Shown here: positions 1 to 64,000 of the stretch, piece after piece
How the letters are laid out: every line of letters starts with the position of its first letter
Position numbering within the stretch: the first letter of the stretch is position 1
From: an uncultured virus (IMG/VR IMGVR_UViG_3300010885_046520)
Taxonomy: Duplodnaviria; Heunggongvirae; Uroviricota; Caudoviricetes
Reading direction: 5' to 3' (one strand)
DNA: 64,000 bases
IMG/VR virus record: IMGVR_UViG_3300010885_046520
Span: 1-64,000 of that record
Notes under the pieces: generated by a model
What the model saw: the letters and a program-made list of their open reading frames with translations, nothing else
What the model was told of the DNA's origin: nothing
Database searches by the model: none
Program-made: the position numbers and the translations under genes

Positions 1-1
1 A

Positions 2-778
2 TATTATACTTCTCAGTTCACTCATCATGTTTGGGAACCAAAAGATCATAAAGATTGTCATGCATGGATTAATAAAGCTTTAGAATATAATAAGGGTATG
101 TTTGATCCTAGGAATAGACATATAGTTCAGCCAGAACAACGCTTTGATCTTGAGATTAAGAAACCTTGGTCATCATACCGATATGAAACCAAAGATGGAG
201 TCCTTGAAGGAAACCTTGCTATTAAAGGAACTATTGATCTTATTACTAAGGTAAATGATAACACCCTAGAAGTCATCGATTGGAAAACAGGACGAAGACT
301 AGATTGGGCCACAGGAGAAGAAAAAACTCTAGAGAAACTTCAAAACGATCCCCAATTAAGGATATATCATTATGCAATTCAACATATGTATCCAGAGATC
401 GAACATGTAATGATATCTATTAATTTCATCAATGATGGTGGGGCATTTACTATTTGTTTTGATAAAACAGATTTATACAAAACAGAAATCATGTTGAAAC
501 AAAAATTTGAGACTATAAAGAATACTCAAAAACCTCAGTTAAATAAAAGCTGGAAATGTAGTAAGCTTTGCCACTTTGGAAAAAGCACATTTGCTAATAG
601 CCCAATAGAGCCGCTAACAGAATACAGAGACGGTCAACTAACAGCCAAAAACCAATGCATGACCAAATGTGAGCAAGTTAAACATGACATAGACACTACC
701 GGAATGAAAGCAGTCATTGACAAGTATCAGGCTCCCGGTTATAGTATAGGTCACTACAAGGCACCCGGCACCGTATAA
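2..778 (+). CDS. PD-(D/E)XK nuclease superfamily protein (Cas4/RecB-like), 5'-truncated by the window edge
   Basis: The frame is open from position 2 (YYTSQFTHH...) into ORF 98..778. Motifs: E-Q-R-F, G-T-I-D-L, V-I-D-W-K-T-G, Q-L-R-I-Y and a C-terminal C-x3-C-H-F Cys cluster typical of Cas4/AddB-like nucleases. Confidence 0.8.
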   Translation, partial: YYTSQFTHHVWEPKDHKDCHAWINKALEYNKGMFDPRNRHIVQPEQRFDLEIKKPWSSYRYETKDGVLEGNLAIKGTIDLITKVNDNTLEVIDWKTGRRLDWATGEEKTLEKLQNDPQLRIYHYAIQHMYPEIEHVMISINFINDGGAFTICFDKTDLYKTEIMLKQKFETIKNTQKPQLNKSWKCSKLCHFGKSTFANSPIEPLTEYRDGQLTAKNQCMTKCEQVKHDIDTTGMKAVIDKYQAPGYSIGHYKAPGTV

Positions 779-818
779 CATTTTTGGTTATAACAACGAA
801 ATAAGGAGAAAATTAGAT

Positions 819-863
819 ATGGACATGACTAGAGGGTATGTGCCTCTGCATGTCCATTCTTAG
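819..863 (+). CDS. dnaE: N-terminal 14-codon segment of DnaE (MDMTRGYVPLHVHS*), carrying the PHP HxH motif
   Basis: SD AAGGAG at 803-808 and ATG at 819. It encodes YVPLHVHS, the canonical first PHP strand of DnaE, then TAG at 861-863. The motif continues as MYSLLDG from 871 in the +1 frame. Confidence 0.75.
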   Translation: MDMTRGYVPLHVHS

Positions 864-870
864 GTGGGCT

Positions 871-2712
871 ATGTACTCACTTTTGGATGGACTATCGCAG
901 CCAAGAACTATTGCTGAACGATGTCAAGAAATCGGAGCAACTTCTTGTGCATTAACTGATCATGGTAATATTGCTGGAGCAGTTAAGTTTTATACGGAAA
1001 TGAAAAAGAAGGGAATTAAGCCTATCCTGGGATGTGAGGTTTATCTTTGTGATCAAGATCCTAAGATTAAAACAAAAGAAAACAAAGACTTAACCCACTT
1101 TGTGATTCTAGCTAAGAATTATGAGGGGTGGAAGAGTCTTATTAGAATTGTCTCCGAATCCAATCAGCCAGATCATTTTTATCATAAGCCAAGACTAGAT
1201 ATAAACACTCTTGCACAATATTGCAATAATAATATTATTGGATTTTGTGGTCATGCTGGATCTTATTTAGCAGATAGGATTACTAATAATAATCAATTGA
1301 TCGGTGATTGGAGAAATGTTGGGATTGACCAAATTGGTAAACTAAAGGATGTTTTTGGTACAGAGAATTTCTTTCTAGAAGCACAATTAATGGATTCGGT
1401 CAATTCTCCTATTCAGACACTTTTGACTGGTGCTATGAGAGATTTGGCCAAAATTACTAATACCAAAATCATTTCTACGCCAGACGCTCATTATTGCCGC
1501 AAGGAGGACGCTGTAGATCAAAGGGTGCTTCTCTGTAATAATTTAAAAACAACCTTCCCAGAGATCAGCAGGAAGATCAGTAACGATGAGGAGGTGCCTC
1601 TTGGTTGCTTTTTTACATCTGACAACTTCCATATCCTATCTCCAGAAGAAATGGGTCATTTTCATACAGAAGAAGAGATGGAAAATACCAAGATAGTAGA
1701 TGAATTATGTGAAAACTATAATATCTTAGATAAACCACATTTACCTCCATTTTCTTGTCCTGACGGAGCTAATCCAGATGAATACCTAAGGCAATTATGT
1801 CGTAATGGTTGGAGAGATAAAATTGCTAATAATATAGATAAAGATACCCAAGAAGATTATGTGAATCGAATAAAGTATGAATTAGAGGTTCTACAAGGGG
1901 CTGATCTTTCTAGTTACTTTTTAATTGTACAAGATATTGTTAACTATGTCAGGAAAAACAACTGGCTTCCTGGGCCGGGAAGAGGAAGTGCGGCTGGTTG
2001 TCTAGTCTCTTACCTGATTGGTATTACTAGTATTGATCCTATTAAGTATGGTTTATTATTTGACAGATTTTATAATGCTGGACGAAATAGTAAAGACCAT
2101 ATCTCTATGCCTGATATTGACGTAGACGTACCTATTAATAAGAGAGAAAATGTAATCGAATATATTAAGCAGTGTTATGGGGCTGATAAGGTTTCTCAAA
2201 TGATTACATTTAATACTATTAAGGGTCGTGGTGCTATTAAGGATGTATTAAGAGTTTATGGTAATATATCATTTGATGAAATGAATAAGATCACTAAAAG
2301 TATTCCAGATGAAGCTAAAATTGCCGACGATCTTCAAGAAATGAAAGAAGAGACTGGGGAAGCATCTATTATTCGGTGGGCATTAGAAAATGAGCCAGAT
2401 AAACTGAAAGAATGGTGCTATATAGATGAAAAAAATGAATTACAAGGACCGCTTGCCAAAAGATTTGAACAGGCTATTAGATTAGAAGGAACTAAGTCTA
2501 ATCAGTCCAAACATGCGGCTGGTATTGCTATTAGTTCTAAACCATTAAATACATTGTGTCCTATGGTGTACGATTCAAAAAATGATCAGCTTATAGCTGG
2601 TATGGAAATGCAAGATCTAGAAGCGTTAGGCATTATCAAATTTGATATTCTTGGCGTGGCAATGTTAGATAAAATTATGACTATCCAAGACATCTTATCA
2701 AAAGGAGATTAA
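871..2712 (+). CDS. dnaE: DNA polymerase III alpha subunit, N-terminal half (PHP + palm)
   Basis: Motifs YSLLDG, ALTDHG, KPILGCE, PDAHY, GPGRGSAAG, PDIDVD (catalytic aspartates), HAAG and KFDILG. The ORF track start at 838 (MCLCMSILRWA) is not DnaE-like. Confidence 0.95.
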   Translation: MYSLLDGLSQPRTIAERCQEIGATSCALTDHGNIAGAVKFYTEMKKKGIKPILGCEVYLCDQDPKIKTKENKDLTHFVILAKNYEGWKSLIRIVSESNQPDHFYHKPRLDINTLAQYCNNNIIGFCGHAGSYLADRITNNNQLIGDWRNVGIDQIGKLKDVFGTENFFLEAQLMDSVNSPIQTLLTGAMRDLAKITNTKIISTPDAHYCRKEDAVDQRVLLCNNLKTTFPEISRKISNDEEVPLGCFFTSDNFHILSPEEMGHFHTEEEMENTKIVDELCENYNILDKPHLPPFSCPDGANPDEYLRQLCRNGWRDKIANNIDKDTQEDYVNRIKYELEVLQGADLSSYFLIVQDIVNYVRKNNWLPGPGRGSAAGCLVSYLIGITSIDPIKYGLLFDRFYNAGRNSKDHISMPDIDVDVPINKRENVIEYIKQCYGADKVSQMITFNTIKGRGAIKDVLRVYGNISFDEMNKITKSIPDEAKIADDLQEMKEETGEASIIRWALENEPDKLKEWCYIDEKNELQGPLAKRFEQAIRLEGTKSNQSKHAAGIAISSKPLNTLCPMVYDSKNDQLIAGMEMQDLEALGIIKFDILGVAMLDKIMTIQDILSKGD

Positions 2713-2713
2713 T

Positions 2714-2911
2714 ATGGCAATGCAAAAGTTTATGGATATAGCAATCGGGACTGTTTTTAAGCATGAAGGTAATGAGTATCGAAAAATCCCAGAAGAAAGA
2801 ATCAGTTGCTGTTCGGCCATTAATGCTCAAGGAGTACATAATGCCCAGCAAAGAATTCAAGTTTTGCCACTAGTAGAAGTCGAAGTCCTAGGAGATAACA
2901 CTCAAGCATGA
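2714..2911 (+). CDS. small hypothetical protein (65 aa)
   Basis: SD AAGGAG upstream; tightly packed between dnaE-N and the exonuclease (ATGA overlap). Confidence 0.7.
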   Translation: MAMQKFMDIAIGTVFKHEGNEYRKIPEERISCCSAINAQGVHNAQQRIQVLPLVEVEVLGDNTQA

Positions 2912-3609
2912 TCAACTATAATAAAATTTGCGTTTTCGATTTTGAAACAGATGGTTCTGATCCTAAGTCTTGTAGTCCAGTACAAATTGCAGCCATAATT
3001 ATTGATCCATTAAAACTGGAAATTGTTCCCAATTCTGAATTCAACATCTTTTTTAAACCAGAGGTATTGGCAAATGATGAACAATATCAATATACTACAG
3101 ACATTTTAGATTTTCATGCCAAGGTAAGAGGTTCTTCTAAAGAAGCTATTCTAGAAGAATGGAAGAAGTACCCTGCTCAAGATCAGTCTTGGAAATTGTT
3201 TACAAACTATCTAACAATGCATCATACCAGATCCAGCAAAAAGAGCCAGTTTAGTGCTCCTATTGCTGCTGGTTACAATATCAATAGATTTGACTTGCCA
3301 ATTATTGATAGGTTGAGTCGTAAATATGGTAATACGAATAAGGAAGAAAGAAGCGATATTTTTTATCCAAGAGACGTATTAGATATTATGAACCTAGTCT
3401 TCTATTGGTTTGAAAACAATGGAGATCTCAAAAATCTTTCCCTGGACACTCTTAGAGATTATCTGGGCATAAATAAAGAGGGTGCTCATGATGCTCTAAA
3501 AGATGTTAAAGATTGTGCAGAAATTCTGATTCGTTTTATGAGACTACATCGTAACCTAGGAAATAAGATTAAGTTTAAGGACTCATTTCAGTCACCATCA
3601 CATGTCTAA
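2908..3609 (+). CDS. DEDDh 3'-5' exonuclease (DnaQ/epsilon-like)
   Basis: ExoI VFDFETDG, ExoII AGYNINRFD, ExoIII AHDALKD; located between the two dnaE halves. Confidence 0.9.
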   Translation: MINYNKICVFDFETDGSDPKSCSPVQIAAIIIDPLKLEIVPNSEFNIFFKPEVLANDEQYQYTTDILDFHAKVRGSSKEAILEEWKKYPAQDQSWKLFTNYLTMHHTRSSKKSQFSAPIAAGYNINRFDLPIIDRLSRKYGNTNKEERSDIFYPRDVLDIMNLVFYWFENNGDLKNLSLDTLRDYLGINKEGAHDALKDVKDCAEILIRFMRLHRNLGNKIKFKDSFQSPSHV

Positions 3610-5233
3610 AAAATTTCAATACAGTTGCGGATGTTCTTTTGACATTATATCTGAACATGACGATAAGGATAGAATGACTCTTAAATTTAATCCTAAAATA
3701 GAAGAGATTAGTTTAGAGTGTCAAAAAACTTGGGACCTAATTTCAGACGGAAATACTAAAGGGTGTTTCCAGTTGGAGTCTAGGCTTGGTAAGTCTATGG
3801 CTAAAAAACTAAAGCCAGAAAATATCGAACAGCTATCTGCCTTAATTAGTATTATGAGGCCGGGTTGTCTTGAAGCTTTTAGAGATGGCAAATCAGTTTC
3901 TAACCATTTTATAGATAAAAAGAATGGCCAGGAATCTGTAGATTATTATCATCCCTCTTTAGAGCCTATTCTAAAGGGAACATATGGTGAAATGATTTAC
4001 CAAGAACAGGCTATGGAAATTGCTAAAATCGTAGCTGGTTTTGATCTTCAAGAAGCAGACATGTTAAGAAAAGCTATTGGTAAGAAAAAACCAGAAGAGA
4101 TGGCTAAGATTAAGATTAAATTTTTAGAAGGCACAGAAAAAGTTGGTACAGTAGCTACTTCTCAAGCAGAAGAAATTTTCGGCTGGATTGAAAAGTCCCA
4201 GAGATATTCTTTTAATAAATCCCACGCTGTTAGTTATGCTATTAATAGTTATTTATCAGCTTATACCAAGGCTCATTTTCCCAAAATATTTTTTGCTGCA
4301 TATTTAAGATTTGCAAAAGATAAAATTGATCCTAAGGCAGAAATTAAAGAATTGGTACAAAACGCTAATGAAATGGATGTTCCTGTTTGTATACCAGATA
4401 TTAGAAACTTAAATCAACTATTCATTCTTAAGAATAACAAGATTTACTTTGGACTAACAGACATCAAGGGTTTTGGACAGTCCGTTTTTGACAAATTAGT
4501 TAAACTCAAAGAAGATAAGAAGCTAGATTTTGATACCATGAACTGGATAGAAATGCTGACTACGGTTTTGATCAATATCAACTCTACATCTGCTAAAGCA
4601 TTAATCCAAAGTGGAGCAATGTCATATTTGGGTAAGAATAGAGTGGCTATGTTATTCGAATTTGGTTTAGTCTCAGAATTAACCAAGAAGGAATCAGACT
4701 TCATTATAGCTAATCTCTATAAATATAAATCAATAGGAGATGCTCTTCATGATCTATATCATAATGGAAAATCCAATAAGAATAGAAAAGCAATTATTCT
4801 AGATTTAATTAATAGCTATAATAAGCCTCCATATTCTTTAGAAGATAATCCAGATTGGATTGCTGATGCGGAAGATGCATTTTTAGGGTGTAGTATAACC
4901 TGTTCTAAAGTTGATATGTATGATATTACTATGACTAATACAACCTGTAAAGACTTTAAAAACACCACGCTTAAAGATAATATTCTCTTGTGTGGAGAAA
5001 TTGAGAGTGTGGGTGTTACTAAAACTAAATCTGGCAAGACACCGGGTCAAGAAATGGCATTTGTTACTATGAGCGATGGCACAGGAGTAATAGATTCTGT
5101 TGTTTTCTTTCCAGAAGCCTATAAGGCTTATCGAAATATTTTATTTGATGGCAATGTGATCATAGTAAAAGGTAATAGAGCCAAGTCTGGCGATTCACTA
5201 ATTGTAGAAAAGACGTATATTCCTAAAACTTGA
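3602..5233 (+). CDS. dnaE: DNA polymerase III alpha subunit, C-terminal half (fingers, HhH, OB fold)
   Basis: Motifs GCFQLES, RPG, TYGEMIYQEQ, ADMLRKAIGKK, YSFNKSH, GLTDIKGFG and the OB fold KSG..MAFVTMSD.TG. Confidence 0.95.
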   Translation: MSKKFQYSCGCSFDIISEHDDKDRMTLKFNPKIEEISLECQKTWDLISDGNTKGCFQLESRLGKSMAKKLKPENIEQLSALISIMRPGCLEAFRDGKSVSNHFIDKKNGQESVDYYHPSLEPILKGTYGEMIYQEQAMEIAKIVAGFDLQEADMLRKAIGKKKPEEMAKIKIKFLEGTEKVGTVATSQAEEIFGWIEKSQRYSFNKSHAVSYAINSYLSAYTKAHFPKIFFAAYLRFAKDKIDPKAEIKELVQNANEMDVPVCIPDIRNLNQLFILKNNKIYFGLTDIKGFGQSVFDKLVKLKEDKKLDFDTMNWIEMLTTVLININSTSAKALIQSGAMSYLGKNRVAMLFEFGLVSELTKKESDFIIANLYKYKSIGDALHDLYHNGKSNKNRKAIILDLINSYNKPPYSLEDNPDWIADAEDAFLGCSITCSKVDMYDITMTNTTCKDFKNTTLKDNILLCGEIESVGVTKTKSGKTPGQEMAFVTMSDGTGVIDSVVFFPEAYKAYRNILFDGNVIIVKGNRAKSGDSLIVEKTYIPKT

Positions 5234-5257
5234 CGCTGGCCTCTCTCAAGCTATAAT
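5230..5257 (+). promoter_or_regulatory. sigma70-type promoter upstream of ssb
   Basis: TTGACG (5230-5235), a 16-nt spacer, then TATAAT (5252-5257), in the gap before ssb. Confidence 0.7.
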
Positions 5258-5306
5258 ATGAAGCAGTTCGTTGGACCTTGGTTTTTTATTTTAAAGGAGA
5301 CTTTTG

Positions 5307-5681
5307 ATGAATATTAATATTCTACGTGGTAATTTAGCTAGAGACCCTGAAATGCGTGTTGTAAACACAAATGGTAAGCAGACTTCAGTAGTTAATTTTA
5401 CTGTAGCTGTTTCTAGGGAATACACGAAGGCAAACGGCGAGAGAGATAAGGTAACAACATTTGTTCCGTGTGAAGCATGGGATAGTGGTGCTGAGATTAT
5501 CGGCCAGTCATTTAAGAAGGGCGATTTTGTTTTGGTAGAAGGATCTCTGAGGAATGACTCGTGGGAGAAGGACGGAGTGAAGCATAACTCTCTCAAGGTC
5601 AGAGTAAATAACTTTTCTAAGATTACTAAGCTATCTAAGAAGAGTAAGGAACAGTCGGAAGAAGAAGTAGTAAGCTTCTAA
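5307..5681 (+). CDS. ssb: single-stranded DNA-binding protein
   Basis: NILRGNLARDPEMR...FTVAV...CEAW...KKGDFVLVEGSL; acidic tail ending in F; SD AAGGAG at 5294-5299. Confidence 0.95.
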   Translation: MNINILRGNLARDPEMRVVNTNGKQTSVVNFTVAVSREYTKANGERDKVTTFVPCEAWDSGAEIIGQSFKKGDFVLVEGSLRNDSWEKDGVKHNSLKVRVNNFSKITKLSKKSKEQSEEEVVSF

Positions 5682-5711
5682 TCATATCTAATCTTATCAC
5701 TTTAAAGAGAT

Positions 5712-5737
5712 GGGGGTGGTAACACCCCCCATTTTTT
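5712..5737 (+). terminator. intrinsic terminator after ssb
   Basis: Stem GGGGGTG, loop GTAA, stem CACCCCC, followed by CA and TTTTTT. Confidence 0.75.
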
Positions 5738-7405
5738 ATGTCTAACAAAAAACTCAAAATTTTAATGTGTTCCGAAGCCAGTTTTTTAAGCTCTGGTTTC
5801 GGTACTTATGCAAAAGAAATCTTAAAGAGACTCCATGCCACAGGCAAATATGAGATAGCTGAATTTGCTTCTTATGGGAAAGTTAATGATCCTAAAGATG
5901 TAGATATTCATTGGAGATATTATGCCAATGCTGTAGATGATAGAGACTCAAGACATAAAGAATATAATAGCTCCATGGAGAATCAGTTTGGACGATGGAG
6001 ATTTGAAAGAGTTCTTTTAGATTTCCAACCAGATATTGTCTTTGATGTAAGAGATTATTGGATGAATTCTTATCAACAATTTTCTCCTCTTCGACCATTT
6101 TATCACTGGGTTCTTATGCCCACAGTAGATTCTGCTCCACAACAAGAAGAATGGATTGATACTTTTATTCATGCTGATGCTATTTTTACATATTCTGATT
6201 TTGGTAAAGACACAGTATTAGAACAAAGCAATAATCAAATAAGATATATAGATACAACATCTCCCGGTGTTGATCTAAATACTTTCAATATTATTGAGGA
6301 TAAAAAATCCGTAAAGAAAGCTTTGGGATTGGATGAAAATAGTTTTATAATCGGGTCTATTATGCGTAATCAAAAGAGAAAACTCATTCCAGAGCTTTTT
6401 GTTTCATTGCGTAAATTACTAGATAAGTTTCAGGCAGAAAATAATCCAATTGGAGAAAAAACATATCTATATCTCCATACTAGCTATCCTGATGCTGGTT
6501 GGGATTTGCCACAGCTATTAAAAGAATACAAGGTTGGTAATAAAGTATTATTCACATATAGTTGCAAAAACTGTGGTTTTTTCCAACCTTCTTTGTTTCA
6601 ACATCCTATTACTTTTTGTCCAAGATGTAGCCAAAAATCTTTGTCCATGCCTAATGTAAGTGCTGGAGTACAATCAACAAATTTAGCTACTATTATTAAT
6701 TCTTTTGATATCTATGTACAATATGCTATTTGTGAAGGTTTTGGTATGCCTCAAGTAGAAGCTTCTGCTTGTGGGGTACCAATAGCTTCTGTAGACTATA
6801 GTGCTATGAGTGACGTTGTTAGAAAAGTAAATGGTTATCCAGTTAAGATTAATCAATATTTCAAAGAACTAGAAACCAAAGCTATTCGGGCCTATCCAGA
6901 TAACAATCATTTAGTAGAAATACTACATAATTATGCTACTCTGCCAGATTTCTTAAAAGAACAAAAAAGGTTTGAAACAAGAAAATTAACAGAAGAACAC
7001 TACAACTGGGATCATATTGCACAAAAATGGGAAAAATATTTTGATAGTGTCAAACTTACTGGCTTGCAAGGTAAGTGGTCAGAAAATTTGTCAATGTTAG
7101 AAACTATTAAACAACCAGCAGGAAAAGTCAATCCATATGACTTTATGACACACTCAGTATCCAAAAATATGTCTCAACATCAGCTTACATCATCTATTAT
7201 ACTATTAAATATGATCAAAGATTTGGATTATGGTTTTGCTATCAACGGAATACAGACAGAACCATATGATATAAGCAAAGCATTAGATGTTATCAATAAT
7301 ATTATTAACAACAATAATTTAGCACAAAATGCGAAGATGAATCATGATAGTCTAAGAAATGAAGATTTTATCCAATATGCTCATATGAAAGAAAACCTAA
7401 AATGA
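5738..7405 (+). CDS. GT-B glycosyltransferase (family 4-like) with inserted Zn-ribbon
   Basis: N-terminal SSGFGTYAKE, RNQKRK, and EGFGMPQVEA (E-x7-E GT4 motif); CKNC...CPRC insert. Confidence 0.85.
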   Translation: MSNKKLKILMCSEASFLSSGFGTYAKEILKRLHATGKYEIAEFASYGKVNDPKDVDIHWRYYANAVDDRDSRHKEYNSSMENQFGRWRFERVLLDFQPDIVFDVRDYWMNSYQQFSPLRPFYHWVLMPTVDSAPQQEEWIDTFIHADAIFTYSDFGKDTVLEQSNNQIRYIDTTSPGVDLNTFNIIEDKKSVKKALGLDENSFIIGSIMRNQKRKLIPELFVSLRKLLDKFQAENNPIGEKTYLYLHTSYPDAGWDLPQLLKEYKVGNKVLFTYSCKNCGFFQPSLFQHPITFCPRCSQKSLSMPNVSAGVQSTNLATIINSFDIYVQYAICEGFGMPQVEASACGVPIASVDYSAMSDVVRKVNGYPVKINQYFKELETKAIRAYPDNNHLVEILHNYATLPDFLKEQKRFETRKLTEEHYNWDHIAQKWEKYFDSVKLTGLQGKWSENLSMLETIKQPAGKVNPYDFMTHSVSKNMSQHQLTSSIILLNMIKDLDYGFAINGIQTEPYDISKALDVINNIINNNNLAQNAKMNHDSLRNEDFIQYAHMKENLK

Positions 7406-8523
7406 ATGTATTGTTCGTAGGACCATATAGACAGCAAGATGGTTGGGGTCTAGCAACCCAAAGCTATATCAGGGCTGTAGCTTCTCAAAAACACAATCTA
7501 ACAACTAGGCCCGTATTTTTGGGTGCTCCATCTAATATTATAGCTGATGATATTTTAGCTTATGAAAACTCATTATATGATTCATATGATGTTGTTATTC
7601 AAAAGACCCTGCCACACGGCTTGTTCTACAACAAAAAATTTAAGAAAAATATCGGGTTGTTTGTTCTAGAAACTAATAATATCAGTAATTCATCTTGTAT
7701 TTTTAATATTAATCAGATGGATGAGGTGTGGGTTCCTAGTAAGCAAGAACAAAAATGTCTAGTTAAATCAGGAGTCACCAAACCAATTAAAGTGATATCT
7801 CAACCTCTTGATACCGACTTTATTAAAGCTAATAAAAACCATACCTTAGATCTTCATTCTCTAGTTAAAAAAACATTCAAGTTTTATTTTATTGGAGAAT
7901 ATGTTGAACGTAAAAACATTAGGGCTTTAGTAGCTGCTTTTCATTTGGCTTTTGATATTAGTCAACCAGTTTCTTTAATTATCAAGACAAATATCTCTAA
8001 CATGTCTCCTGCTGATTCTCAAAGAGCTATTGAAAAAGACATAGAAGCTGTTAAAAAACAACTTAATATTAACCAAAAATATAAACAAGAAATTATTATC
8101 ACAGACAGACTATCTGACAAAGACATCGTGGGTCTACACAATTCCTGTGACTGTTTTATTATGCCTTCTTTTGGCGAAGCGTTTTGTCGTCCAGCAGCAG
8201 AAGCTCTTGTGTTAGGAAAAACACCTATTGTAACAGATAACACGGGGATGATAGACTATGTTAATCACGATAATGGCTTTGTGGTTCAAAGTCACAGAAC
8301 CCCAGTTCTGTTAAATCAAAGAACTTTATCCGAAGAGTACGATATCTATAATGCTAATGAATATTGGTATCGAATTAATATGTACGATTTAATTGAAAAA
8401 ATGAGATCAGTATATCTGATGAATAAAAACGAAAAGAAAAAATTAGAAGAAAAAAGATTACTAGGTATTAATAATATTGATCAATTTAGTTATCAACACA
8501 TCGGGGACAATCTATGTATCTGA
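7402..8523 (+). CDS. GT-B glycosyltransferase (family 4-like)
   Basis: DGWG, DEVWVPS, ERKNI, MPSFGEAFCRPAAEA (E-x7-E), GKTPIVTD. Confidence 0.85.
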   Translation: MNVLFVGPYRQQDGWGLATQSYIRAVASQKHNLTTRPVFLGAPSNIIADDILAYENSLYDSYDVVIQKTLPHGLFYNKKFKKNIGLFVLETNNISNSSCIFNINQMDEVWVPSKQEQKCLVKSGVTKPIKVISQPLDTDFIKANKNHTLDLHSLVKKTFKFYFIGEYVERKNIRALVAAFHLAFDISQPVSLIIKTNISNMSPADSQRAIEKDIEAVKKQLNINQKYKQEIIITDRLSDKDIVGLHNSCDCFIMPSFGEAFCRPAAEALVLGKTPIVTDNTGMIDYVNHDNGFVVQSHRTPVLLNQRTLSEEYDIYNANEYWYRINMYDLIEKMRSVYLMNKNEKKKLEEKRLLGINNIDQFSYQHIGDNLCI

Positions 8524-9434
8524 GCTTTATTACTGGCAATGTTCTAGAAAAATTTACAGACGATAAGCACAATATCATATATTATCCTCAAAATAATATG
8601 TTCGATCATTTGTTGGCCAACATTAATGATCACTCCTATTATATCTTTGGAGAAAGTAAAAATAATTTTCAGACCCCCAACCTGATCAACCTACCTAATA
8701 ATCTCATATCTCTGTATAATTACAATCTTTCTGTTACTAATAATATTCTTGGATACGCATCCAACAACCTAAAACATTTACATTTAAATAGCATTATTTG
8801 TACACACTCACACAGGCCCCCATATATCAAAAAAGAAGATTCTCTCTTAATGGATCAAAGACTAACAAAAGAAATAAAAGTCTTTTTTACAGAATCAAGT
8901 AAAGAATCCTGGAGAATTAGCACAGGAAATGTTATAAGGTACGGTATTCCAGAGCTATTTATTAACGAAAACCCTGTAGCAAAAAGAAAAGATGTGTTGA
9001 TTCTTAGCTTTGAAAACACACCCCATGCTAAACAAATTCAACAAATATTATTAAACAATAACTATTCTTGTGATATTATGGATTCATGCTCTATCGGTAC
9101 TCAGGATATCGTTAAAAAATTCAATGACTATAATATATGTGTGGATTTATCTGAACATAATATTATTAATCTTCTGTGCGCTATTGCTGCCGGGTGTGTG
9201 ACTATTACTATGATGCCGCAAGTACTAGCCTCAGAATATGATGATCTTGATGGTCTGATCTTTCTTGAGTCTATTAACCAAATAGGAGAAGCTATTAAGT
9301 CTGTTCTACCCACACAGGATGAAAAAAGACAACAAAATAGAGACCAAATACTAGAAAGATTTTCTTTCAACGATTTTAAAACACGGTTCAATTCTTTAAT
9401 CACCAAGGCTAACGCGGAGGCATTCATCCTATGA
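8514..9434 (+). CDS. divergent glycosyltransferase-like protein
   Basis: Lies in the GT cluster. VIRYGIP and C-terminal LLCAIAAGCVTI...ILERFSF echo the GT-B C-domain, but the catalytic glutamates are absent. Confidence 0.5.
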   Translation: MYLSFITGNVLEKFTDDKHNIIYYPQNNMFDHLLANINDHSYYIFGESKNNFQTPNLINLPNNLISLYNYNLSVTNNILGYASNNLKHLHLNSIICTHSHRPPYIKKEDSLLMDQRLTKEIKVFFTESSKESWRISTGNVIRYGIPELFINENPVAKRKDVLILSFENTPHAKQIQQILLNNNYSCDIMDSCSIGTQDIVKKFNDYNICVDLSEHNIINLLCAIAAGCVTITMMPQVLASEYDDLDGLIFLESINQIGEAIKSVLPTQDEKRQQNRDQILERFSFNDFKTRFNSLITKANAEAFIL

Positions 9435-9847
9435 TTCATCAAATTAATATTGTAGTAAACCCTGAAACAGATGCTCTTGATGGATATTCTAATCTGGAAA
9501 TTGATAATATTCCACAGGTTACTAATGGATTTGTTAATGCTATTGTTTTTACCACTATAGATAAGATTGTGCAGCAAAAACGAGATGCTGTATTTATTGA
9601 GTTGCTGAAAAAATTAACTCGCGGAGGGTCTTTAACTGTTCGATTTTTAAATCCAGAGTCCATTTGTCATAAAATCAAAAATGGATCTTGCTCGGGTTTA
9701 GCATTTTCATCAATGGTTGATAATTTAAAGTCTTCGTGGATGGAAACAGAATTTTTATCTCTAATCTCTTCTTTACCCGGATTTGAACTAATTAAACATA
9801 TTCATGAAGATGTTCACTCTATAGTTGTTATAGAAAAGAGCAAATGA
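9431..9847 (+). CDS. hypothetical protein, weak resemblance to truncated SAM methyltransferase fold
   Basis: ELLKKLTRGGSLTVRF resembles the LKPGG-x-L motif; translationally coupled to its neighbours. Confidence 0.4.
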   Translation: MIHQINIVVNPETDALDGYSNLEIDNIPQVTNGFVNAIVFTTIDKIVQQKRDAVFIELLKKLTRGGSLTVRFLNPESICHKIKNGSCSGLAFSSMVDNLKSSWMETEFLSLISSLPGFELIKHIHEDVHSIVVIEKSK

Positions 9848-10536
9848 GTAAGATAGCTTCCGTTATACTCTCATATGAAATTACTAAGGGTATGAAATCT
9901 TTTGGCCCCATAGGACTACTAAAGTCTAAGACCAATGGTAAAGAGCTAATCTTACATCAAATAGAAGGATTAGAAAAGCTATTTAAAGATACTGATATAT
10001 GTGTAGTCTCTGGTTTTGGTTATGAAAAACTAAATAAAGCTATTCCGAAAAATACCAAAATTATTTTGAACAATGAATTCCAAAATAAAAGTCATGCCTA
10101 TGCTATTAAGCTAATATTAGCACAATATAACCCAGATAACTATGATGGAGTTTTTATCATCAATAATGGAGGCATTGTTAAAGCCCAGATTCCTTCTAAA
10201 AACCTTTCATTTAATCACTCTTGGATCTTGTCCAAAAATATTAAAACAAGTCAGCAGAGCAGCAAATTCTTGGGTGCTGTCACCAATGATCAGGCATTAG
10301 TTGACTATATTTTCTATAGCGTAGGACAAAATGCTTGGTGTGAAGGCGTTTATTGGTGCAATAAAGACATTAAAAAAATATTGTCATCAATAGATAGTTA
10401 TTATGATAATATGTTTTTATTTGAAGTAATTAATAAATCGATTACGCAAAATATAAAATATAAACAGATAGTGTTGGCGGCAGATGAAGTTATAAGTATT
10501 TATGGTATGAAAGACAAACACAAAATTAAAGTATAA
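9844..10536 (+). CDS. nucleotidyltransferase-like protein (LicC/sugar-phosphate NTase fold, divergent)
   Basis: KGMKSFGPIGLLK...LILHQIE.L...ICVVSGFGYEKL...ILNNEF matches the N-terminal pattern of NTP-transferases, but the GxG-R signature is degenerate. Confidence 0.6.
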   Translation: MSKIASVILSYEITKGMKSFGPIGLLKSKTNGKELILHQIEGLEKLFKDTDICVVSGFGYEKLNKAIPKNTKIILNNEFQNKSHAYAIKLILAQYNPDNYDGVFIINNGGIVKAQIPSKNLSFNHSWILSKNIKTSQQSSKFLGAVTNDQALVDYIFYSVGQNAWCEGVYWCNKDIKKILSSIDSYYDNMFLFEVINKSITQNIKYKQIVLAADEVISIYGMKDKHKIKV

Positions 10537-10539
10537 ACT

Positions 10540-11325
10540 ATGAAAAAAACCAAAATAATAACCCATATCCCATCAGGTAACGATGAATACAGATCATTCA
10601 TTAAGAATCTGTATAATAATGATGACATTCTAGATGTTTCATCTACTAATATTCATGGTAATCTTTTTGAAATATATAGTCAATACAAACCTGATATTTT
10701 GATTCTATGTGCTAGTGAATATACTCAAGAATTTCATGATTTTATTAGTGAACATGAAAAACATTTGCAAATAGTCTTATTTATTAATGTTGCTATTACT
10801 AATATACAATTGATAGATTTTTGGAATAGTACTTCAATATTAGGAGTTGGCAGAAAAGAATATCTTGCTAAACCACTAATTAATGATAAGCTTTTTTATA
10901 ATAAGCTATATGACAGTACCATCTTTATAAAAATAGAGACTGAAAATCGAAATGATAAGATAGCTGTGCTTCTGTCCACAAACGATGAAACCAATGAAAA
11001 GATAATTGGTCCATACCTATATCCTTCCACCAAAGAGAAATTTATATTGTTTAATTCGCCAACATATAAAAAATCTCAAAATACTGGAACATTAAATGCA
11101 GCTGATACTGCTTTGGTCTTAAATACATATAAGTGTCTTATAGATCTTGATAATAGGTATGAGATCGAAGCTAAAGTTTGTTCAATAGATAATATCAATA
11201 CCGAAGGAGATCTTATAGAAAATATACAAAATTGTATTGTAAAAAATACAGATATTAATATTGAAAAATCTTCTTATGACTATTTCATTAAAAATAAGTT
11301 TCTATCTACAATTATAAAGGAATAA
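10540..11325 (+). CDS. hypothetical protein (possibly GT-B-like)
   Basis: 261-aa ORF in the operon; YKPDILIL motif is common in GT N-domains. Confidence 0.55.
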   Translation: MKKTKIITHIPSGNDEYRSFIKNLYNNDDILDVSSTNIHGNLFEIYSQYKPDILILCASEYTQEFHDFISEHEKHLQIVLFINVAITNIQLIDFWNSTSILGVGRKEYLAKPLINDKLFYNKLYDSTIFIKIETENRNDKIAVLLSTNDETNEKIIGPYLYPSTKEKFILFNSPTYKKSQNTGTLNAADTALVLNTYKCLIDLDNRYEIEAKVCSIDNINTEGDLIENIQNCIVKNTDINIEKSSYDYFIKNKFLSTIIKE

Positions 11326-11327
11326 CT

Positions 11328-11795
11328 ATGGATATAGGTTTTTATTTATTGGATGTTGAGCCAAATAATGAAACTCAAAATAAAATTATCAAAGCTATAA
11401 ATGATTTATGTAATATTTATCCATATGCTAATATTGTGTTATTCAATAATCAATTCAATAATATAGATATTGGACATAAGTATTATATATTACATATTCA
11501 ACAGGCTAAATATTTTGATGGTCTACTTTTTGTTTTTGATATTAAGAGCGCAATGCTAACACAGACTTTTCCTTCTCCCAAAAAACAAATTTTGTGCGTG
11601 TCGAATCCAGAGTGGAGTAAAAATGGATCCATTCCTCATGGATTTTGGCATAACATTTATATGAAAAATAATTTTGAACTCATTACCGATAATCAGCAAA
11701 CCTATGATTTGTGTGAAATTTGCTGGAAAAAACCTCTTAGTTTGATTGAAGATATTAATAGTAAGGAGCTTCAAAATGTCATCTCCAAAATATAA
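11328..11795 (+). CDS. hypothetical protein
   Basis: 155-aa ORF with SD AAGGA, coupled to its neighbours. Confidence 0.7.
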   Translation: MDIGFYLLDVEPNNETQNKIIKAINDLCNIYPYANIVLFNNQFNNIDIGHKYYILHIQQAKYFDGLLFVFDIKSAMLTQTFPSPKKQILCVSNPEWSKNGSIPHGFWHNIYMKNNFELITDNQQTYDLCEICWKKPLSLIEDINSKELQNVISKI

Positions 11796-12567
11796 AAAAT
11801 TGACTGATGTAGATAAAAAAGCTGTTTTACAGCAATACTATGTTAAAGAAAAACTAAGCTTTCAAGATATTGCTGAACTATATGGAACATATGCTAATCA
11901 GATAAGAAGAGATGCTAAAAAATTTGAGATACCAATTAGAGATAAAAGTGAAGCTCAAAAAAATGCTCTTACGTCAGGTAAACATAAGCATCCAACCAAA
12001 GGAATAGCTCGTAGTGAAGAAACCAAAGAAAAAATTGGTTCTGGTGTTATGGGAGCATGGAACAATCTTAGCCCAGATGAACTACAAAAAAGACAAGACA
12101 AAAGTAGACAGAATTGGGAAAAGTTAAGCGAAGAAGAAAAGGGGAATATTGTAAAGGCCGCTAATACTGCCGCGAGACTAAGTAGTAAAACTGGTTCAAA
12201 ATTAGAGAAATTCATCCTAAAAAAGCTTCTAACAGATGGATACTCTGTGGAATTACACAAAGAGCAATTGTTATCAAATACCAAGTTGCAAATTGACCTG
12301 TTCTTGCCTACAATGAACATAGCGATAGAAGTTGATGGGCCATCTCATTTTTCTCCCATATGGGGAGAGGATGCTCTAAAAAAGAATCAGAGTTATGATG
12401 AGAAGAAGAATGGACTGATTATAGGTAGAGGATTATCGTTGATTAGGATAAAGCAATGTAGAGATTTTTCTAATGCTAGAGCTAATTTAATTTACTCAAG
12501 ACTATTAGATTGTTTACAAAACAAAACATATAAGAATAATACTATAACAAACATAGGGGATGAATAA
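11776..12567 (+). CDS. free-standing endonuclease: HTH + NUMOD3-like + Vsr/DUF559-like nuclease domain
   Basis: SD AAGGAG at 11763-11768 supports a start at 11776. HTH (LSFQDIAELYG), NUMOD3-like (KGIARSEETKEKIG), and SKLE...QIDLFLP..NIAIEVDGPSH...DEKKN. Confidence 0.75.
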   Translation: MSSPKYKKLTDVDKKAVLQQYYVKEKLSFQDIAELYGTYANQIRRDAKKFEIPIRDKSEAQKNALTSGKHKHPTKGIARSEETKEKIGSGVMGAWNNLSPDELQKRQDKSRQNWEKLSEEEKGNIVKAANTAARLSSKTGSKLEKFILKKLLTDGYSVELHKEQLLSNTKLQIDLFLPTMNIAIEVDGPSHFSPIWGEDALKKNQSYDEKKNGLIIGRGLSLIRIKQCRDFSNARANLIYSRLLDCLQNKTYKNNTITNIGDE

Positions 12568-13301
12568 TGGTTAAGGAAAAGAAGGTGTCCGAAGTTGCTG
12601 TTGTTTCCGCTGAAACTGTAGAGTCAACACCAAATAAAGTCACACCTAATGATCTAGGATGGACAGATTATGTTTTAGGATTATTATCTGATGATGAAAA
12701 AATTGCTGGAAATCCTACTACTGATGGATTAAGACGCATATTTGAAGTGGCATTAAATTGTGATGTTATTGAAGCTATTACTGAAATAGTTCAGGCTCCA
12801 ACTCCAGAAAATGAAAAAAGAGCTACGGCCACGCACACCATACGCTATGTATTAAAAAGTGATTCCTCGGAGGACTCGGAAGTTAAATACCGGGCTGTAA
12901 CAGGCGCTGCCGACGTTTATTGGGGTAATTGTGACAAGATTTATCGTAACCATCCTACTGCTGTTGCAGAAACAAGAGCAGAAGGTCGTGCCTTACGAAG
13001 GGGTCTTAAACTAAGAAAAGTTGTTGCTGCTGAAGAAATTGCAAAAGATATTGAAGATCATCCAGATGAAAATTCAGTATCTAAGATCAGTGTTAATCAA
13101 ATTAATTTCATAGATGTGATTGCTCAAAGACTAAATGTTAATGTGGCTAATTTAATAAAATCACTTGCAATTACCGAAGCCAACATATATAATATCGCAC
13201 ATGAGGATGCTGTGAGCGTGATCAAGCATCTTACTTCATATCAACAAGATATGAGCAAATTAACAGATGAACTATTAGGCTATCAATCAAACTGGAAGTA
13301 A
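12567..13301 (+). CDS. putative Rad52/Sak-like ssDNA annealing protein
   Basis: AVAETRAEGRALRRGL resembles the conserved helix of Rad52/Sak-family annealases; C-terminal ISVNQINFI helical domain. Confidence 0.55.
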   Translation: MVKEKKVSEVAVVSAETVESTPNKVTPNDLGWTDYVLGLLSDDEKIAGNPTTDGLRRIFEVALNCDVIEAITEIVQAPTPENEKRATATHTIRYVLKSDSSEDSEVKYRAVTGAADVYWGNCDKIYRNHPTAVAETRAEGRALRRGLKLRKVVAAEEIAKDIEDHPDENSVSKISVNQINFIDVIAQRLNVNVANLIKSLAITEANIYNIAHEDAVSVIKHLTSYQQDMSKLTDELLGYQSNWK

Positions 13302-13305
13302 TATT

Positions 13306-13638
13306 ATGAAAGTAACTTATAAAGCAAATGACAAATTATCTTTTGAGCTAGAAGCTGCTGGACAAAAGGAGATTTTTAAAGAATTGGCCTTAATTCAGGA
13401 GATTTTCTCAGAAGAAAAGTGTGGGCTTTGTAAGAGTACTAATTTGAAGTTTATAGTTCGTAATGTCGAAGGTAACGACTATTATGAATTAAGATGTATG
13501 GACTGTGGGGCAATATTGTCCTTCGGTCAGCATAAAAAGGGTGGTACTTTATTTCCTAAGCGTAAAGATGACGAAAACAATTGGTTACCAAATAATGGTT
13601 GGCACAAATGGCAAAAAAATCCGGCAGACAAAAGTTAA
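13306..13638 (+). CDS. Zn-ribbon protein
   Basis: CGLC...CMDC. Confidence 0.7.
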   Translation: MKVTYKANDKLSFELEAAGQKEIFKELALIQEIFSEEKCGLCKSTNLKFIVRNVEGNDYYELRCMDCGAILSFGQHKKGGTLFPKRKDDENNWLPNNGWHKWQKNPADKS

Positions 13639-14579
13639 ATCATTGGTTAGATAAAACAGTTCATGAACTGCATGATTGTGGATTGTTATATAGCTGTATT
13701 TTACATACAGTTGTATTGTTAATAATGTCTCTGACATTCTTAGTACCAGAACCACTACAGACCATAAGATTAAAACTATCTTTTGATAGTGATTCTTCTT
13801 CCCTCGATATTGGCTCAGAACCGATACTAGATATTCAAACGATGGAAGACATTCCCGAGTCAGAATCAGATATTGAGTCTGATTTTAATCCAGAAAATAT
13901 TGCCGCAATCGAAAGCTCGGATATCATAGAAACTGAGAATATTCCACCTATTTTAGATTCTTTAGAACCATCCGAAAGTAATGAGATAATGGATCTGGCT
14001 ACTGAACAGCTGGATCAACAAGTGGCAATAAAAGAAGAAGTTATTCCGCCTCCACCTGCTAAAGCTGTAGCAGCTAAAACCGGAAACAAAACTACTAATA
14101 GTTCAACAAATGAAGAATCTGGTGGTAATCAATTAAGTTCTGGAGATCAGGCTATAGTTGGTGCTATGGGAGAAAGATTAAGAATGGCTGGTGCAAAGAC
14201 CGGCGATATACAGATATCTATTGGATGGAATACTATAGATGATGTTGATTTGCATGTGAAGGCAGTAAATGGTGCTGGTGTGTCTTGGATAAACTGGATG
14301 GCTCCATTTGGTGTGGATGGAGGTGAATTAGATGTTGATATGAATGCCGCACCTGATCAGCTAACAAATAGAGCTGTGGAAAATGTTTATTGGCCATTAG
14401 GTCAGTCACCACAAGCAGAATATATTGTTGGAGTACATCTATTCAGAAACCGAACAGGAGTACGCTCCGTTCCTGTTAGTGTTGTTATTAAAGTTGGAGG
14501 CAAAACTAAAGTGTTTAATGTTGACTGTGTGTCTGGTATGAACGTGACTGAGGTGACTCGATTCACGAAGGCAAACTAG
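13599..14579 (+). CDS. membrane-anchored protein with C-terminal YfaP/DUF2135-like domain
   Basis: N-terminal TM segment with S-x3-H (SCILHTVVLLIMSL), an acidic/Pro-rich linker, then ISIGW...DVDLHV...GGELDVD...VENVYW. The start codon is uncertain. Confidence 0.65.
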   Translation: MAQMAKKSGRQKLNHWLDKTVHELHDCGLLYSCILHTVVLLIMSLTFLVPEPLQTIRLKLSFDSDSSSLDIGSEPILDIQTMEDIPESESDIESDFNPENIAAIESSDIIETENIPPILDSLEPSESNEIMDLATEQLDQQVAIKEEVIPPPPAKAVAAKTGNKTTNSSTNEESGGNQLSSGDQAIVGAMGERLRMAGAKTGDIQISIGWNTIDDVDLHVKAVNGAGVSWINWMAPFGVDGGELDVDMNAAPDQLTNRAVENVYWPLGQSPQAEYIVGVHLFRNRTGVRSVPVSVVIKVGGKTKVFNVDCVSGMNVTEVTRFTKAN

Positions 14580-15054
14580 GCATAATAGGACCCCACTTAT
14601 CAGCAGGACATTTTTGATCTCTATGAGCCAGTTTATTTTGATGATTGGCATCTCTAATGACCGTACATCCACACAATAAGCAAGAGTTATCTTTAAAATA
14701 TTCACAGGTTTTGCATATTGACAACCTTTGCTCTATTTCTTCTTGAGAACACAGATTTGCTGGAGCATTCTTTACTGCATCATCATTCCTAATTGCTTCT
14801 TTTTTAATTTGATCTAATAGTATGTTATTCATATCATCAGAACTAGAAAGATGTATTGGTTTTTCTAAATTAGGATTATTGATATGATTAGCATGTATTA
14901 AGTGTTGTAAATCTTCCATTTTTTTAAAACACATTATTTTAGTATCAGGATTTTCTATTCCCATAGTTAATCCACAATACTTACATTTATAAAGCGGCTT
15001 ATTATTAAAAGTAGTTCCTAAGTTTTCTAAGTCACAGTAAGCTGTTTTATGCAT
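14563..15054 (-). CDS. Cys-rich hypothetical protein
   Basis: CKYCG and RLSICKTCEYF..CLLCGC...CPADKW; last gene of the - strand block. Confidence 0.75.
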   Translation of the reverse strand: MHKTAYCDLENLGTTFNNKPLYKCKYCGLTMGIENPDTKIMCFKKMEDLQHLIHANHINNPNLEKPIHLSSSDDMNNILLDQIKKEAIRNDDAVKNAPANLCSQEEIEQRLSICKTCEYFKDNSCLLCGCTVIRDANHQNKLAHRDQKCPADKWGPIMPSLPS

Positions 15055-15055
15055 T

Positions 15056-18000
15056 TTAGTCTTTTGTCCTTAGATCTGTTTTTTTACCCGCCCTACAACA
15101 ATAATTGGCATCATCACACACTGGAATATCGGTATTATAACATTGAGGAGTACTATCGCAATCTGCTGTTTTATATATTTCTGTAGTATTAATTGATCCT
15201 GTAGGACAAGATCCTTTAATTCTATCACATTTTGCCCTTATTACATCTGTTTTAAAAGTATCTTGTACTGTTTTTGGTCTGCGATATCTATAAGTATAAT
15301 AAGCTACTGTATATGTTGCTGTTAATTTTTCTACAGCGGGAGTATCAGTTAAAGTTGCTCTATACGTTATAGCAGGATAGCTAATATCTTTATAAAATAC
15401 TCCGGCACAATCCTCTGGTACAACTCCTTCTACAATATCGCCCACATTTAATGACCCATTATTATTACATGGAGCAATATTTCTAAAATTTTGTTCCATC
15501 TGATTTTTCCATATTTCCTTCATTCTGTTCTGAGCCACCGTATTAGATGCCGGATAAGTTATGGGAATATCACATCCTGCAACAATTGCTGTTGGATAAC
15601 GCATATTGCCTTTTACACAAATTTCTGGATCTCCCATCTTGAATGATATGCACGTACTCCAAGGAAAAGAATCTGGAGCCTCTCTACCGCATAAGCCCAT
15701 ACCGCCATTGGTATAAGTCTGAGGGCCGCAAGCAACAGCAGAACAGCCATTACAAAGTCCACAACCAATAGTCTGTACACCCATAGCGACAGGACCATCA
15801 ACATTCTTATCCGGACTGCTCAAGAAATATCCCAGCATACAAGTTCTGGTTTCGGTTATAATCTCCCATTGTTGTATTTGTGGAGGCATTGTGATTTTAT
15901 TAGGCTCAACCCCACAATTATCACAACTGCTAGATATGGAATCTGAAACTGTAAAGCTATCATCTGGTACTGTGACTTTTATAATAGGACAATTATTCCT
16001 AATTCTATGAGATACACAATGGGGTGGCCCACCAGGTAAATTAATAGTCAGTGAATTATTATCATAATTGATAGAACATAAGTTTGTAGGACAAAGTGGA
16101 TTATACGGAGTTGTTGGAGATGTAGTAACAGCATCATAAATATACCATGCTCCAGGAGCTCCGGTGTCGCATTCTATCCAAACACATTCTTCTACTGCTT
16201 CTCCTCCAATTTCTCCAATCGGACCAGCTGTTTCACCATTACCACTATAACCTCTACAAGAAGGTAGAGGGATTGTTTTACGAGCATCTGAAGTTCCATA
16301 TTTGATTTTTCTTTTGTGTCCTTTTAATGCTATTTGATATCTACAATATTCAAAATTATAATCAAATGGTTGATAATCATATTGTAAAGGACCGTCCGCA
16401 GCATCACATGCGCATCTTCCATCAGCTGAGTTCTGACAATATCCATACTCCCAATCTATACAATCGCAATGATCTTCAGTGTCCCCCATAGCCGGAGGAA
16501 AAGATCTTCCGTTTATAGCACTATAGTATAGGTTATCAGTTAAAGGATTCTTATAGCTATCTGTAAAACAAGTACCACAAGATGGTTCAGAAACTGATCT
16601 TAGACTACCAATACCCTGAGGATGCTGAATAATTCTTCCTCCTATAGCATTTTCTAAGCTTCTTCCTATTAATAGTCCATTAATACTACCTTCTGCGTAG
16701 CAACCAGAAAAAACTCCTCTTGAGTATCTTCCATATTTTATTGTTCTTGATGTGCTTGTTAATTGTTTACAATCAGGACCCATCAGGTCTTTTACTGAAT
16801 ATCCAATACCTAGGTTAGTACATAAAAATTCTGGGGTATCAAGTATTATAGTACCTAAACATCCGTTTGATGGCCTATATTGTACTACATATCCAGGAGG
16901 AGACCCATAGTCTGGATTGCACGTGGGATCAGGCATACCTGGTCTCCATGAACCAAGATTACATGATTTCTCACTACCCCAGTATGGCAGTTTGAGATCC
17001 TCTCTTGTTACACCATCACATTTAAAGGTATTATACAATACTCCTTTTGGATGTGCTGACATAAAGCTCACACTATGAGAAGCTATTTCTTGACATTGTG
17101 TTAAAAGAGTATATTTTGTAGTGCTCGTATCACTTAATTTTTGATCAGATACTGCTAAACTATGACTAGTAACATATTCTGTGTGAATAACACTCTCTAT
17201 AGTTTGACCATCTATATCTACTACTATTTTAATTTTACCATCACCACTTCTGACTGAAATAGTCATATTCTTATTTCCAATAGTGACTGATACAGATTTG
17301 CCTACTATCAGTTTACCTTGAATAGATAATGATCCATTAATTTTTCTATTAGGAGGAATCGCTGTTTTATCTAAATTGTATGGAATATTTTTGTAAATAT
17401 CTTTTGCTTCTATTTTCGGATCGGTATATTTAATTAAATCGTTAAATTTAATAGTTTGAGTGGTGTGGTCATCTATTGTTTTTAAATTAATTTTTTGTTT
17501 TTGTCCGTACCTCATACGAAATAAAATTTCATTAGCAAAGATATCTGTTTTTTTAACTATTTCTGTATGGTCATCTACTATACTATCTCTCATAATAGAT
17601 TGATATTCTTCATTTAGTACAGAGATCCTACTGATAGTTGGTCTTGGAGAAATATCTTTATTACAGTTAGTAGCTGGATATAGTGTATTATTAGGATTTA
17701 ATTCTAGTCTTTGTATATAATATAGTTGGTGATTTCCTATAGGATTATATATTCCAGCATCATAAGATATAATATATGGAATATCATTAAGCTCCTGAGG
17801 AAGAGATTTCATCTTAGGCATTTGAATATGGTATATACCACTAAAAGATACAGCCCCAATAGTATTAATGCCACAAGCTGCGCTACCACATCCTTCTACT
17901 CTATCTGTGTCCCCATAAACTGGCATTTTAATAAAGGGGGTGCCTGTGTATGGTGTTTTTTGAAAATGACCAAAATCAAATGTTATCGGAGGGAAAGTTA

Positions 18001-21000
18001 CTGCTGTTGTTGGTGTCGCAGGAGTAAAAACACTACGTATACCTTCTCTATTAATAACACTATTAGATTCTACAGAATATAATTGAAAAGGAACATCATC
18101 TACTCGTAATGTATTTGTATAAAAAATTTGATCTGGTTTAATAGTTAAAGATGATTTTAATTCATTTCGTTTTTGTATATCTATAAAAAATAATTCTTTG
18201 TCATCAGGATTTAAATACTTTGGTTCCCATATATGTCCAGCATCTAGATTTTTATATATCCCACTAATTTGAACAACCCCAGAATAAATATAGGATGAAT
18301 TTTGTAGTAAACTTTTTACTAATATCTCTAAGTCTTTGATTAATAAACCTTTTAGTATCGGTTTAAAATTTTCTCTTACTGAATTCTCATATTCTCCATA
18401 ATTTGGCACAAAATTAATATCCATAAATGGCAAATAGTTATTATAGTCTCTAAAAGTTTTTCTAACTATAGAATTATTTCCATCTCCAATATTGTATTTT
18501 TGATGAATAACATATGAAGTTTGACCATTATACTTTATTAAAACTTCTTTTAGATTGTCTTGTTGATCTTTAATCTTAAAATTATAATTGTATAGATTAT
18601 TATTGGCGTTATTAATAATTGTTTTGAAAAACAGATTTTTATACAAACTATCTGGATAGAAGTCGTGTAAATATCCGGTATTATAAATATATTCTCCCAA
18701 TTCATTAATTAATTTACCATCAAAATCAATCAAGTCTCCCCATTTGGTGCTGTATATAGGATTTCTTAATAGTGGATCATTTTCACTTCTTAAAGCTTCT
18801 GGTATATTTTGATAAATAATGAGAGAATCGACACCTAATTTAACGTCTTCTGCTTGATCAATAATGTCTGCTAGTTCGTTAATATTTTCAAGATTTATTT
18901 GTGGTATTTTTCCTAAGAAAGTGAAATCTAAAACACCAATACTATATTTTACATTAGCATCTAATACAAATTCTGTATATATTCTAAGATATTTATCATG
19001 AATATTATCGTTGTAATTTAATTTATTTCCATTTTTATCAACATATATTGAATAAATACTTTTTTCTATAATTTTACCAATGTATGACAGCTTTGAATTT
19101 TCTTTGGAAGTTATCAGGACTTTTTGATCACAGTCTTTTTTAGTATTATGAACATAACCAACCATATTTTTACGATTATAATCAATTTGTAAATCAGTAA
19201 ATTTAGTATTTAAACGACTAGTATTATTTTCAGTCTTTTCAGCTACTAAAAAATAAGGTCGAGATCCCTCTATAATTATTTTTTTTGGATCTCTACCTCT
19301 AGTGAATTTAGTATTAACAATTGGATAATAGGTATTAGTTCTTTGCGTATTAAATAGATCATATGTAAAATTGTAAAAGAAATTAAAGTCTAGGTGTTCT
19401 TTGGTAGATACTGGAAGAATTGGTCCTGATAAATTTGTGGTACTATCTTTTTTGGTATATTCAAACAAATATGGTTGACCAATGTACTTTTTTTCGTCTT
19501 TAAAATATCCAAAAATATTAGGATCATTATATTCCCACCATTGATTGTCTATTTTTAAATAAAGTCTAATTTTTTTATGATTATTTAATTCTGATATTTG
19601 TCGTAATGTTTCTTTAAGTTTATCGTTCATTTCTCCAATAAGCATTGTTCCGTCTTTAAATTTTTCTTCTTTTCTAAATACTTCTTTATCGTAATCGATA
19701 TATGAAGTTAAATTACCACTATCTCTAACAACTGATGTTTTATCAGTTTTATCCCCACCATAGATTAATCCAGTATTAGGATGAAAAAATCCTCTCTTTA
19801 GAGTTCCCATTTGTACTGGAGCAGGAACGGCGAAATTCAACATTTGTTTACGTGGAACTCTCTCAAACTTTACCGCTAGGTCGATACTTTGATTTCCTAG
19901 TGTTCCAAATACTGTATTAGTTGAACAAAAATTACCAACTGGAGGATATAGAACCAGATCATTACCTACTAAAGCTTCTAAATAAGGATTTACTAGAGTG
20001 GCCGTAACAGACGAAGATGATCCTCCTCCTTTACTAATAAAAACCTTTTTTTGTTTATCATAGACGATAGTATCATTTAAAGTCACGCGAGTTGCAAATC
20101 TTTGATATCCTATATTCGGAGAAGAGGTCCACTCTAAATTTCCATCCTCATCAAAAGTTTGAGAATAACTTCTGGGTTTAAATAAATCTACATTCTCAAT
20201 AACTTCTGCCCAAACATCAGCATGGATAGTATTATAAGAAGGTAAAGAAAAATTCCATTCTGTTTTTACATAATTAGGGAAATTAACAGTTACTGATTGA
20301 GAGCATCCGTATGGTTGTTCTGGGTCTATTTTTTCAGATAGAGGATCTATGAAATCTCCTACGTCTGGATGACCTGGTATTCTGATATCTCCTAAAAGTT
20401 TAGATATGTCCTTTTTTGAATATCCACCATAAGATGCAAAAACTGGACCATGGTCTGTTGATAAACTTGGAGTAAATAATAGTGGTTCATTGCTATAGGT
20501 AATGGATCCACCGTCTGTGCTACAAACATGAGGATAGTCTGTTATGGGACTCATAGAAAAACATTGACACTCATTTTTGTTAGGAAAACCCAAGCATTCA
20601 CGAGTATCCTGATTAAAAGCTCTCAATTTTTCTATATTTAAACCATATATTTTAATGCCAACATCTTTAGTAGTAAAAGTTATACGACATTTGCCGTCCG
20701 TTAACCAAAGAGTTCCTTGATCAAAAACTGTACTATTATTGGCTCCAAAAATTTTACTATCATAGTAAACACCACCCTGATAATGAAATGCGGCTTTATC
20801 TATACGAGGATTCATTATAGCAGCATTATATTTTCTGGTATGATATAGACTTTCATCATAAATAGTTCTTGCTGGTCTTGTTCCAACAACGAATCCTTCG
20901 CTATTATTAGCAAATCTTGCAGATGGCTCATCGCAGAAACTAGCGTCTCCTTGAAAGCCGGAACAAAGAATTGGGTTTAATTTAAGGGCTAATTTATAAG

Positions 21001-23041
21001 ACGATCCATCTCCGCAAGTAGAACATGAAATAGTTTCATCTTTTATGAACGGTCTAGGATAAGTGTTATTAAATATCGAACAACCAGTAAAATATACTAC
21101 TTCTTTAAGGAGATGATCATTGAAAAAAATTCCGGCCATATTCGCTGTTTTTTTTGTTATCGCCCCATCATTACAAGCAGAAGCATATTTTTTTCTATTG
21201 TTAATTTTACTTTCTATTTTTAGATTACCCAATTCAATAGTTTGATTGTATGAAAACTGTTTAGAGATTGTTTGATCCAAGCAGTCTACATTAGACGAAC
21301 AACCTCCTGATAATTTTCGGGTATCATTTATTTTTACTCCCATATCAAAACTTAAATCAATATAGGATTGAGATTTAATGTCTTTTGAAAATTCTAATAT
21401 TGAAGAGGTATTAGGCCCACACCATAAATAAGCACCATATTTATTACCAAGAGTATGTATTAACTCTTCGTTAGAAGAAATAAAATTCATATGACTAACA
21501 GAATCAATCTCGCTAGCAGACATATCTTTATTTAGTTGATCTCTTTGTCTATATTCATTAATAGGGTTAACTGGATTCTGATCTTTATCTAATTGTTTGG
21601 GATCTAAGTCTGTAGTTTTTAATAAATCTACAACAACAGCATCATATTGAGGAGCAGTACTCAGCAAAGCAGCCAACTCAAACTTTTGCAGTTTTGTCAT
21701 TGTATTTGGTCTGGTTCTTGATTCGTTATCTGCATTATCTATACGATCATAAATATCTCTCATTAAAGGATATAGATTAGCAGAAATATATGTGAAAGAT
21801 GAACCAGATGGTATTACGCCTATTACTTCAGAACCTTTAATCACTTTAATTCCTGAAGGACAAGTATTAACTACCGGGGTTTGGTCTTGTGATTCTGGAG
21901 GAGTCATTGATAATGGTTCTGGACCATCATTTTTAGCATAAAAGACATCTCCGGGAGATATATACAAATCTATACCTGGAATTGGCCTCTTATCATTTTT
22001 TCTGTCTTTGTCATAATATCTATACCAGCCAATAATGCCAGAAGAATAATTCCATCTCCAATAAGAAGCTAATTTTTCTGTTTTAACAAAAATGTTATTA
22101 TAGGTATTTTTAGAAAATCCATAGGGGACAGCACTGAAATCTTCAATAGACGGCAAAAGATCACTAATCTCTTCGGTTACTGTAGATTCTGGAAGAGGAT
22201 AAGTATCCGGTACTACCTCAGAGTCTTCTCCCATTAATCCACTAAATATAACATTAGAAGTATATGAAATAACTCCTGATCCTTTATTATTTAACTTGGT
22301 CAGAATAAAATGACCACAAGTACTACCTGTTTGAAGATGTTTTTTATATGCTTTGTTGTGGTCATCTATATTATCATATTGAGAAGTGATAGGATCATAC
22401 GGAATTTCGCCTATTCTAGGTTTAAGTTCCCAGTCTATGCATAGTTGTGGAGTAGATGAATTATTTGTAAAACTATTAAGAGGATTATTGCTACCATTTC
22501 CAAACTTAATAAATTTATCAAATCCTAGTCCAGAACCAACAGCTGGAAACTGTTTCATATGTTTAAAATCGTAAAATTGATCCAAATATTTCTGGTTCAA
22601 AATAGGCACTTTTGGTAAATAATCATCTCTTTCCATTCTAATGTCACACGCACCATTGCAACAATTAGAAGATAAAGATGTTGACTTATTTCCATTAGTA
22701 TCTTTTAATTTCCAGGCAATTTTATGATTTGTGTTGTTGCTTAATGAAGAACAGTAAGAACAACGAAAAGAATCAATTGATTCAATTTCATCATAAGATG
22801 TTATTACGGGGGAACAACGACAAGGATCAAAAGATGTATTTAAAGTAGTATCTGGTTGAGATAATAAATCCCCATATTTAATTGTAGAGTGTTTATTGTA
22901 AACAACAAGAGGTCTCCACAGCCCACTAGTTTTTGTATCAAATGGAGGAAGAAGAGTTGTTAGTGATGTTTTATCAATAATAGCAGTACTAAAATCTGCA
23001 TCAGATAGAAAAGACTTATTAAATATGGAACAGCAACTCAT
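15056..23041 (-). CDS. very large (2661 aa) putative virion/distal tail protein, Cys-rich termini
   Basis: Long open frame downstream of the TMP; no recognisable enzymatic motif. Function inferred from position. Confidence 0.6.
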   Translation of the reverse strand: MSCCSIFNKSFLSDADFSTAIIDKTSLTTLLPPFDTKTSGLWRPLVVYNKHSTIKYGDLLSQPDTTLNTSFDPCRCSPVITSYDEIESIDSFRCSYCSSLSNNTNHKIAWKLKDTNGNKSTSLSSNCCNGACDIRMERDDYLPKVPILNQKYLDQFYDFKHMKQFPAVGSGLGFDKFIKFGNGSNNPLNSFTNNSSTPQLCIDWELKPRIGEIPYDPITSQYDNIDDHNKAYKKHLQTGSTCGHFILTKLNNKGSGVISYTSNVIFSGLMGEDSEVVPDTYPLPESTVTEEISDLLPSIEDFSAVPYGFSKNTYNNIFVKTEKLASYWRWNYSSGIIGWYRYYDKDRKNDKRPIPGIDLYISPGDVFYAKNDGPEPLSMTPPESQDQTPVVNTCPSGIKVIKGSEVIGVIPSGSSFTYISANLYPLMRDIYDRIDNADNESRTRPNTMTKLQKFELAALLSTAPQYDAVVVDLLKTTDLDPKQLDKDQNPVNPINEYRQRDQLNKDMSASEIDSVSHMNFISSNEELIHTLGNKYGAYLWCGPNTSSILEFSKDIKSQSYIDLSFDMGVKINDTRKLSGGCSSNVDCLDQTISKQFSYNQTIELGNLKIESKINNRKKYASACNDGAITKKTANMAGIFFNDHLLKEVVYFTGCSIFNNTYPRPFIKDETISCSTCGDGSSYKLALKLNPILCSGFQGDASFCDEPSARFANNSEGFVVGTRPARTIYDESLYHTRKYNAAIMNPRIDKAAFHYQGGVYYDSKIFGANNSTVFDQGTLWLTDGKCRITFTTKDVGIKIYGLNIEKLRAFNQDTRECLGFPNKNECQCFSMSPITDYPHVCSTDGGSITYSNEPLLFTPSLSTDHGPVFASYGGYSKKDISKLLGDIRIPGHPDVGDFIDPLSEKIDPEQPYGCSQSVTVNFPNYVKTEWNFSLPSYNTIHADVWAEVIENVDLFKPRSYSQTFDEDGNLEWTSSPNIGYQRFATRVTLNDTIVYDKQKKVFISKGGGSSSSVTATLVNPYLEALVGNDLVLYPPVGNFCSTNTVFGTLGNQSIDLAVKFERVPRKQMLNFAVPAPVQMGTLKRGFFHPNTGLIYGGDKTDKTSVVRDSGNLTSYIDYDKEVFRKEEKFKDGTMLIGEMNDKLKETLRQISELNNHKKIRLYLKIDNQWWEYNDPNIFGYFKDEKKYIGQPYLFEYTKKDSTTNLSGPILPVSTKEHLDFNFFYNFTYDLFNTQRTNTYYPIVNTKFTRGRDPKKIIIEGSRPYFLVAEKTENNTSRLNTKFTDLQIDYNRKNMVGYVHNTKKDCDQKVLITSKENSKLSYIGKIIEKSIYSIYVDKNGNKLNYNDNIHDKYLRIYTEFVLDANVKYSIGVLDFTFLGKIPQINLENINELADIIDQAEDVKLGVDSLIIYQNIPEALRSENDPLLRNPIYSTKWGDLIDFDGKLINELGEYIYNTGYLHDFYPDSLYKNLFFKTIINNANNNLYNYNFKIKDQQDNLKEVLIKYNGQTSYVIHQKYNIGDGNNSIVRKTFRDYNNYLPFMDINFVPNYGEYENSVRENFKPILKGLLIKDLEILVKSLLQNSSYIYSGVVQISGIYKNLDAGHIWEPKYLNPDDKELFFIDIQKRNELKSSLTIKPDQIFYTNTLRVDDVPFQLYSVESNSVINREGIRSVFTPATPTTAVTFPPITFDFGHFQKTPYTGTPFIKMPVYGDTDRVEGCGSAACGINTIGAVSFSGIYHIQMPKMKSLPQELNDIPYIISYDAGIYNPIGNHQLYYIQRLELNPNNTLYPATNCNKDISPRPTISRISVLNEEYQSIMRDSIVDDHTEIVKKTDIFANEILFRMRYGQKQKINLKTIDDHTTQTIKFNDLIKYTDPKIEAKDIYKNIPYNLDKTAIPPNRKINGSLSIQGKLIVGKSVSVTIGNKNMTISVRSGDGKIKIVVDIDGQTIESVIHTEYVTSHSLAVSDQKLSDTSTTKYTLLTQCQEIASHSVSFMSAHPKGVLYNTFKCDGVTREDLKLPYWGSEKSCNLGSWRPGMPDPTCNPDYGSPPGYVVQYRPSNGCLGTIILDTPEFLCTNLGIGYSVKDLMGPDCKQLTSTSRTIKYGRYSRGVFSGCYAEGSINGLLIGRSLENAIGGRIIQHPQGIGSLRSVSEPSCGTCFTDSYKNPLTDNLYYSAINGRSFPPAMGDTEDHCDCIDWEYGYCQNSADGRCACDAADGPLQYDYQPFDYNFEYCRYQIALKGHKRKIKYGTSDARKTIPLPSCRGYSGNGETAGPIGEIGGEAVEECVWIECDTGAPGAWYIYDAVTTSPTTPYNPLCPTNLCSINYDNNSLTINLPGGPPHCVSHRIRNNCPIIKVTVPDDSFTVSDSISSSCDNCGVEPNKITMPPQIQQWEIITETRTCMLGYFLSSPDKNVDGPVAMGVQTIGCGLCNGCSAVACGPQTYTNGGMGLCGREAPDSFPWSTCISFKMGDPEICVKGNMRYPTAIVAGCDIPITYPASNTVAQNRMKEIWKNQMEQNFRNIAPCNNNGSLNVGDIVEGVVPEDCAGVFYKDISYPAITYRATLTDTPAVEKLTATYTVAYYTYRYRRPKTVQDTFKTDVIRAKCDRIKGSCPTGSINTTEIYKTADCDSTPQCYNTDIPVCDDANYCCRAGKKTDLRTKD

Positions 23042-23051
23042 TTTTTATTTC

Positions 23052-26000
23052 CTAACAATTAACCGATTGTAAAATCCATGACCCATTCATAAAAATAAAC
23101 ATTCCTAAATCATCAGGCACAACATTAAAACCCATCGGATTATTAAAAGTAGTAAGATATGTCTCAGGGGTTATGACTGGTGCCGGAGATGTGGTTGAGC
23201 TTATATTGGCAGCCGTATTAGCTGGATCCTGATAAATATTATAGATAGATACCTGTGTTTCTCCTTTAATGATTCCAGAGGTTATGTAGTGTTTATTATA
23301 AATGGGTTCATAAAATCCATTTTGACCATTATATTTACAATACACAGGAGCATTTCGTGGGACGCAAATAATATTCAGATTATCTTGAACAAATACTAAT
23401 TTTCTTAAACCACTTGGTAATGGATCGTTTGTATATGAATCTTCTATAACAGCTCCTCTAGAGGGTTGTCTGTTAACTAAATCAGTTTCTAATACTACCC
23501 AAATTGGTTTATAATTGGCTCCCACAGTCCATACTCCAGCATTAGCATCCCATCTTAAATCAATAGGTCCAACTGGCCAAGTACTAGGTAATTGTCCCCA
23601 ACCTTTATAAAACTGATGCTCCTTGTATGGCTCTGTCCATGTACCATCGGGTTTTTGGCTTTGATTTTTGTATATGATTTGTTTGGTTTTTGTATCTTTA
23701 ACTATTTCTCCATCAATAACTTTTGGTTCTCCAGAAGCATTAGGAACAGGATATCCTTCTAGATCATAACCCCAAGCATGGACCATTAAAGGTCCGCGTA
23801 AACCAAAATATCTCATATTATTAGCTGGGGTGATTCCTGGAGCCACCCCCCGTTTGCTACAAAACTCCATATAATTTTGATCATAGTCTAAATAGCTACG
23901 CTCTATATTTTTTGCATATGCTGGTTTTAAACCATTAGCCCCTTCTGGTATTGTTAATCCTTGACCTATCAGATCTATACTATGACCAGTTTTATCAGTA
24001 AATTGTCTATTTTGAAAACTACTAAATTCCCCAACAGACATTAATACAGGATTTAGTGTTGCATAATTAATAATTGGATTACCACTTAATCCATTAGGTA
24101 GTCCTGAAGAATTTTTACCGATCAAAGTCAAATCATCACCACTAGCTAAAATATATGGAGGATTAGTTTCTTTTGGAGATGCTGAAACCAAAGCTTTTTT
24201 CTTTTTATCTTCTATAGTTTCACAAAATGGACATTCTACTTCTTTTTCGATTGCAGCATTAGTCATTGTGCTAACATTAACAGTAGTCAAAGTATTATCA
24301 GGATCTAAATATTTATATTTATATTTTGCAGTTCCTTGACAAAATGGACATCCTGGCCTGGGATACTTGGTAATACTAAAAGTGGATCCGTGTGGAGTTG
24401 GATAAAATGAAATGGGAGATAGTATTCCGTCCAAACTCATCATCGATTTATTTTCATATCCTTTTTGAAATTCTGTAGGTAATTCTTGAACGTCCTGTAA
24501 AGAAACATTGGTTGATTCCCTTATCATATTTATAGGATCATATGAAATGTTTCTCGTTACAAAAGGCATCTTAGACCAACCAGGAGAATAATTTAAATCT
24601 TTGTATATATCGGTGATGGTACTATCTGGACGAACAATAGTAGCATTTGAACCAGTTAAAATTTCAAATGGACTCCATCTTAAAACCTTAGGAGTATTGT
24701 CTTCGTTGTGTATATTAAAAAGATTTCCAAAATATCTTTGATTACTTAGTGTTGGACCATATTGTGGACCATTATTTAATGACCCTAATACTCCCATTAA
24801 GCTGGTACTTATTTCTTTTCTTCTTTTGAGTGATTCTTGACCTATTTCTTTTATTCTATCTGCATTTTCTTTGTTATAAAAACCCAATTTTCTAGTATAG
24901 GTTCTAAAATTATAATTAGTAGTAATACCTCCTTCACCAACTTGAACTTGAATACTACTAATAATAGGACCTCCAAATTTTTGATTTTCACCTATTAGAG
25001 CATCTCCTAAATTAAAAGCTGTTCCTGAAAGACTTGTTAACAGTGCTCCGGGAACTTGAATAGAACCTTGTTCAGTGATTTGTTGATAGTTAACGTCATC
25101 TTTAATTCTTGCCATAACAGCAGCGTCTAAAGCATCCATACCACCATAATTCCAAGGAACTAATCCAGCATCATGTTGAACTTTTACGCTTCCTACAAGA
25201 TTATTAACAGATGATGGTACATCTAAAACTGTTTTATCAAAGATTGCTTCTTCTATTAGTCCAGGATGATTGGTCCATGGTCCATATGTAGCCATTGAAC
25301 TTTCAAGTGGTATAGCAGCAAAATATGGGTAAGCTGCTTTTTCTAAGACATGCATATTATTTGATGACAAGTTTGAATCTTGACCATTATTGTCCAAGAA
25401 TACTTCATTTTGTAGACCAGGATATAAAAATGATGCCATGACACCTCTTGGGTCCCAAGTTAAAGTATAAGGATATCTACGCAAACCTCCATTAACTGTT
25501 GAATTTGTTCCAACGTCCGCTCCATTTCTTACAGGAGATGGTATAGTAGAATCTTTCAGCATTTTCAGTAAAAAATCTTGACTTATAATATGTCCTACTT
25601 CTTTATCCGCTATATTTCTACCATTACCCATTTTAACTGGTGAAGATATTTGTACTACTACTCTAGCGTCAGCGTCTGGCTCAATAAAAACAAAATCTTT
25701 TTCACAATTAGCTTTAACATATGTTTTACCAATTTGTTTACTAACTTTACTATTTGCTCCTGTACTAGATCCTATAGGAAATCCGTGAGCTGTGCGAAAA
25801 GCCATAGAATTTGCAAATCCACCAGTATATATGTCAATATATTCTTCTGGAGGCAAAGAATGACTGATAGAGCTATAATAATTATTATTTTCATCTACGG
25901 CATCAGTTGCTCTACGACTATTTAGTAAAAATGTCCAATTGGTAACTAAATGAGATTTTCCATAATTACTAGCAGGAATGTTACTAGCATTGAAAATATA

Positions 26001-28622
26001 TTGTTCAGCTACCCACTTTTCTCTACTATTAACTTCTGGATGATTACTAAATCCAATTATTGGAGGTATTTTACCTTGATCATCACACATGGCATTAACT
26101 GTAACTGATCCTACTATCAAAGCATCATCAATATAATTACCTGGTTCTTCCCAGGCCCCGTCAGATGAAATCTGAAAATCTGTATAAACCTTCCCAGTAC
26201 CTTGTTGAACAAAGATTCCAGTTGATTTTCCATCTGAATCTTTAATCTCAGTCGTGGCACCATCATTAGTAAATAATCTATTATCTCTATACCACTGTGG
26301 CATAGGAACTTTAATCATATATTGTTTACCATAATATTCTGTGGCGATATTAGCAAAAAATTTATGAATAGCTTGCAAATGATTATATAGAGTTTTTTGA
26401 AAAGGAGTAGCTTTATCCATTTCTGTTTGGGCCTGTCTTTGTGCTCCACCTTGAAAATTTGCTCGGTTCACACGATCAGTATTAGAGTTATTCCATAGCG
26501 TTTTTACTAAACCTTTAAAATTTTCTGAAGCATTAAAATTACCATATGTTTGTCTAAAAACTTTGTAACAAAGTTCAGCAATATCTGTGGTGAAATTTGG
26601 ATTAAAAGCATATGCCATCCATACATCAAAACCCTTACCAGCAGCTCGTATTTCATTTTCTAAAACTAAAAATAATGAACTGTTATTACTATAACCATCA
26701 AAGTATGTTTTTGGCAAAGCACCCTTAAGGTCATCTATATAAAATAAAATTTGCATTTGAGCCATACCAGGATCAAAATAAACTTTACGAACTAATCCAT
26801 TAGAGCCTACTCCAAAATAAGGACAGATGACATCTGTATACATTGGATGATTTTCCTTAGCTCCTGGTAATTTAATAAGAGTAATTTTACCAGCCAAATT
26901 TACTCCATCATAATAATTTCCTCTAGAAATATTATTAGAAGAACTCCAAGGATCTAAAGGATTGGGATTATTTGAGAACATCTGTTTATCAGTGAAATTT
27001 CCCGGTTGATTCTCAGCCACTGCTGCACCATCACCATATAAACTAGAATATCTTCTGGTACTCAAAAAACTAGGAGCTCTTAATTGATTACTACCTGGTT
27101 GTCCAATAGAATTTTCATAATTAATAAAAGAACCCGTTTTATTATTAGCATAAGGATCATAAATTAGTGTTGTTTGCTTAGAAACTAAAGAACTAGTTTT
27201 AAATTGCCATAATCTTTTCTGTTTTCCACCCAAATACATTGATCTAGTAGTTTGATCAGAGTATTCTTGTCCATAATTGAAAGTGCTAACATTATACTTC
27301 TGCCTTACTAACCAAGATACATAGTTTTTAATAACATCTTTTTGTGGTTGTAATCTACGAGAGACTGTGTTAACCTTAAAAATGGCACTATATGTACTTC
27401 CAGCAGGAGCTGGTTCTAATGAGATAAAAAAATCATATCCTGATCCATCACAAATTTCTGTAATAAAAGACATTAAACTAATAGTTGGTCCTGTCATATA
27501 TAGACTAGAAGGTGGATATGGTAATGCGCTCAAATCTAATTTATAGTAAGAATGAAAACTTCCATCACCACCCATAACACTAGGACATAAACAACAGTCT
27601 TTTAATGATATCTTGTTACCATCAGCATCATTTATACCAGATTGATCAAAATCTACAGGAGAACCATTTGCAAAAGATAGTGCTCGGCCAAGAATTGCAC
27701 CATGAGGAAAAAATGGATTAGTGTCTGTTGTTCCTTGAGCCAGCATATTAACTAGAGCATCATAGATATTTCTTGCGGGTATTCCATTGTCTGTTCTTCC
27801 AGAATTACCAAATCCTATTTGTTCCCAGTATCCATAAATATTAAAAACATTAGGTAAATTACCTTGTCTTATAGAACCATTAAATGGTAAAAACGGTTTA
27901 GTAGAATCATAATGACATGGTACAGAGATATTTTTTCCAGTACTATTGTCTGCTGTGTTTGGTATTGTGGCGGCTACTGTTCCAGCATATTCATCTATAA
28001 TTAACCAACATCCTTTTAATAAAGACGACCCACTCTTCATCTCTATTTCATAAATGGGCGAACCGCCTTGAGAACCGTTAGCTTTCCATGATGTTATTAA
28101 TCCTCCAAAATATAAATCTTCAAACCAAAATACTGCTGGAATACCAATCAAGTCATATCCTACATTAGAAAACTTATTGGCGCCAGCTAAAAACCCTGGA
28201 TCTGGTCCTAACCATTTTTTTGGAATACCATTAACATTTTTACATATTTTCCCAAAATCCATACTATTATTATTTTGTTGTTCAATTTGTAAGCTAATTG
28301 GCTTAACTAAATTTTTAGTATTATCTGTAGAGAAATTTTCTGATGAGTCCATCACCAAAGCTTGAGACTTAGTATTAACTGGTTGATTATTAACCTGTTT
28401 TACCGAAGTATTAAGAGTATTATATTTAACAGATCGTGGGTGGTATGCTTGGTCCCATACTACAGTAACGGTTAAAGAACTAGAATCCTCACCCCAGGCC
28501 AAATTCATATTAAAGTTAGTAACGCTACATCCTAAAAATAGTGATTGTTCTAGTGGACCAACTTCTCTATATGACCCAACCGGATCAGCTGTACACTCTT
28601 TGCTAGGAGTTATATTTCCCAT
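23052..28622 (-). CDS. large (1856 aa) putative tail tip/hub protein
   Basis: Post-TMP position. N-terminal FLGCSVTNFNMNLAWG..SSLTVTV, SLMSFITEICD and ISSIQVQVGEGGITTNYNFRT fit a hub/tail-tip-like architecture; two CPFC motifs. Confidence 0.6.
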   Translation of the reverse strand: MGNITPSKECTADPVGSYREVGPLEQSLFLGCSVTNFNMNLAWGEDSSSLTVTVVWDQAYHPRSVKYNTLNTSVKQVNNQPVNTKSQALVMDSSENFSTDNTKNLVKPISLQIEQQNNNSMDFGKICKNVNGIPKKWLGPDPGFLAGANKFSNVGYDLIGIPAVFWFEDLYFGGLITSWKANGSQGGSPIYEIEMKSGSSLLKGCWLIIDEYAGTVAATIPNTADNSTGKNISVPCHYDSTKPFLPFNGSIRQGNLPNVFNIYGYWEQIGFGNSGRTDNGIPARNIYDALVNMLAQGTTDTNPFFPHGAILGRALSFANGSPVDFDQSGINDADGNKISLKDCCLCPSVMGGDGSFHSYYKLDLSALPYPPSSLYMTGPTISLMSFITEICDGSGYDFFISLEPAPAGSTYSAIFKVNTVSRRLQPQKDVIKNYVSWLVRQKYNVSTFNYGQEYSDQTTRSMYLGGKQKRLWQFKTSSLVSKQTTLIYDPYANNKTGSFINYENSIGQPGSNQLRAPSFLSTRRYSSLYGDGAAVAENQPGNFTDKQMFSNNPNPLDPWSSSNNISRGNYYDGVNLAGKITLIKLPGAKENHPMYTDVICPYFGVGSNGLVRKVYFDPGMAQMQILFYIDDLKGALPKTYFDGYSNNSSLFLVLENEIRAAGKGFDVWMAYAFNPNFTTDIAELCYKVFRQTYGNFNASENFKGLVKTLWNNSNTDRVNRANFQGGAQRQAQTEMDKATPFQKTLYNHLQAIHKFFANIATEYYGKQYMIKVPMPQWYRDNRLFTNDGATTEIKDSDGKSTGIFVQQGTGKVYTDFQISSDGAWEEPGNYIDDALIVGSVTVNAMCDDQGKIPPIIGFSNHPEVNSREKWVAEQYIFNASNIPASNYGKSHLVTNWTFLLNSRRATDAVDENNNYYSSISHSLPPEEYIDIYTGGFANSMAFRTAHGFPIGSSTGANSKVSKQIGKTYVKANCEKDFVFIEPDADARVVVQISSPVKMGNGRNIADKEVGHIISQDFLLKMLKDSTIPSPVRNGADVGTNSTVNGGLRRYPYTLTWDPRGVMASFLYPGLQNEVFLDNNGQDSNLSSNNMHVLEKAAYPYFAAIPLESSMATYGPWTNHPGLIEEAIFDKTVLDVPSSVNNLVGSVKVQHDAGLVPWNYGGMDALDAAVMARIKDDVNYQQITEQGSIQVPGALLTSLSGTAFNLGDALIGENQKFGGPIISSIQVQVGEGGITTNYNFRTYTRKLGFYNKENADRIKEIGQESLKRRKEISTSLMGVLGSLNNGPQYGPTLSNQRYFGNLFNIHNEDNTPKVLRWSPFEILTGSNATIVRPDSTITDIYKDLNYSPGWSKMPFVTRNISYDPINMIRESTNVSLQDVQELPTEFQKGYENKSMMSLDGILSPISFYPTPHGSTFSITKYPRPGCPFCQGTAKYKYKYLDPDNTLTTVNVSTMTNAAIEKEVECPFCETIEDKKKKALVSASPKETNPPYILASGDDLTLIGKNSSGLPNGLSGNPIINYATLNPVLMSVGEFSSFQNRQFTDKTGHSIDLIGQGLTIPEGANGLKPAYAKNIERSYLDYDQNYMEFCSKRGVAPGITPANNMRYFGLRGPLMVHAWGYDLEGYPVPNASGEPKVIDGEIVKDTKTKQIIYKNQSQKPDGTWTEPYKEHQFYKGWGQLPSTWPVGPIDLRWDANAGVWTVGANYKPIWVVLETDLVNRQPSRGAVIEDSYTNDPLPSGLRKLVFVQDNLNIICVPRNAPVYCKYNGQNGFYEPIYNKHYITSGIIKGETQVSIYNIYQDPANTAANISSTTSPAPVITPETYLTTFNNPMGFNVVPDDLGMFIFMNGSWILQSVNC

Positions 28623-28649
28623 AATTTTATCCTTATTTTAATCTTCCTA

Positions 28650-30296
28650 TTAATCTGTTATGCACCTTACCCATTCCCATCCTTTAATTTTCGTGAATCT
28701 TCCTTCGGTGGGATTCCAAGTTGAACTATCCTGCTTGATATAAGATTTTACACCGCCGTTGATTGGATTAGATGACATATTCCCCGGATTAAAAGCTTCA
28801 ACTGCTCCTGTAACAGCATTATAATGTTCTACTGGAAATGTTAGATTTTTTAATCCTGTTGGCCTAGGAAATATCGCTTCAAAAGTAACATTTCTAGTAG
28901 CAGCAGTAACTGTTCCCAAGTCTTGTAAAATAGGACCAAGTTTACGACCAAGAACAAAAATAGAAGCAATAATAGGAACAGCAGAAGTATCTTCTATAGT
29001 TAATGTTTCGCTAATTGAACCTGGAATTAAATTAATTGGTCTATTGTTAAAAACCCAATTATAAGTCACAGTACCTTCTGATGGATTAAAACCTTCTTGA
29101 ATACTATATGGAATGGGATTCATTGCATTTTCATATCCATTTGATCGAGTTCTATCGTTTTTGAATGGGCCGTCTTTAAAAAGAGGAGAAAAAAAGCTAC
29201 GATCTCCAGTATTGGCAAAACTATTTACTCTATTCATTATTTCAGGCTTAATACCACTATATCCACTAATAGCAGCAATAAATTTACTATTGTATATTCT
29301 AGTGTCTTTAGTATCTTTGTTATGAAGTTCGGCCAACGAACCACTTAAAGATCCACTAATATATGGTACTTTATCTTTGTTGTATATGTTTCCACTTTGA
29401 AAAGGTTCTAATCCTTTAACTGTGCCTTGAATAGTAACTGTTCTTAACATGGTATTATCTAGAGTATTCTCCACAGAGAAAGTTTCTATATACCCCATTT
29501 TATCATCAGGCATACCCAGCCAAGTATCTGTAACTTTATAAGAACCTTCAGTATCACTAGTATTAACACTTCTAACAAAATTATACAGATATAAGCCCTG
29601 ATCAATAACTCCTGTATATTTGGGGATTCCAGTAAGATGAACATTAACCCAGTATTTTGCATTTTGAACGGCACTTGTTCCTACTCCACTACCTGTTGGT
29701 ATAAATTTACCAACTGCCCCTAATACTCTGGTAATACGATATAGTGGATATATTGAACCGGCACCATATGTTATCTTTCCAAAACCCAAAGAACCAATAT
29801 CTAATGGAGATTTAGCAAAATTATACTCATCAATAGTTTCTATAGTATAATCATCTTGCGTACTACTAACATAGTATATGTTATTTCCTGTATCTACAAC
29901 TTCTGATTGTAATTCTATACTATAGTTTATTGTAGTTGTCCAATTATCCTCTGTTTTATCAGCAGCATATTTAGTAATTTTAATTCCAGAATATACTATA
30001 TTATCCTTAGTAGAATTATCATTCTCTCCACAACCGATAGTTAAATTTTGTCCATCTGAAGAAAAAATCTTTTTCAATCCACTTTCCAAAGTTAGTAAAC
30101 CAGAAAAACCAGAATTCCCGCCGCTAATAGCAGAATAGATTTTCCCCTCTAAATTAATAGTAACAGTAGCTCCAACAGGTCTCCCACCACCATCTCTTTG
30201 TTGTTCTTTAGAGATACTTATTACTGGAACAGGATATCCGCTGGCTCCTTTAAAGCTAAAGGTTCCATATTTTATATATGCTGATGTTGCTGCCAT
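28650..30296 (-). CDS. putative distal tail/structural protein
   Basis: Beta-rich 548-aa protein with repeated T-I-x-L/Q-E/G-x-I/V segments, located in the tail block. Confidence 0.55.
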   Translation of the reverse strand: MAATSAYIKYGTFSFKGASGYPVPVISISKEQQRDGGGRPVGATVTINLEGKIYSAISGGNSGFSGLLTLESGLKKIFSSDGQNLTIGCGENDNSTKDNIVYSGIKITKYAADKTEDNWTTTINYSIELQSEVVDTGNNIYYVSSTQDDYTIETIDEYNFAKSPLDIGSLGFGKITYGAGSIYPLYRITRVLGAVGKFIPTGSGVGTSAVQNAKYWVNVHLTGIPKYTGVIDQGLYLYNFVRSVNTSDTEGSYKVTDTWLGMPDDKMGYIETFSVENTLDNTMLRTVTIQGTVKGLEPFQSGNIYNKDKVPYISGSLSGSLAELHNKDTKDTRIYNSKFIAAISGYSGIKPEIMNRVNSFANTGDRSFFSPLFKDGPFKNDRTRSNGYENAMNPIPYSIQEGFNPSEGTVTYNWVFNNRPINLIPGSISETLTIEDTSAVPIIASIFVLGRKLGPILQDLGTVTAATRNVTFEAIFPRPTGLKNLTFPVEHYNAVTGAVEAFNPGNMSSNPINGGVKSYIKQDSSTWNPTEGRFTKIKGWEWVRCITD

Positions 30297-30317
30297 AAAT
30301 TATCCTTAAATTTATTC

Positions 30318-33300
30318 CTAGTTCAAATACAATGGATCAGCACCATAATGATTGAGCTGATTGATTCTTGCTGTGGCTGACCATATTGCAGTATATCCTG
30401 TGGAACCACTAGCAACAATACTCAGTCTAGAGGGATTAGATGCAACTATTTGAGTGCTCAATGACATTCCAGCAGGCATACTATCTCCATAAGTTCTTAC
30501 GCTTTCTGTGCCAAGCTTAGAAAATCTAAGACCACTCACTGTTCTAATTAGAGCCCCTTCAATAAATATACCAGCCCCATATCTAGTCCCATAAGTATTT
30601 TGAGCTATTGTAGTCCCAGATTGCCACATAACAGAAACATCTATTTGATATGCCCAAACTCTATCGTATTCATAATTTTGAGATCCAGAAAAAGCATCCA
30701 AATTGATACAGTTGGTTGAGGTTTCTGTTGTAGAAACTGTGCTTCCAGTTTGTGGTTTTGTCCAATCATTTACTAATGGTCTTACTTGACCACCATCTGT
30801 TGTACGAGTTCTTAAATAGTATTGAGCAAACTGGGATGATCCGTTGTATTTTTCTTCACTAACCTTCAGAGATCCTCCAGCAAAAACATGATTATGTGTT
30901 GTGCGAGTTACTTGTGCTTTATAACCAAATTCTATACCAGCAATAGTACCAGGATCATTAGCTGTTGTGTTTTGATAAACTCTTAAACCACTAGATCCTA
31001 CCCATGCATCTCCACGATAAACTAACATGCTTCCATCAGTCATGTTGGTGCCATCAACAAATTTATTAGTTAAACCAATATCTACTCTGTATGATGAATT
31101 ACCTTGTGAAGTGTAGGTTATATTTGCTGGATATATTCCAGAAAACTGTGTTTTCAAATCTATATCGCTAAAGCTCAAATTCCCATACTGGTCAGTTTTT
31201 AAATAATATCCAGAGACGGTTGCTCCCACACCAAGTTTCAAACTATTAAACCAAGCTGTACCATTAGCATATAATACCACTCCACTGCTATTAGCATTAG
31301 AAATATTATTAGATGAAGCATTGATCATCACTGATCCAGTTGGACTAATATGAAAACCATTTCTATTGCTCCAAGAACCAGAATTAATAACCGAAAATTT
31401 ATTACCTAAGCCACGGTTATTAAATACTGTATCATAATTATCGTTAGAGCTTAGTACGATATTATAAAAGCTATCTGGATTATTAACTAGAACATCATTA
31501 GTAAAGACTCCAGTAGCTCCCAGAGCTAAAATTTGTTGAGAATTGATCCATTTGATGCTGGCATTTCCTGTAGCTAATGAGCCTTCATTTGCAAAAATAA
31601 CACTATTAGGTCTTGTTGTAGTAGAGTTTAATCGTCCACTATTATTAACATATAAGAATGTTCCAGTAAGACTAGGAGATAGATTGATTCCACTACTGAT
31701 TGTTAAATTATTAAATGTGCCAGAATTACCACTAACATTATAAAAATCGATTCTTTGATTACCAAAATTAGTATCTAATAATACTTTAGCAAATTCAACA
31801 CCACCACTACCTCTTATTCTGAATCTGTATGTGGATGCTTCATCATTAACAAATACCCCGGTAGAAGCAATATAAAAACCATTATCTCCCCCCAAATTAA
31901 AATTCATTTGTTTGGTACTAGGACTGTACAATATCTCAGAAATGCCACTAGCAACCTTATCACTTACTCTATACAATAATCCATTATCCGTACCAGAAAT
32001 TCTAACAGGCAACTGCCATGTTCCAACGCCGTTAGTATTAGTTGTTAATACATAAGCGTCTGGAGCAGAAAAACCCACTCTAATTCCGGATGTTGTTGTT
32101 GTTCCACTTACTGATAACTCTGATGTTGGACTATTTGTATTAATACCTACTCTATTATTATTTAAAGAAACATTCAAAACACTAGTATTATCATTACTAG
32201 ACTTAATAATAAAGTTATCTTGTATAGCACCAGAATTGAAGACAACCTTATCATTATCTAATAACATCTTATTAGAATTATTAGTGCCCATATAAAGAGT
32301 ATTATCTGCAACACCACTAATACCGTATCCTAGCACCACATTACGAACACCAGAAACATTATTATTATAACCAACAACAACACCACTACTATACAAATAT
32401 CTATTATTAGTGCCAATAACTATATTATTAGAACCATAGATTGGATTCGTTTCAGTACCACCAGCCCCACCCATTCGTTGATATGGCATTACTAAACCAC
32501 TAATTACGGATGTATTGGGACTATTATTATCATCAAAAGCAGTATTGATAGAATAATATCCATTAGTAGTATCAACAGACATTGGTGAACCAATAGATAT
32601 GGTAGTGGTTTCATCAATAGTATTTTCTGTTACATTAACAATATCTCTAATGAAAGTATTTGAAACAGATGGTGAGCTTTGAACGTAAAATAAAATCTTA
32701 TCACCGGCTATATATTGTGACAATAATCCACGGGTGGGAATTGTTATATTGAGTCCAGCACTATCTAAAGTACATTTGTCTCTGGTGGAACCTAAAGTAT
32801 TATTACGACCATATACTATATTATTGATACCGTGTAAATTATTTGATGTTCCAATAATGATTCCACTTGATACTGCCTGATTATATCCTAATACAATATT
32901 TCCACTACCAAAAACATCCATTTTATTATTTGTGGTGTTAAAAACTATAGACTCTTGACCAACAGCTAGTATCTTAGATCCAACAGCACCTAATTGATCA
33001 CCGACCAAGAAATTAGAATTGCCAATTGCATAAGCGTTGGAAGTATTTTTTAAGTTATTATAGGAACCAACAGAACTAATATTAGAACCAGAAGCAACAT
33101 TTTTATTACCCAAAATAACATTACTATTACCAGATAATACCAAATTATTAATACCAGCAACAATAGAATTATTAACTGTTCCAGCTGTTCTAGCAGGGTT
33201 ACCGCTAATGGCTCCATCTGAAGAGATATAAGCTCCAGTTTGATTATTCAGTATGCCTACAATTAAATTATTATTACTAATGGGTGGGACAGCATTAATG

Positions 33301-34646
33301 CTACCCAATACTAAATTGTTAGAGACAGTACCACTTAAATTATTAGTATTGCCAACAACTAAAGAACCATTGATATCCTTAAGAGTATTAGACTGACCAA
33401 TAAGTAATAGTTTGGATGGGGCTCCACTAGCAAAATTATTATTGATACCTAAAAGAATACTTTGATCCAGACCAGAGCTTGTAGAATTACCTAATCCAAT
33501 AACAATAGACTTGCTTGTATCTTGTAAATTAATATTATTGCCAACAAAAATACCACTAGAAATATTAGTTATATTTTGATCAGAACCAATACAGATAAGT
33601 TTGGTGCCGGTAATTACATCTGAACTGCCATATACTTTATTAGAGTTACCACTTAAACTAACTTTAGAACCAACTACGCTATTATCATTACCAAATATAG
33701 TATTAATATTACCAATATAAATATTGTTGTCGCCAGTATTACTTACATAAGAACCCAAAACAACACCAGATGCTCCAGAACCAACTCCAACTTGAACTAA
33801 TCCAACATTTGTAGAAACATTAAGATTGTTATTCCTTCCTAAAAGAATATTATAGTTACCAGTAATACTACTAGAATTACCAACAAAAATATTAGATAAC
33901 CCAGTTAAACTAACTGAGTCACCCAGAGCAGTATTATTTGAACCAATTAATCTAGAGTTATTTACTAGAGCAAAAACTTTGGCTCCATTAAAATAGTTTG
34001 AACTACCAACAACTATGCCAGTATTAGATATTCCTGTGTTACTTGAGCCGACAGTTGTTAATCCAACACCAGTTACAGAATTGCCAACACCTAAGACTGT
34101 GTATGTATAACCAGAAACGCTGTTGCCACCACCCAGCACAACATTTCTTAAATTAGCACTAAATACTGGTTTATTTGTTCCTTTATCGTCAACAGTGAAT
34201 AGTATTTCGCCACTAGTAGATCCCGTAATAGGATCTAAAATTTTGGACATTATTTGTCCGTAAACAATTTCGTTATAATTAGTGTCTCGTCCAGCCAAAT
34301 TAATAGTAGCTGGATAGCTGCCAGATAATGGAGCAGTTTGGGGGTTGTGTACTAATAGGAGGGTGACACCTGTGGGGCAATTTGTAATACTCTCAACAAT
34401 TAAGCCATCTTTAGCACATGGGGCGACCACATGCAAAACAGCATCTGGTAATCCTGTACCAATTCCTAGTCTGCCAGTTGAGGCATCAAAATGTACTAGT
34501 CCATTACCGGTACCACGAATGCTAAAATCAATATCTTGTTTGAGAGCATTAAAAGAGGTGCTAATACCAGAAGTTTCTGATAAGATAATTGATGGATTAA
34601 CGCCAGAACCAACATAGAGTGTGCCGGATACTGTTTGATTGCTCAT
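30318..34646 (-). CDS. tail fibre/adhesin with YadA-head-like beta-roll repeats
   Basis: Many ~14-aa repeats (N-x-[VI]-[LIV]-G-x-x-N) plus fibre motifs RLGIGTGLPDAVLHV and RVGINTNSPTSELSV. Confidence 0.7.
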   Translation of the reverse strand: MSNQTVSGTLYVGSGVNPSIILSETSGISTSFNALKQDIDFSIRGTGNGLVHFDASTGRLGIGTGLPDAVLHVVAPCAKDGLIVESITNCPTGVTLLLVHNPQTAPLSGSYPATINLAGRDTNYNEIVYGQIMSKILDPITGSTSGEILFTVDDKGTNKPVFSANLRNVVLGGGNSVSGYTYTVLGVGNSVTGVGLTTVGSSNTGISNTGIVVGSSNYFNGAKVFALVNNSRLIGSNNTALGDSVSLTGLSNIFVGNSSSITGNYNILLGRNNNLNVSTNVGLVQVGVGSGASGVVLGSYVSNTGDNNIYIGNINTIFGNDNSVVGSKVSLSGNSNKVYGSSDVITGTKLICIGSDQNITNISSGIFVGNNINLQDTSKSIVIGLGNSTSSGLDQSILLGINNNFASGAPSKLLLIGQSNTLKDINGSLVVGNTNNLSGTVSNNLVLGSINAVPPISNNNLIVGILNNQTGAYISSDGAISGNPARTAGTVNNSIVAGINNLVLSGNSNVILGNKNVASGSNISSVGSYNNLKNTSNAYAIGNSNFLVGDQLGAVGSKILAVGQESIVFNTTNNKMDVFGSGNIVLGYNQAVSSGIIIGTSNNLHGINNIVYGRNNTLGSTRDKCTLDSAGLNITIPTRGLLSQYIAGDKILFYVQSSPSVSNTFIRDIVNVTENTIDETTTISIGSPMSVDTTNGYYSINTAFDDNNSPNTSVISGLVMPYQRMGGAGGTETNPIYGSNNIVIGTNNRYLYSSGVVVGYNNNVSGVRNVVLGYGISGVADNTLYMGTNNSNKMLLDNDKVVFNSGAIQDNFIIKSSNDNTSVLNVSLNNNRVGINTNSPTSELSVSGTTTTSGIRVGFSAPDAYVLTTNTNGVGTWQLPVRISGTDNGLLYRVSDKVASGISEILYSPSTKQMNFNLGGDNGFYIASTGVFVNDEASTYRFRIRGSGGVEFAKVLLDTNFGNQRIDFYNVSGNSGTFNNLTISSGINLSPSLTGTFLYVNNSGRLNSTTTRPNSVIFANEGSLATGNASIKWINSQQILALGATGVFTNDVLVNNPDSFYNIVLSSNDNYDTVFNNRGLGNKFSVINSGSWSNRNGFHISPTGSVMINASSNNISNANSSGVVLYANGTAWFNSLKLGVGATVSGYYLKTDQYGNLSFSDIDLKTQFSGIYPANITYTSQGNSSYRVDIGLTNKFVDGTNMTDGSMLVYRGDAWVGSSGLRVYQNTTANDPGTIAGIEFGYKAQVTRTTHNHVFAGGSLKVSEEKYNGSSQFAQYYLRTRTTDGGQVRPLVNDWTKPQTGSTVSTTETSTNCINLDAFSGSQNYEYDRVWAYQIDVSVMWQSGTTIAQNTYGTRYGAGIFIEGALIRTVSGLRFSKLGTESVRTYGDSMPAGMSLSTQIVASNPSRLSIVASGSTGYTAIWSATARINQLNHYGADPLYLN

Positions 34647-34658
34647 TATAATTACCCC

Positions 34659-37600
34659 TTATACTTGGAGTACTCCTTCTGTTTTCATTGCTAGTTTGTT
34701 CATGGCTCCGTTAACTTGATCTAGGATCATTCTCTGAATAGGTTCTTGCATATTAGCAAATACTGATGCTCCATTAATAACAACTTCTACTCTGTGTGTA
34801 CCTTGTAGATTAACTTGTTCTGGTATTTTAATCTGTTCAAGTTGACCAATAAATCTATTGAAAGTGCTGGTAAACTGGCTTAATCCGTCTAATTGACCTC
34901 TGCTATTATTATTTACACCACCACCGACTGGAGTTGCCCCCATGCTTTGAATCATGTTTTCTAAAGCCATACCAAATTGGGTTAATACTTGATTACTTCC
35001 AGTTAATAAAGTTCCAAATATCGCTAATTGTTTATCAACATCTCCAGCATGTTGAGGATCAAAAGCTGCTTGAGCAGCCATATTTACTCTTTGGCTCATT
35101 TGGGGATTCATCTGTTGATTACCCTGAGTAAACATTGCCTGATTTTGTTGTTGGTTCTGTTGGTTTGTCTGATTCCCTTGAGGAGGAGCTTGTTGAATCT
35201 GTCTTGGTATTCCTCTATATTTATATTCTTCAGCTTTATTTATTTGTGCTTCTTTTACTCTCTCGCCCAATGCTTTTCTTTCAGCTTCTATACTATCTCT
35301 AGTCTGTTTTCTCTCTGCTTCTATTGCTGCTAGTCTTAGTTGATCTAATTGTCTTCTTTCATCTCTGTCTTGTGTATATTTTCGTTTTTTAGGAGTTTCT
35401 CCACCTGACTCTAAGTATACTACTCCACCACTAGAAAATCCTTGGGCTCCACTATTAATACTCTTTAACAGAGGTAGATTTTGCTGAGTGGCCTGACGAT
35501 TAACAACAAACTCTCCTGGGGTCAACATTGCTGGTACAGTGTCTGTGCCTCTTGGCTGATAAGGAATCAACATTCCATTATTAGCATAAACCACCCCACC
35601 TCTAGCCTTAGCTAATACATCAATATTACTAGGAGCTAAATTGTCTGAACCAATATATTTAATAGCTGATCCAGGTGGCATAGTTTCAAAAAATCCTTCT
35701 CTAAATTTTTGAAGCATCTCTGGATTTCTTTTTCCTATAAACTTCATAATTTGGGATAGAACTTCACCATCTCTTGTTACTGCATCTGTACTATCATATA
35801 TTGCTCGTCTGCTTGGTAGTCTAGTCTGCTGTTGCATTAGCCAACTATCTGCAAGACCTCCCCCTCCACTATTTGGACTAGCAAATGTTTGTGTTTGAAT
35901 ACCTCTTAAGGTTTTACCAGATGGATCTTGTAATTCTAGTTTCTTTAATAACGGGGAATATTTCATATCAGATAATACTGATTGTACTTGGTCAAAATTA
36001 TCATGTAACCAACGAGCCACATAAGATTTATTTAGCTCATAATCAAGATCAAATCTTGATGGGTCTAATGTTTCATCAAATTTAACAATCATGGGTTTAC
36101 CACGAGTATCTGCTCCTGTAAGTGTTCCTTGCATAATAGATCTGGCGTGTTTTTCAGCTGCTTCCCTACTAGTGTAGGTGTACAAGCCTTGACCTTGTCC
36201 GTACCCCTTTGCAATACTACTTTTACCACCTTCTTTTTGAAAACTTTTTAAAATAGAGTCTTCTAAGCCAGTATTACTAGCATGAAAAAGAGGTACAGTT
36301 TTAGAAGCTTTGGGCACATCTAATGGCGCACTAGATTTAGTAATAGGAGTTTTTGCTCCTCTGATACTTTGTCTTGAACCAGCGTTGGTTGTTGTAGCAC
36401 CTCCAGCCACAGCTGCTTCAGCAATATCAGTAAACATATTCCAAGCTGCACCAGCTCTTTCTAAAAAAGAAGCTCCTAATAATCCTGGTCCTGCTGGTGG
36501 ACCATAAGCACTAATTTCTCCTGTTGGAGTATGCCACTGTCTCCCACTATTATCTGTAGTTATTTTTGCTCGTTGTGTTTGTAATTTTGCCTGTTGATTA
36601 GCAAAGTCTAATTCTCCTTGGGTTGGAGTCATTTCTGGCATATAGTTCTGATTTTGTTGACCTAGTCTTGGATCCATTAATCGTGATCCTGGAACCAACA
36701 CACCATTTTGAGCATAAACTATGCCACCCTGAGATTTAAATTGACCAAATGCTTTTGCTTTAGAGGATGGTATTGGTGTGACAGGTGTTGGGCTTACGGG
36801 CTTAACTAAATCGCCATAGCCTTGTTGCTCAATTTCATATGAGGTTGTTGGTCTTCTAATATAGTCTTCACCAACACCAGACTCAACTCTAGTAGTATCT
36901 GTTATAAGACTTGGTTTCTTAGTATAACCATTTTCTCCAGCACTAATATCAGGATGTTTTTCTAATTTTTTCCATAATTTTTTAGCATCTGGAGTTTGAC
37001 TATCGTCAGGTATTACAGAACCACCTATTTTAGTGATATACTCTATAATAGCATGATATAAACTTTCTCCATATCCTTTTTTGGCTAATGATGTTTCTAT
37101 TTTAAATGTTTTTTGATTATCTATCGGTTTTGCAGAAACTCTTCCCCATCCTTGGTTAGCGGATCCAGTTTTTGGATCTTCATAAAAAGCAATTATCTCT
37201 CTTGCATCTTCTCCAAATACTTCTGAATTAAACTTGTCTGCATTTGTATTATCGTATGGACTTAGAATGCGAATTTTATTACTTGCTGGAGCTCCAGGAA
37301 CATCTGGAGTTTGTGGTTTATTTTGTTGAGCAAGGAGAGACTGTTGGAGCTTGATCATAACTTTTTGTTTAGCATCTTCTAATACTCCACGAGCTGTTTC
37401 TATTAAGAATCCACCTCTAGATTGTGCTAGTTTTGGATCAGTATCTGCTTGAGTTAAATTAAAATTAGTATGTCTAGACAAAAATTCAGCAGCAGCAGAC
37501 TCGCTTTCAGGTTGATAGAAATTACCAGTTCCTTCGACTTTAGCACCATATGTGCCTCCAACTTTTTGTTCAGCAGTACCAATTAAACCTCTATCTTTGT

Positions 37601-40600
37601 ATCGGGAGGCATTCATTTCATCTACTGGTCCAAGATTAACACGTTCAAATTTACCCATTTCTGAACGAAAATTACTTAATAGTACTTCTTTTAATGCTGT
37701 TTGTATATTTTCTCTACCAATAGTATCTCTAACCCCCATACGACCAACAGGCTGTTGCGCAACACCAGGGGCTTTTGCTCCTATTCCGGTAATGCCAATC
37801 TCTTGATCTCCAAACAATAAATTAGTACGATTAAATGTTTTTGGTAATTCACCAGATGTTCCAGTTAGTTGATATAATGTTTCAACTAAACTATCAAAAA
37901 CTGGTTGAGGATATTGAATAAGTCTCTGTATCGAATCAATATCAAAATCTTTTGTTTCAATAAATTTAGAAAAAGTTGGTTTAGCTTGAGGTTTTATAAA
38001 AGAGCTTGCACCTGTTATTTTATTAGTATCAACTGTTCTGTTGGAAGCAAAGTCATATTCTGATGAATTCTTAGCCGAAGTATATGCTGCATCTAATGTT
38101 TGTTGATGACTTCGTACTCTGTAGCTAGCAATTTCATCTGCTCTTTCTTCTAAGCTTCTATAGACAGGTAAACCCTGCTGGTTTCTTGATTTAGTATCTG
38201 GTCTAAGAGTACCCTCTTTTTCTTGTTTTTGATATTCTGCAAGTTGTTCTTTGGCCCATTGAGTTTTTAGTTTCTCTAATCTTTTGAATTCAATATCTCT
38301 AGCATCTTTTAGAGATTTTTGATATTCTGCCAATGTTCGACTTTGAGACATAGTTTTACTTGGATCAAATACTTGCGCCGTAGCTTGTGTGTCAGTTGAG
38401 GTAAGACCAGTTCCTTTTACTCCTCCAGCTTTTGGATTAGCAGCGCCGCGAGTGCCCAAATCTTCAAAACCCAAAGGAGCTCTTTCTGGTCGTGGGGCTG
38501 GTAATACTACTGGTTGTTTAAGCAGAGGGGTTTTTGCTCTTGGTACTCTTGTTTGTGGTGATGGTTTAGGTCCTGCTCCGGGTAAACCAAAAAGAAAACT
38601 TCCTACAATATCACTAAACATATTCATTCTCTCATGGAATGGAGCACCCAATGGCCCTGGTCCTGGTGGTGGTCCATAAGCACTTATAACACCTTCTGGA
38701 GCATTCCAATCAAATCCTTCAGCATCTCTATTTGCTACATGAGCTTGTTGTTGTCTACGTGCCCAATCTAATTCTCCTTGAGTTGGAGTCATTTCCGGCA
38801 TATCACTCTGATTTTGTTGGCCCAATCTTGGATCCATTATTCTTGGAACTAGCGTACCTTCATGAGCATAAATTATCCCACCCTTAGAATATGTGGTAGC
38901 ATTCGCATCTTCTGGATCAAAATCTTTAATCATCTTTTCAAGTCTATCACCCTTGACTCCCGGATAATTTTCTTTCATCCAAGTTCTAAAATTAACTGCT
39001 GGTGAACCACCAACAGCATCGGAATAATTACCATATTCATTCCAATACTGCCGGGAATTTCTCAACTGAGAGGATTCCTCAGGGTTACCCCAATTTTTTA
39101 AAATACTTGCTATTCTGGCTTCCTGTCTTGCTTTCTCTATTTGTTCTGGTGTTAGTTTAGCTTTATTACTCTGTTTGTCTTTTCTTTTGATACCTGCCAC
39201 TTGTTTTCTTCTTAACTTCTCATTTTCATAGTCTGCTTTTCTTTGTGCTCTTATATCTTCTAAACTAGGTTTATTTATTTGTCTACCATCTTGAGCATAA
39301 ACAACTCCACCATTAGAATAAAGTTCAGCCATTCTCATGGCCATCATAGTTTCATATTTATCCTTAAACATAGTATAAAAATCTAAATCTTCTGTTGCAA
39401 ATCCAGAATCTTCTGATCTATTTAATGAATTACGATTAGCTAAGAAATAGTGATATGCCTGTTCAACAGTTTTATATGGCACTGGTTTATTTGCAGACAC
39501 TAGTGCTTGTTGATGTCTTTTCATTATTTGTCTAACCGCTCCAAGCCTAGCATCAATTTCAAATGGCCTAGTTAAATATTCTGCTCTAGACATGCTTATA
39601 GGATTGTTTGGATACTTTGCATTATAAACTTGAACAGCCCAATCTAGATCTTCGTTTGTCATAAAAGTTTCAGATCGTTGCGATTCATCAGTACTTCCAA
39701 AAGCAGCATGTCTCATCTCGTGCATTAATAGTCCGTATGAGCCCTTTTTAGGATCAACATGAATTACTTCTTGTCCTTCTTTTCCCATTAAAGATCCACT
39801 AAATCTGGTGTCAAAAGGAGGCTGATAGTGAGTGCGTATTTTAGTATCTAATTTATGTCTTTCAACATAAGGAAAAGCTCTTCGATATTGTAAATGATCT
39901 AATTTCCCTAATGGTTGACTTTTAAGTTCTTCATCGTTGCTTATGGCAGCATTATATCCTTCTGCAACTGCTTTGTCTAATTCTGCTTTTGATCCGTAAG
40001 CTGGTGTTCTAGGACTAAATTTTGCTGGTAGTCCTTTGCCAAGAGCAACGTCTTCAAAAGATAAGTCTTGGGAAGGTATATGCTTGCCTTTTTCAGCATA
40101 AATTACACCTCCTTTGTCTTTATTAATAGCTTGTAATAATGGTAAATTTTGACTAGTTGCCTTAGCATTAACAACAAACTCACCAGGAGTTAGCATTGCT
40201 GGTACAGTATCCGTGCCTTTGGGCTGATAATTTATTAATTTACCAGCTGATGCATATACTATACCACCCTTACTAAATTGAGCACCTGCGCCACCCGGAT
40301 TAACCGGAAGATTACCTGCACCGGGAGGAGCACCGGGAAGAGGAGGACCATTTTGAGCACCAGCAGGAGGAGCAGGGGGTATCATAGGTGGAGCAGCTGC
40401 TAGAAGCAGCAATCTATCTAATTTAGCATCCATTCTGTTAGATAATGCAAAATGAGCAGTGGATAGTTCATAATGGGTTGAGTCTCTATCCATCATGTAT
40501 CCTAGACTATCAGAAGTCTGTGATAAATTTGTTTTATTCTGTTTCTTCAAATCATCAGTGTTTTTGAGTAATCTTTGCTCGGTAACATCTACCTTATCAA

Positions 40601-43600
40601 ATCTAGTTAAATTATTTCTATTGATAGTATCGGTATTATTAACTAGTTTGGGTAGTTGTTGATCTTTGGTATTTTTAGTAGTATCAGAAATCTTTGTTGA
40701 TAGTCCTAGATTATTTTTAGCATTATTAGCAATTTCTTGTTGTAGTCTTGAGTTTAATTCTTTATCACGAATTTGTGATGACTGTTGTGTAGAGTCTAAT
40801 GTTTTAGTTTCTCCCCCAACTGATCTATAAATTACTCCACCCTTGCTCTTATTAATAGCTTGTAATAAAGGAAGATGTTGACTGGTGGCTTTAGCATTAA
40901 CAACAAATTCGCCCGGAGTTAACATTGCGGGAACGGTATCAGTTCCTCGTGGTTGATAATCTACTAATGTTCCATCTGCCGCATAAATCATTCCACCATT
41001 ACTACTTCCTTGAGCTACTCTGAACGCAGGATTACCAGCAGCAACTCTAGGATATAGTAATCCAACAGTATTGTTAATATTGAAAGCTGATAATCTAGCA
41101 GCATTAGCAGCATCAGTATCTTCTGGATTAATATAACCCATTTTCGTTAATTGTTTGCTAATATTATTCTTTAGCATGGCCTGTTGACCAGGATTCATGC
41201 CTTGACCTCTTGCTGCCATTCTATCAATGCTACTAAAGTTTCTTAATAACTTAGCAAAAGTTTTTCCTTGAGCTTTCTCTAGTCTTTTTCTCTCAGCCAT
41301 AGTAGCCACATCCGCACCATAATCACCAGACTTATTATAGATACGAAATGCTACTTGCTCAATTTGATCTTGACTCATTCTTAATATGGCAATATCTCTA
41401 TCACTATATTTATAGTTACCACCAACCGTTTGCTGACTCATTGTTTGAATAAGTGCTTCAGCTTGTTCTGGTGTGAATGGACGGAAAAGATCTTTAGCAG
41501 CATCTGCTGATAAGCCGTACTTTGTTAAGAGTTTTTCGTCTAGTCTGGGACTTCCACTTAGATTAAACTTTCCTCTAAGTTTAGATAAGGCTTGTTCTCT
41601 CCAGCCCATAAAAGCTTCTGGACTACGGAATTTATCTGGAGCACCCATACCAACAGCTTTACCTACCGCTAATTCCAAGTTAAATCGTCTAGAATTAGCT
41701 CTATTAGATGCTAAAATTTGTGCTCTATTAGCTTCTCTTTCTTGTTTTTTCTCATAGTTTTTCCATAGTCTATCTTGTTCAGCTAGTGGGATATCAACAA
41801 AAGCTTTATTATTTAATGATACAATTTGTCTATTTTTATCTTCAAGTTGTTGTAATAGCTTTTCTTTATCTCTCTTCTGTTCCTTGCTCATATCCTTAGG
41901 GTCTTTATACTTATATCTATCTATTTCTGCTTCTATTTCTTGTTTTTCTTTATTTAATTTATCTGTCTGTTTATAAACATCAACTGTGTCTCCATCAAAA
42001 GCGACCTTTGCAGCCCCTGGTGGTAATGCTGGACGATCAACCCATCGATCAGCCTGACTTTCATTTGCTGCTCGTCTTCTGTTAATATTTTCCTGATTAT
42101 TTCTATTAATAGTTTGAAAACCTGATACAGCAGCATTTGCAACTGATGATACATAAGGAACTGCTGTCTGTACTGCTCTATTAGCTGTAGCTCTAACTTG
42201 TGTTGCTCTAGTTTGTCTTCTTTCTTCTTGTCTTTGTCTTTCAACCTTTTTAGCTTTTTCTGCTCTTTTTTGCTCTGCGGCTAGTTCTGATTTTCTTTCT
42301 TGCTCATCTAAATATTGTACATGAGCTTCTGTGGCGGCATCTAGGCGAGCACTACTAGCTCCTGTTCCTCTATTTTTATCTTGTTTAGTGTCCCAAAATA
42401 TGCCAGGAACAGTATCCATTGTATTAAAAGAATCATCAATAAGTCTTATTTGTTCATCATAAAAATTTTGGTTTGAACTAGTGCCCTGAGAATTTCCTCG
42501 GGCTGCTTGATCTTTTTTCTTTAATCTTAATAGTTCTGCTTTTCTTTCTACAGCGCTTCTTTGAAATGCATTTAAGTCAAAACCACCAAGATGATCATTG
42601 GGTCTTCTGGGTCTTCTGCTAGCTTGTAAGTTTCTATTTGTTCTTATTTCACTGGTAGTTGCATCATTAGCATCTGCTAAATAACCAGCTGTTTCTTGAA
42701 TATTCATAGCTAATGCAGCTGTAATTGGAGCGAATTGTGCTGGGACACCCATAGTAGCGTGTTCAACTGAAGTTAATCCTAATTGACTGAAATTACCCAA
42801 TTGTCTATCTAACATAGTTCCTTGTTCAACACCCGTAGCCCATCCTATCATAGAATGAGCTCCAACATCACCCATGGTCTCTCCCGTGCCTGTTAACATT
42901 CCTAGTCCAGTATTAACTAATCTATTTCTATTTGTGAGTCTAGGATCAGCCATTGCTCCACTAACAGCGCCAAAAATTGATCCAAAAAATCGACCAGCAA
43001 TAGGAGCGGCAGCTCTGGCAATACCTGGAGCTTGACTAGCTCCATAACTCAAAGCTGCTCCGGGATTTCTAATAACAGATCTAGCTCCTTGATAAGCACT
43101 GCCTAACATATTTCCAGTTCTATTTAGTAATGAAGCTGGTGGTTTTGGTTTTACCGGTTGTATTCCTAACCATCTTTCTAAACCATTTGGATTTACATTT
43201 CTGGGTCTTCTTATCTCTGGGATATCGTTATCACCTAAGTCTAGTCCTGCTAATTTGACTTCAGTTATTTGTTGTATGTAGGGTTTAAAAATTGGATCAT
43301 TAATACCTAATCTAGAAGCTCGCACAGCTGCATTCCATTCTCTCCTTACCCTAGCTCCAGTCATAGCTGGATCACCCTGTCTAGCTAATAAAAATTTAAA
43401 TAAAGGATCACGAGGACTAAGATTACTAGGTACTCTATATCTATTTCCTCTTGCTATGATATTTAATGCATCACCAGCATCATCACTGCCAGATATCATA
43501 TTAGCAACTAGCGGATCTATTACATTTGCTATCTGCACAGGGTTGGTTGATCCACCAGCTAAATAAACCACCCCACCCTTAGCATATTTACCAGAATTAA

Positions 43601-46600
43601 TACTCTTTAAAAGAGGCAAATTATTTTGTGTAGCTGATCTATTAACTACAAATTCACCAGGAGTTAACATGGCAGGAACAGTGTCAGTTCCTCTTGGCTC
43701 ATAATTAACTAAAGTTCCACTAGCAGCATAAACTGGACCACCTTGTGCTCTAGTCATAACATTGCCCGGTCTGGCTAATCCTAATCCTTCATTACGACCT
43801 TGAGCATTATTAAAAGCATTGGTCAAATTAGTTAAAGCTGTTATTAAAGCTGTATTAGCAGTATTGAGTATTTGAGCTTGTTTTTCTAATAGTGGGTTAA
43901 TAGCCTTTTGAGTAGCTTCGCCCAAAGCTGCCTGTTGTTGTTTATATAGATTCTCTAGTGCTTTAATTTGTGGATCTTCTTTTGGGGCAGCTCTCAGGTT
44001 GGCAACAATTTCTCTTAAGAAAGGATTATTTTGAACATTAAGACCTTGGTTTCTGGCTGTGTTCTCAATCAAATCAGCTCTTAGATTTCCGGCTCTTTGA
44101 GGATCAGTATTATCTAATCCAGAAACAGTAATAAGCTCATTAAATAAACCAAAAGTATTCTTGGCATCACTAGCAAAAGCTTCTTGAGCAGCACCGACCG
44201 CATCCATGTGGGTGCCGCCATCCTCAATAACTTTTTGGTAAGCTTGTTGAGCAGAGATGGACTGGTTGATGGTGGTGATTTGACCGTTTAATGTTCTATT
44301 AAGAAGATCATAGGTGGAATTGAGATTTTTTAATTCTGTGGGGGTGCTTGTTACTAATTTTTCTCCAAAAGAAGCTCCGGCCTGAGTTTTACTTTCTTTC
44401 TCTGATCTTAGCTGACTAATTTTACTAAGAGTGTCTTGCATATCTTGTTTGATAAGATCTGGTAGGGTTTCTAAACCTTTTTCAGTAGCGGCGATTTGTC
44501 TATTTAGATTAGCAAGAGCTTCTTTTTGCTTGTTGATAAGAGATATAACAGCAGGATCTGCTGCATTACCTGAATTTTCTAGTTTACTAATATTACCTTG
44601 AACAGCAGCCTGCTGACCCATCAACATTGTTCTTTGGTTGGTCAAATTAGCTGCTGTTAAAGAGCCGGGTTTAATACCAGCGTTTATTGCTGCTTCAGTA
44701 TATCTGCCTGATGCTCTTTCTTTAAGAGAAATTCTTCGTCCTTCTCCTAGAGCTTCTTTGAGTGATACAGTACTGTCTGAGAGATATCCTTGTAAACTAG
44801 CAAATTTACCAATAGCTTGAGTTTGAAGTTCAGCTGCTTTTTGTACAGCTTCTCCATATTGATTTAATCCTTTTTCTATAAATTCATACTGACCCAACAT
44901 TGTATTGAAGGATTTTTTCTGAGAGTCAATTAATTGTTTTAGTCCACCAGTGCTCTCTATTAAGGACTGAGGATCTAATACTCCGTCATTCTGTTTGATA
45001 TTATCTTTAACAGCGCCTTTTAATTGTTCACGAATAGCATCAGAGATTCTATTATCTCCAAAAGTATCTATAAGTTGTTGAGTTAATTCTCTGGTAATAT
45101 CATCTCCTAAAGTTTCACTACTACCATTACCGCTCTGTTGTGCTTTAACAGCAATTTTTGTAATAGTATCTTCAGCAGAAGACCCGAACTTGGATAATCC
45201 TTCAACAAATTTCTTATCTGTACCAAACATTCCACTAACTTGACTAATTGCTGTTTGACGTTCTTTTTGTGAATAAGCATTAGGATTCTTTAATACGTCT
45301 TTAGACTTAAATTCTGTTTTTAGCGAAGCTTGACCACTTGCTATCTCATCAATTCTTTGACTGGCTTTGTCTAATCCCATAGTGGCTGCTGCAATAGCCT
45401 GATCCATGTTTTCAAAGGTTTTAGATATACTAACTGATGCAAGATTTAAAGTTCTTGCAGATTGTTGTAGAGCTTGCACCCTGGATCTTTCTGCTACAGT
45501 AGCTTGTAGTGTTGCTGTTTCTTCTTTAAAGTAAACATCTATTAACTCTTTTTGTCTCTTTTCAACATCTGCTATAATTTGTGGATCTTGTCCTGGAGTT
45601 TTCTTAATATTCTCTAATTTTTTATTTTCCAGATTAAACTTTTCATTAGTTTGAGCAATATTTAATTTTGCTAAGTCTTTATCTCCACCAAAAGAGGATA
45701 AGGCTTCCTGAATATTTGATCCACCCTCAACCTTAGCTGTAATTGTCTTAAGAGCTATCTCTCCAGCAACTTTTTGGTTAGCAGTTTCTTCTTCAGCAAT
45801 TTGCTTATCTGTTGGTTTCGCAGCTTTATACATACCGAAAGAAGCAGCTTCTAAACCACGAGTTAAATAACTGGGCTGTCGTAATTCTGCTTGTTTTGCT
45901 GATATTTTTTCTTCTTCAGCAGCAATGCTTTTAAAATTTTGAATAATTGATGATGTAATAGCGGCATCTTTTGGATTTTTATTAAGTTTTTCTAATTGAG
46001 CTTCCGCATTTGTAGCACTACCTTCTATTTTCTTTTTACTAACATCTATATCAGCTTCTGCCACTGCTTTGCCAAAGCTATCTACAGCTAATACCGCACC
46101 AGCTACTGCTCCAGCAAGTGCTCCCCAAGGACCAAATTGTGCCCCAACAGATACGGCCCCACCAAATGCTGTGCCAGCAGCAGCAACTCCTCTACCATTG
46201 CTTCCACCAACCATTGAGCCTACCGCTTCTGCTGCCATAGGAGCAGCAAATGCTAGAGCTAAACCACCATTCATATATCTAGCTCTTCTATCTCTTTTAG
46301 CTTCATATTGTGCTCTTTGAGAGTCAGACATGTTACCAATTTCTTCATCTGATGGTCCCATTATTCGACTTCTAATTGAACCCAATCCTCTAGATGCTCC
46401 TTGAAACGCTTTGGAAAGTGTAGGAAAGCTTTGTGCTAATCTGCTCTGAGATTGAGTATTTGTTTGAACAGCTTTATACAAACCTCCCCACGCATCTGCC
46501 ACCTTTCTTTCTGCGGCGGCCTTGGCCATAGAAACACTAACGCTACTATCTGTTGCTCTAATTTGTCTAGTAAGAGATGCTACTTGTTTACGTTGAGCAT

Positions 46601-49600
46601 CTGCTACGGCCTTGGCGGCATTTTGATCTCCTAAATCAGCTGCTTGTCTAGTACCAAGACTCACTCCTCCGACTACTTGATCTTCTGCTGACCTATAAGC
46701 TGTATCGAAATCGACAGAAGGATTGGCTGTTGCTATCTGATTTACAATTTTAGCTAATAGATCATCTACTGCTTTTTCAGCCTGTGCTGATACCGCATCA
46801 AAACTCGCTACTGCTTCATATGTTGTGCCACCCCCAGCAAATCGTTGTATTCCACGAACAGCACCACCAGAACGATAGCCTAAAGCTTTAGTTGCAGCTT
46901 CACGAAGAATAAAGCTACCTACTGGTAAGTTTATCGGCCCTATACTATCACTAGTTCCTGTACCCGAACCTTTAAAAACACTAATTCCCCCAGAAGAAAA
47001 TGAACTCATTCCATTACGATCTGCTTGATTCATTCGGTTGAGTTTACCATATCCTATTGCCTTGGCTGTTTCTGGTGGAACATAAGCCTCACCATTAGAA
47101 ACCATAGCTTGAACATGTCCACCCGATGCATAACCTCTAGCTTTAAGATAATTACCAATTTGGTCTTTTAGTTCTGCTGGGCCATTAAGGGTAAGTTTAG
47201 CATCTGTTGGAATATTTTGAGGAAGATTAAAATATTTAGCAGCATCCTGAAGACCATCTGGGAAGTCGATACCATAATTGGTGGCGGCTTTATTTGCTAT
47301 TGGACCACCAAGCTGATGAATAATACTTTCAGCCATATATCCCTGAGCATTGGCCTCGCCCATCTTTTTACGATCAGAAGATTTAACTTTTTTATTCTTA
47401 TATAGATAGGTGTTAATACCTGCTGCTTTTGCTGCATTAATATTTCTCTCATCATCATCAATAAATGAACCAGACTTGTCCATCTCTTTAAGTTTAAGTT
47501 CGGCAATTTGTTCAGCAGTACGATCTGGACCACCAACACCTTTAATTCTATCTATTGGTATTGGGAGTCCATTTTTAGCTAACCATGTAGCAATCAAACC
47601 CATAGTTGCTTGTGGCCTAGCTGAAATCACATGTAAATTATCAAGTAGTTCTGGAGTTTTCTTAACTTGACTAACAAGAGCTTTACCTAATTTGCTAAGT
47701 GTAGCTTTTGCTAGAGCCCTCTCTACTTTTGTCTTATCAGAAAATTCACTAAATCTTGGTTTTCTAGGATCAGATAGAATTTTATCAGCACCAAAAGCTA
47801 ATGTCCTATCAAAATCAGAATATATGGGACCAACTTGTTTTAAAATATCTCTAATCATTACATTCTTGGTTAAGTTTTGACTTTCACCACTCATCGCTTG
47901 AGCCATCCTCTTGATGTCTCTTCCAGCAGCGTTTTTATCTAGGACACCACTAGTAATTCTAACTTTAACTGGATTATTTAGTCCTGGAATATCCATTCTG
48001 GGAGTTGTAGCAAAAGCTTTGCCCTTGAATCCAGCAGCACCAAACAATAGACCCTCTGTAGTTGCTTTTTGTATATCCAGATCATTTGCTGCTTTAATTC
48101 CAGAAGTTTTCTTTGTATAAGCTGCTAAGATTTGATCTTTGATGCTTTTTTCCTGTGGACTTAATGCATTTTTTTTCTTTAATATTTTGAGTATATCACC
48201 AGCATTTGCTCCACTAGCTTGCATTGCTCCTTGTAGAGTAAGAACTTTTAATATTTCGCTAGAAGTAGCTGTTGTTCCTGCTGTTGGAGTTACCAAACCA
48301 GCATTAGCAAACTTACGAATAAAACCTCCGGAAGCTCTATTATTTTTCCCTTGATTTTTTGCGTATAAATCTCTAATTTCATTCATTACCAAATCTTTAT
48401 TAGGCATCTCATAAACATTAATATTACCGATGTCCTTAGACTCTGGAGAAGAAAGAGTAAATGGCCTAGTTAAATTTCTAACCACTCTTGCTCTTAATAA
48501 CTTATCTAAATAATCTGTTTTAGACACCATACCAGAAGGACGAAATTTTACTTCTCCTACTGATTTTCCATCTGCACTAATAAGATCTACGGGATAACTA
48601 TTTCTACGAGGAATATTTTCAATTTCTCCAGTTGGTATATATTGTTTTCCTACTCGTTCTTTTATAGTTCTAGAAAGTAATCTCTCATATGCTTCAGACC
48701 ATTTGGGGCTCTCATCTGCTGTTCCAAGCTGACTAATTCTTCGTGCTCCTTCTTTACCAGCTAAAAAGTCTTTTGGTGATTTATCACTTCCTCTTCTTCC
48801 TAAAAGATTAGAGTAGCTTTGCATTTGTGTTGGAGTAGCTTTATTTTTTCCTAATGAAAATCTCTGATTTGTTGGAGAAATAGGTAGACCTTTTCTCATG
48901 TCATTATAAATTTCTCTTGCAATACTCTTAACGTTCAATCCTAACATCCACGGCTCTATCTGTTTAATAAATCCTGAAGCACTATCTTCATTAACGTTCA
49001 TATACCTAGCTATTTTAGGATTTTGAGAAATTAATGAAACAGCTTGAGGTAGTTTTTGGATAGATACTGGTCCTACTTTTCCTCCTCCAGCATGTCTATT
49101 AATACGATGAAGATTTCCTACTCCAATACTACGAACAGCACTTTTTCTAAGAACAAACTCTCCCGGCGTTAACATGGCCGGAACAGTATCTCCATCTCCA
49201 GAACCTGGAACATGACCACCAGCAGCAAAAGCTCTGATTTGTCCACCCTGATTATTTCTGGTGGGTCTAATACCACCAATAAATCCTCTACCGAACTGAC
49301 CAAGAGCAGACAAACCTCTCATTGCAAATATAGCACCAAGAGCTGGTAATGCTCCCTTGGCAGCATCTGTTAATCGAATTAAATTACTAGTTAAATCTAA
49401 AGATAATTTAACGAAAGACTGAAATCCAGAACTTTGTCCAATGGATCTTACTAAGCCTACAAACTCATTTCTTACTTTTGCCATTTGAACAGCTAAAGAT
49501 TGTTGTGCGGTGGCAGCATCAATTGCTAAAGAGTCTTGTCCACTTTGTGCAACCTTTAATGCTGCTTGAGCAGTTGCGAACTGTTGAATTAATGGAATCA

Positions 49601-50810
49601 CCTTACCAATCTGACGAAAACCACCAAGTTCTTCTACAATTCTGGAGAACTTTAAATCTCGGGGATCTAATTGAGATAGTCCTTCACTTAATCTTCTAAC
49701 AGCTTCGTATGGTCCAACGAATTTACCTTGAAGGTCTGTTAGTGTTACACCATATTCTTTAAGGGCATCGATTGTGTCTCCTCTTTGAATTCTGGTAAAA
49801 ATTGTTCTTAAACCAGTAGCAATAGTTTCAGCACTTTCACGAGTTGTAGCTCGAACGCTAGTAAACACAGCCATAAATTCATTTAGAGCTTGAGTACCTT
49901 CACTAACACCCTTACTAGCTGTAGCAAACACACCACCGGTACGCTGAATAGCAGTAATAATATCACCGGCTTCAACAGCAAACTTAGCAGCTACCGCATT
50001 AACTGAACCCAATGCACTATCTAATTCACCAGCACTAATACCAAACTGTCTCATTAATGCGATACTACCTTCTACGGTACTATTCAAGTTATCGAATGAT
50101 GGAGCTAATGCACTAAGAGCTAAAGCTTTTAATGCCTTCTCTGTATCTCTAGCACTTAAACCAGCCTGAGCTAATGTGCTAGATACTTTAATTAATTCGT
50201 TAGATGACACACCAAACTTGGTTGATAATTCAGTAATTTCGCCAACCAATCCACCAAGATTCTTTACGGAAGTATCAGTAACCTGAGATACTCTGACTAA
50301 TTCTTGATTAAAAGCAATAAAGTCGGTTGTTGCAGATGTCAGGGCGTTGGATACTTTATAGATGACAGCTGTTACTGTGCTAATAGCAGCAAATCTACGA
50401 GCAGCCAATGCTGATTGGCGACCAAATTCCATAAAAGCTGAAGTTGTATTATGAACCGCAGCAGAAGCCGCAGCGTTTTGTTGAACAACATTTCTTGTAG
50501 CAGCATTAATCTGTTGTAAGTTTGCCGGTAGATTAGCAGCACTATTATTAACTTGTTGTATAGCTGTTCCAAGATTTCTCAAAGATAAAGCTGTAGCATT
50601 TGCTGAGGCATTGGTGGCCTGTAAGGTATTAGTAAAATTTCTAAAAGTTTGATTAAGAGTAGTAATATTACGAGTTACATTAGGATCAACACGAACATTA
50701 ACATCAGCATTAATAGTTCCTAGTTGTCGCCTAATATCAGCAACAACAGTCCTAATGTTAGATGGTCCTCGTAAATTTAACTCTGCTGTAAGATTAAAAC
50801 CTCTAGCCAT
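34659..50810 (-). CDS. giant tape measure protein (5383 aa) with multiple enzyme-like cargo domains
   Basis: N-terminal TMP core (FNQELVRVSQVT, TLAQAGL, AAKFAVEAGDI, RESAETIATGLRTIFTRI), Ala/Gly hydrophobic segments and coiled coils; position after tail tube and chaperones; SD GAGG upstream. Confidence 0.9.
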   Translation of the reverse strand: MARGFNLTAELNLRGPSNIRTVVADIRRQLGTINADVNVRVDPNVTRNITTLNQTFRNFTNTLQATNASANATALSLRNLGTAIQQVNNSAANLPANLQQINAATRNVVQQNAAASAAVHNTTSAFMEFGRQSALAARRFAAISTVTAVIYKVSNALTSATTDFIAFNQELVRVSQVTDTSVKNLGGLVGEITELSTKFGVSSNELIKVSSTLAQAGLSARDTEKALKALALSALAPSFDNLNSTVEGSIALMRQFGISAGELDSALGSVNAVAAKFAVEAGDIITAIQRTGGVFATASKGVSEGTQALNEFMAVFTSVRATTRESAETIATGLRTIFTRIQRGDTIDALKEYGVTLTDLQGKFVGPYEAVRRLSEGLSQLDPRDLKFSRIVEELGGFRQIGKVIPLIQQFATAQAALKVAQSGQDSLAIDAATAQQSLAVQMAKVRNEFVGLVRSIGQSSGFQSFVKLSLDLTSNLIRLTDAAKGALPALGAIFAMRGLSALGQFGRGFIGGIRPTRNNQGGQIRAFAAGGHVPGSGDGDTVPAMLTPGEFVLRKSAVRSIGVGNLHRINRHAGGGKVGPVSIQKLPQAVSLISQNPKIARYMNVNEDSASGFIKQIEPWMLGLNVKSIAREIYNDMRKGLPISPTNQRFSLGKNKATPTQMQSYSNLLGRRGSDKSPKDFLAGKEGARRISQLGTADESPKWSEAYERLLSRTIKERVGKQYIPTGEIENIPRRNSYPVDLISADGKSVGEVKFRPSGMVSKTDYLDKLLRARVVRNLTRPFTLSSPESKDIGNINVYEMPNKDLVMNEIRDLYAKNQGKNNRASGGFIRKFANAGLVTPTAGTTATSSEILKVLTLQGAMQASGANAGDILKILKKKNALSPQEKSIKDQILAAYTKKTSGIKAANDLDIQKATTEGLLFGAAGFKGKAFATTPRMDIPGLNNPVKVRITSGVLDKNAAGRDIKRMAQAMSGESQNLTKNVMIRDILKQVGPIYSDFDRTLAFGADKILSDPRKPRFSEFSDKTKVERALAKATLSKLGKALVSQVKKTPELLDNLHVISARPQATMGLIATWLAKNGLPIPIDRIKGVGGPDRTAEQIAELKLKEMDKSGSFIDDDERNINAAKAAGINTYLYKNKKVKSSDRKKMGEANAQGYMAESIIHQLGGPIANKAATNYGIDFPDGLQDAAKYFNLPQNIPTDAKLTLNGPAELKDQIGNYLKARGYASGGHVQAMVSNGEAYVPPETAKAIGYGKLNRMNQADRNGMSSFSSGGISVFKGSGTGTSDSIGPINLPVGSFILREAATKALGYRSGGAVRGIQRFAGGGTTYEAVASFDAVSAQAEKAVDDLLAKIVNQIATANPSVDFDTAYRSAEDQVVGGVSLGTRQAADLGDQNAAKAVADAQRKQVASLTRQIRATDSSVSVSMAKAAAERKVADAWGGLYKAVQTNTQSQSRLAQSFPTLSKAFQGASRGLGSIRSRIMGPSDEEIGNMSDSQRAQYEAKRDRRARYMNGGLALAFAAPMAAEAVGSMVGGSNGRGVAAAGTAFGGAVSVGAQFGPWGALAGAVAGAVLAVDSFGKAVAEADIDVSKKKIEGSATNAEAQLEKLNKNPKDAAITSSIIQNFKSIAAEEEKISAKQAELRQPSYLTRGLEAASFGMYKAAKPTDKQIAEEETANQKVAGEIALKTITAKVEGGSNIQEALSSFGGDKDLAKLNIAQTNEKFNLENKKLENIKKTPGQDPQIIADVEKRQKELIDVYFKEETATLQATVAERSRVQALQQSARTLNLASVSISKTFENMDQAIAAATMGLDKASQRIDEIASGQASLKTEFKSKDVLKNPNAYSQKERQTAISQVSGMFGTDKKFVEGLSKFGSSAEDTITKIAVKAQQSGNGSSETLGDDITRELTQQLIDTFGDNRISDAIREQLKGAVKDNIKQNDGVLDPQSLIESTGGLKQLIDSQKKSFNTMLGQYEFIEKGLNQYGEAVQKAAELQTQAIGKFASLQGYLSDSTVSLKEALGEGRRISLKERASGRYTEAAINAGIKPGSLTAANLTNQRTMLMGQQAAVQGNISKLENSGNAADPAVISLINKQKEALANLNRQIAATEKGLETLPDLIKQDMQDTLSKISQLRSEKESKTQAGASFGEKLVTSTPTELKNLNSTYDLLNRTLNGQITTINQSISAQQAYQKVIEDGGTHMDAVGAAQEAFASDAKNTFGLFNELITVSGLDNTDPQRAGNLRADLIENTARNQGLNVQNNPFLREIVANLRAAPKEDPQIKALENLYKQQQAALGEATQKAINPLLEKQAQILNTANTALITALTNLTNAFNNAQGRNEGLGLARPGNVMTRAQGGPVYAASGTLVNYEPRGTDTVPAMLTPGEFVVNRSATQNNLPLLKSINSGKYAKGGVVYLAGGSTNPVQIANVIDPLVANMISGSDDAGDALNIIARGNRYRVPSNLSPRDPLFKFLLARQGDPAMTGARVRREWNAAVRASRLGINDPIFKPYIQQITEVKLAGLDLGDNDIPEIRRPRNVNPNGLERWLGIQPVKPKPPASLLNRTGNMLGSAYQGARSVIRNPGAALSYGASQAPGIARAAAPIAGRFFGSIFGAVSGAMADPRLTNRNRLVNTGLGMLTGTGETMGDVGAHSMIGWATGVEQGTMLDRQLGNFSQLGLTSVEHATMGVPAQFAPITAALAMNIQETAGYLADANDATTSEIRTNRNLQASRRPRRPNDHLGGFDLNAFQRSAVERKAELLRLKKKDQAARGNSQGTSSNQNFYDEQIRLIDDSFNTMDTVPGIFWDTKQDKNRGTGASSARLDAATEAHVQYLDEQERKSELAAEQKRAEKAKKVERQRQEERRQTRATQVRATANRAVQTAVPYVSSVANAAVSGFQTINRNNQENINRRRAANESQADRWVDRPALPPGAAKVAFDGDTVDVYKQTDKLNKEKQEIEAEIDRYKYKDPKDMSKEQKRDKEKLLQQLEDKNRQIVSLNNKAFVDIPLAEQDRLWKNYEKKQEREANRAQILASNRANSRRFNLELAVGKAVGMGAPDKFRSPEAFMGWREQALSKLRGKFNLSGSPRLDEKLLTKYGLSADAAKDLFRPFTPEQAEALIQTMSQQTVGGNYKYSDRDIAILRMSQDQIEQVAFRIYNKSGDYGADVATMAERKRLEKAQGKTFAKLLRNFSSIDRMAARGQGMNPGQQAMLKNNISKQLTKMGYINPEDTDAANAARLSAFNINNTVGLLYPRVAAGNPAFRVAQGSSNGGMIYAADGTLVDYQPRGTDTVPAMLTPGEFVVNAKATSQHLPLLQAINKSKGGVIYRSVGGETKTLDSTQQSSQIRDKELNSRLQQEIANNAKNNLGLSTKISDTTKNTKDQQLPKLVNNTDTINRNNLTRFDKVDVTEQRLLKNTDDLKKQNKTNLSQTSDSLGYMMDRDSTHYELSTAHFALSNRMDAKLDRLLLLAAAPPMIPPAPPAGAQNGPPLPGAPPGAGNLPVNPGGAGAQFSKGGIVYASAGKLINYQPKGTDTVPAMLTPGEFVVNAKATSQNLPLLQAINKDKGGVIYAEKGKHIPSQDLSFEDVALGKGLPAKFSPRTPAYGSKAELDKAVAEGYNAAISNDEELKSQPLGKLDHLQYRRAFPYVERHKLDTKIRTHYQPPFDTRFSGSLMGKEGQEVIHVDPKKGSYGLLMHEMRHAAFGSTDESQRSETFMTNEDLDWAVQVYNAKYPNNPISMSRAEYLTRPFEIDARLGAVRQIMKRHQQALVSANKPVPYKTVEQAYHYFLANRNSLNRSEDSGFATEDLDFYTMFKDKYETMMAMRMAELYSNGGVVYAQDGRQINKPSLEDIRAQRKADYENEKLRRKQVAGIKRKDKQSNKAKLTPEQIEKARQEARIASILKNWGNPEESSQLRNSRQYWNEYGNYSDAVGGSPAVNFRTWMKENYPGVKGDRLEKMIKDFDPEDANATTYSKGGIIYAHEGTLVPRIMDPRLGQQNQSDMPEMTPTQGELDWARRQQQAHVANRDAEGFDWNAPEGVISAYGPPPGPGPLGAPFHERMNMFSDIVGSFLFGLPGAGPKPSPQTRVPRAKTPLLKQPVVLPAPRPERAPLGFEDLGTRGAANPKAGGVKGTGLTSTDTQATAQVFDPSKTMSQSRTLAEYQKSLKDARDIEFKRLEKLKTQWAKEQLAEYQKQEKEGTLRPDTKSRNQQGLPVYRSLEERADEIASYRVRSHQQTLDAAYTSAKNSSEYDFASNRTVDTNKITGASSFIKPQAKPTFSKFIETKDFDIDSIQRLIQYPQPVFDSLVETLYQLTGTSGELPKTFNRTNLLFGDQEIGITGIGAKAPGVAQQPVGRMGVRDTIGRENIQTALKEVLLSNFRSEMGKFERVNLGPVDEMNASRYKDRGLIGTAEQKVGGTYGAKVEGTGNFYQPESESAAAEFLSRHTNFNLTQADTDPKLAQSRGGFLIETARGVLEDAKQKVMIKLQQSLLAQQNKPQTPDVPGAPASNKIRILSPYDNTNADKFNSEVFGEDAREIIAFYEDPKTGSANQGWGRVSAKPIDNQKTFKIETSLAKKGYGESLYHAIIEYITKIGGSVIPDDSQTPDAKKLWKKLEKHPDISAGENGYTKKPSLITDTTRVESGVGEDYIRRPTTSYEIEQQGYGDLVKPVSPTPVTPIPSSKAKAFGQFKSQGGIVYAQNGVLVPGSRLMDPRLGQQNQNYMPEMTPTQGELDFANQQAKLQTQRAKITTDNSGRQWHTPTGEISAYGPPAGPGLLGASFLERAGAAWNMFTDIAEAAVAGGATTTNAGSRQSIRGAKTPITKSSAPLDVPKASKTVPLFHASNTGLEDSILKSFQKEGGKSSIAKGYGQGQGLYTYTSREAAEKHARSIMQGTLTGADTRGKPMIVKFDETLDPSRFDLDYELNKSYVARWLHDNFDQVQSVLSDMKYSPLLKKLELQDPSGKTLRGIQTQTFASPNSGGGGLADSWLMQQQTRLPSRRAIYDSTDAVTRDGEVLSQIMKFIGKRNPEMLQKFREGFFETMPPGSAIKYIGSDNLAPSNIDVLAKARGGVVYANNGMLIPYQPRGTDTVPAMLTPGEFVVNRQATQQNLPLLKSINSGAQGFSSGGVVYLESGGETPKKRKYTQDRDERRQLDQLRLAAIEAERKQTRDSIEAERKALGERVKEAQINKAEEYKYRGIPRQIQQAPPQGNQTNQQNQQQNQAMFTQGNQQMNPQMSQRVNMAAQAAFDPQHAGDVDKQLAIFGTLLTGSNQVLTQFGMALENMIQSMGATPVGGGVNNNSRGQLDGLSQFTSTFNRFIGQLEQIKIPEQVNLQGTHRVEVVINGASVFANMQEPIQRMILDQVNGAMNKLAMKTEGVLQV
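35500..49205 (-). repeat. dispersed protein-level repeat G(T/D)(D/G)DTVPAMLTPGEFV[VL] within the TMP, five full copies
   Basis: Copies near 49150-49205, 43641-43703, 40897-40960, 40168-40230 and 35500-35560; degenerate copies near 47075-47125 and 46900-46960. Confidence 0.9.
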
Positions 50811-50822
50811 AATTTATACCTC

Positions 50823-50864
50823 AAAAAAATAACACCACACTGTCGAGTAACAGTATGGTGCTAT
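50823..50864 (-). terminator. intrinsic terminator-like hairpin immediately upstream of the TMP gene
   Basis: Minus strand ATAGCACCATACTGT-TACTCG-ACAGTGTGGTGTTAT-TTTTTT: a 15-bp stem with 2 G:U pairs plus a U-tract. Confidence 0.7.
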
Positions 50865-50890
50865 AAGTGAAACAAAATTTAGAAAAAATA

Positions 50891-51772
50891 TCAGACAGTT
50901 TTATCTGATGGAGTTGGTTCTGGGGCTGGTGTAGTTGTAGGAGTTGTTTCATCTTTTTTAGTTTCTTCTTTATTGCTTTCTAATACAACGGGCTTTCCTT
51001 CTTCGTCCAAAAATGGCTGTGCTTCAACTACATAGTCACCTTCTAGATCTACCCTATTGCCGAACTTATCAACAAAGTTACCCTGCTCATCAATGAAACG
51101 ATTATTCTCATCGATCAACCTACCTTCAGCATCAACCAAACGACCCTGCTTATCAACAAGCCTTAACTTTTCATCAACAAATTTATACTTCTGTAAAAAC
51201 TTGTTTTCTGGTAAAGTCTTCTCAAAATTATTATCCAACCCATAAATTATATTAGCCAATTTCTGAGCACCGAGCAAAGCTACTGGGTCATCTGCTTTGT
51301 TCAAATACTCTTCCAAACTCTTAAAATAAGGCTCATTAGTATCTTTATACACCACACAAGCGGATACTAAATAATTAAACCTAGCATTATCAGCTTGACC
51401 TTCAGCACTATGATTATCTAAAGATGTACGAACACTAATTAGGTCTCTTATTTCGGCCCTAATTTCTTTCATCTTTAAAGCAAGGTCTTTAGCATCCTTT
51501 AGACCGAACCCACCCTTAGCTAATCTCTTTTCTCCATCTAATAGTTCTTGTTGCAGATCGGAGAACTTTCTCTGCTTTTCCTTGTTCCATAAGCCCTGTT
51601 CTTCTAAGAGATCATCCATCTTTGCTCTAACCACAGATTTACTCTTTATAGCGTCTGTAAAGGCTTGGTTATAAGTTTTCTGGGCTTCTCTTTGATCATT
51701 TAAAGAGGGTGAACGGACCACGAAATGCTTCTCTACATTATCAACAACCACACTAAAGTTATCAGTTTTCAT
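50891..51772 (-). CDS. putative tail assembly chaperone
   Basis: Directly upstream of the TMP; coiled-coil core; C-terminal 7-aa D-x-x-G repeats. Confidence 0.5.
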   Translation of the reverse strand: MKTDNFSVVVDNVEKHFVVRSPSLNDQREAQKTYNQAFTDAIKSKSVVRAKMDDLLEEQGLWNKEKQRKFSDLQQELLDGEKRLAKGGFGLKDAKDLALKMKEIRAEIRDLISVRTSLDNHSAEGQADNARFNYLVSACVVYKDTNEPYFKSLEEYLNKADDPVALLGAQKLANIIYGLDNNFEKTLPENKFLQKYKFVDEKLRLVDKQGRLVDAEGRLIDENNRFIDEQGNFVDKFGNRVDLEGDYVVEAQPFLDEEGKPVVLESNKEETKKDETTPTTTPAPEPTPSDKTV

Positions 51773-51773
51773 A

Positions 51774-52079
51774 TTAATTGTCCTTCCTGTCTTGATTTTT
51801 AATTACCGGGAATGAATAGTGATATTGTGTCTTAAACAAACCACCGTGTCTATAAAAGTCTTCTTTAAGATTTCTAATTTGCGTATTACCATGATTCAAA
51901 ATTTGATTGCGAGTATAATCCCACATATCAGCAAATTCTTCTTCTTTTTGTGATAGTTCTCCTTCTTTATCATGGCCCCACAAAAAACCAAAATTGTCTT
52001 CCATGCGAGCTAATGCTCCTATCATGGTTGTTTGGATCCTCTTTTCCATATAAAATCTTAGCCTATCTGGATCATACAT
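51774..52079 (-). CDS. hypothetical protein
   Basis: 101-aa ORF packed in the operon. Confidence 0.7.
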   Translation of the reverse strand: MYDPDRLRFYMEKRIQTTMIGALARMEDNFGFLWGHDKEGELSQKEEEFADMWDYTRNQILNHGNTQIRNLKEDFYRHGGLFKTQYHYSFPVIKNQDRKDN

Positions 52080-52083
52080 AAAA

Positions 52084-53124
52084 TTATCCCTTACTATTTA
52101 ATTGTTGCATTATCTTTTGTTGAACATCTGGCAACTGAGCATCTGGTATCCTACTTCCAATATCATTCTGGTTTATAAAGTCTATTTTTTGTCTAAGAGT
52201 AGCTAATCCTTGATTATTGTTAAGTCCGAGTATGTCATCTGCCTGTTGTTTATTCCCTGCCATTAAAAATACTTCTGAGGCATTTTTCAAATTGCCACTC
52301 AATGTATTTTCTACACCCTTTTGCTTTTTTTGTCTTTCATTTTCTTGTTTATTAAAAAGCATCCAACCATCTAGAGCATCATCATCATTAATAATATCTT
52401 GTTGTGGACATTCTGGATGTTCATATATCTTATCATACATATAAGAAATATTTATCAAACTCTTTTGTTCTTCAGACCATTCTTTAACAGAATCATCTAG
52501 TATATTGCTTTTATTATTATTCCAATAATTTCTCCAATACTCACTTCTAGCGAGAGCTTTGAAGGTGCTAATGTCTATTAGGTTTTGAGAAATTTTGGAT
52601 GCTACACTGTTAAAAGAATTATAATCGATATTTTCATTATGAAAAATTAAATTATCTGTATTATACTCATAAAGAGTATTAGTTATTAAAAATTCGTTCC
52701 TAATATTATCACAATAATGTTCTAATGTAATATAGTCTAAGCAATGTTGTTTTTGTAAGAATTGCTCAAGATCCTTTTTTAAATTTTGTATTTTCTGTTT
52801 AATCTTATTTCTTTTGGTGCTATCAAAGTATTGTTGATATAGTGTTATTTTACTGGACTCTAAACTTTTTTCTATTTTCTCTATTATTTTTTTATAATCC
52901 CATGGTAGAATCTGTAATTCAAATAATAAATGTTCAATATCTTCTAAGAACCAAAATTCATTATAGAGATTACTCTCATAAGCATCAGTATAGAGAATGT
53001 CTCCACTGATTTTTAAAGACAAAGAAGGTTTCCTAAGTTCATAAGTCATATCGTTGCAAACAAAAACTTGTTTTCCAGATAAAATCCTATGTACTAGTAT
53101 TTCGTGATACTTAGACTCATTCAC
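52084..53124 (-). CDS. hypothetical protein, possible tail assembly chaperone
   Basis: Lies between the tail tube and the TMP; motif YEHPECP...DDDALDGW; GTG start. Confidence 0.6.
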   Translation of the reverse strand: MNESKYHEILVHRILSGKQVFVCNDMTYELRKPSLSLKISGDILYTDAYESNLYNEFWFLEDIEHLLFELQILPWDYKKIIEKIEKSLESSKITLYQQYFDSTKRNKIKQKIQNLKKDLEQFLQKQHCLDYITLEHYCDNIRNEFLITNTLYEYNTDNLIFHNENIDYNSFNSVASKISQNLIDISTFKALARSEYWRNYWNNNKSNILDDSVKEWSEEQKSLINISYMYDKIYEHPECPQQDIINDDDALDGWMLFNKQENERQKKQKGVENTLSGNLKNASEVFLMAGNKQQADDILGLNNNQGLATLRQKIDFINQNDIGSRIPDAQLPDVQQKIMQQLNSKG

Positions 53125-53126
53125 AT

Positions 53127-53273
53127 TTACTGTTCTTGAGAAATAATAGAAGCTTGTAGTTTAGAGATATCTTTTTCTCTATCTTCCAATTTTTTTTGTA
53201 GATTTTCTATTATCTTTTGACTTTGTAATAAGTCTAAATATAACTTTCCTATTGTTGCAAATACTTCATCCAT
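53127..53273 (-). CDS. 48-aa coiled-coil protein (not in the ORF track)
   Basis: ATG at 53273 with GAGGA SD; MDEVFATIGKLYLDLLQSQKIIENLQKKLEDREKDISKLQASIISQEQ*; fills the gap exactly. Confidence 0.7.
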   Translation of the reverse strand: MDEVFATIGKLYLDLLQSQKIIENLQKKLEDREKDISKLQASIISQEQ

Positions 53274-53318
53274 AATAGTCCTCGAACCATGTTCTTTTGA
53301 TATAAATTAACTTAACAA

Positions 53319-54458
53319 TTAGTAATCAGTGCCTGGAACTGGTAGAGCAAGAGGAGTGGCTTCGATAACATCACTGAATCCAAAAGGAGGATAAATACTA
53401 CCACTAGCAGTACCACCACTTATAGGTGCACTGTAGGTAAAATCACTATATGTTGTATAACTATAAGTGATTGTAGCATTACCACCATCAGTACCACCGC
53501 CATTAAAGTTGACTGACTTGAGCTTGTTCTTATTGCCAAGGTCAATACTCATTCCGTCGCAGAGAACAATCTTAATACTCTTATTGCTAAGAGCTTTAGG
53601 ATTAGAGCAAGCAATATTAGTTGAACCACTAACGCCAACCATGTCACCAGTATTAGCTGTAACTTCAATGTCTGTTGAAATTTCAACTGGGAACTTGATA
53701 TAACGATAGTAAGGTGTTCTACTACCTAATTCACGAATTTGTTCACGACCAAGATTCATACTAACTTTAACACTGTTAATCTTAATGCCCGCTGGAATAC
53801 CACCAGATTCTGAACCTTTGTCTAAGCTAACTTGACCATTACCAGTACCAGTAATACCAGTTGGAAGAATAGTACTACTAGCATTCCATAATCCACGACG
53901 CATGATACCAAGACCTGAATTATTCGGAGATGGAATATCCCAAGTTGGTGCTGATCCACCGCTAGTGGTGGGATAATTGGAAGAAACAGCCACATTTAAC
54001 CATGTTTTATCATTACTTACCAATGTAACTTCTTCTGTAAAATTACCATCCGTTGGGAAATTATATGTAACAGCTGATAGGTAAGAAGGTACGCATTCTA
54101 CTGCGGCGGTTGGAACACCTGTGGACTTGGTAACTGTATCAGGATAAAGTAGCATTTTAAGACCACAACGATTATTTGCCAAGTCAGCCAAACTGCCAGT
54201 ACCCATACTCATTTCATAAATAGTTGGCATACCATCTAATACTTTATTCAAAGTAATTTCAACTTCTGGAATTTCTTCATAATTGTCATATAAAGAAAGC
54301 TGACCAAGTTGATAAACTGGTTCTAGATTAAAGTTAGTTTGGATACCAACACTTTGCAAGCCTTGGATTGTATCATAATCAGGATTTTTAACTACCTTGG
54401 TGCCTGATGGACCAGCTAGCTGCACAGATTGACAAGCATAATAAATACGATTGGCCAT
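53319..54458 (-). CDS. putative major tail tube protein
   Basis: Two repeated tube-like halves (NFNLEPVYQLGQLSLY / NLGREQIRELGSRTPY); position upstream of the chaperones and TMP; SD GGAG. Confidence 0.65.
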   Translation of the reverse strand: MANRIYYACQSVQLAGPSGTKVVKNPDYDTIQGLQSVGIQTNFNLEPVYQLGQLSLYDNYEEIPEVEITLNKVLDGMPTIYEMSMGTGSLADLANNRCGLKMLLYPDTVTKSTGVPTAAVECVPSYLSAVTYNFPTDGNFTEEVTLVSNDKTWLNVAVSSNYPTTSGGSAPTWDIPSPNNSGLGIMRRGLWNASSTILPTGITGTGNGQVSLDKGSESGGIPAGIKINSVKVSMNLGREQIRELGSRTPYYRYIKFPVEISTDIEVTANTGDMVGVSGSTNIACSNPKALSNKSIKIVLCDGMSIDLGNKNKLKSVNFNGGGTDGGNATITYSYTTYSDFTYSAPISGGTASGSIYPPFGFSDVIEATPLALPVPGTDY

Positions 54459-54480
54459 GAGAGTGTCTCCGTTAATTTGG

Positions 54481-55443
54481 CTAAATGATAACTTCGGTCG
54501 TTAACCTTAATGTACACCAATATAAATTTTTATTTCTGCTTTCCATATCTAAAATTGAGATGTCTTTTAAATAACATCTTTTCCATCTATATAATGGATT
54601 TAGCACTAAATCACAATAATTTTTACCAGTATTGTTGATAGAGCCCTGATAATTTAAGGGGTTTATCCCACTATTTATCACTTTTTGGATATCATATAAC
54701 CATAAAGTTTTTTGTTTTTGTAGTCGTATAATATCGGCTATTCTGTTTTTATCAGAAGAATTTTCTGCAAACACATGTAATAATATGTCTTGATTAACAG
54801 CAAAATCATGAGCACCCATTTGCCAGGGTTGAGAATAACTACTAGCAATAGGCTCGATAACTATGCAAGGCATTTGAATTCTATGATTAGATGATATTGA
54901 GTAATCACCCTTATCTTTTTGATTAATGGCTGGTGATGGACTATATGTCATACCTTGTAATTCTACCCAATAAGGATCAGTACTACTTTTGTATACTTGA
55001 CACCATCTATAAGAATATTCTAGTTTAACAACTGATGCAGCAGCTAAGGGCTTATCGAATACTACTTGTCCAAGAGGATAATTTATATGATAACCAACAG
55101 ACCCACTTCCTGTTGGAGATGGATAAAAATTAGTTCCAATACTAACTCCAGAAATGCGGGTGGGTTGGGTTCCATTAAAAGAAACTCCTGTCTCCCATAC
55201 CCAATCTTTTTTGGGGGTCTGCCATATCTGACCTTTATTAAAGCCGGGCTGTTCAGAAATTTTAAGTTCGTGAAATGATCCACCATACAATCCACTAGTG
55301 GGAATCTTTACATTAATAAAACCACCAATATTAAGAAATCCCCAATCTAGGAATGTCTTTAAGTTTTCTTCTAATTCATTCAGTAAAGTATTACCTCCTA
55401 ATGAAGTAATAGTATTGAATTTTGTATAGTCTTCACAACTCAT
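54481..55443 (-). CDS. putative tail completion/terminator protein
   Basis: Immediately upstream of the tail tube; MPCIVIE...QDILLHVFAE..DKNRIADII fits the terminator fold pattern. Confidence 0.5.
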   Translation of the reverse strand: MSCEDYTKFNTITSLGGNTLLNELEENLKTFLDWGFLNIGGFINVKIPTSGLYGGSFHELKISEQPGFNKGQIWQTPKKDWVWETGVSFNGTQPTRISGVSIGTNFYPSPTGSGSVGYHINYPLGQVVFDKPLAAASVVKLEYSYRWCQVYKSSTDPYWVELQGMTYSPSPAINQKDKGDYSISSNHRIQMPCIVIEPIASSYSQPWQMGAHDFAVNQDILLHVFAENSSDKNRIADIIRLQKQKTLWLYDIQKVINSGINPLNYQGSINNTGKNYCDLVLNPLYRWKRCYLKDISILDMESRNKNLYWCTLRLTTEVII

Positions 55444-56087
55444 ATGTTTTTCTCAATTTCTGTTTGTATCATGGTTGGAATTTTGTTATCATCTAATTTA
55501 TCTAAGGCTCTGGTTACCCAGTTATTAGTCGATGTTCCGGCAAATTCAGGAGGAACTCTCCAGTTTTCTTTTGCTGGTTTCATAATAGCTAAACCAGTTC
55601 TAGAATATGGGTTAGGACCAACCTGAACTGTATAGTTTTTAACAATAATTTTGCTACCGTATAGTAATAACCACTCTAACCACGGTAATACAGCTTTGCT
55701 TAAACCATCAAATACTAGAGCACTATCACTAGTTAAAACATCTTCATAATTAGACTTAATCATACTAATACTAAATCCACCCTTTAAGCCAGAACCATTC
55801 AGCGTAATTGGATTAACATCAATTATAACATTATTGGTCCATATATTGACTATTTCGTTGACTTTTTGAGCAGCTTCCGGTATACCGAATTCGTAGCGTA
55901 GTCTGCCTGATACTAAAGATTGATATTCTGGTTCAGATACTATAGCCTTATAAATTTCGGCTGGTATAGTTTTGGCTAGAACACCACGAGCTTTATAAAA
56001 AGCGGTCTGTAAATGGTCTTTGATGCTATCTAGAACCATCTGTTTAATTGCAGCATCAGATTCTAATAGTTTTAATGAGAATTGCAT
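55440..56087 (-). CDS. putative neck/tail completion protein
   Basis: Start MQFSLK at 56087 lies just after the upstream stop at 56089; C-terminal NWVTRALD helix; position in the head-tail region. Confidence 0.5.
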   Translation of the reverse strand: MQFSLKLLESDAAIKQMVLDSIKDHLQTAFYKARGVLAKTIPAEIYKAIVSEPEYQSLVSGRLRYEFGIPEAAQKVNEIVNIWTNNVIIDVNPITLNGSGLKGGFSISMIKSNYEDVLTSDSALVFDGLSKAVLPWLEWLLLYGSKIIVKNYTVQVGPNPYSRTGLAIMKPAKENWRVPPEFAGTSTNNWVTRALDKLDDNKIPTMIQTEIEKNI

Positions 56088-56088
56088 T

Positions 56089-56622
56089 TTAGGCCCTCGA
56101 CCACATTGTAACAATATATCTATTATCTCCAAAACCACATGGCTGTGGATCTCCAGCAGTCACATATGTATAGCCCCCATAATTAGCTATATTTTTATCT
56201 ATAGTGATATATTGAGCATTTTTAATTTTAGGAAGAAGGGAAATTGAGCATATGGTTTGAACCATGCCGTCCACTATGTTAACAGCATCTGCTTTAGTTG
56301 ACCAATTAAACCAATATTTACTATCAAATAGCACTGCTAAATATATAGTTTCTTCATTAGCTTGATCAATTAGTCCATATCCATTACAAACTGGACAAAT
56401 AGTATCCGTAGTAAAAGAAATGGGACCGGTGCCATTATATCTATTGGCTGATCTTATAGAAATTGGATCAAATATACAGTTATGACATGGCTTATTATTG
56501 GAAGAACCGTAGGATATAACACAGGGAACAGCAAGTCCCGTATTAGACAATAGTGAGTCTATGGCTTGATTGTATAAGTTTTTATAACCAGCAGATATTA
56601 AACCTTCAAAAGGATTAGCCAT
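56089..56622 (-). CDS. putative head-closure protein with Cys motifs
   Basis: Start MANPFEG with SD AAGGA; CHNC and CPVCNGYG; neck-region position. Confidence 0.5.
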   Translation of the reverse strand: MANPFEGLISAGYKNLYNQAIDSLLSNTGLAVPCVISYGSSNNKPCHNCIFDPISIRSANRYNGTGPISFTTDTICPVCNGYGLIDQANEETIYLAVLFDSKYWFNWSTKADAVNIVDGMVQTICSISLLPKIKNAQYITIDKNIANYGGYTYVTAGDPQPCGFGDNRYIVTMWSRA

Positions 56623-56666
56623 ATTAATTATCCTTAGAGTAAAAATACTAATATAAAATACACATT

Positions 56667-57611
56667 TTACCAACTACTATGAGGAGAACGTCTCCAAGTA
56701 TTACTGCCCACACAAATATATAAATAGGATGAATCCCATACTATATCACCAGGATTTCCAGAAGAGGAGGATGAGGCTATCATTCTGTAGGGTATATTAG
56801 TAACTGATCTAGAAAAATCTACAATATCAGATAAATAATGTTTATGTCCGCTAATAGAATAATTACCAACAGGTTGCGGAATATAGTTTAATGCTCCACT
56901 AATATCTGTAAAAGATAAAGTAACAGTACCTGACCTAGCATTAAATGATGTTACTCCACTATTTCCTAATGAATCAATAGTGATAGTATTAGAAGAATTA
57001 TTATAGTATACATTAGTATATCCACTACCAACAATATTCAGTCTTTCATTGTTAGAATAATAAATAACTGGCGCAGTTCCGTCTCCTATGGTTAAATTAT
57101 GAATATGATTACTATAAGAATATGAACCAGTAGGTTGTTTAGCATCCAACAAACCTTGAAGGCCATCTACTTGATCAACTATATGATGATGACCATATAA
57201 GCTATAATCTCCAGAAACCTGTGGTACATAACCGAGCCTGCTAATGATATTTGGAGCAGTTAAGAAACCGGAACCAGATTTGGTATCTATCACTACGCTA
57301 CGAGCAGCATTGTTATATGATATAGTTGTATCACCTGAACCTACAACATTGAGATATTGTCCACTGGATAAATTAATAGCTACTCGTGGGTCTGCTCCAT
57401 CTGCTATGGATAGATAAATTTCTGGAAAATTGATAGTTACAGGAGGAATGTCTACATATGATAGACCAGACCAAGCAGTAACTCCGTCTCCAACTTTTAA
57501 GTATCTGGATTCGGTCTCATATCCTGGTTCTCCTAAAGCTAAGATGGGATTAACAGAAATCCATTCTCCACTAGGGGCTCTTCGTAGTCTAATTCTTCGA
57601 TAATCACTCAT
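56667..57611 (-). CDS. fibre protein with Mtd/hyaluronidase-type N-terminal domain
   Basis: RIRLRR...W...NPILALGEPGYETE...LKVGDGVTAWSGL; HxH motifs; C-terminal GDIVWDSSYLYICV..NTWRR. Confidence 0.8.
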   Translation of the reverse strand: MSDYRRIRLRRAPSGEWISVNPILALGEPGYETESRYLKVGDGVTAWSGLSYVDIPPVTINFPEIYLSIADGADPRVAINLSSGQYLNVVGSGDTTISYNNAARSVVIDTKSGSGFLTAPNIISRLGYVPQVSGDYSLYGHHHIVDQVDGLQGLLDAKQPTGSYSYSNHIHNLTIGDGTAPVIYYSNNERLNIVGSGYTNVYYNNSSNTITIDSLGNSGVTSFNARSGTVTLSFTDISGALNYIPQPVGNYSISGHKHYLSDIVDFSRSVTNIPYRMIASSSSSGNPGDIVWDSSYLYICVGSNTWRRSPHSSW

Positions 57612-60073
57612 AATTTTTTAACTCCGAAAATTAAACCAGTAACTTGTGGTACGAGCCAGTTTTCTTGTGTAATTGGATTTTGATTAACATAATATTGATA
57701 TGTTTTATAGCTTGTTTTATTAACGGTTTGTATGGGTCCAACCTCTACATAATCATCTATTTTAGTTTTGAATGGTGTGATCGATGGAGTAAAATTAGTA
57801 GGATAACGATTCACTCCAGAAGTTATTCTATATTCATCAATATATCCTCCTTTACCAATACTTAAATTTACATTAGTGATTTGAGCATTAGTATTAGTAT
57901 CTAAAATTGTAAAAATAGACCTAATAGTAGAACCATCAAAGGATGCTGTGTAGGGTGTGCTGAACGAACCTTGTGTTTCAGCTGGGTAAACAAAAGAAGT
58001 AACACTGCCACTATTGGATAGATAATAAGAACTACCTGCTTGACCATTAAGATAGCAAATAATATTATTAGTACTATTTCTTGTGATAGCAACGTGGTGC
58101 CAAACTCCTGTGCTCGCTATAGTAGGAAAAAATAATTGCCTTTGTACACTTGCTGATTGGAATAATCCGTCTCCATCATCGCTGGTTTTAAAATTAGATA
58201 CATATTGTATGCCGCTAGTATTAGCAGCAAATGAATAGGTCTGAAAACTCCAATATTGAATATTAGGATTTGGAGTTTTATCAAACAATGATATAGATGT
58301 AGTATTATTGGGAAAGTAAACCCAAGATTCTATAGTAAAAATAGATCCTGATGGGTCAGGATAATTCAAGTGTAGATAAGAATTTTGATTGGGGAAACTA
58401 ATACTACGACTACCGACTTTACTGGGAGAAGTGGTTGTTGTCACCGACCCAGTATAGCTAATATTATTACTAAATGTGGATGAGTCTGCAATAGGAGTAG
58501 ACTCTCCATGCAAGAGCAATGTTACGTTAGGCTCATAAGTATCAGTCTGTCCAGAATACATAACATTGATAAATTTAGTATCTAAATATTTTTTCCTAGC
58601 GCTATTATATACTTTCATTCCTCCGATAGCATCATTAAAACTACCTCTCCAAACAGAATCAGTATCAAAAGCATCCCAATAAATATTTGATTTATAGTTA
58701 GGTCCACTCATTTTTATAGCATCTATATTACCGCTAATAATAGCTGTCACATTATTACCATCAGCATCTGGAACTAAAAAAGCTCTTCTATGACTACTGT
58801 AGTCATAATATGTAGAATTAGATGGAGAACCATCATCGTTAAATGTTTTTGTAATAGAACGAACAGTAGGGTCTTTATACCATTTTAATAATCCATCAGA
58901 TGCTCCATAATTATCTACCAAACTACCACTAACTCCAGGATAGATAGACATAACTTTAGCAGAGCTTCCTATCCAATAGGATGGGGGTGGGTCGGCATTA
59001 TCCACTAAAACCAAGTCGTCTAGTAACCAAACTCTTCCTCTCATATAATACCAGGAATCTTTCCATAAATCCTCTCCTTGTATAGAAGAAGTTATTCCAT
59101 TCATAACGGAATTTGAATAAGTACGATTATAAAATCGTAAATTATTAAAATTAAAACCGCTTATTGGTAAACTCAGATCCCATGACTCTTTTAGAATATT
59201 AGGATTTGAATTGACTACCGGGATATTAATATCTTCTACATTTAGATATAATAGAGGAGGATTAACAGATTGATCTATAGAGAATTCTAAATGACACCAC
59301 CTACTAATCATAGCGCTAAATCCATCTCCTTTATTAGTGTCCGCAATTGTTAATATTTTATTAGTAGTAGAATCAAATACAGAAGATATTTGATAACGAT
59401 TGATCATTCCATAAATATTTAAATCAAAATAACCTACTGTTTGATCATTTTGTTGTATTTCTAAAGCTAGTGTCTCTTTCTTATTATTCAGTGTGCTGAG
59501 ATTATTCCCAGTAATTTTTACAACATTAACTGTTAAACAAGGAAGACTTCCACTATTAAAACTAAATAATGTATGTCTATGCGGATAAGTAGAATAATCG
59601 CTATGCTTAGATTCTAAACCAAGACATCTCATAGATAAGTATGAGATATTACCTGACGGAGAAGGGAATCCACTGGCCTGTAAATATGTTGGGGTTTCTA
59701 AATTATTAGTATCTTCTATTTGTATATTAGTAAATGCTAAAAATCCTGGGGGACTTCCAAAGCCAGGATATGAATTTTTAGTATAGTCTATGTTACCATA
59801 TGTACCATATAGAGCGGCCCTATTATCTGTGTATCTTCCACTGGGAACTAATCCATTAATAGAGGTTGGAGTAGAGTATCTATAGAGAAAACCTAATTTC
59901 TGTGGGTCAAGAGACCCTAAATAGGTAGCAGAAAGATTATCTTCTATGACATACGGAGAATATCCACCGAAAGCGTATTTAGGAAAACTTTTAAATTGAG
60001 TAGACCAATACTTTGAATCTAGCTCATTTAAGAGTACTCCTTTATCAAAGCCTTCGAAAAATAAAGTAGACAT
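57608..60073 (-). CDS. virion protein with LamG/concanavalin A-like domain
   Basis: NVTLLLHGE, FTIESWVY, WHHVAITR...YLNG, GYIDEYRIT.GV.RY..NFTP. Confidence 0.8.
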   Translation of the reverse strand: MSTLFFEGFDKGVLLNELDSKYWSTQFKSFPKYAFGGYSPYVIEDNLSATYLGSLDPQKLGFLYRYSTPTSINGLVPSGRYTDNRAALYGTYGNIDYTKNSYPGFGSPPGFLAFTNIQIEDTNNLETPTYLQASGFPSPSGNISYLSMRCLGLESKHSDYSTYPHRHTLFSFNSGSLPCLTVNVVKITGNNLSTLNNKKETLALEIQQNDQTVGYFDLNIYGMINRYQISSVFDSTTNKILTIADTNKGDGFSAMISRWCHLEFSIDQSVNPPLLYLNVEDINIPVVNSNPNILKESWDLSLPISGFNFNNLRFYNRTYSNSVMNGITSSIQGEDLWKDSWYYMRGRVWLLDDLVLVDNADPPPSYWIGSSAKVMSIYPGVSGSLVDNYGASDGLLKWYKDPTVRSITKTFNDDGSPSNSTYYDYSSHRRAFLVPDADGNNVTAIISGNIDAIKMSGPNYKSNIYWDAFDTDSVWRGSFNDAIGGMKVYNSARKKYLDTKFINVMYSGQTDTYEPNVTLLLHGESTPIADSSTFSNNISYTGSVTTTTSPSKVGSRSISFPNQNSYLHLNYPDPSGSIFTIESWVYFPNNTTSISLFDKTPNPNIQYWSFQTYSFAANTSGIQYVSNFKTSDDGDGLFQSASVQRQLFFPTIASTGVWHHVAITRNSTNNIICYLNGQAGSSYYLSNSGSVTSFVYPAETQGSFSTPYTASFDGSTIRSIFTILDTNTNAQITNVNLSIGKGGYIDEYRITSGVNRYPTNFTPSITPFKTKIDDYVEVGPIQTVNKTSYKTYQYYVNQNPITQENWLVPQVTGLIFGVKKL

Positions 60074-60153
60074 AGCATCTCCTAGACCAGAATTATATTA
60101 TTAAATGTTGTCATTATAGTGGCTAATATAGTCCTGTAAGTTAATACACCGGT

Positions 60154-60345
60154 TTAAACGATTGAAATCTGTAAGTCGCATGGTAAATCATATAATAAAA
60201 CTTCGACAGAAACATAAGAAATTAAAACTGTCTCATTAGGAGCATTGTAGGTTAATAGATCATTAGACATATAAGAACAGTATATCCTATAAATTTCTCT
60301 GTCTTGATATGATAAAGGATATCCAAAAAATGGAGGTAGTATCAT
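60154..60345 (-). CDS. small hypothetical protein (63 aa)
   Basis: SD AGGAG upstream; fills the gap in the operon. Confidence 0.6.
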   Translation of the reverse strand: MILPPFFGYPLSYQDREIYRIYCSYMSNDLLTYNAPNETVLISYVSVEVLLYDLPCDLQISIV

Positions 60346-60357
60346 GAATTTCTCCTA

Positions 60358-61512
60358 TTATTCTGGACCGCCATTTGCGTCGGTGGTGTCTCCAGATAGT
60401 ATAATAGTATTATCTCCAGCCTTTACTAATGTTGCAACAGAGAATTGTCCTACTAGTTTAGAATGACCCAACCTATTTGACAATCCATTACCAGATAATC
60501 TTACTTGACCAGAACCCAGCTGAGAAATCAAACAATTAAATCCTAATGATAAACTATCACTAAATTGCACATTTATGGCACGAATATTGTTTGTGAAAGT
60601 TAAAACTTTACCGTTATCAGACTGTACTATAGTATAACCAGAAGTTGAAATATTCTGCAAAGATGCCGAGAACCTATTTAATTCTCCATCTCCTAAAGAT
60701 TGAGTTCCTGTGAAACTATTGCCACCATTTAGTTTAGCAAAAAGACCTGATGATAGAGTTGATATGTCTCCCAAACCAAGAGTATTTCGTTGAGCAGCTG
60801 CTGAGGCATCATTAATTAAAACTTTACCAGCATCGGTAATAGATATGGTTCCGTATTTATCTACTCCTGTGCCACAGATCAATTTATTTTGAATGATGGG
60901 AAGATTACTGAGTTCAGCTAGCCTGTTATTGTATGCTTGTACGTTTGTTCCAATTGTTAGTCCACTAACAGATATAGTTAGAACATTGAGATCTTGATCA
61001 GCATAGCTTAATTGGATATAGTTTCCGGGCTGTAGTAGATTAGCTACTCTATCATCCACTGATTCATTAAAATTATCAATGTCGCTGGGATTGTGATGAT
61101 GTCCAAGCGGAGAATATTGTGAGCTAAGACTGTCTGATGAAATATTAATAGTTTTAGTATTGGGGACAAATGAAACAACAGTTCCTCCAGACCCAACAAT
61201 ATTTAAAGTCTCATTTTCTCGAATAGTAATATTACCGACATTTAATTTGGTTAGTCCGGTACCCGGAGGCCCCTCCAAACCTGATGGTCCGATTGGACCG
61301 ATTGGCCCCGATGGACCAACTTCACCCTGCAAACCGCTAGGCCCCGTTAATCCAGTTAAACCTCTTTCAACATAAACAACACTAACAGTATTATCAAAAC
61401 CATCTATAATATTCAAATTTGTGGTAATAACACCAGGACTATCAGCTTGGTCAGTAGACTGATTAATTATCAAAACTTTTTGAGATGGTGGTGTGATGTT
61501 AACAGTAGCCAT
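60358..61512 (-). CDS. collagen-repeat-containing fibre protein
   Basis: About 12 Gly-X-Y triplets (61255-61362), GHHH, and C-terminal SDNGK...LGFNCLISQLGSGQV...ILSGD. Confidence 0.75.
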   Translation of the reverse strand: MATVNITPPSQKVLIINQSTDQADSPGVITTNLNIIDGFDNTVSVVYVERGLTGLTGPSGLQGEVGPSGPIGPIGPSGLEGPPGTGLTKLNVGNITIRENETLNIVGSGGTVVSFVPNTKTINISSDSLSSQYSPLGHHHNPSDIDNFNESVDDRVANLLQPGNYIQLSYADQDLNVLTISVSGLTIGTNVQAYNNRLAELSNLPIIQNKLICGTGVDKYGTISITDAGKVLINDASAAAQRNTLGLGDISTLSSGLFAKLNGGNSFTGTQSLGDGELNRFSASLQNISTSGYTIVQSDNGKVLTFTNNIRAINVQFSDSLSLGFNCLISQLGSGQVRLSGNGLSNRLGHSKLVGQFSVATLVKAGDNTIILSGDTTDANGGPE

Positions 61513-61527
61513 AATTAAATACTATCC

Positions 61528-63999
61528 TTATGGTGAAGTTAAAGTTACTGTTTTTGTGTCAAAGCCAGTGTCATCATATACTTTAAGACTAAAACTATTA
61601 GAATTTGTCCAGTTATACCCTATAGAATTAATTCCAGATAAAGTAATAGACAATCTATCTGTAACACTATTATAATTATCGTTCATATTTTGAACATTTA
61701 ATTTTCTAGTAAAGTTACAGATATTGTCATTAATTAAAATTTCTGGAGTGTAATTATAGACAGGTCGTAAGCCTCCCTCAATTTCGAAACTAAGGCTCCA
61801 AGAACCATTATTCCTACTAATACTAGTATTCGGTAATATGATTTGGATAGGCTTATTAATAAATAATGGATATTCTACTACGTATTTTTTAGGAGTTAGA
61901 CTAGTGCCAGAAAACGCTGGTAGTCCAGTATTCTCAAAAGATACCATCTTATAAATATAGTCTTTGTATAAGCCAACCGGAGTGCCACTCAAACCAAATC
62001 TCCATTCTCCTTCTTTGGCATAAGTGATATCGTTTATCTTAATTTGATCATAATAATTTTGTCTGAGGTCATAGAAACCAGAAACAGACAATCCGCTCAT
62101 AAACGGATAATTACTAGGACCACTAAAAGAACCAATGATGGTTGTGCTATCTCCAGAAATAATAGACAGTTTATAATTGTATGGTAAAATATTATTATTT
62201 TCTGTAGAAATTCTTCCACTATCTAGGATATCAATATAGTCTCCAGAACTATAAGAGAGATTATTATGGTTAATAGTTACTGTGCCATTATCTATTGATT
62301 GTATAAAACATTTATCAGACACTATAACTAATCCAGTAGCAGATAATCCTTGTCTCTCAAAGGGAAGACTAATTGTATTATCATATGTGTTACTCAAAGC
62401 TATTCCTGTGGAAAAAGATAGATCTCCACTAAAAGTAAGTAAAACATAATCACGAGAATTAAAACCCGCTGGAAGTGATATGTTAATTTTTTGTCCATTA
62501 ACGCCACCTAGAAAACCAGAATGTTGATATGTTCCAATTAATACTTTATCATTAAGTTTTTTCTGTAGTATTCCAGTAAATAATGGAGCATAATTATATG
62601 ATCTCCAAACAGTATTATCTGACAGCTGGTAAAATGGAACCTTTTGACTTCCTCCACTATAAGGAATATATCCTCCGATAGCCCTGACTGAGTATCCTGA
62701 TATTGGAACTCCACTCAAGCAACTAATACTATTTTTGATGCCAGTCATGATAATAGGGGGAAAGCTAGTTTGTACCGGATTGTCATCTCTGTTTCCTCCC
62801 TTATGAATCCAAAAATATTCATTTTCTGTATATGATACAGCATTATATTTATAAGTAGGAAATACATCAGGAGTATTATTTAAGAAGACAGAAAATACGG
62901 TTCCAGAATTAAGAACATTATTGAATTGAATTGGACTACCATTGCTTGTACCAGCAGATACGCTAGATATAGCTCCAGCATCTATAGTGATACCAGAAAC
63001 AGCATTTTTGATTACATAATTAATAGATATTACTCTATAGTTATCTGCTTGATCCCTTTCATATGCAGAATTACCATATGAACAACGACCTAATATGGAA
63101 TATGGTTGATTGTTATATGCGAATGGAGCAATATCATATGACGGTGGAGGGGCGGGAAGCTCTACTGATGGTCTTGGAATTTGCATACCGCTTAATCTGA
63201 TATATCCTGTTTCCCAACAATTAGATGTTTTGACTGTGAAAACAGAAGGATCAGAAATATAATTATCAATAGGCTTTATTATTAGACCAGTAAAAAATAC
63301 ATCATTCTTATTAAAGCTTCCTGATACTGGTATATCAGCGACAAATGAAGGTTTAATTCTACCAAATAAACCATAAGATGTGACAGTACCTCCCCCAAGA
63401 CTTATTGGTTTAAAGCTACCACAGCCCATGATTCCATTAGCAGTGTTGGAGTCTACAGTACCATTAAATGGTTGTAAATTAGACGTTCCATATGAAACCT
63501 GGCTAGACTTAACCAACCTTCCTACTCCTGTTGTTAGAACATTGCCGAGAATAGTTATATAGCCAGAACCACCGATACTTTGTACTTTATATCCTTTATT
63601 AAGAGAGTTCGAAGGATTATTATCAAATTCAAAATAAGTATCAGAATTATTAATATTAATTCTGGTATTAGTAATATATACTCTAGAATTGCTTCCACCA
63701 CTATAGCTGAAGGTAGAAGTCTGGCAATTAGAATGAGGAAGGATACTGGTGCAGGTTAGGGATACTGGGTCGGACGGTGGCCAATATGTATTTATTGTTC
63801 CTCCGTCTATAGATTTAGTTCCTGATGGCTGTTGTACTCCTCCAACGCTTGATGCTCTTGGGGTATATGTTGGTTTTTCATTCTCAAAATAAAGAATAAT
63901 ATTTAAAGGAGATACTGGATTAGCTGTAGAAATATCTGTGAATGTTAATTGTTTACTATCTGATTTATTTCTAGCGTCATAAACAGTTAATTTAAATTT
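61528..63999 (-). CDS. large beta-rich virion protein with Ig-like modules, 5' end beyond the window
   Basis: The frame is open to the window end (KFKLTVYDARNKSDSKQLTFT...), well beyond the ORF track's 63516. A similar strand recurs at the C-terminus (FSLKVYDDTGFDTKTVTLT). Confidence 0.7.
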   Translation of the reverse strand, partial: KFKLTVYDARNKSDSKQLTFTDISTANPVSPLNIILYFENEKPTYTPRASSVGGVQQPSGTKSIDGGTINTYWPPSDPVSLTCTSILPHSNCQTSTFSYSGGSNSRVYITNTRININNSDTYFEFDNNPSNSLNKGYKVQSIGGSGYITILGNVLTTGVGRLVKSSQVSYGTSNLQPFNGTVDSNTANGIMGCGSFKPISLGGGTVTSYGLFGRIKPSFVADIPVSGSFNKNDVFFTGLIIKPIDNYISDPSVFTVKTSNCWETGYIRLSGMQIPRPSVELPAPPPSYDIAPFAYNNQPYSILGRCSYGNSAYERDQADNYRVISINYVIKNAVSGITIDAGAISSVSAGTSNGSPIQFNNVLNSGTVFSVFLNNTPDVFPTYKYNAVSYTENEYFWIHKGGNRDDNPVQTSFPPIIMTGIKNSISCLSGVPISGYSVRAIGGYIPYSGGSQKVPFYQLSDNTVWRSYNYAPLFTGILQKKLNDKVLIGTYQHSGFLGGVNGQKINISLPAGFNSRDYVLLTFSGDLSFSTGIALSNTYDNTISLPFERQGLSATGLVIVSDKCFIQSIDNGTVTINHNNLSYSSGDYIDILDSGRISTENNNILPYNYKLSIISGDSTTIIGSFSGPSNYPFMSGLSVSGFYDLRQNYYDQIKINDITYAKEGEWRFGLSGTPVGLYKDYIYKMVSFENTGLPAFSGTSLTPKKYVVEYPLFINKPIQIILPNTSISRNNGSWSLSFEIEGGLRPVYNYTPEILINDNICNFTRKLNVQNMNDNYNSVTDRLSITLSGINSIGYNWTNSNSFSLKVYDDTGFDTKTVTLTSP

Positions 64000-64000
64000 T

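What the first reader, a model, noticed from the sequence alone, without database searches (positions are those of the whole stretch)
819..900. Exact 10-nt insertion splitting the DnaE PHP motif: translational bypass, +1 frameshift or 14-aa trans-peptide
Seen: SD AAGGAG then ATG819 reads MDMTRGYVPLHVHS, followed by TAGGTGGGCT (861-870), then ATG TAC TCA CTT TTG GAT GGA (MYSLLDG). Removing exactly these 10 nt gives LHVHSMYSLLDG, with canonical DnaE spacing. The insert starts with a stop codon right after TCT and ends in GCT, a 2/3 match to TCT as a landing codon. It can fold with the upstream bases into a G:U-rich hairpin (847-875) whose apex spans TCT-TAG. It also contains AGGTG, an SD-like element 4 nt before ATG871. 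Other PHP metal ligands (LLD, TDH, GCE, THF, DAH) look intact. Established: T4 gene 60 bypassing uses a take-off codon, a stop and a stem-loop. Inference, three alternatives: ribosome hopping over 10 nt; a +1 shift at TCT-TAG giving HS-RWA-MYS; or stop/restart in which the HxH strand is a separate peptide or the PHP is deliberately crippled. Each could tune polymerase amount or proofreading.
Basis: partly seen in the sequence, partly recalled or inferred. Interest (0 to 1): 0.85.

Follow-up and report, generated by a model that had tools for sequence, protein, structure and literature searches.

The report
Ribosome-hop cassette in phage dnaE
A 10-base, stop-containing insert near the start of this phage's DNA polymerase gene looks like a mobile cassette, sometimes carrying a homing endonuclease, that ribosomes probably skip over, much as in T4 gene 60.

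Summary
ATG819 opens 14 codons ending in HVHS. TAG861 follows, the 10 bases 861-870 break the frame, and ATG871 continues the DnaE PHP motif. Contigs from three studies cross the site without an indel.

It is not a private lesion. 26 of 79 related phage loci carry a stop-containing gap at this same codon. Pattern scans gave 34 distinct variants in 74 loci, 6 to 12 nt long and in all three frame classes. Every gap starts with TAA or TAG straight after a Ser TCY codon. Every gap ends in NCN, and 25 of 34 end in a Ser TCN codon.

Two covarying stems flank the take-off codon, and a third stem stacks below one of them. The module is scattered over the DnaE tree, needing at least 8 changes. In 15 of 74 loci it sits next to an HNH-type endonuclease ORF or a remnant of one.

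Best reading: a homing-endonuclease-linked translational bypass cassette, analogous to T4 mobA/gene 60 but in dnaE with a far shorter gap.

Caveat: the window's own variant lands on GCT (2 of 3 bases matched) and resumes at ATG, so reinitiation at ATG871 is not excluded here. Nothing has been tested experimentally.

The parts
2..778 (+). Upstream PD-(D/E)XK nuclease gene (context). It is present in both gapped and plain relatives.
   Evidence: Pfam PF12705, E 5.5e-12; PHROG exonuclease families; gene order compared.
800..818 (+). Remnant of the 3' end of the lost HNH endonuclease ORF. It now supplies the Shine-Dalgarno AAGGAG (803-808) for the dnaE start.
   Evidence: These 19 nt are identical to the end of the endonuclease ORF in L117/L063 (alignment A1). 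Full ORFs and 80-, 51- and 36-aa remnants occupy this position in relatives.
819..860 (+). First coding segment of dnaE: 14 codons, MDMTRGYVPLHVHS, carrying the PHP HxH motif.
   Evidence: YxPLHVHS is invariant in 74 of 74 cassette loci, with synonymous variation at Tyr, Pro, Leu and His.
819..827 (+). Stem 1, 5' arm (ATGGACATG; includes the start codon).
   Evidence: Pairs with 849-857. 99.2% of 477 cells are paired. Pair 38-64 is GC 30 / AU 20 / GU 3; pair 32-70 is AU 52 / GC 1. Duplex energy -11.8 kcal/mol.
849..857 (+). Stem 1, 3' arm (CATGTCCAT; the His-Val-His codons), directly 5' of the take-off codon.
   Evidence: The same positions in plain relatives pair at only 4.9 of 9.
858..860 (+). 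Proposed take-off codon TCT (Ser14).
   Evidence: TCY in 34 of 34 variants, though the search patterns required it. It also holds in all 26 gapped loci found through the protein search.
861..870 (+). Coding gap TAGGTGGGCT: stop TAG 861-863, spacer, and proposed landing codon GCT 868-870.
   Evidence: The stop is TAA in 19 and TAG in 15 of 34 variants. The landing codon has C at position 2 in 34 of 34 and is Ser TCN in 25 of 34.
862..882 (+). Stem 2 hairpin: AGGTGGG (862-868) pairs with CTCACTT (876-882), with loop 869-875. It starts inside the stop codon and holds the landing and resume codons at its top.
   Evidence: -5.7 kcal/mol in the window. A hairpin forms in 36 of 37 distinct regions. 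Compensatory changes occur at the Ser and Leu third positions. New variant L366 fits the pattern.
852..892 (+). Stem 3: GTCCATTC (852-859) pairs with GGATGGAC (885-892). It stacks under stem 2 to form a long take-off stem-loop with the take-off codon on its 5' side, and it competes with stem 1 for GTCCAT.
   Evidence: RNAalifold consensus of 8 pairs with no both-sided changes. It is part of the MFE fold of 800-900: -30 kcal/mol, z -2.4. Duplex energy -9.8 kcal/mol.
871..2712 (+). Second coding segment of dnaE part 1 (rest of PHP plus the palm domain), beginning at the resume codon ATG871.
   Evidence: Pfam PHP matches profile positions 8-162; DNA_pol3_alpha E 1.4e-73.
2908..3609 (+). DnaQ/RNase T-like exonuclease gene lying between the two dnaE halves (context).
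   Evidence: PF00929, E 1.7e-13.
3602..5233 (+). dnaE part 2 (fingers, HhH and OB domains) (context).
   Evidence: PF17657, E 2.1e-47; PF14579; PF01336.

Best explanation
The 10 nt at 861-870 are the coding gap of a programmed translational bypass.

Proposed mechanism (inferred). Ribosomes start at ATG819 behind a strong SD and make MDMTRGYVPLHVHS. They then pause with peptidyl-tRNA-Ser on UCU858-860 and UAG in the A site. A hairpin that begins inside the stop codon (stem 2, the top of a longer take-off stem-loop) hinders termination. Re-pairing of the just-translated GUCCAU segment with the start-codon region (stem 1) as it leaves the ribosome pulls the mRNA forward. The tRNA re-pairs 10 nt downstream on GCU868-870, and decoding resumes at AUG871. 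The product has the normal H-x-H-S-x-Y-S-L-L-D-G spacing of the PHP motif.

Origin (inferred by analogy with T4 mobA/gene 60). The gap is part of a small mobile cassette: an HNH-type homing endonuclease gene, a new SD and start, about 14 replacement codons, and the gap. The cassette has moved repeatedly among related freshwater phages. The gap probably disrupts the endonuclease's target in dnaE. In this window the endonuclease gene has been lost, leaving about 19 nt.

Shown here: the anatomy, the covariation, the distribution on the tree and the endonuclease linkage. Inferred: the hop itself, the roles of the stems, and the endonuclease target.
For: (1) Recurrence at one codon.
- 26 of 79 relatives found by protein similarity are interrupted exactly after HVHS; 53 are not.
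- Pattern scans gave 74 dnaE loci with 34 distinct take-off/gap/resume variants.
- The 80 loci fetched from the metagenome scan held 20 dnaE-type loci and 3 further variants.

(2) One mechanism must serve all frames. Gap lengths by variant are 6 (1), 8 (3), 9 (5), 10 (11), 11 (13) and 12 (1). Removing each gap restores the canonical spacing.

(3) Take-off and landing.
- A stop codon follows TCY in 34 of 34 variants.
- The last gap codon is TCN in 25 of 34, with ACT in 5, GCT in 3 and GCC in 1.
- Position 2 is C in 34 of 34, and no earlier TCN triplet occurs in any gap.
- All 3 new metagenome variants land on TCT.

(4) Both flanks are under protein-level selection.
- YxPLHVHS is invariant, with synonymous changes including 5 different Leu codons.
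- Downstream changes that maintain stem 2 are confined to the third positions of the Ser and Leu codons.
- The seven downstream PHP ligands are invariant in 26 gapped and 51 plain forms.

(5) No way to restart in most variants. 21 of 34 have no in-frame ATG, GTG or TTG between the stop and the Tyr codon.

(6) RNA structure.
- Stem 1 is 99.2% paired, with GC 30 / AU 20 / GU 3 at one pair. 0 of 500 shuffles reach its covariation score or percent paired, and partners slid by 1-3 columns pair at only 24-47%.
- Stem 2 forms in 36 of 37 distinct regions. The pair at the Ser third position is TA 23 / AT 4 / CG 3. Mean MFE is -5.8 kcal/mol for cognate arms and -2.7 for non-cognate arms.
- The cassette region folds at -26.7 kcal/mol, against -5.9 for the same region of plain forms.

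(7) Mobility.
- The gapped state needs 9 changes on the DnaE tree, and well-supported branches force at least 8.
- Extra similarity among gapped forms ends within about 10 codons after the resume codon.

(8) Endonuclease linkage.
- An ORF of 236-253 aa matches PHROG endonuclease/HNH families (1e-22, 3e-19).
- It sits directly upstream in 7 of 74 loci, and remnants of 80, 51 or 36 aa in 8 more.
- Its stop overlaps the dnaE start out of frame.
- None of the 53 plain loci has a match at that junction.

(9) This feature list matches that given for gene 60/MobA in the introduction and passages read of bioRxiv 10.1101/2022.08.31.505936.
Against: - There is no experimental or RNA evidence.
- The window's own landing codon is GCT, which matches only 2 of 3 bases.
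- 9 of 34 variants have a non-Ser landing codon, and 8 of those 9 have an in-frame ATG or GTG. Only 5 of the 25 Ser-landing variants do. Some lineages, including this one, may therefore reinitiate instead of hopping, or as well.
- The nascent chain at take-off is only 13-15 residues. In gene 60 a longer nascent peptide signal matters. Short peptidyl-tRNAs are prone to drop-off (recalled).
- Stem 3 shows no both-sided changes. RNAalifold on the MAFFT alignment recovered only stem 3, with a covariation term of -0.03.
- The stem 2 pair counts come from each sequence's own MFE fold, which leans towards pairing.
- My search patterns fixed the 3' arm of stem 1, the take-off codon and the stop.
- Conservation of the HVH codons is confounded with stem 1.
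- The endonuclease's catalytic residues, activity and target were not tested. Pfam gave no HNH hit and the PDB sequence search gave none.
Confidence: 0.68

Rival explanations
1. Termination and reinitiation in this phage. Ribosomes release the 14-residue peptide at TAG861 and restart at ATG871, 7 nt downstream, helped by the SD-like AGGTG. This would make a 613-aa DnaE part 1 that lacks the HxH strand. The peptide would be discarded or would complement in trans.
For: The window has ATG871 with AGGTG (862-866) 4 nt upstream. Its landing codon matches the take-off codon at only 2 of 3 bases. 8 of the 9 non-Ser-landing variants have an in-frame start codon.
Against: - 21 of 34 variants have no in-frame start codon, yet share the same architecture.
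- YxPL in the upstream segment stays under protein-level selection in the ATG-resume lineages too.
- The seven other PHP ligands are invariant, so the metal site looks intact and needs HxH.
- Met at this position is also the residue in the nearest plain relatives, for example L008 and L058. The ATG therefore need not be an adaptation for restarting.
- The SD-like run is base-paired in stem 2.
Confidence: 0.17
2. A +1 ribosomal frameshift at TCT-TAG, as in prfB. The product would carry three extra residues (Arg-Trp-Ala) between Ser14 and Met.
For: The window's gap length is 10 nt (+1 class). A stop sits in the A site. The +1 frame is open from 838.
Against: - Only 11 of 34 variants are in the +1 class. 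16 need +2/-1, and 7 have the stop in frame.
- The inserted residues would differ in number and identity between variants and would break the conserved PHP spacing.
- There is no SD-like element 3 nt upstream of the shift codon.
Confidence: 0.05
3. A tolerated scar of a selfish element. The gap simply knocks out the N-terminal strand, or the whole part 1. It persists only because the endonuclease cassette drives itself, or because another polymerase substitutes.
For: The gap is linked to a homing-endonuclease cassette with a scattered distribution.
Against: - 59 of 74 loci have lost the endonuclease but keep the gap with intact signals.
- Compensatory changes maintain stems 1 and 2.
- The landing codon rule holds across 34 variants, and in the 3 new ones.
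- Both coding flanks and all PHP ligands are conserved.
- The body of dnaE shows no decay: the ORF is 624 aa and open in all loci.
Confidence: 0.05
4. An assembly or sequencing artefact.
For: None found.
Against: The identical gap is present in 7 IMG/VR contigs. Contigs from 3 studies cross the site without an indel. Dozens of diverged variants exist at the same site.
Confidence: 0.01

Closest known systems
Phage T4 gene 60 50-nt translational bypass with the mobA homing-endonuclease cassette (Bonocora et al. 2011, seen only in a reference list; Manning & Atkins, bioRxiv 10.1101/2022.08.31.505936: abstract, introduction and passages read)
   Same: - A stop codon directly follows the take-off codon.
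- The take-off and landing codons match.
- A take-off stem-loop carries the take-off codon on its 5' side.
- A separate 5' stem-loop forms from already-translated sequence.
- A purine-rich, SD-like run lies in the gap.
- The cassette carries replacement N-terminal codons.
- An HNH-type endonuclease ORF overlaps the downstream start out of frame.
- Insertion has been repeated, and the endonuclease has decayed in many carriers.
   Different: - The host gene is dnaE (PHP motif), not a topoisomerase subunit.
- The gap is 6-12 nt, not 50 nt (or 20 nt in one clade).
- The codons are Ser UCY/UCN, not Gly GGA.
- Take-off happens at codon 13-15, so no long nascent-peptide signal is possible.
- The landing codon lies inside the take-off hairpin.
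- The 5' stem shares its 3' arm with the take-off stem.
- No sequence homology to the gene 60 cassette was sought or shown.
- The bypass is unproven here.
Short tRNA 'hops' over a stop or slow codon in E. coli (Weiss et al. 1987; O'Connor et al. 1989; cited, 38 passages, papers themselves not read)
   Same: Peptidyl-tRNA moves a few nucleotides to a matching codon across a stop. Re-pairing is independent of frame.
   Different: Those are low-level or synthetic events. Here the site is conserved, flanked by covarying structures, and sits in an essential gene.
Magnusiomyces capitatus mitochondrial byps elements (as summarised)
   Same: Short mobile inserts inside essential genes that must be bypassed for a functional product.
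   Different: Those are 27-55 nt long, number 81 copies across many genes, have a missing-tRNA sense codon in the A site, and have no endonuclease link. Here there is one site in one gene.
Streptomyces phage terminase candidate bypass (PMC10732093; passages read)
   Same: A phage gene with take-off and landing codons, an internal SD and local structures that bring the landing codon close.
   Different: That case is triggered by the rare UUA codon, is regulatory, sits in a terminase gene, and has junction-peptide support from expression in E. coli.
Fractured genes with split inteins and free-standing endonucleases, including DnaE (PMC2677866; passages read)
   Same: Homing endonucleases invade dnaE in environmental phage-like sequences.
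   Different: Those are repaired by protein trans-splicing. Here there is no room for an intein: part 1 ends 18 aa after the palm domain, and the interruption is only 6-12 nt.

Membership tests
Programmed translational bypass (gene 60 type) | A non-coding gap interrupts an ORF that is continuous in relatives, and both flanks are under protein-level selection. | tested here: met
   53 of 79 relatives are continuous. The flanks are conserved with synonymous variation.
Programmed translational bypass (gene 60 type) | The landing codon matches the take-off codon, directly 5' of the resume codon. | tested here: inconclusive
   For the family, 25 of 34 variants have TCY going to TCN, and all 34 have C at position 2; the 3 new variants land on TCT. 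For the window, TCT goes to GCT, only 2 of 3 bases.
Programmed translational bypass (gene 60 type) | A stop or slow-to-decode codon lies immediately 3' of the take-off codon. | tested here: met
   TAA in 19 and TAG in 15 of 34 variants; TAG861 in the window. The search patterns required TAR, but the 26 gapped loci from the protein search show it too.
Programmed translational bypass (gene 60 type) | A take-off stem-loop has the take-off codon on its 5' side, and its top part can form at the A site. | tested here: met
   Predicted only. Stems 3 and 2 appear in the MFE fold. Stem 2 forms in 36 of 37 regions with compensatory changes. Stem 3 has no covariation.
Programmed translational bypass (gene 60 type) | A 5' stem-loop is formed by sequence upstream of the take-off site. 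| tested here: met
   Stem 1 is 9 bp and 99.2% paired, with two pairs changed on both sides. It is absent from plain forms.
Programmed translational bypass (gene 60 type) | A nascent-peptide signal acts in the exit tunnel. | not testable with these tools
   The nascent chain is only 13-15 aa. Its conserved part is also the PHP motif.
Programmed translational bypass (gene 60 type) | An SD-like element in the gap lies upstream of the landing codon. | tested here: inconclusive
   G/A-rich runs (GGTG, GTGAG, AGAGA, GGGA) lie 0-3 nt before the landing codon in most variants. They are also the 5' arm of stem 2.
Programmed translational bypass (gene 60 type) | A junction peptide or reporter read-out shows one protein made from the two segments. 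| not testable with these tools
   No expression data. No RNA run was listed.
Homing-endonuclease mobile cassette (mobA-like logic) | A free-standing endonuclease gene lies adjacent to the variant site, with a patchy distribution and decay series. | tested here: met
   7 full ORFs and 8 remnants in 74 gapped loci. None of 53 plain loci has one at that junction. The window keeps a 19-nt remnant. The tree needs at least 8 changes.
Homing-endonuclease mobile cassette (mobA-like logic) | The endonuclease cuts the gap-less allele, and the gap protects against cutting. | not testable with these tools
   Inferred from the T4 precedent only.
Homing-endonuclease mobile cassette (mobA-like logic) | The endonuclease is homologous to T4 MobA. 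| not tested
   Only PHROG HNH and endonuclease VII profile hits and HNH-annotated phage relatives at 30-42% identity.
prfB-type +1 programmed frameshift | A fixed +1 frame relation between the two ORFs across relatives. | tested here: not met
   Gap length mod 3 is 0, 1 and 2 in 7, 11 and 16 variants.
Termination-reinitiation (translational coupling) | A start codon for the downstream ORF lies at or near the stop. | tested here: inconclusive
   The window has ATG871. Across the family only 13 of 34 variants have an in-frame ATG, GTG or TTG.
DnaE (Pol III alpha) PHP domain | The PHP profile is complete, including the N-terminal HxH and the other metal ligands. | tested here: met
   It is complete only if both segments are joined. 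The profile matches from position 8 in the ATG871 ORF and from position 2 in the plain L008. D, H, E, H, H, D and H are invariant.

The most novel reading that the evidence does not exclude
This is a second, independently evolved family of homing-endonuclease-borne translational bypass cassettes. It has the shortest programmed coding gaps known (6-12 nt) and sits in the replicative polymerase gene of uncultured freshwater phages. Ribosomes hop from Ser UCY over a stop to a codon held in the apical part of an A-site hairpin, driven by refolding of a stem that includes the start codon. The 37 natural variants form a ready-made mutational series.
Probability: 0.6. Interest if true: 0.9.

Novelty: new variant of a known kind. 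Interest (0 to 1): 0.85.

Why it matters
Efficient natural translational bypassing is known from very few systems. A 2022 preprint on gene 60 states that no similar bypassing had been reported in other phages.

My searches found no report of a dnaE case. They covered Creative Commons PubMed Central papers and bioRxiv only.

A compact cassette with 6-12 nt gaps, two covarying stems and dozens of natural variants would give a minimal system for studying:
- what makes a ribosome let go and re-land;
- how much codon match landing needs;
- how homing endonucleases can create recoding signals.

Practically, gene callers will annotate these dnaE genes as N-terminally truncated or broken, as the ORF list does here (start 838 or 871).

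Tried and rejected
- Megablast of 600-3000 against cultured phages gave no match. tblastn of DnaE part 1 found only relatives below 35% identity, so the host is unknown.
- Pfam gave no HNH hit for the endonuclease ORF at E <= 0.01, only weak HTH and terminase_5 hits. The PDB sequence search gave 0 hits at E <= 1.
- No tRNA genes in the window or in the remaining 12 kb of the record. A phage suppressor tRNA or special tRNA-Ser is therefore not seen, but the record is about 50% complete.
- No RNA holder was listed among the sequencing runs.
- Earlier notes of this scan: none.
- RNAalifold on the MAFFT alignment recovered only stem 3, not stems 1 or 2. The gap columns are not aligned by structure.
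- A stem-1-plus-take-off pattern found the cassette only in dnaE: 73 of 73 hits lay in the same dnaE contigs already recovered by the earlier pattern scans. There is no sign of it in other genes.
- Split inteins at the dnaE part 1 / part 2 split were rejected, because there is no spare sequence at the ends.
- L064 and L065 were dropped from the tree because my motif filter missed them. Both are plain forms.
Full report
**Observation**

One search confirms every coordinate. AAGGAG lies at 803-808. ATG819 opens 14 codons (MDMTRGYVPLHVHS) that end at TAG861. The 10 nt TAGGTGGGCT occupy 861-870. ATG871 then continues with MYSLLDG in a frame that stays open to 2712.

The product is DnaE part 1 (PHP plus palm). 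The gene is split: a 65-aa ORF and a DnaQ-like exonuclease gene precede part 2, which runs 3602-5233. Pfam's PHP profile matches the ATG871 ORF only from profile position 8. An uninterrupted relative matches from position 2. So the 14 upstream codons encode the missing HxH strand.

Contigs from runs of three studies cross the site with no indel. The window is a 76-kb IMG/VR virus record from freshwater-type metagenomes.

**Relatives**

A protein-based scan of viral contigs kept 79 loci at 67-100% identity. Of these, 53 are uninterrupted. They start MKNY.PLH.HS, and their start codon overlaps the end of the upstream nuclease gene.

The other 26 carry a stop-containing gap at exactly the same codon. 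In these, the N-terminus is MD(M/V)...Y.PLHVHS and is preceded by its own SD.

Three pattern scans extended the set.
- Two viral-contig scans and one metagenome scan gave 74 dnaE loci with 34 distinct take-off/gap/resume variants.
- The 80 loci fetched from the metagenome scan held 20 dnaE-type loci and added 3 further variants.

**Why a hop**

Gap lengths by variant are 6 (1), 8 (3), 9 (5), 10 (11), 11 (13) and 12 (1), which covers all three frame classes. Deleting each gap restores the canonical H-x-H-S-x-[Y/F]-S-L-L-D-G spacing.

- Each gap begins with TAA (19 variants) or TAG (15) directly after Ser TCY.
- Each gap ends with NCN: TCT 13, TCA 9, TCC 3, ACT 5, GCT 3, GCC 1.
- No other TCN triplet occurs earlier in any gap.
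- The three new metagenome variants all end in TCT.

A +1 shift fits only 11 of 34 variants. Readthrough fits only 7.

Restarting is impossible by canonical start codons in 21 of 34 variants. One example is L083, where TAGAGAATCA is followed by CAT TAT TCT CTA CTG.

Both flanks look translated.
- Tyr, Pro, Leu and His in the upstream segment are invariant, with synonymous variation including five Leu codons.
- Downstream, the changes that keep stem 2 paired are confined to the third positions of the Ser and Leu codons.
- The seven other PHP metal ligands are invariant in 26 gapped and 51 plain proteins.

**RNA structures**

Stem 1 pairs the start-codon region (819-827) with the His-Val-His codons (849-857).
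- 99.2% of 477 cells are paired.
- One pair is GC 30 / AU 20 / GU 3 with none unpaired; another is AU 52 / GC 1.
- 0 of 500 shuffles reach the observed covariation score, and partners slid by 1-3 columns pair at 24-47%.
- The 3' arm was fixed by my search pattern. The 5' arm was free.
- Plain forms pair at 4.9 of 9 at the same positions.

Stem 2 starts at base 1 or 2 of the stop codon and pairs with the Ser and Leu codons of YSLLDG. In the window this is 862-868 with 876-882, at -5.7 kcal/mol.
- It forms in 36 of 37 distinct regions.
- Watson-Crick pair types switch at the Ser third position (TA 23, AT 4, CG 3) and at the Leu third position (AT 25, TA 10).
- Cognate arms fold at -5.8 kcal/mol on average, against -2.7 for arms swapped between classes.
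- A new variant, L366, shows yet another matching arm pair.

Stem 3 (852-859 with 885-892) stacks beneath stem 2 in the MFE fold of 800-900 (-30 kcal/mol, z -2.4). It is the only helix RNAalifold reports, and it has no both-sided changes. It competes with stem 1 for GUCCAU, and the two states are near iso-energetic.

The result is a take-off stem-loop with the take-off codon on its 5' side, plus a 5' stem-loop. This is the arrangement described for gene 60.

**Mobility and the endonuclease**

On a tree of the DnaE body (77 loci), the gapped state needs 9 changes, and well-supported branches force at least 8. Extra nucleotide similarity among gapped forms is confined to the first ~10 codons after the resume codon. 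The 5' module therefore moves as a unit.

In L063 and L067 an extra ORF of 253 and 238 aa lies between the nuclease gene and dnaE.
- It matches PHROG endonuclease, HNH and endonuclease VII families (1e-22 to 1e-13).
- HNH-annotated phage genes match it at 30-42% identity.
- Its stop overlaps the dnaE start, out of frame.

Among the 74 gapped loci, 7 have a full ORF, 8 have C-terminal remnants of 80, 51 or 36 aa, and 59 have none. No plain locus has a match at that junction. The window keeps 19 nt of the ORF's end (800-818), which now supplies the SD.

This mirrors the mobA/gene 60 cassette as described in the preprint: an endonuclease ORF overlapping the N-terminal extension, replacement codons, then the bypass cassette, with repeated insertion and decay.

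**Caveats**

- Nothing here is experimental.
- The window's variant belongs to a derived group. Compared with the ...GGTCT form, ...GGCT has one T fewer, and its landing codon matches at only 2 of 3 bases.
- 8 of the 9 non-Ser-landing variants have an in-frame ATG or GTG. Reinitiation at ATG871 may therefore contribute in this phage.
- A 14-residue nascent chain cannot provide a gene-60-like tunnel signal.
- The stem 2 counts derive from single-sequence folds.
- The endonuclease's activity and target are inferred.

**Verdict**

The hopping alternative is strongly favoured at family level (about 0.7) and moderately favoured for this particular variant. It is a new variant of a known but very rare kind. 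I found no report of it in the searchable literature.

Noticed in passing
window 838-5233: dnaE is split into two ORFs: PHP plus palm (to 2712) and fingers/HhH/OB (3602-5233). A 65-aa ORF with no family hit (2714-2911) and a DnaQ/RNase T-like exonuclease gene (2908-3609) lie between them. The same order occurs in both gapped and plain relatives, and there is no room for split inteins.
   Followed up: partly
window 15056-50810, minus strand: A run of giant ORFs: 5383 aa (34659-50810), 2661 aa (15056-23041), 1856 aa (23052-28622) and 1442 aa (30318-34646). These were not examined.
   Followed up: no
L005:801-1157, L070/L071:1630-1923, L011/L012:1788-1919: Sequences 40-57% identical to the dnaE-linked endonuclease lie at other positions in the replication module of relatives, including plain ones. 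This suggests further homing sites for paralogous endonucleases.
   Followed up: no
L041:2950-3030: A plain (ungapped) relative uses the cassette-type codons GTC CAT TCC directly followed by CAT TAC, but has the plain N-terminus. It could be a precise loss of the gap or a coincidence.
   Followed up: no
window 874 (loose end of a contig in run X1): The same sample holds a second cassette variant (gap TAAGTGGGTCA) on a 48-kb contig. Phages with different variants therefore co-occur.
   Followed up: no
gap variants: Three pairs of variants differ by a single T in the landing codon (..GGTCT/..GGCT..AATCT/..AACT..GATCT/..GACT). Nearly all the shortened forms (8 of the 9 variants whose landing codon is not a Ser codon) have an in-frame ATG or GTG. 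This hints that some lineages are shifting from hopping towards reinitiation.
   Followed up: partly
window 779-818 compared with plain relatives: Plain forms start dnaE at an ATGA overlap with the upstream nuclease gene. The cassette replaces this with a strong AAGGAG SD 10 nt before ATG819, which might compensate for a low bypass yield.
   Followed up: no

Follow-up and report, generated by a model that had tools for sequence, protein, structure and literature searches.

Enzyme-carrying giant tape measure proteins (TMPs) have a precedent in Thermus phage P23-45, whose 5,002-aa TMP, gp96, carries a virion RNA polymerase as a fusion, a cytoplasm-acting enzyme held to work at entry, before the phage genes are expressed (PMC10770324). 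Polyvalent proteins are huge and string together ADP-ribosyltransferase (ART), GNAT, nuclease and metallopeptidase domains, and their delivery together with the DNA, with cleavage by a zincin peptidase of their own, has been proposed (Iyer et al. 2017, PMC5512222). Sle1-type effectors of actinobacterial contractile injection systems (CIS) combine a TMP-related carrier with a functional domain that can be exchanged (PMC13277306). The TMP of phage lambda, gpH, is matured to gpH* plus gpHC, and gpH* forms a trans-envelope channel (PMC12617516). Our literature searches recovered the single-enzyme P23-45 protein and the polyvalent-protein concept, and returned no description of cassette-built tape measures.

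Here, we analyzed a 5,383-residue TMP of an uncultured freshwater phage, encoded on the minus strand of a 64,000-nucleotide stretch of DNA (the window). As the best explanation of its organization, to which we assign a probability of about 60%, we suggest that a TP901-type TMP backbone has been enlarged by enzyme cassettes, which lie between repeated joints and would be delivered at infection. By analogy, P23-45 is the closest precedent for an enzyme-carrying giant TMP, being likewise about 5,000 residues long; it bears one N-terminal enzyme, whereas here several unrelated cassettes flank hydrophobic stretches, are bounded by repeated joints and are shuffled between relatives. The two are likened by description only. 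Like polyvalent proteins, the present protein is a giant phage product that unites several effector-type enzyme domains of unrelated kinds, but its carrier is the ruler of the tail, and the term "tape measure" does not occur in PMC5512222. Sle1-type proteins, also likened by description only, are CIS effectors with a single functional domain and not phage rulers (PMC13277306). The features of the ORF are as follows.

34659..50810, minus strand: whole tape measure ORF, 5,383 aa, a stop-free frame
49431..50360, minus strand: TMP core, aa 151-460, from PF10145 and TIGR01760
49035..49247, minus strand: joint A1, aa 522-592, the copy closest to lambda gpH residues 735-790
48321..48743, minus strand: PD1, candidate nuclease-like cassette, aa 690-830 (E..PVD..GEVK), from motif and Atlas leads
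47385..47846, minus strand: predicted HAD phosphatase cassette, aa 989-1142, from motifs and fold
47091..47378, minus strand: PD2 module, aa 1145-1240 (D1182 .. D1203-x-K1205), from motif conservation
46821..47138, minus strand: two degenerate joint copies, aa 1225-1330, from alignment
46071..46274, minus strand: first glycine/alanine-rich hydrophobic stretch, aa 1513-1580, from composition
43536..43748, minus strand: joint A2, aa 2355-2425, a repeat
42696..43043, minus strand: second glycine-rich hydrophobic stretch, aa 2590-2705, from composition
40791..41003, minus strand: joint A3, aa 3270-3340, a repeat, at which homology to the TMP of relative G011 stops
40062..40274, minus strand: joint A4, aa 3513-3583, a repeat
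39306..40043, minus strand: HEXXH cassette, putatively zincin-like, aa 3590-3835 (HEMRH 3697-3701; E3751), from motif conservation
38886..39128, minus strand: small W/Y-rich module, aa 3895-3975 (WMKENYPGVKGDRL), conserved in the TMP P0131
38616..38882, minus strand: joint B1, aa 3977-4065, a repeat
36891..37286, minus strand: small GNAT-fold cassette, aa 4509-4640, from fold and motif
36441..36728, minus strand: joint B2, aa 4695-4790, a repeat containing an 88-nt double-depth stretch
35601..36311, minus strand: ART-fold cassette, aa 4834-5070 (H4843, Y4877, E4925), from fold and H-Y-E residues
35394..35606, minus strand: joint A5, aa 5069-5139, a repeat
34662..35378, minus strand: conserved TMP C-terminal end, aa 5145-5383, from homologues

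The ORF with an N-terminal TMP core, as claimed in the original prediction, is real: its frame is stop-free, the exact protein is found on three contigs and PF10145 matches its N-terminal part. One relative (G001) has an identical TMP frame, Logan contigs, built by an independent assembler, tile the ORF at an even depth of 31–34x with no differences, and a DNA self-comparison revealed no long exact repeats. We consider it very unlikely that co-occurring related phages were misassembled at a shared joint to give this ORF or its final cassette order. Such an origin could be read from an 88-nt contig in joint B2, within the GNAT-ART join, which has a depth of 71.7 versus 31.1 and 32.8 in the flanking contigs and is common to a co-occurring relative; relative G005 matches window positions 36411-36729 around this stretch at 87%, and run X1 is possibly the sample of origin and hence not independent. 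However, depth is even on either side of the 88-nt stretch, short contigs matching each side at 100% identity were recovered from two additional samples (X2 and X3), another relative (G002) independently combines the ART and GNAT cassettes within a single TMP, and ten relatives have unbroken TMP frames of 3,491-7,795 codons, in addition to the three contigs with the exact protein. Window parts lacking cover in runs X2-X4 carry no evidential weight in this comparison. Low-depth read joints with sides of less than 30 nt, also seen in other runs, were taken as relatives sharing joints.

The ORFs flanking the TMP gene lie at 30318..34646 and 50891..51772, and this tight spacing fits the claim that no immunity-like small genes adjoin it. 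The immediate neighbors gave no family match; tail-fibre-like genes are found farther along on the same strand. A megablast search of the ORF against cultured phages gave no match, in a collection that may omit the window's own record.

The backbone was recognized by PF10145 on aa 192-384 (E 8.6e-25; 88.2 bits, cut-off 33.2) and by TIGR01760 on aa 151-460 (E 8e-23; 81 bits, cut-off 28.8), and PHROG TMP families also match the protein. Of 22 other giant TMPs, 20 have the TMP core and eight the conserved C-terminal end, which is also seen in the fragments P0002-P0004. Judged by these sequence matches, the protein is a genuine siphophage-type TMP of the TP901/PF10145 type. More than half of it is helical or of low complexity by composition. 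Profile searches found no enzyme family (Pfam, E≤0.1), no enzyme model reaching its cut-off anywhere in the protein (Pfam, NCBIfam), no muralytic family (Pfam, NCBIfam, PHROGs) and no PolyVal or LPD Pfam model at E≤0.1, and four segments gave no match to the PDB in single-sequence phmmer searches.

The best-resolved cassette is the HAD segment, in which motifs I (DxDxT), II (S/T), III (K) and IV (DD) are all present. D999, D1001 and T1003 (DFDxT), (S/T)ARP 1063-1066, K1106 and D1118-D1119 (DDxxxN) are conserved without exception in the 15 sequences aligned. Its AF2 model has a pLDDT of 82-94, and all Foldseek matches listed are HADs, with E values from 4e-4. In VIA, the best match was the T4 Pnkp 3'-phosphatase (PDB 5uj0, 1ltq; Z 12.9, rmsd 2.7, 125 of 142 residues aligned), ahead of AphA (Z 10.6) and generic HADs (Z 9-10). 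The two share HAD motifs I-IV but are only 14-15% identical, and the margin over AphA and generic HADs is only 2-3 Z; unlike in T4 Pnkp, Pfam found no kinase domain next to the cassette. Among 15 homologues of the cassette, two matched phrog_415 ("polynucleotide kinase"), and Pfam gave nothing useful (HAD_2 at E 0.86 in one). HAD-SF-IA-v3 scored 15.7 bits on the cassette, below its cut-off of 29.4, a profile of the cassette (alignment A2) retrieved just weak HAD rows from the PDB (E 0.7-1.7), and tblastn against cultured phages, in a collection that may omit the window's own record, gave no match. We infer a HAD phosphatase fold that is nearest to the T4 Pnkp 3'-phosphatase, with phosphatase activity predicted from the model.

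The GNAT and ART cassettes were modelled together; P0027, which was misaligned, was left out of the alignment for folding. For the GNAT cassette, the model has a pLDDT of 63-89, so that support for the fold is moderate. All PDB matches listed by Foldseek are GNATs (E 1.2e-3 to 9e-3), and 42 of 50 VIA-wide rows are of GNAT or acyl-CoA N-acyltransferase type, at Z 6.4-7.3, below the tool's caution line of Z 8. The acetyl-CoA loop motif of GNATs is Q/R-x-x-G-x-G/A; the G-x-G part is kept in six of six copies (KKGYGES / GGWGP / HGWGP), while the leading Q/R is not conserved. No Pfam family matched the cassette, and contig searches with PF00583 (none) and PF01885 (no candidates) came back empty and were thus no more sensitive than hmmscan. 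With moderate confidence, we assign a small GNAT fold with predicted activity.

The ART cassette has a core pLDDT of 87-97, with H and Y on predicted strands. In VIA-wide (model residues 324-571), eight of eight rows are ART-fold enzymes, among them Tpt1, PARP13/16/10, TreX, DarT1, PltA and SAIP; their Z of 6.4-7.8 is below the caution line, so that support is moderate. With Foldseek, the two-domain model gave only GNATs among the matches listed, and the ART fold surfaced only in VIA-wide. The cassette shares the fold of the H-Y-E ARTs and Tpt1/KptA (PARP13/16/10, DarT1, Tpt1), with H on strand 1, Y on strand 2 and an invariant E, but has in addition an invariant KY(V)G strand and an insert that varies. 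The precedent named in the original prediction, T4 Alt, is an R-S-E-type ART and not of the H-Y-E clade.

Across alignment A3, H is conserved in 43/44, Y in 40/44 (F in the other four) and E in 44/44 sequences; among the TMP-borne copies, the counts are 18/18, 16/18 and 18/18, respectively. An exhaustive search placed 124 of 129 matches on the ART domain, including 16 proteins of at least 2,400 aa, and PF10145 was present in seven of the eight of these that were scanned. The domain also occurs as solo proteins of ~240 aa and inside non-TMP multi-domain proteins beside ART-PolyVal and DUF5824 (P0100). Pfam gave no match over the domain in 52 ART-cassette homologues (54 ART/GNAT homologues scanned), PHROGs matched weakly in two of 44 family members, and the A3 profile found nothing significant in the PDB (Tpt1 at E 1.3-1.9, on LYHxT..G(L/I)xP). 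A cluster look-up of ten homologues returned only metagenomic entries, whose names were uninformative for the domain, and tblastn against cultured phages gave no match, again with a collection that may omit the window's own record. These observations moderately support an H-Y-E ART-fold domain of an unnamed family, with predicted activity.

Motif conservation points to a putative zincin-like module in the HEXXH segment. Its sole distant homologue resides in a 6,542-aa TMP (P0131) and has retained HExRH together with ExDxRxGA, a motif located 51-53 aa further downstream; the conserved E at this distance from HExxH is thus seen in the only two known copies. Atlas leads were LPD23 (0.85) and a "peptidase family" cluster (0.78). 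Pfam gave no HMM match, no relatives below 2,960 aa were found, and viral contigs held the identical copy alone. Of the 23 TMPs, 14 contain HExxH, against an expectation of ~0.01 for each.

For the two PD-(D/E)XK segments, models have a pLDDT of 26-58 and gave no fold match, so that neither is confirmed as a globular nuclease domain. The PD1 motif is kept in four of the six rows covering it in alignment A1, and every one of its Atlas leads is a family with the restriction-endonuclease fold, at scores of 0.80-0.86; its AF2 pLDDT is 30-45. In PD2, the D, (D/E)xK and T residues are invariant in 15/15 sequences and the module is present in 19 of 22 other TMPs; it is probably a backbone element and not cargo.

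Taken together, all motif sites of the six enzyme segments originally predicted are present. The HAD, GNAT and ART calls gained a fold and conserved residues (catalytic residues, G-x-G and H-Y-E, respectively), although no family HMM above cut-off was found for HAD, none at all for GNAT and no described ART sequence family for the third; the HEXXH call stands as a motif conserved in one distant homologue, without an HMM match, and the two nuclease domains are unproven. The broader claim of a cargo-carrying polyprotein is partly supported, by three enzyme folds, conserved residues and shuffling at the linkers; the PD-(D/E)XK calls are candidates, and injection, processing, enzyme activity and a role in takeover or anti-defence are predictions.

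The repeated linker module proved real. Joint type A comprises five copies of ~70 aa (starting at aa 522, 2355, 3270, 3513 and 5069), type B two copies of ~90 aa (aa 3977 and 4695), and a short GG(V/I)(V/I)Y-type motif is found at 13 borders. DNA identity between joint copies is only 60-87%; joint A occurs in 23 of 23 TMPs, at one to nine copies each, and the degenerate copies (aa 1225-1330) are 65-78% identical in most loci found. Residues 735-790 of lambda gpH align with aa 526-580 of joint A1 (FAxGG .. P .. GEFV .. IGVGNL .. GGxVG). At the sequence level, the joints thus appear homologous to this C-proximal gpH motif, the HMM match being weak (gpH single sequence versus joint HMM, 0.3 bits, E 0.036). 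Lambda gpH has a single motif copy and no enzyme domain, in contrast to the repeated joints and cassettes seen here; its cleavage falls in a glycine-rich region near the motif (PMC12617516).

Homology blocks shared with relatives stop at joints, and, as expected for cargo swapping at the junctions of related TMPs, cassettes are swapped, reordered or absent at the linkers. In G002, the cassette order is swapped; the TMP of G013 contains a cassette that Pfam recognizes as ADPrib_exo_Tox (E 8.4e-7, above cut-off); and that of G011, with an N-terminus 92% identical, lacks aa 3335-5140, the whole HEXXH/GNAT/ART block, its 3,491-codon frame being 1,892 codons shorter. Across the ten relatives, uninterrupted frames reach up to 7,795 codons. 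The comparison with G011 puts in doubt the ~800 nm tail originally estimated from the length of the protein.

Swappable enzyme-like modules between repeated joints suggest that, along with the DNA, the tail probably brings preformed enzymes into the host cell. The cassette set would comprise a HAD phosphatase, an H-Y-E ART fold and a small GNAT, together with a zincin-like HEXXH module and one or two modules resembling nucleases. At infection, the TMP would leave the tail first, with its hydrophobic stretches helping to build the envelope channel. Three to six copies of folded 25-30 kDa domains should be too bulky for the lumen of the tube, and an unfolded stored state must therefore be assumed. 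Kept unfolded in the tube, the cassettes would then reach the cytoplasm, the site of NAD+, acetyl-CoA and nucleic-acid ends, and would act ahead of any phage gene expression, perhaps in host takeover or anti-defence. Recombination would take place at the joints, where the protein may also be cut.

Two other accounts of the cassettes appear unlikely to us. They may be real enzymes that work late in the producing cell, or at the envelope or periplasm on entry, with the TMP fusion serving co-expression or localization. The ART and GNAT folds, however, require NAD+ and acetyl-CoA, which are cytoplasmic, and the best match of the HAD cassette is a nucleic-acid end phosphatase. Known enzymatic TMP domains do act on the cell wall (PMC12617516), but no muralytic family was found here, and the TMP-fused RNA polymerase of P23-45 is held to act at entry (PMC10770324). 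Alternatively, the inserts may be mainly length or spacer material, decayed and non-catalytic relics of captured genes in a very long (~800 nm) tail. P23-45 indeed pairs a ~5,000-aa TMP with an extremely long tail (PMC10770324), the inserts escape Pfam models, and the helical or low-complexity composition of more than half of the protein would suit a spacer. Decay is difficult to reconcile with catalytic-type residues that show little or no variation in sets of 15, 44 and 18 copies, or with the persistence of the same ART-fold domain as ~240-aa solo proteins; a length function fits poorly with G011, whose TMP has a 92%-identical N-terminus but is 1,892 codons shorter.

A bolder version of cassette delivery, which we put forward tentatively, is that the joints are both recombination points and cut sites of a self-processing polyprotein. 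On ejection, the ruler would thread its way into the cytoplasm, where its HEXXH zincin or a host protease would cut it, releasing three to six copies of each free enzyme as a pre-expression counter-defence kit; among these enzymes would be a Pnkp-like 3'-phosphatase and a member of a new H-Y-E ART family acting on nucleic-acid ends or defence factors. As nine of the 23 TMPs lack HExxH, self-processing cannot be general. If it occurs, the kit content would differ even between phages with near-identical TMP N-termini, and ruler length would be uncoupled from tail length.

If the cassettes of this TP901-type TMP are delivered as we suggest, the tail ruler would provide a second route, besides head-packaged proteins, by which changeable ready-made enzymes enter the host before phage genes are read, and recombination at standard joints could reassemble what it carries. 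The frame range among the relatives and the absence of about 1,800 residues from the TMP of G011 question the simple rule that TMP length equals tail length. The unnamed ART-fold family, with its 124 matches in the exhaustive search, and the Pnkp-like phosphatase are testable candidates for early-acting enzymes.

The tape measure protein (TMP) analyzed here is a real protein with three enzyme folds and conserved catalytic-type residues, and cassettes are exchanged between it and its relatives at repeated joints. It is encoded by an open frame of 5,383 codons (34659..50810, minus strand). In agreement with the original prediction of an N-terminal TMP core, residues 192-384 match PF10145 (E 8.6e-25), residues 151-460 match TIGR01760 (E 8e-23) and several PHROG tape-measure families also match the N-terminus; outside this core, no Pfam match was found in the TMP at E<=0.1. 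Six further segments had been predicted to carry catalytic-type motifs (residue numbers refer to the TMP, minus strand):

aa 690-830, minus strand: PD1, the first PD-(D/E)XK-type module; unproven
aa 989-1142, minus strand: HAD cassette; supported
aa 1145-1240, minus strand: PD2, the second PD-(D/E)XK-type module; unproven, likely backbone
aa 3590-3835, minus strand: HEXXH cassette; motif only
aa 4509-4640, minus strand: GNAT cassette; supported, moderate
aa 4834-5070, minus strand: ADP-ribosyltransferase (ART)-fold cassette; supported, moderate scores

The exact 5,383-residue protein is recorded on three contigs, and an identical frame is held by a 108-kb record (G001). In sequencing run X1, possibly the source sample itself, contigs from an independent assembler cover the whole ORF at an even depth of 31-34 with 0 differences, and two further freshwater samples contain short stretches of each ORF half at 100% identity. 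Repeat collapse is unlikely, as the internal repeats are merely 60-87% identical in DNA. Moreover, uninterrupted TMP frames of 3,491, 3,607, 5,136, 5,392, 5,486, 5,734, 5,943, 6,900, 7,577 and 7,795 codons were found in ten relatives, and the TMP frames of G003 and G004 comprise 5,799 codons. These observations speak against a chimeric assembly, except at one place: an 88-nt contig (window 36572-36659), inside the repeated joint B2 that separates the GNAT cassette from the ART cassette, has a depth of 71.7 in run X1, compared to 31-33 in its flanks. Window 36411-36729 around this stretch has an 87% match in the related record G005, apparently present in the same sample, and a cross-over may have taken place at this single stretch. 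GNAT and ART cassettes are found in one TMP independently in G002, in the opposite order.

The predicted HAD segment was borne out by both conservation and modeled structure. All 15 aligned relatives keep motifs I-IV unchanged (DFDxT, (S/T)ARP, K1106 and DDxxxN; 15/15), and the HAD region, alone in its model, reached a pLDDT of 82-94. The Foldseek matches listed for it are all HAD phosphatases (E from 4e-4), and the best VIA-align match is the T4 Pnkp 3'-phosphatase (Z 12.9, rmsd 2.7, 125/142 residues), followed by Pnkp1 (11.9), T4 PNK (11.7), AphA (10.6) and generic HADs (9-10). All HAD HMMs remained below cut-off on the cassette; two of the 15 homologues match phrog_415 ("polynucleotide kinase") and two a deoxyribonucleotidase family, while the window's own copy matches neither. 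The modeled Pnkp-like phosphatase fold suggests nucleic-acid 3' ends as a possible target.

An exhaustive search with residues 3871-5070 (E<=1e-3) returned 129 matches, with the best stretch on the ART-fold domain in 124. Sixteen of these 124 are proteins of 2,400-6,418 residues (PF10145 in 7/8 scanned), and many ART-fold homologues are solo proteins of about 220-300 residues. No Pfam family covered the ART-fold domain in the 52 homologues of this cassette among 54 scanned proteins. In four multi-domain, non-TMP homologues (P0064, P0071, P0082, P0100) it lies beside DUF5824, DTW, GGACT or ART-PolyVal; DUF5824 is a recurring fusion partner outside TMPs (three proteins). Across 44 aligned sequences, D4923, E4925, K5051 and Y5052 are invariant (44/44), H4843 is kept in 43 and Y4877 in 40, with F in the other four; the TMP-borne copies (n=18) retain H and E in 18/18 and Y in 16/18. 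The core of the model has a pLDDT of 87-97. In a VIA-wide search of 48,161 representative chains, which does not rely on Foldseek, all eight rows landing on this domain were ART-fold enzymes (Tpt1, Z 7.8; PARP13 and PARP16, 7.4; the Rhs toxin TreX, 7.2; SAIP, 6.5; DarT1, PltA and PARP10, 6.4). As all these values lie below the tool's caution line of Z 8, the case for an ART fold is built on fold, family identity in every row and the H-Y-E pattern all agreeing. Neither the ART nor the HAD cassette had a match in a cultured-phage collection.

The GNAT model (pLDDT 63-89) shows the order beta-alpha-beta3-alpha-beta-alpha-beta2, and the PDB matches listed by Foldseek are all GNATs (E 1.2e-3 to 9e-3). 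Of 50 VIA-wide rows, 42 are of the GNAT or acyl-CoA N-acyltransferase type (Z 6.4-7.3), lending moderate support to the predicted GNAT fold. A G-x-G loop is present in 6/6 copies. The cassette is common only to P0002, P0027, P0127 and G002. P0127, a 549-residue metagenomic protein, is not a TMP and contains two tandem small GNAT-like modules.

The remaining three segments carry their predicted motifs, and their enzyme folds are putative. For the HEXXH cassette, no relatives below 2,960 residues were found, searches of viral contigs gave the identical copy only and the Atlas yielded leads only. The sole distant relative lies inside a 6,542-residue TMP (P0131, E 3.2e-4) and retains HExRH, followed 51-53 residues later by an ExDxRxGA motif. 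At least one HExxH, in several recurring sequence types, occurs in 14/23 giant TMPs, versus ~0.01 expected in each; nine have none. The PD1 pattern E..PVD..GE(V/A)K is kept in four of the six rows covering it, and its named Atlas neighbors, a lead only, are all restriction-endonuclease-fold families (0.80-0.86), but its model is poor (pLDDT 30-45). Likewise, D..(D/E)xK of PD2 is invariant (15/15), but the model is poor (pLDDT 26-58) and gave no fold match. PD2 is present in 19/22 other TMPs, including HAD-less ones, and is likely a backbone element more than cargo.

A repeated linker, as predicted, is found in two forms. A ~70-residue module (GGxVYAxxGxLVxYxPRGTDTVPAMLTPGEFVVNxxATxxNLPLLxxIN) occurs in five copies (A1-A5), with degenerate copies around residues 1225-1330, and a ~90-residue module in two (B1-B2, residues 3977 and 4695); 13 borders carry a short GG(V/I)(V/I)Y-type motif. 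An HMM of the ~70-residue module detected 1-9 copies per protein in 23/23 giant TMPs. Copy A1 aligns with residues 735-790 of lambda gpH via FAxGG, GEFV, IGVGNL and GGxVG, the HMM scoring weakly against gpH alone (0.3 bits, E 0.036).

The anticipated swapping of cargo at these junctions was indeed observed among relatives, with homology blocks ending at or near joints. Homology to G003 covers residues 1-1270, 1507-2420 and 4827-5137; the partial G002 TMP matches residues 3985-4707 (GNAT block) and 4826-5133 (ART block), in reversed order; and G011, 92% identical over the first 572 residues, is homologous to residue 3333 and again at the C-terminal end, lacking the whole block 3335-5140. In other TMPs the position of the ART-fold cassette varies between residues ~230 and ~4,830; it is present in 17/22, a frequency biased by choosing the set for this domain. 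In the G013 TMP (L049; 7,795 codons), a cassette at residues ~1589-1672 exceeds the Pfam ADPrib_exo_Tox cut-off (E 8.4e-7) and carries STS and ExE motifs, but S in place of the expected first-strand Arg. EF-hand motifs occur elsewhere in this TMP and in G006.

The window covers the opening 64 kb of a 76,041-base IMG/VR viral contig (completeness rating ~50%) and holds a phage gene set with a split DNA polymerase, glycosyltransferases, an HNH endonuclease and tail-fibre-like proteins, including:

838-2712 and 3602-5233, plus strand (region 838-5233): DNA polymerase (phrog_405) in two ORFs
2908-3609, plus strand: 233-aa exonuclease-subunit-like ORF separating these two
15056-34646, minus strand: four large ORFs (1442, 548, 1856 and 2661 aa) directly downstream of the TMP, with zero Pfam or PHROG matches; presumably proteins of the tail tip and fibres
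50891-51772, minus strand: 293-aa coiled-coil-like ORF just upstream of the TMP, with short (G/N)R(L/F)(V/I)D repeats at its C-terminal end and no family match; may be a tail assembly chaperone
56667-57611, minus strand: 314-aa protein with an Mtd_N (major tropism determinant N-terminal) domain (E 3.7e-11)

At 0.15 nm per residue, 5,383 residues would predict a tail of ~800 nm. The spread in frame size, together with the loss of ~1,800 residues from G011 despite its 92%-identical N-terminus, suggests, at the level of sequence, that either tails vary greatly or cassettes add nothing to length. Folded cassettes would be too large for the tail tube; they would be kept extended within it and fold after entry. 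The TMP would be the first to leave the tail. As ART folds need NAD+ and GNAT folds acetyl-CoA, these cassettes could act only in the cytoplasm. A protease, either the HEXXH module or a different one, could cut at the joints. Lambda gpH is cut close to its C-terminal end, in a glycine-rich region, yielding gpH* and a ~14-kDa gpHC; gpH* forms the trans-envelope channel (PMC12617516). Two glycine-rich hydrophobic stretches of the TMP (residues 1513-1580 and 2590-2705) would share in forming such a channel.

We found no description of cassette-built TMPs in the literature. The polyvalent-protein concept takes in the domain repertoire and self-cutting, but tape measures go unmentioned in that paper (PMC5512222). 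The direct precedent is P23-45, in which a virion RNA polymerase considered to act at entry is fused to a TMP of ~5,000 residues (PMC10770324). The proposed role of the TMP as an enzyme carrier fits the HAD, ART and GNAT folds; HEXXH and PD1 are candidate cassettes, and PD2 is probably backbone. We infer that the cassettes would be delivered with the TMP, stored in extended form and act in the cytoplasm.
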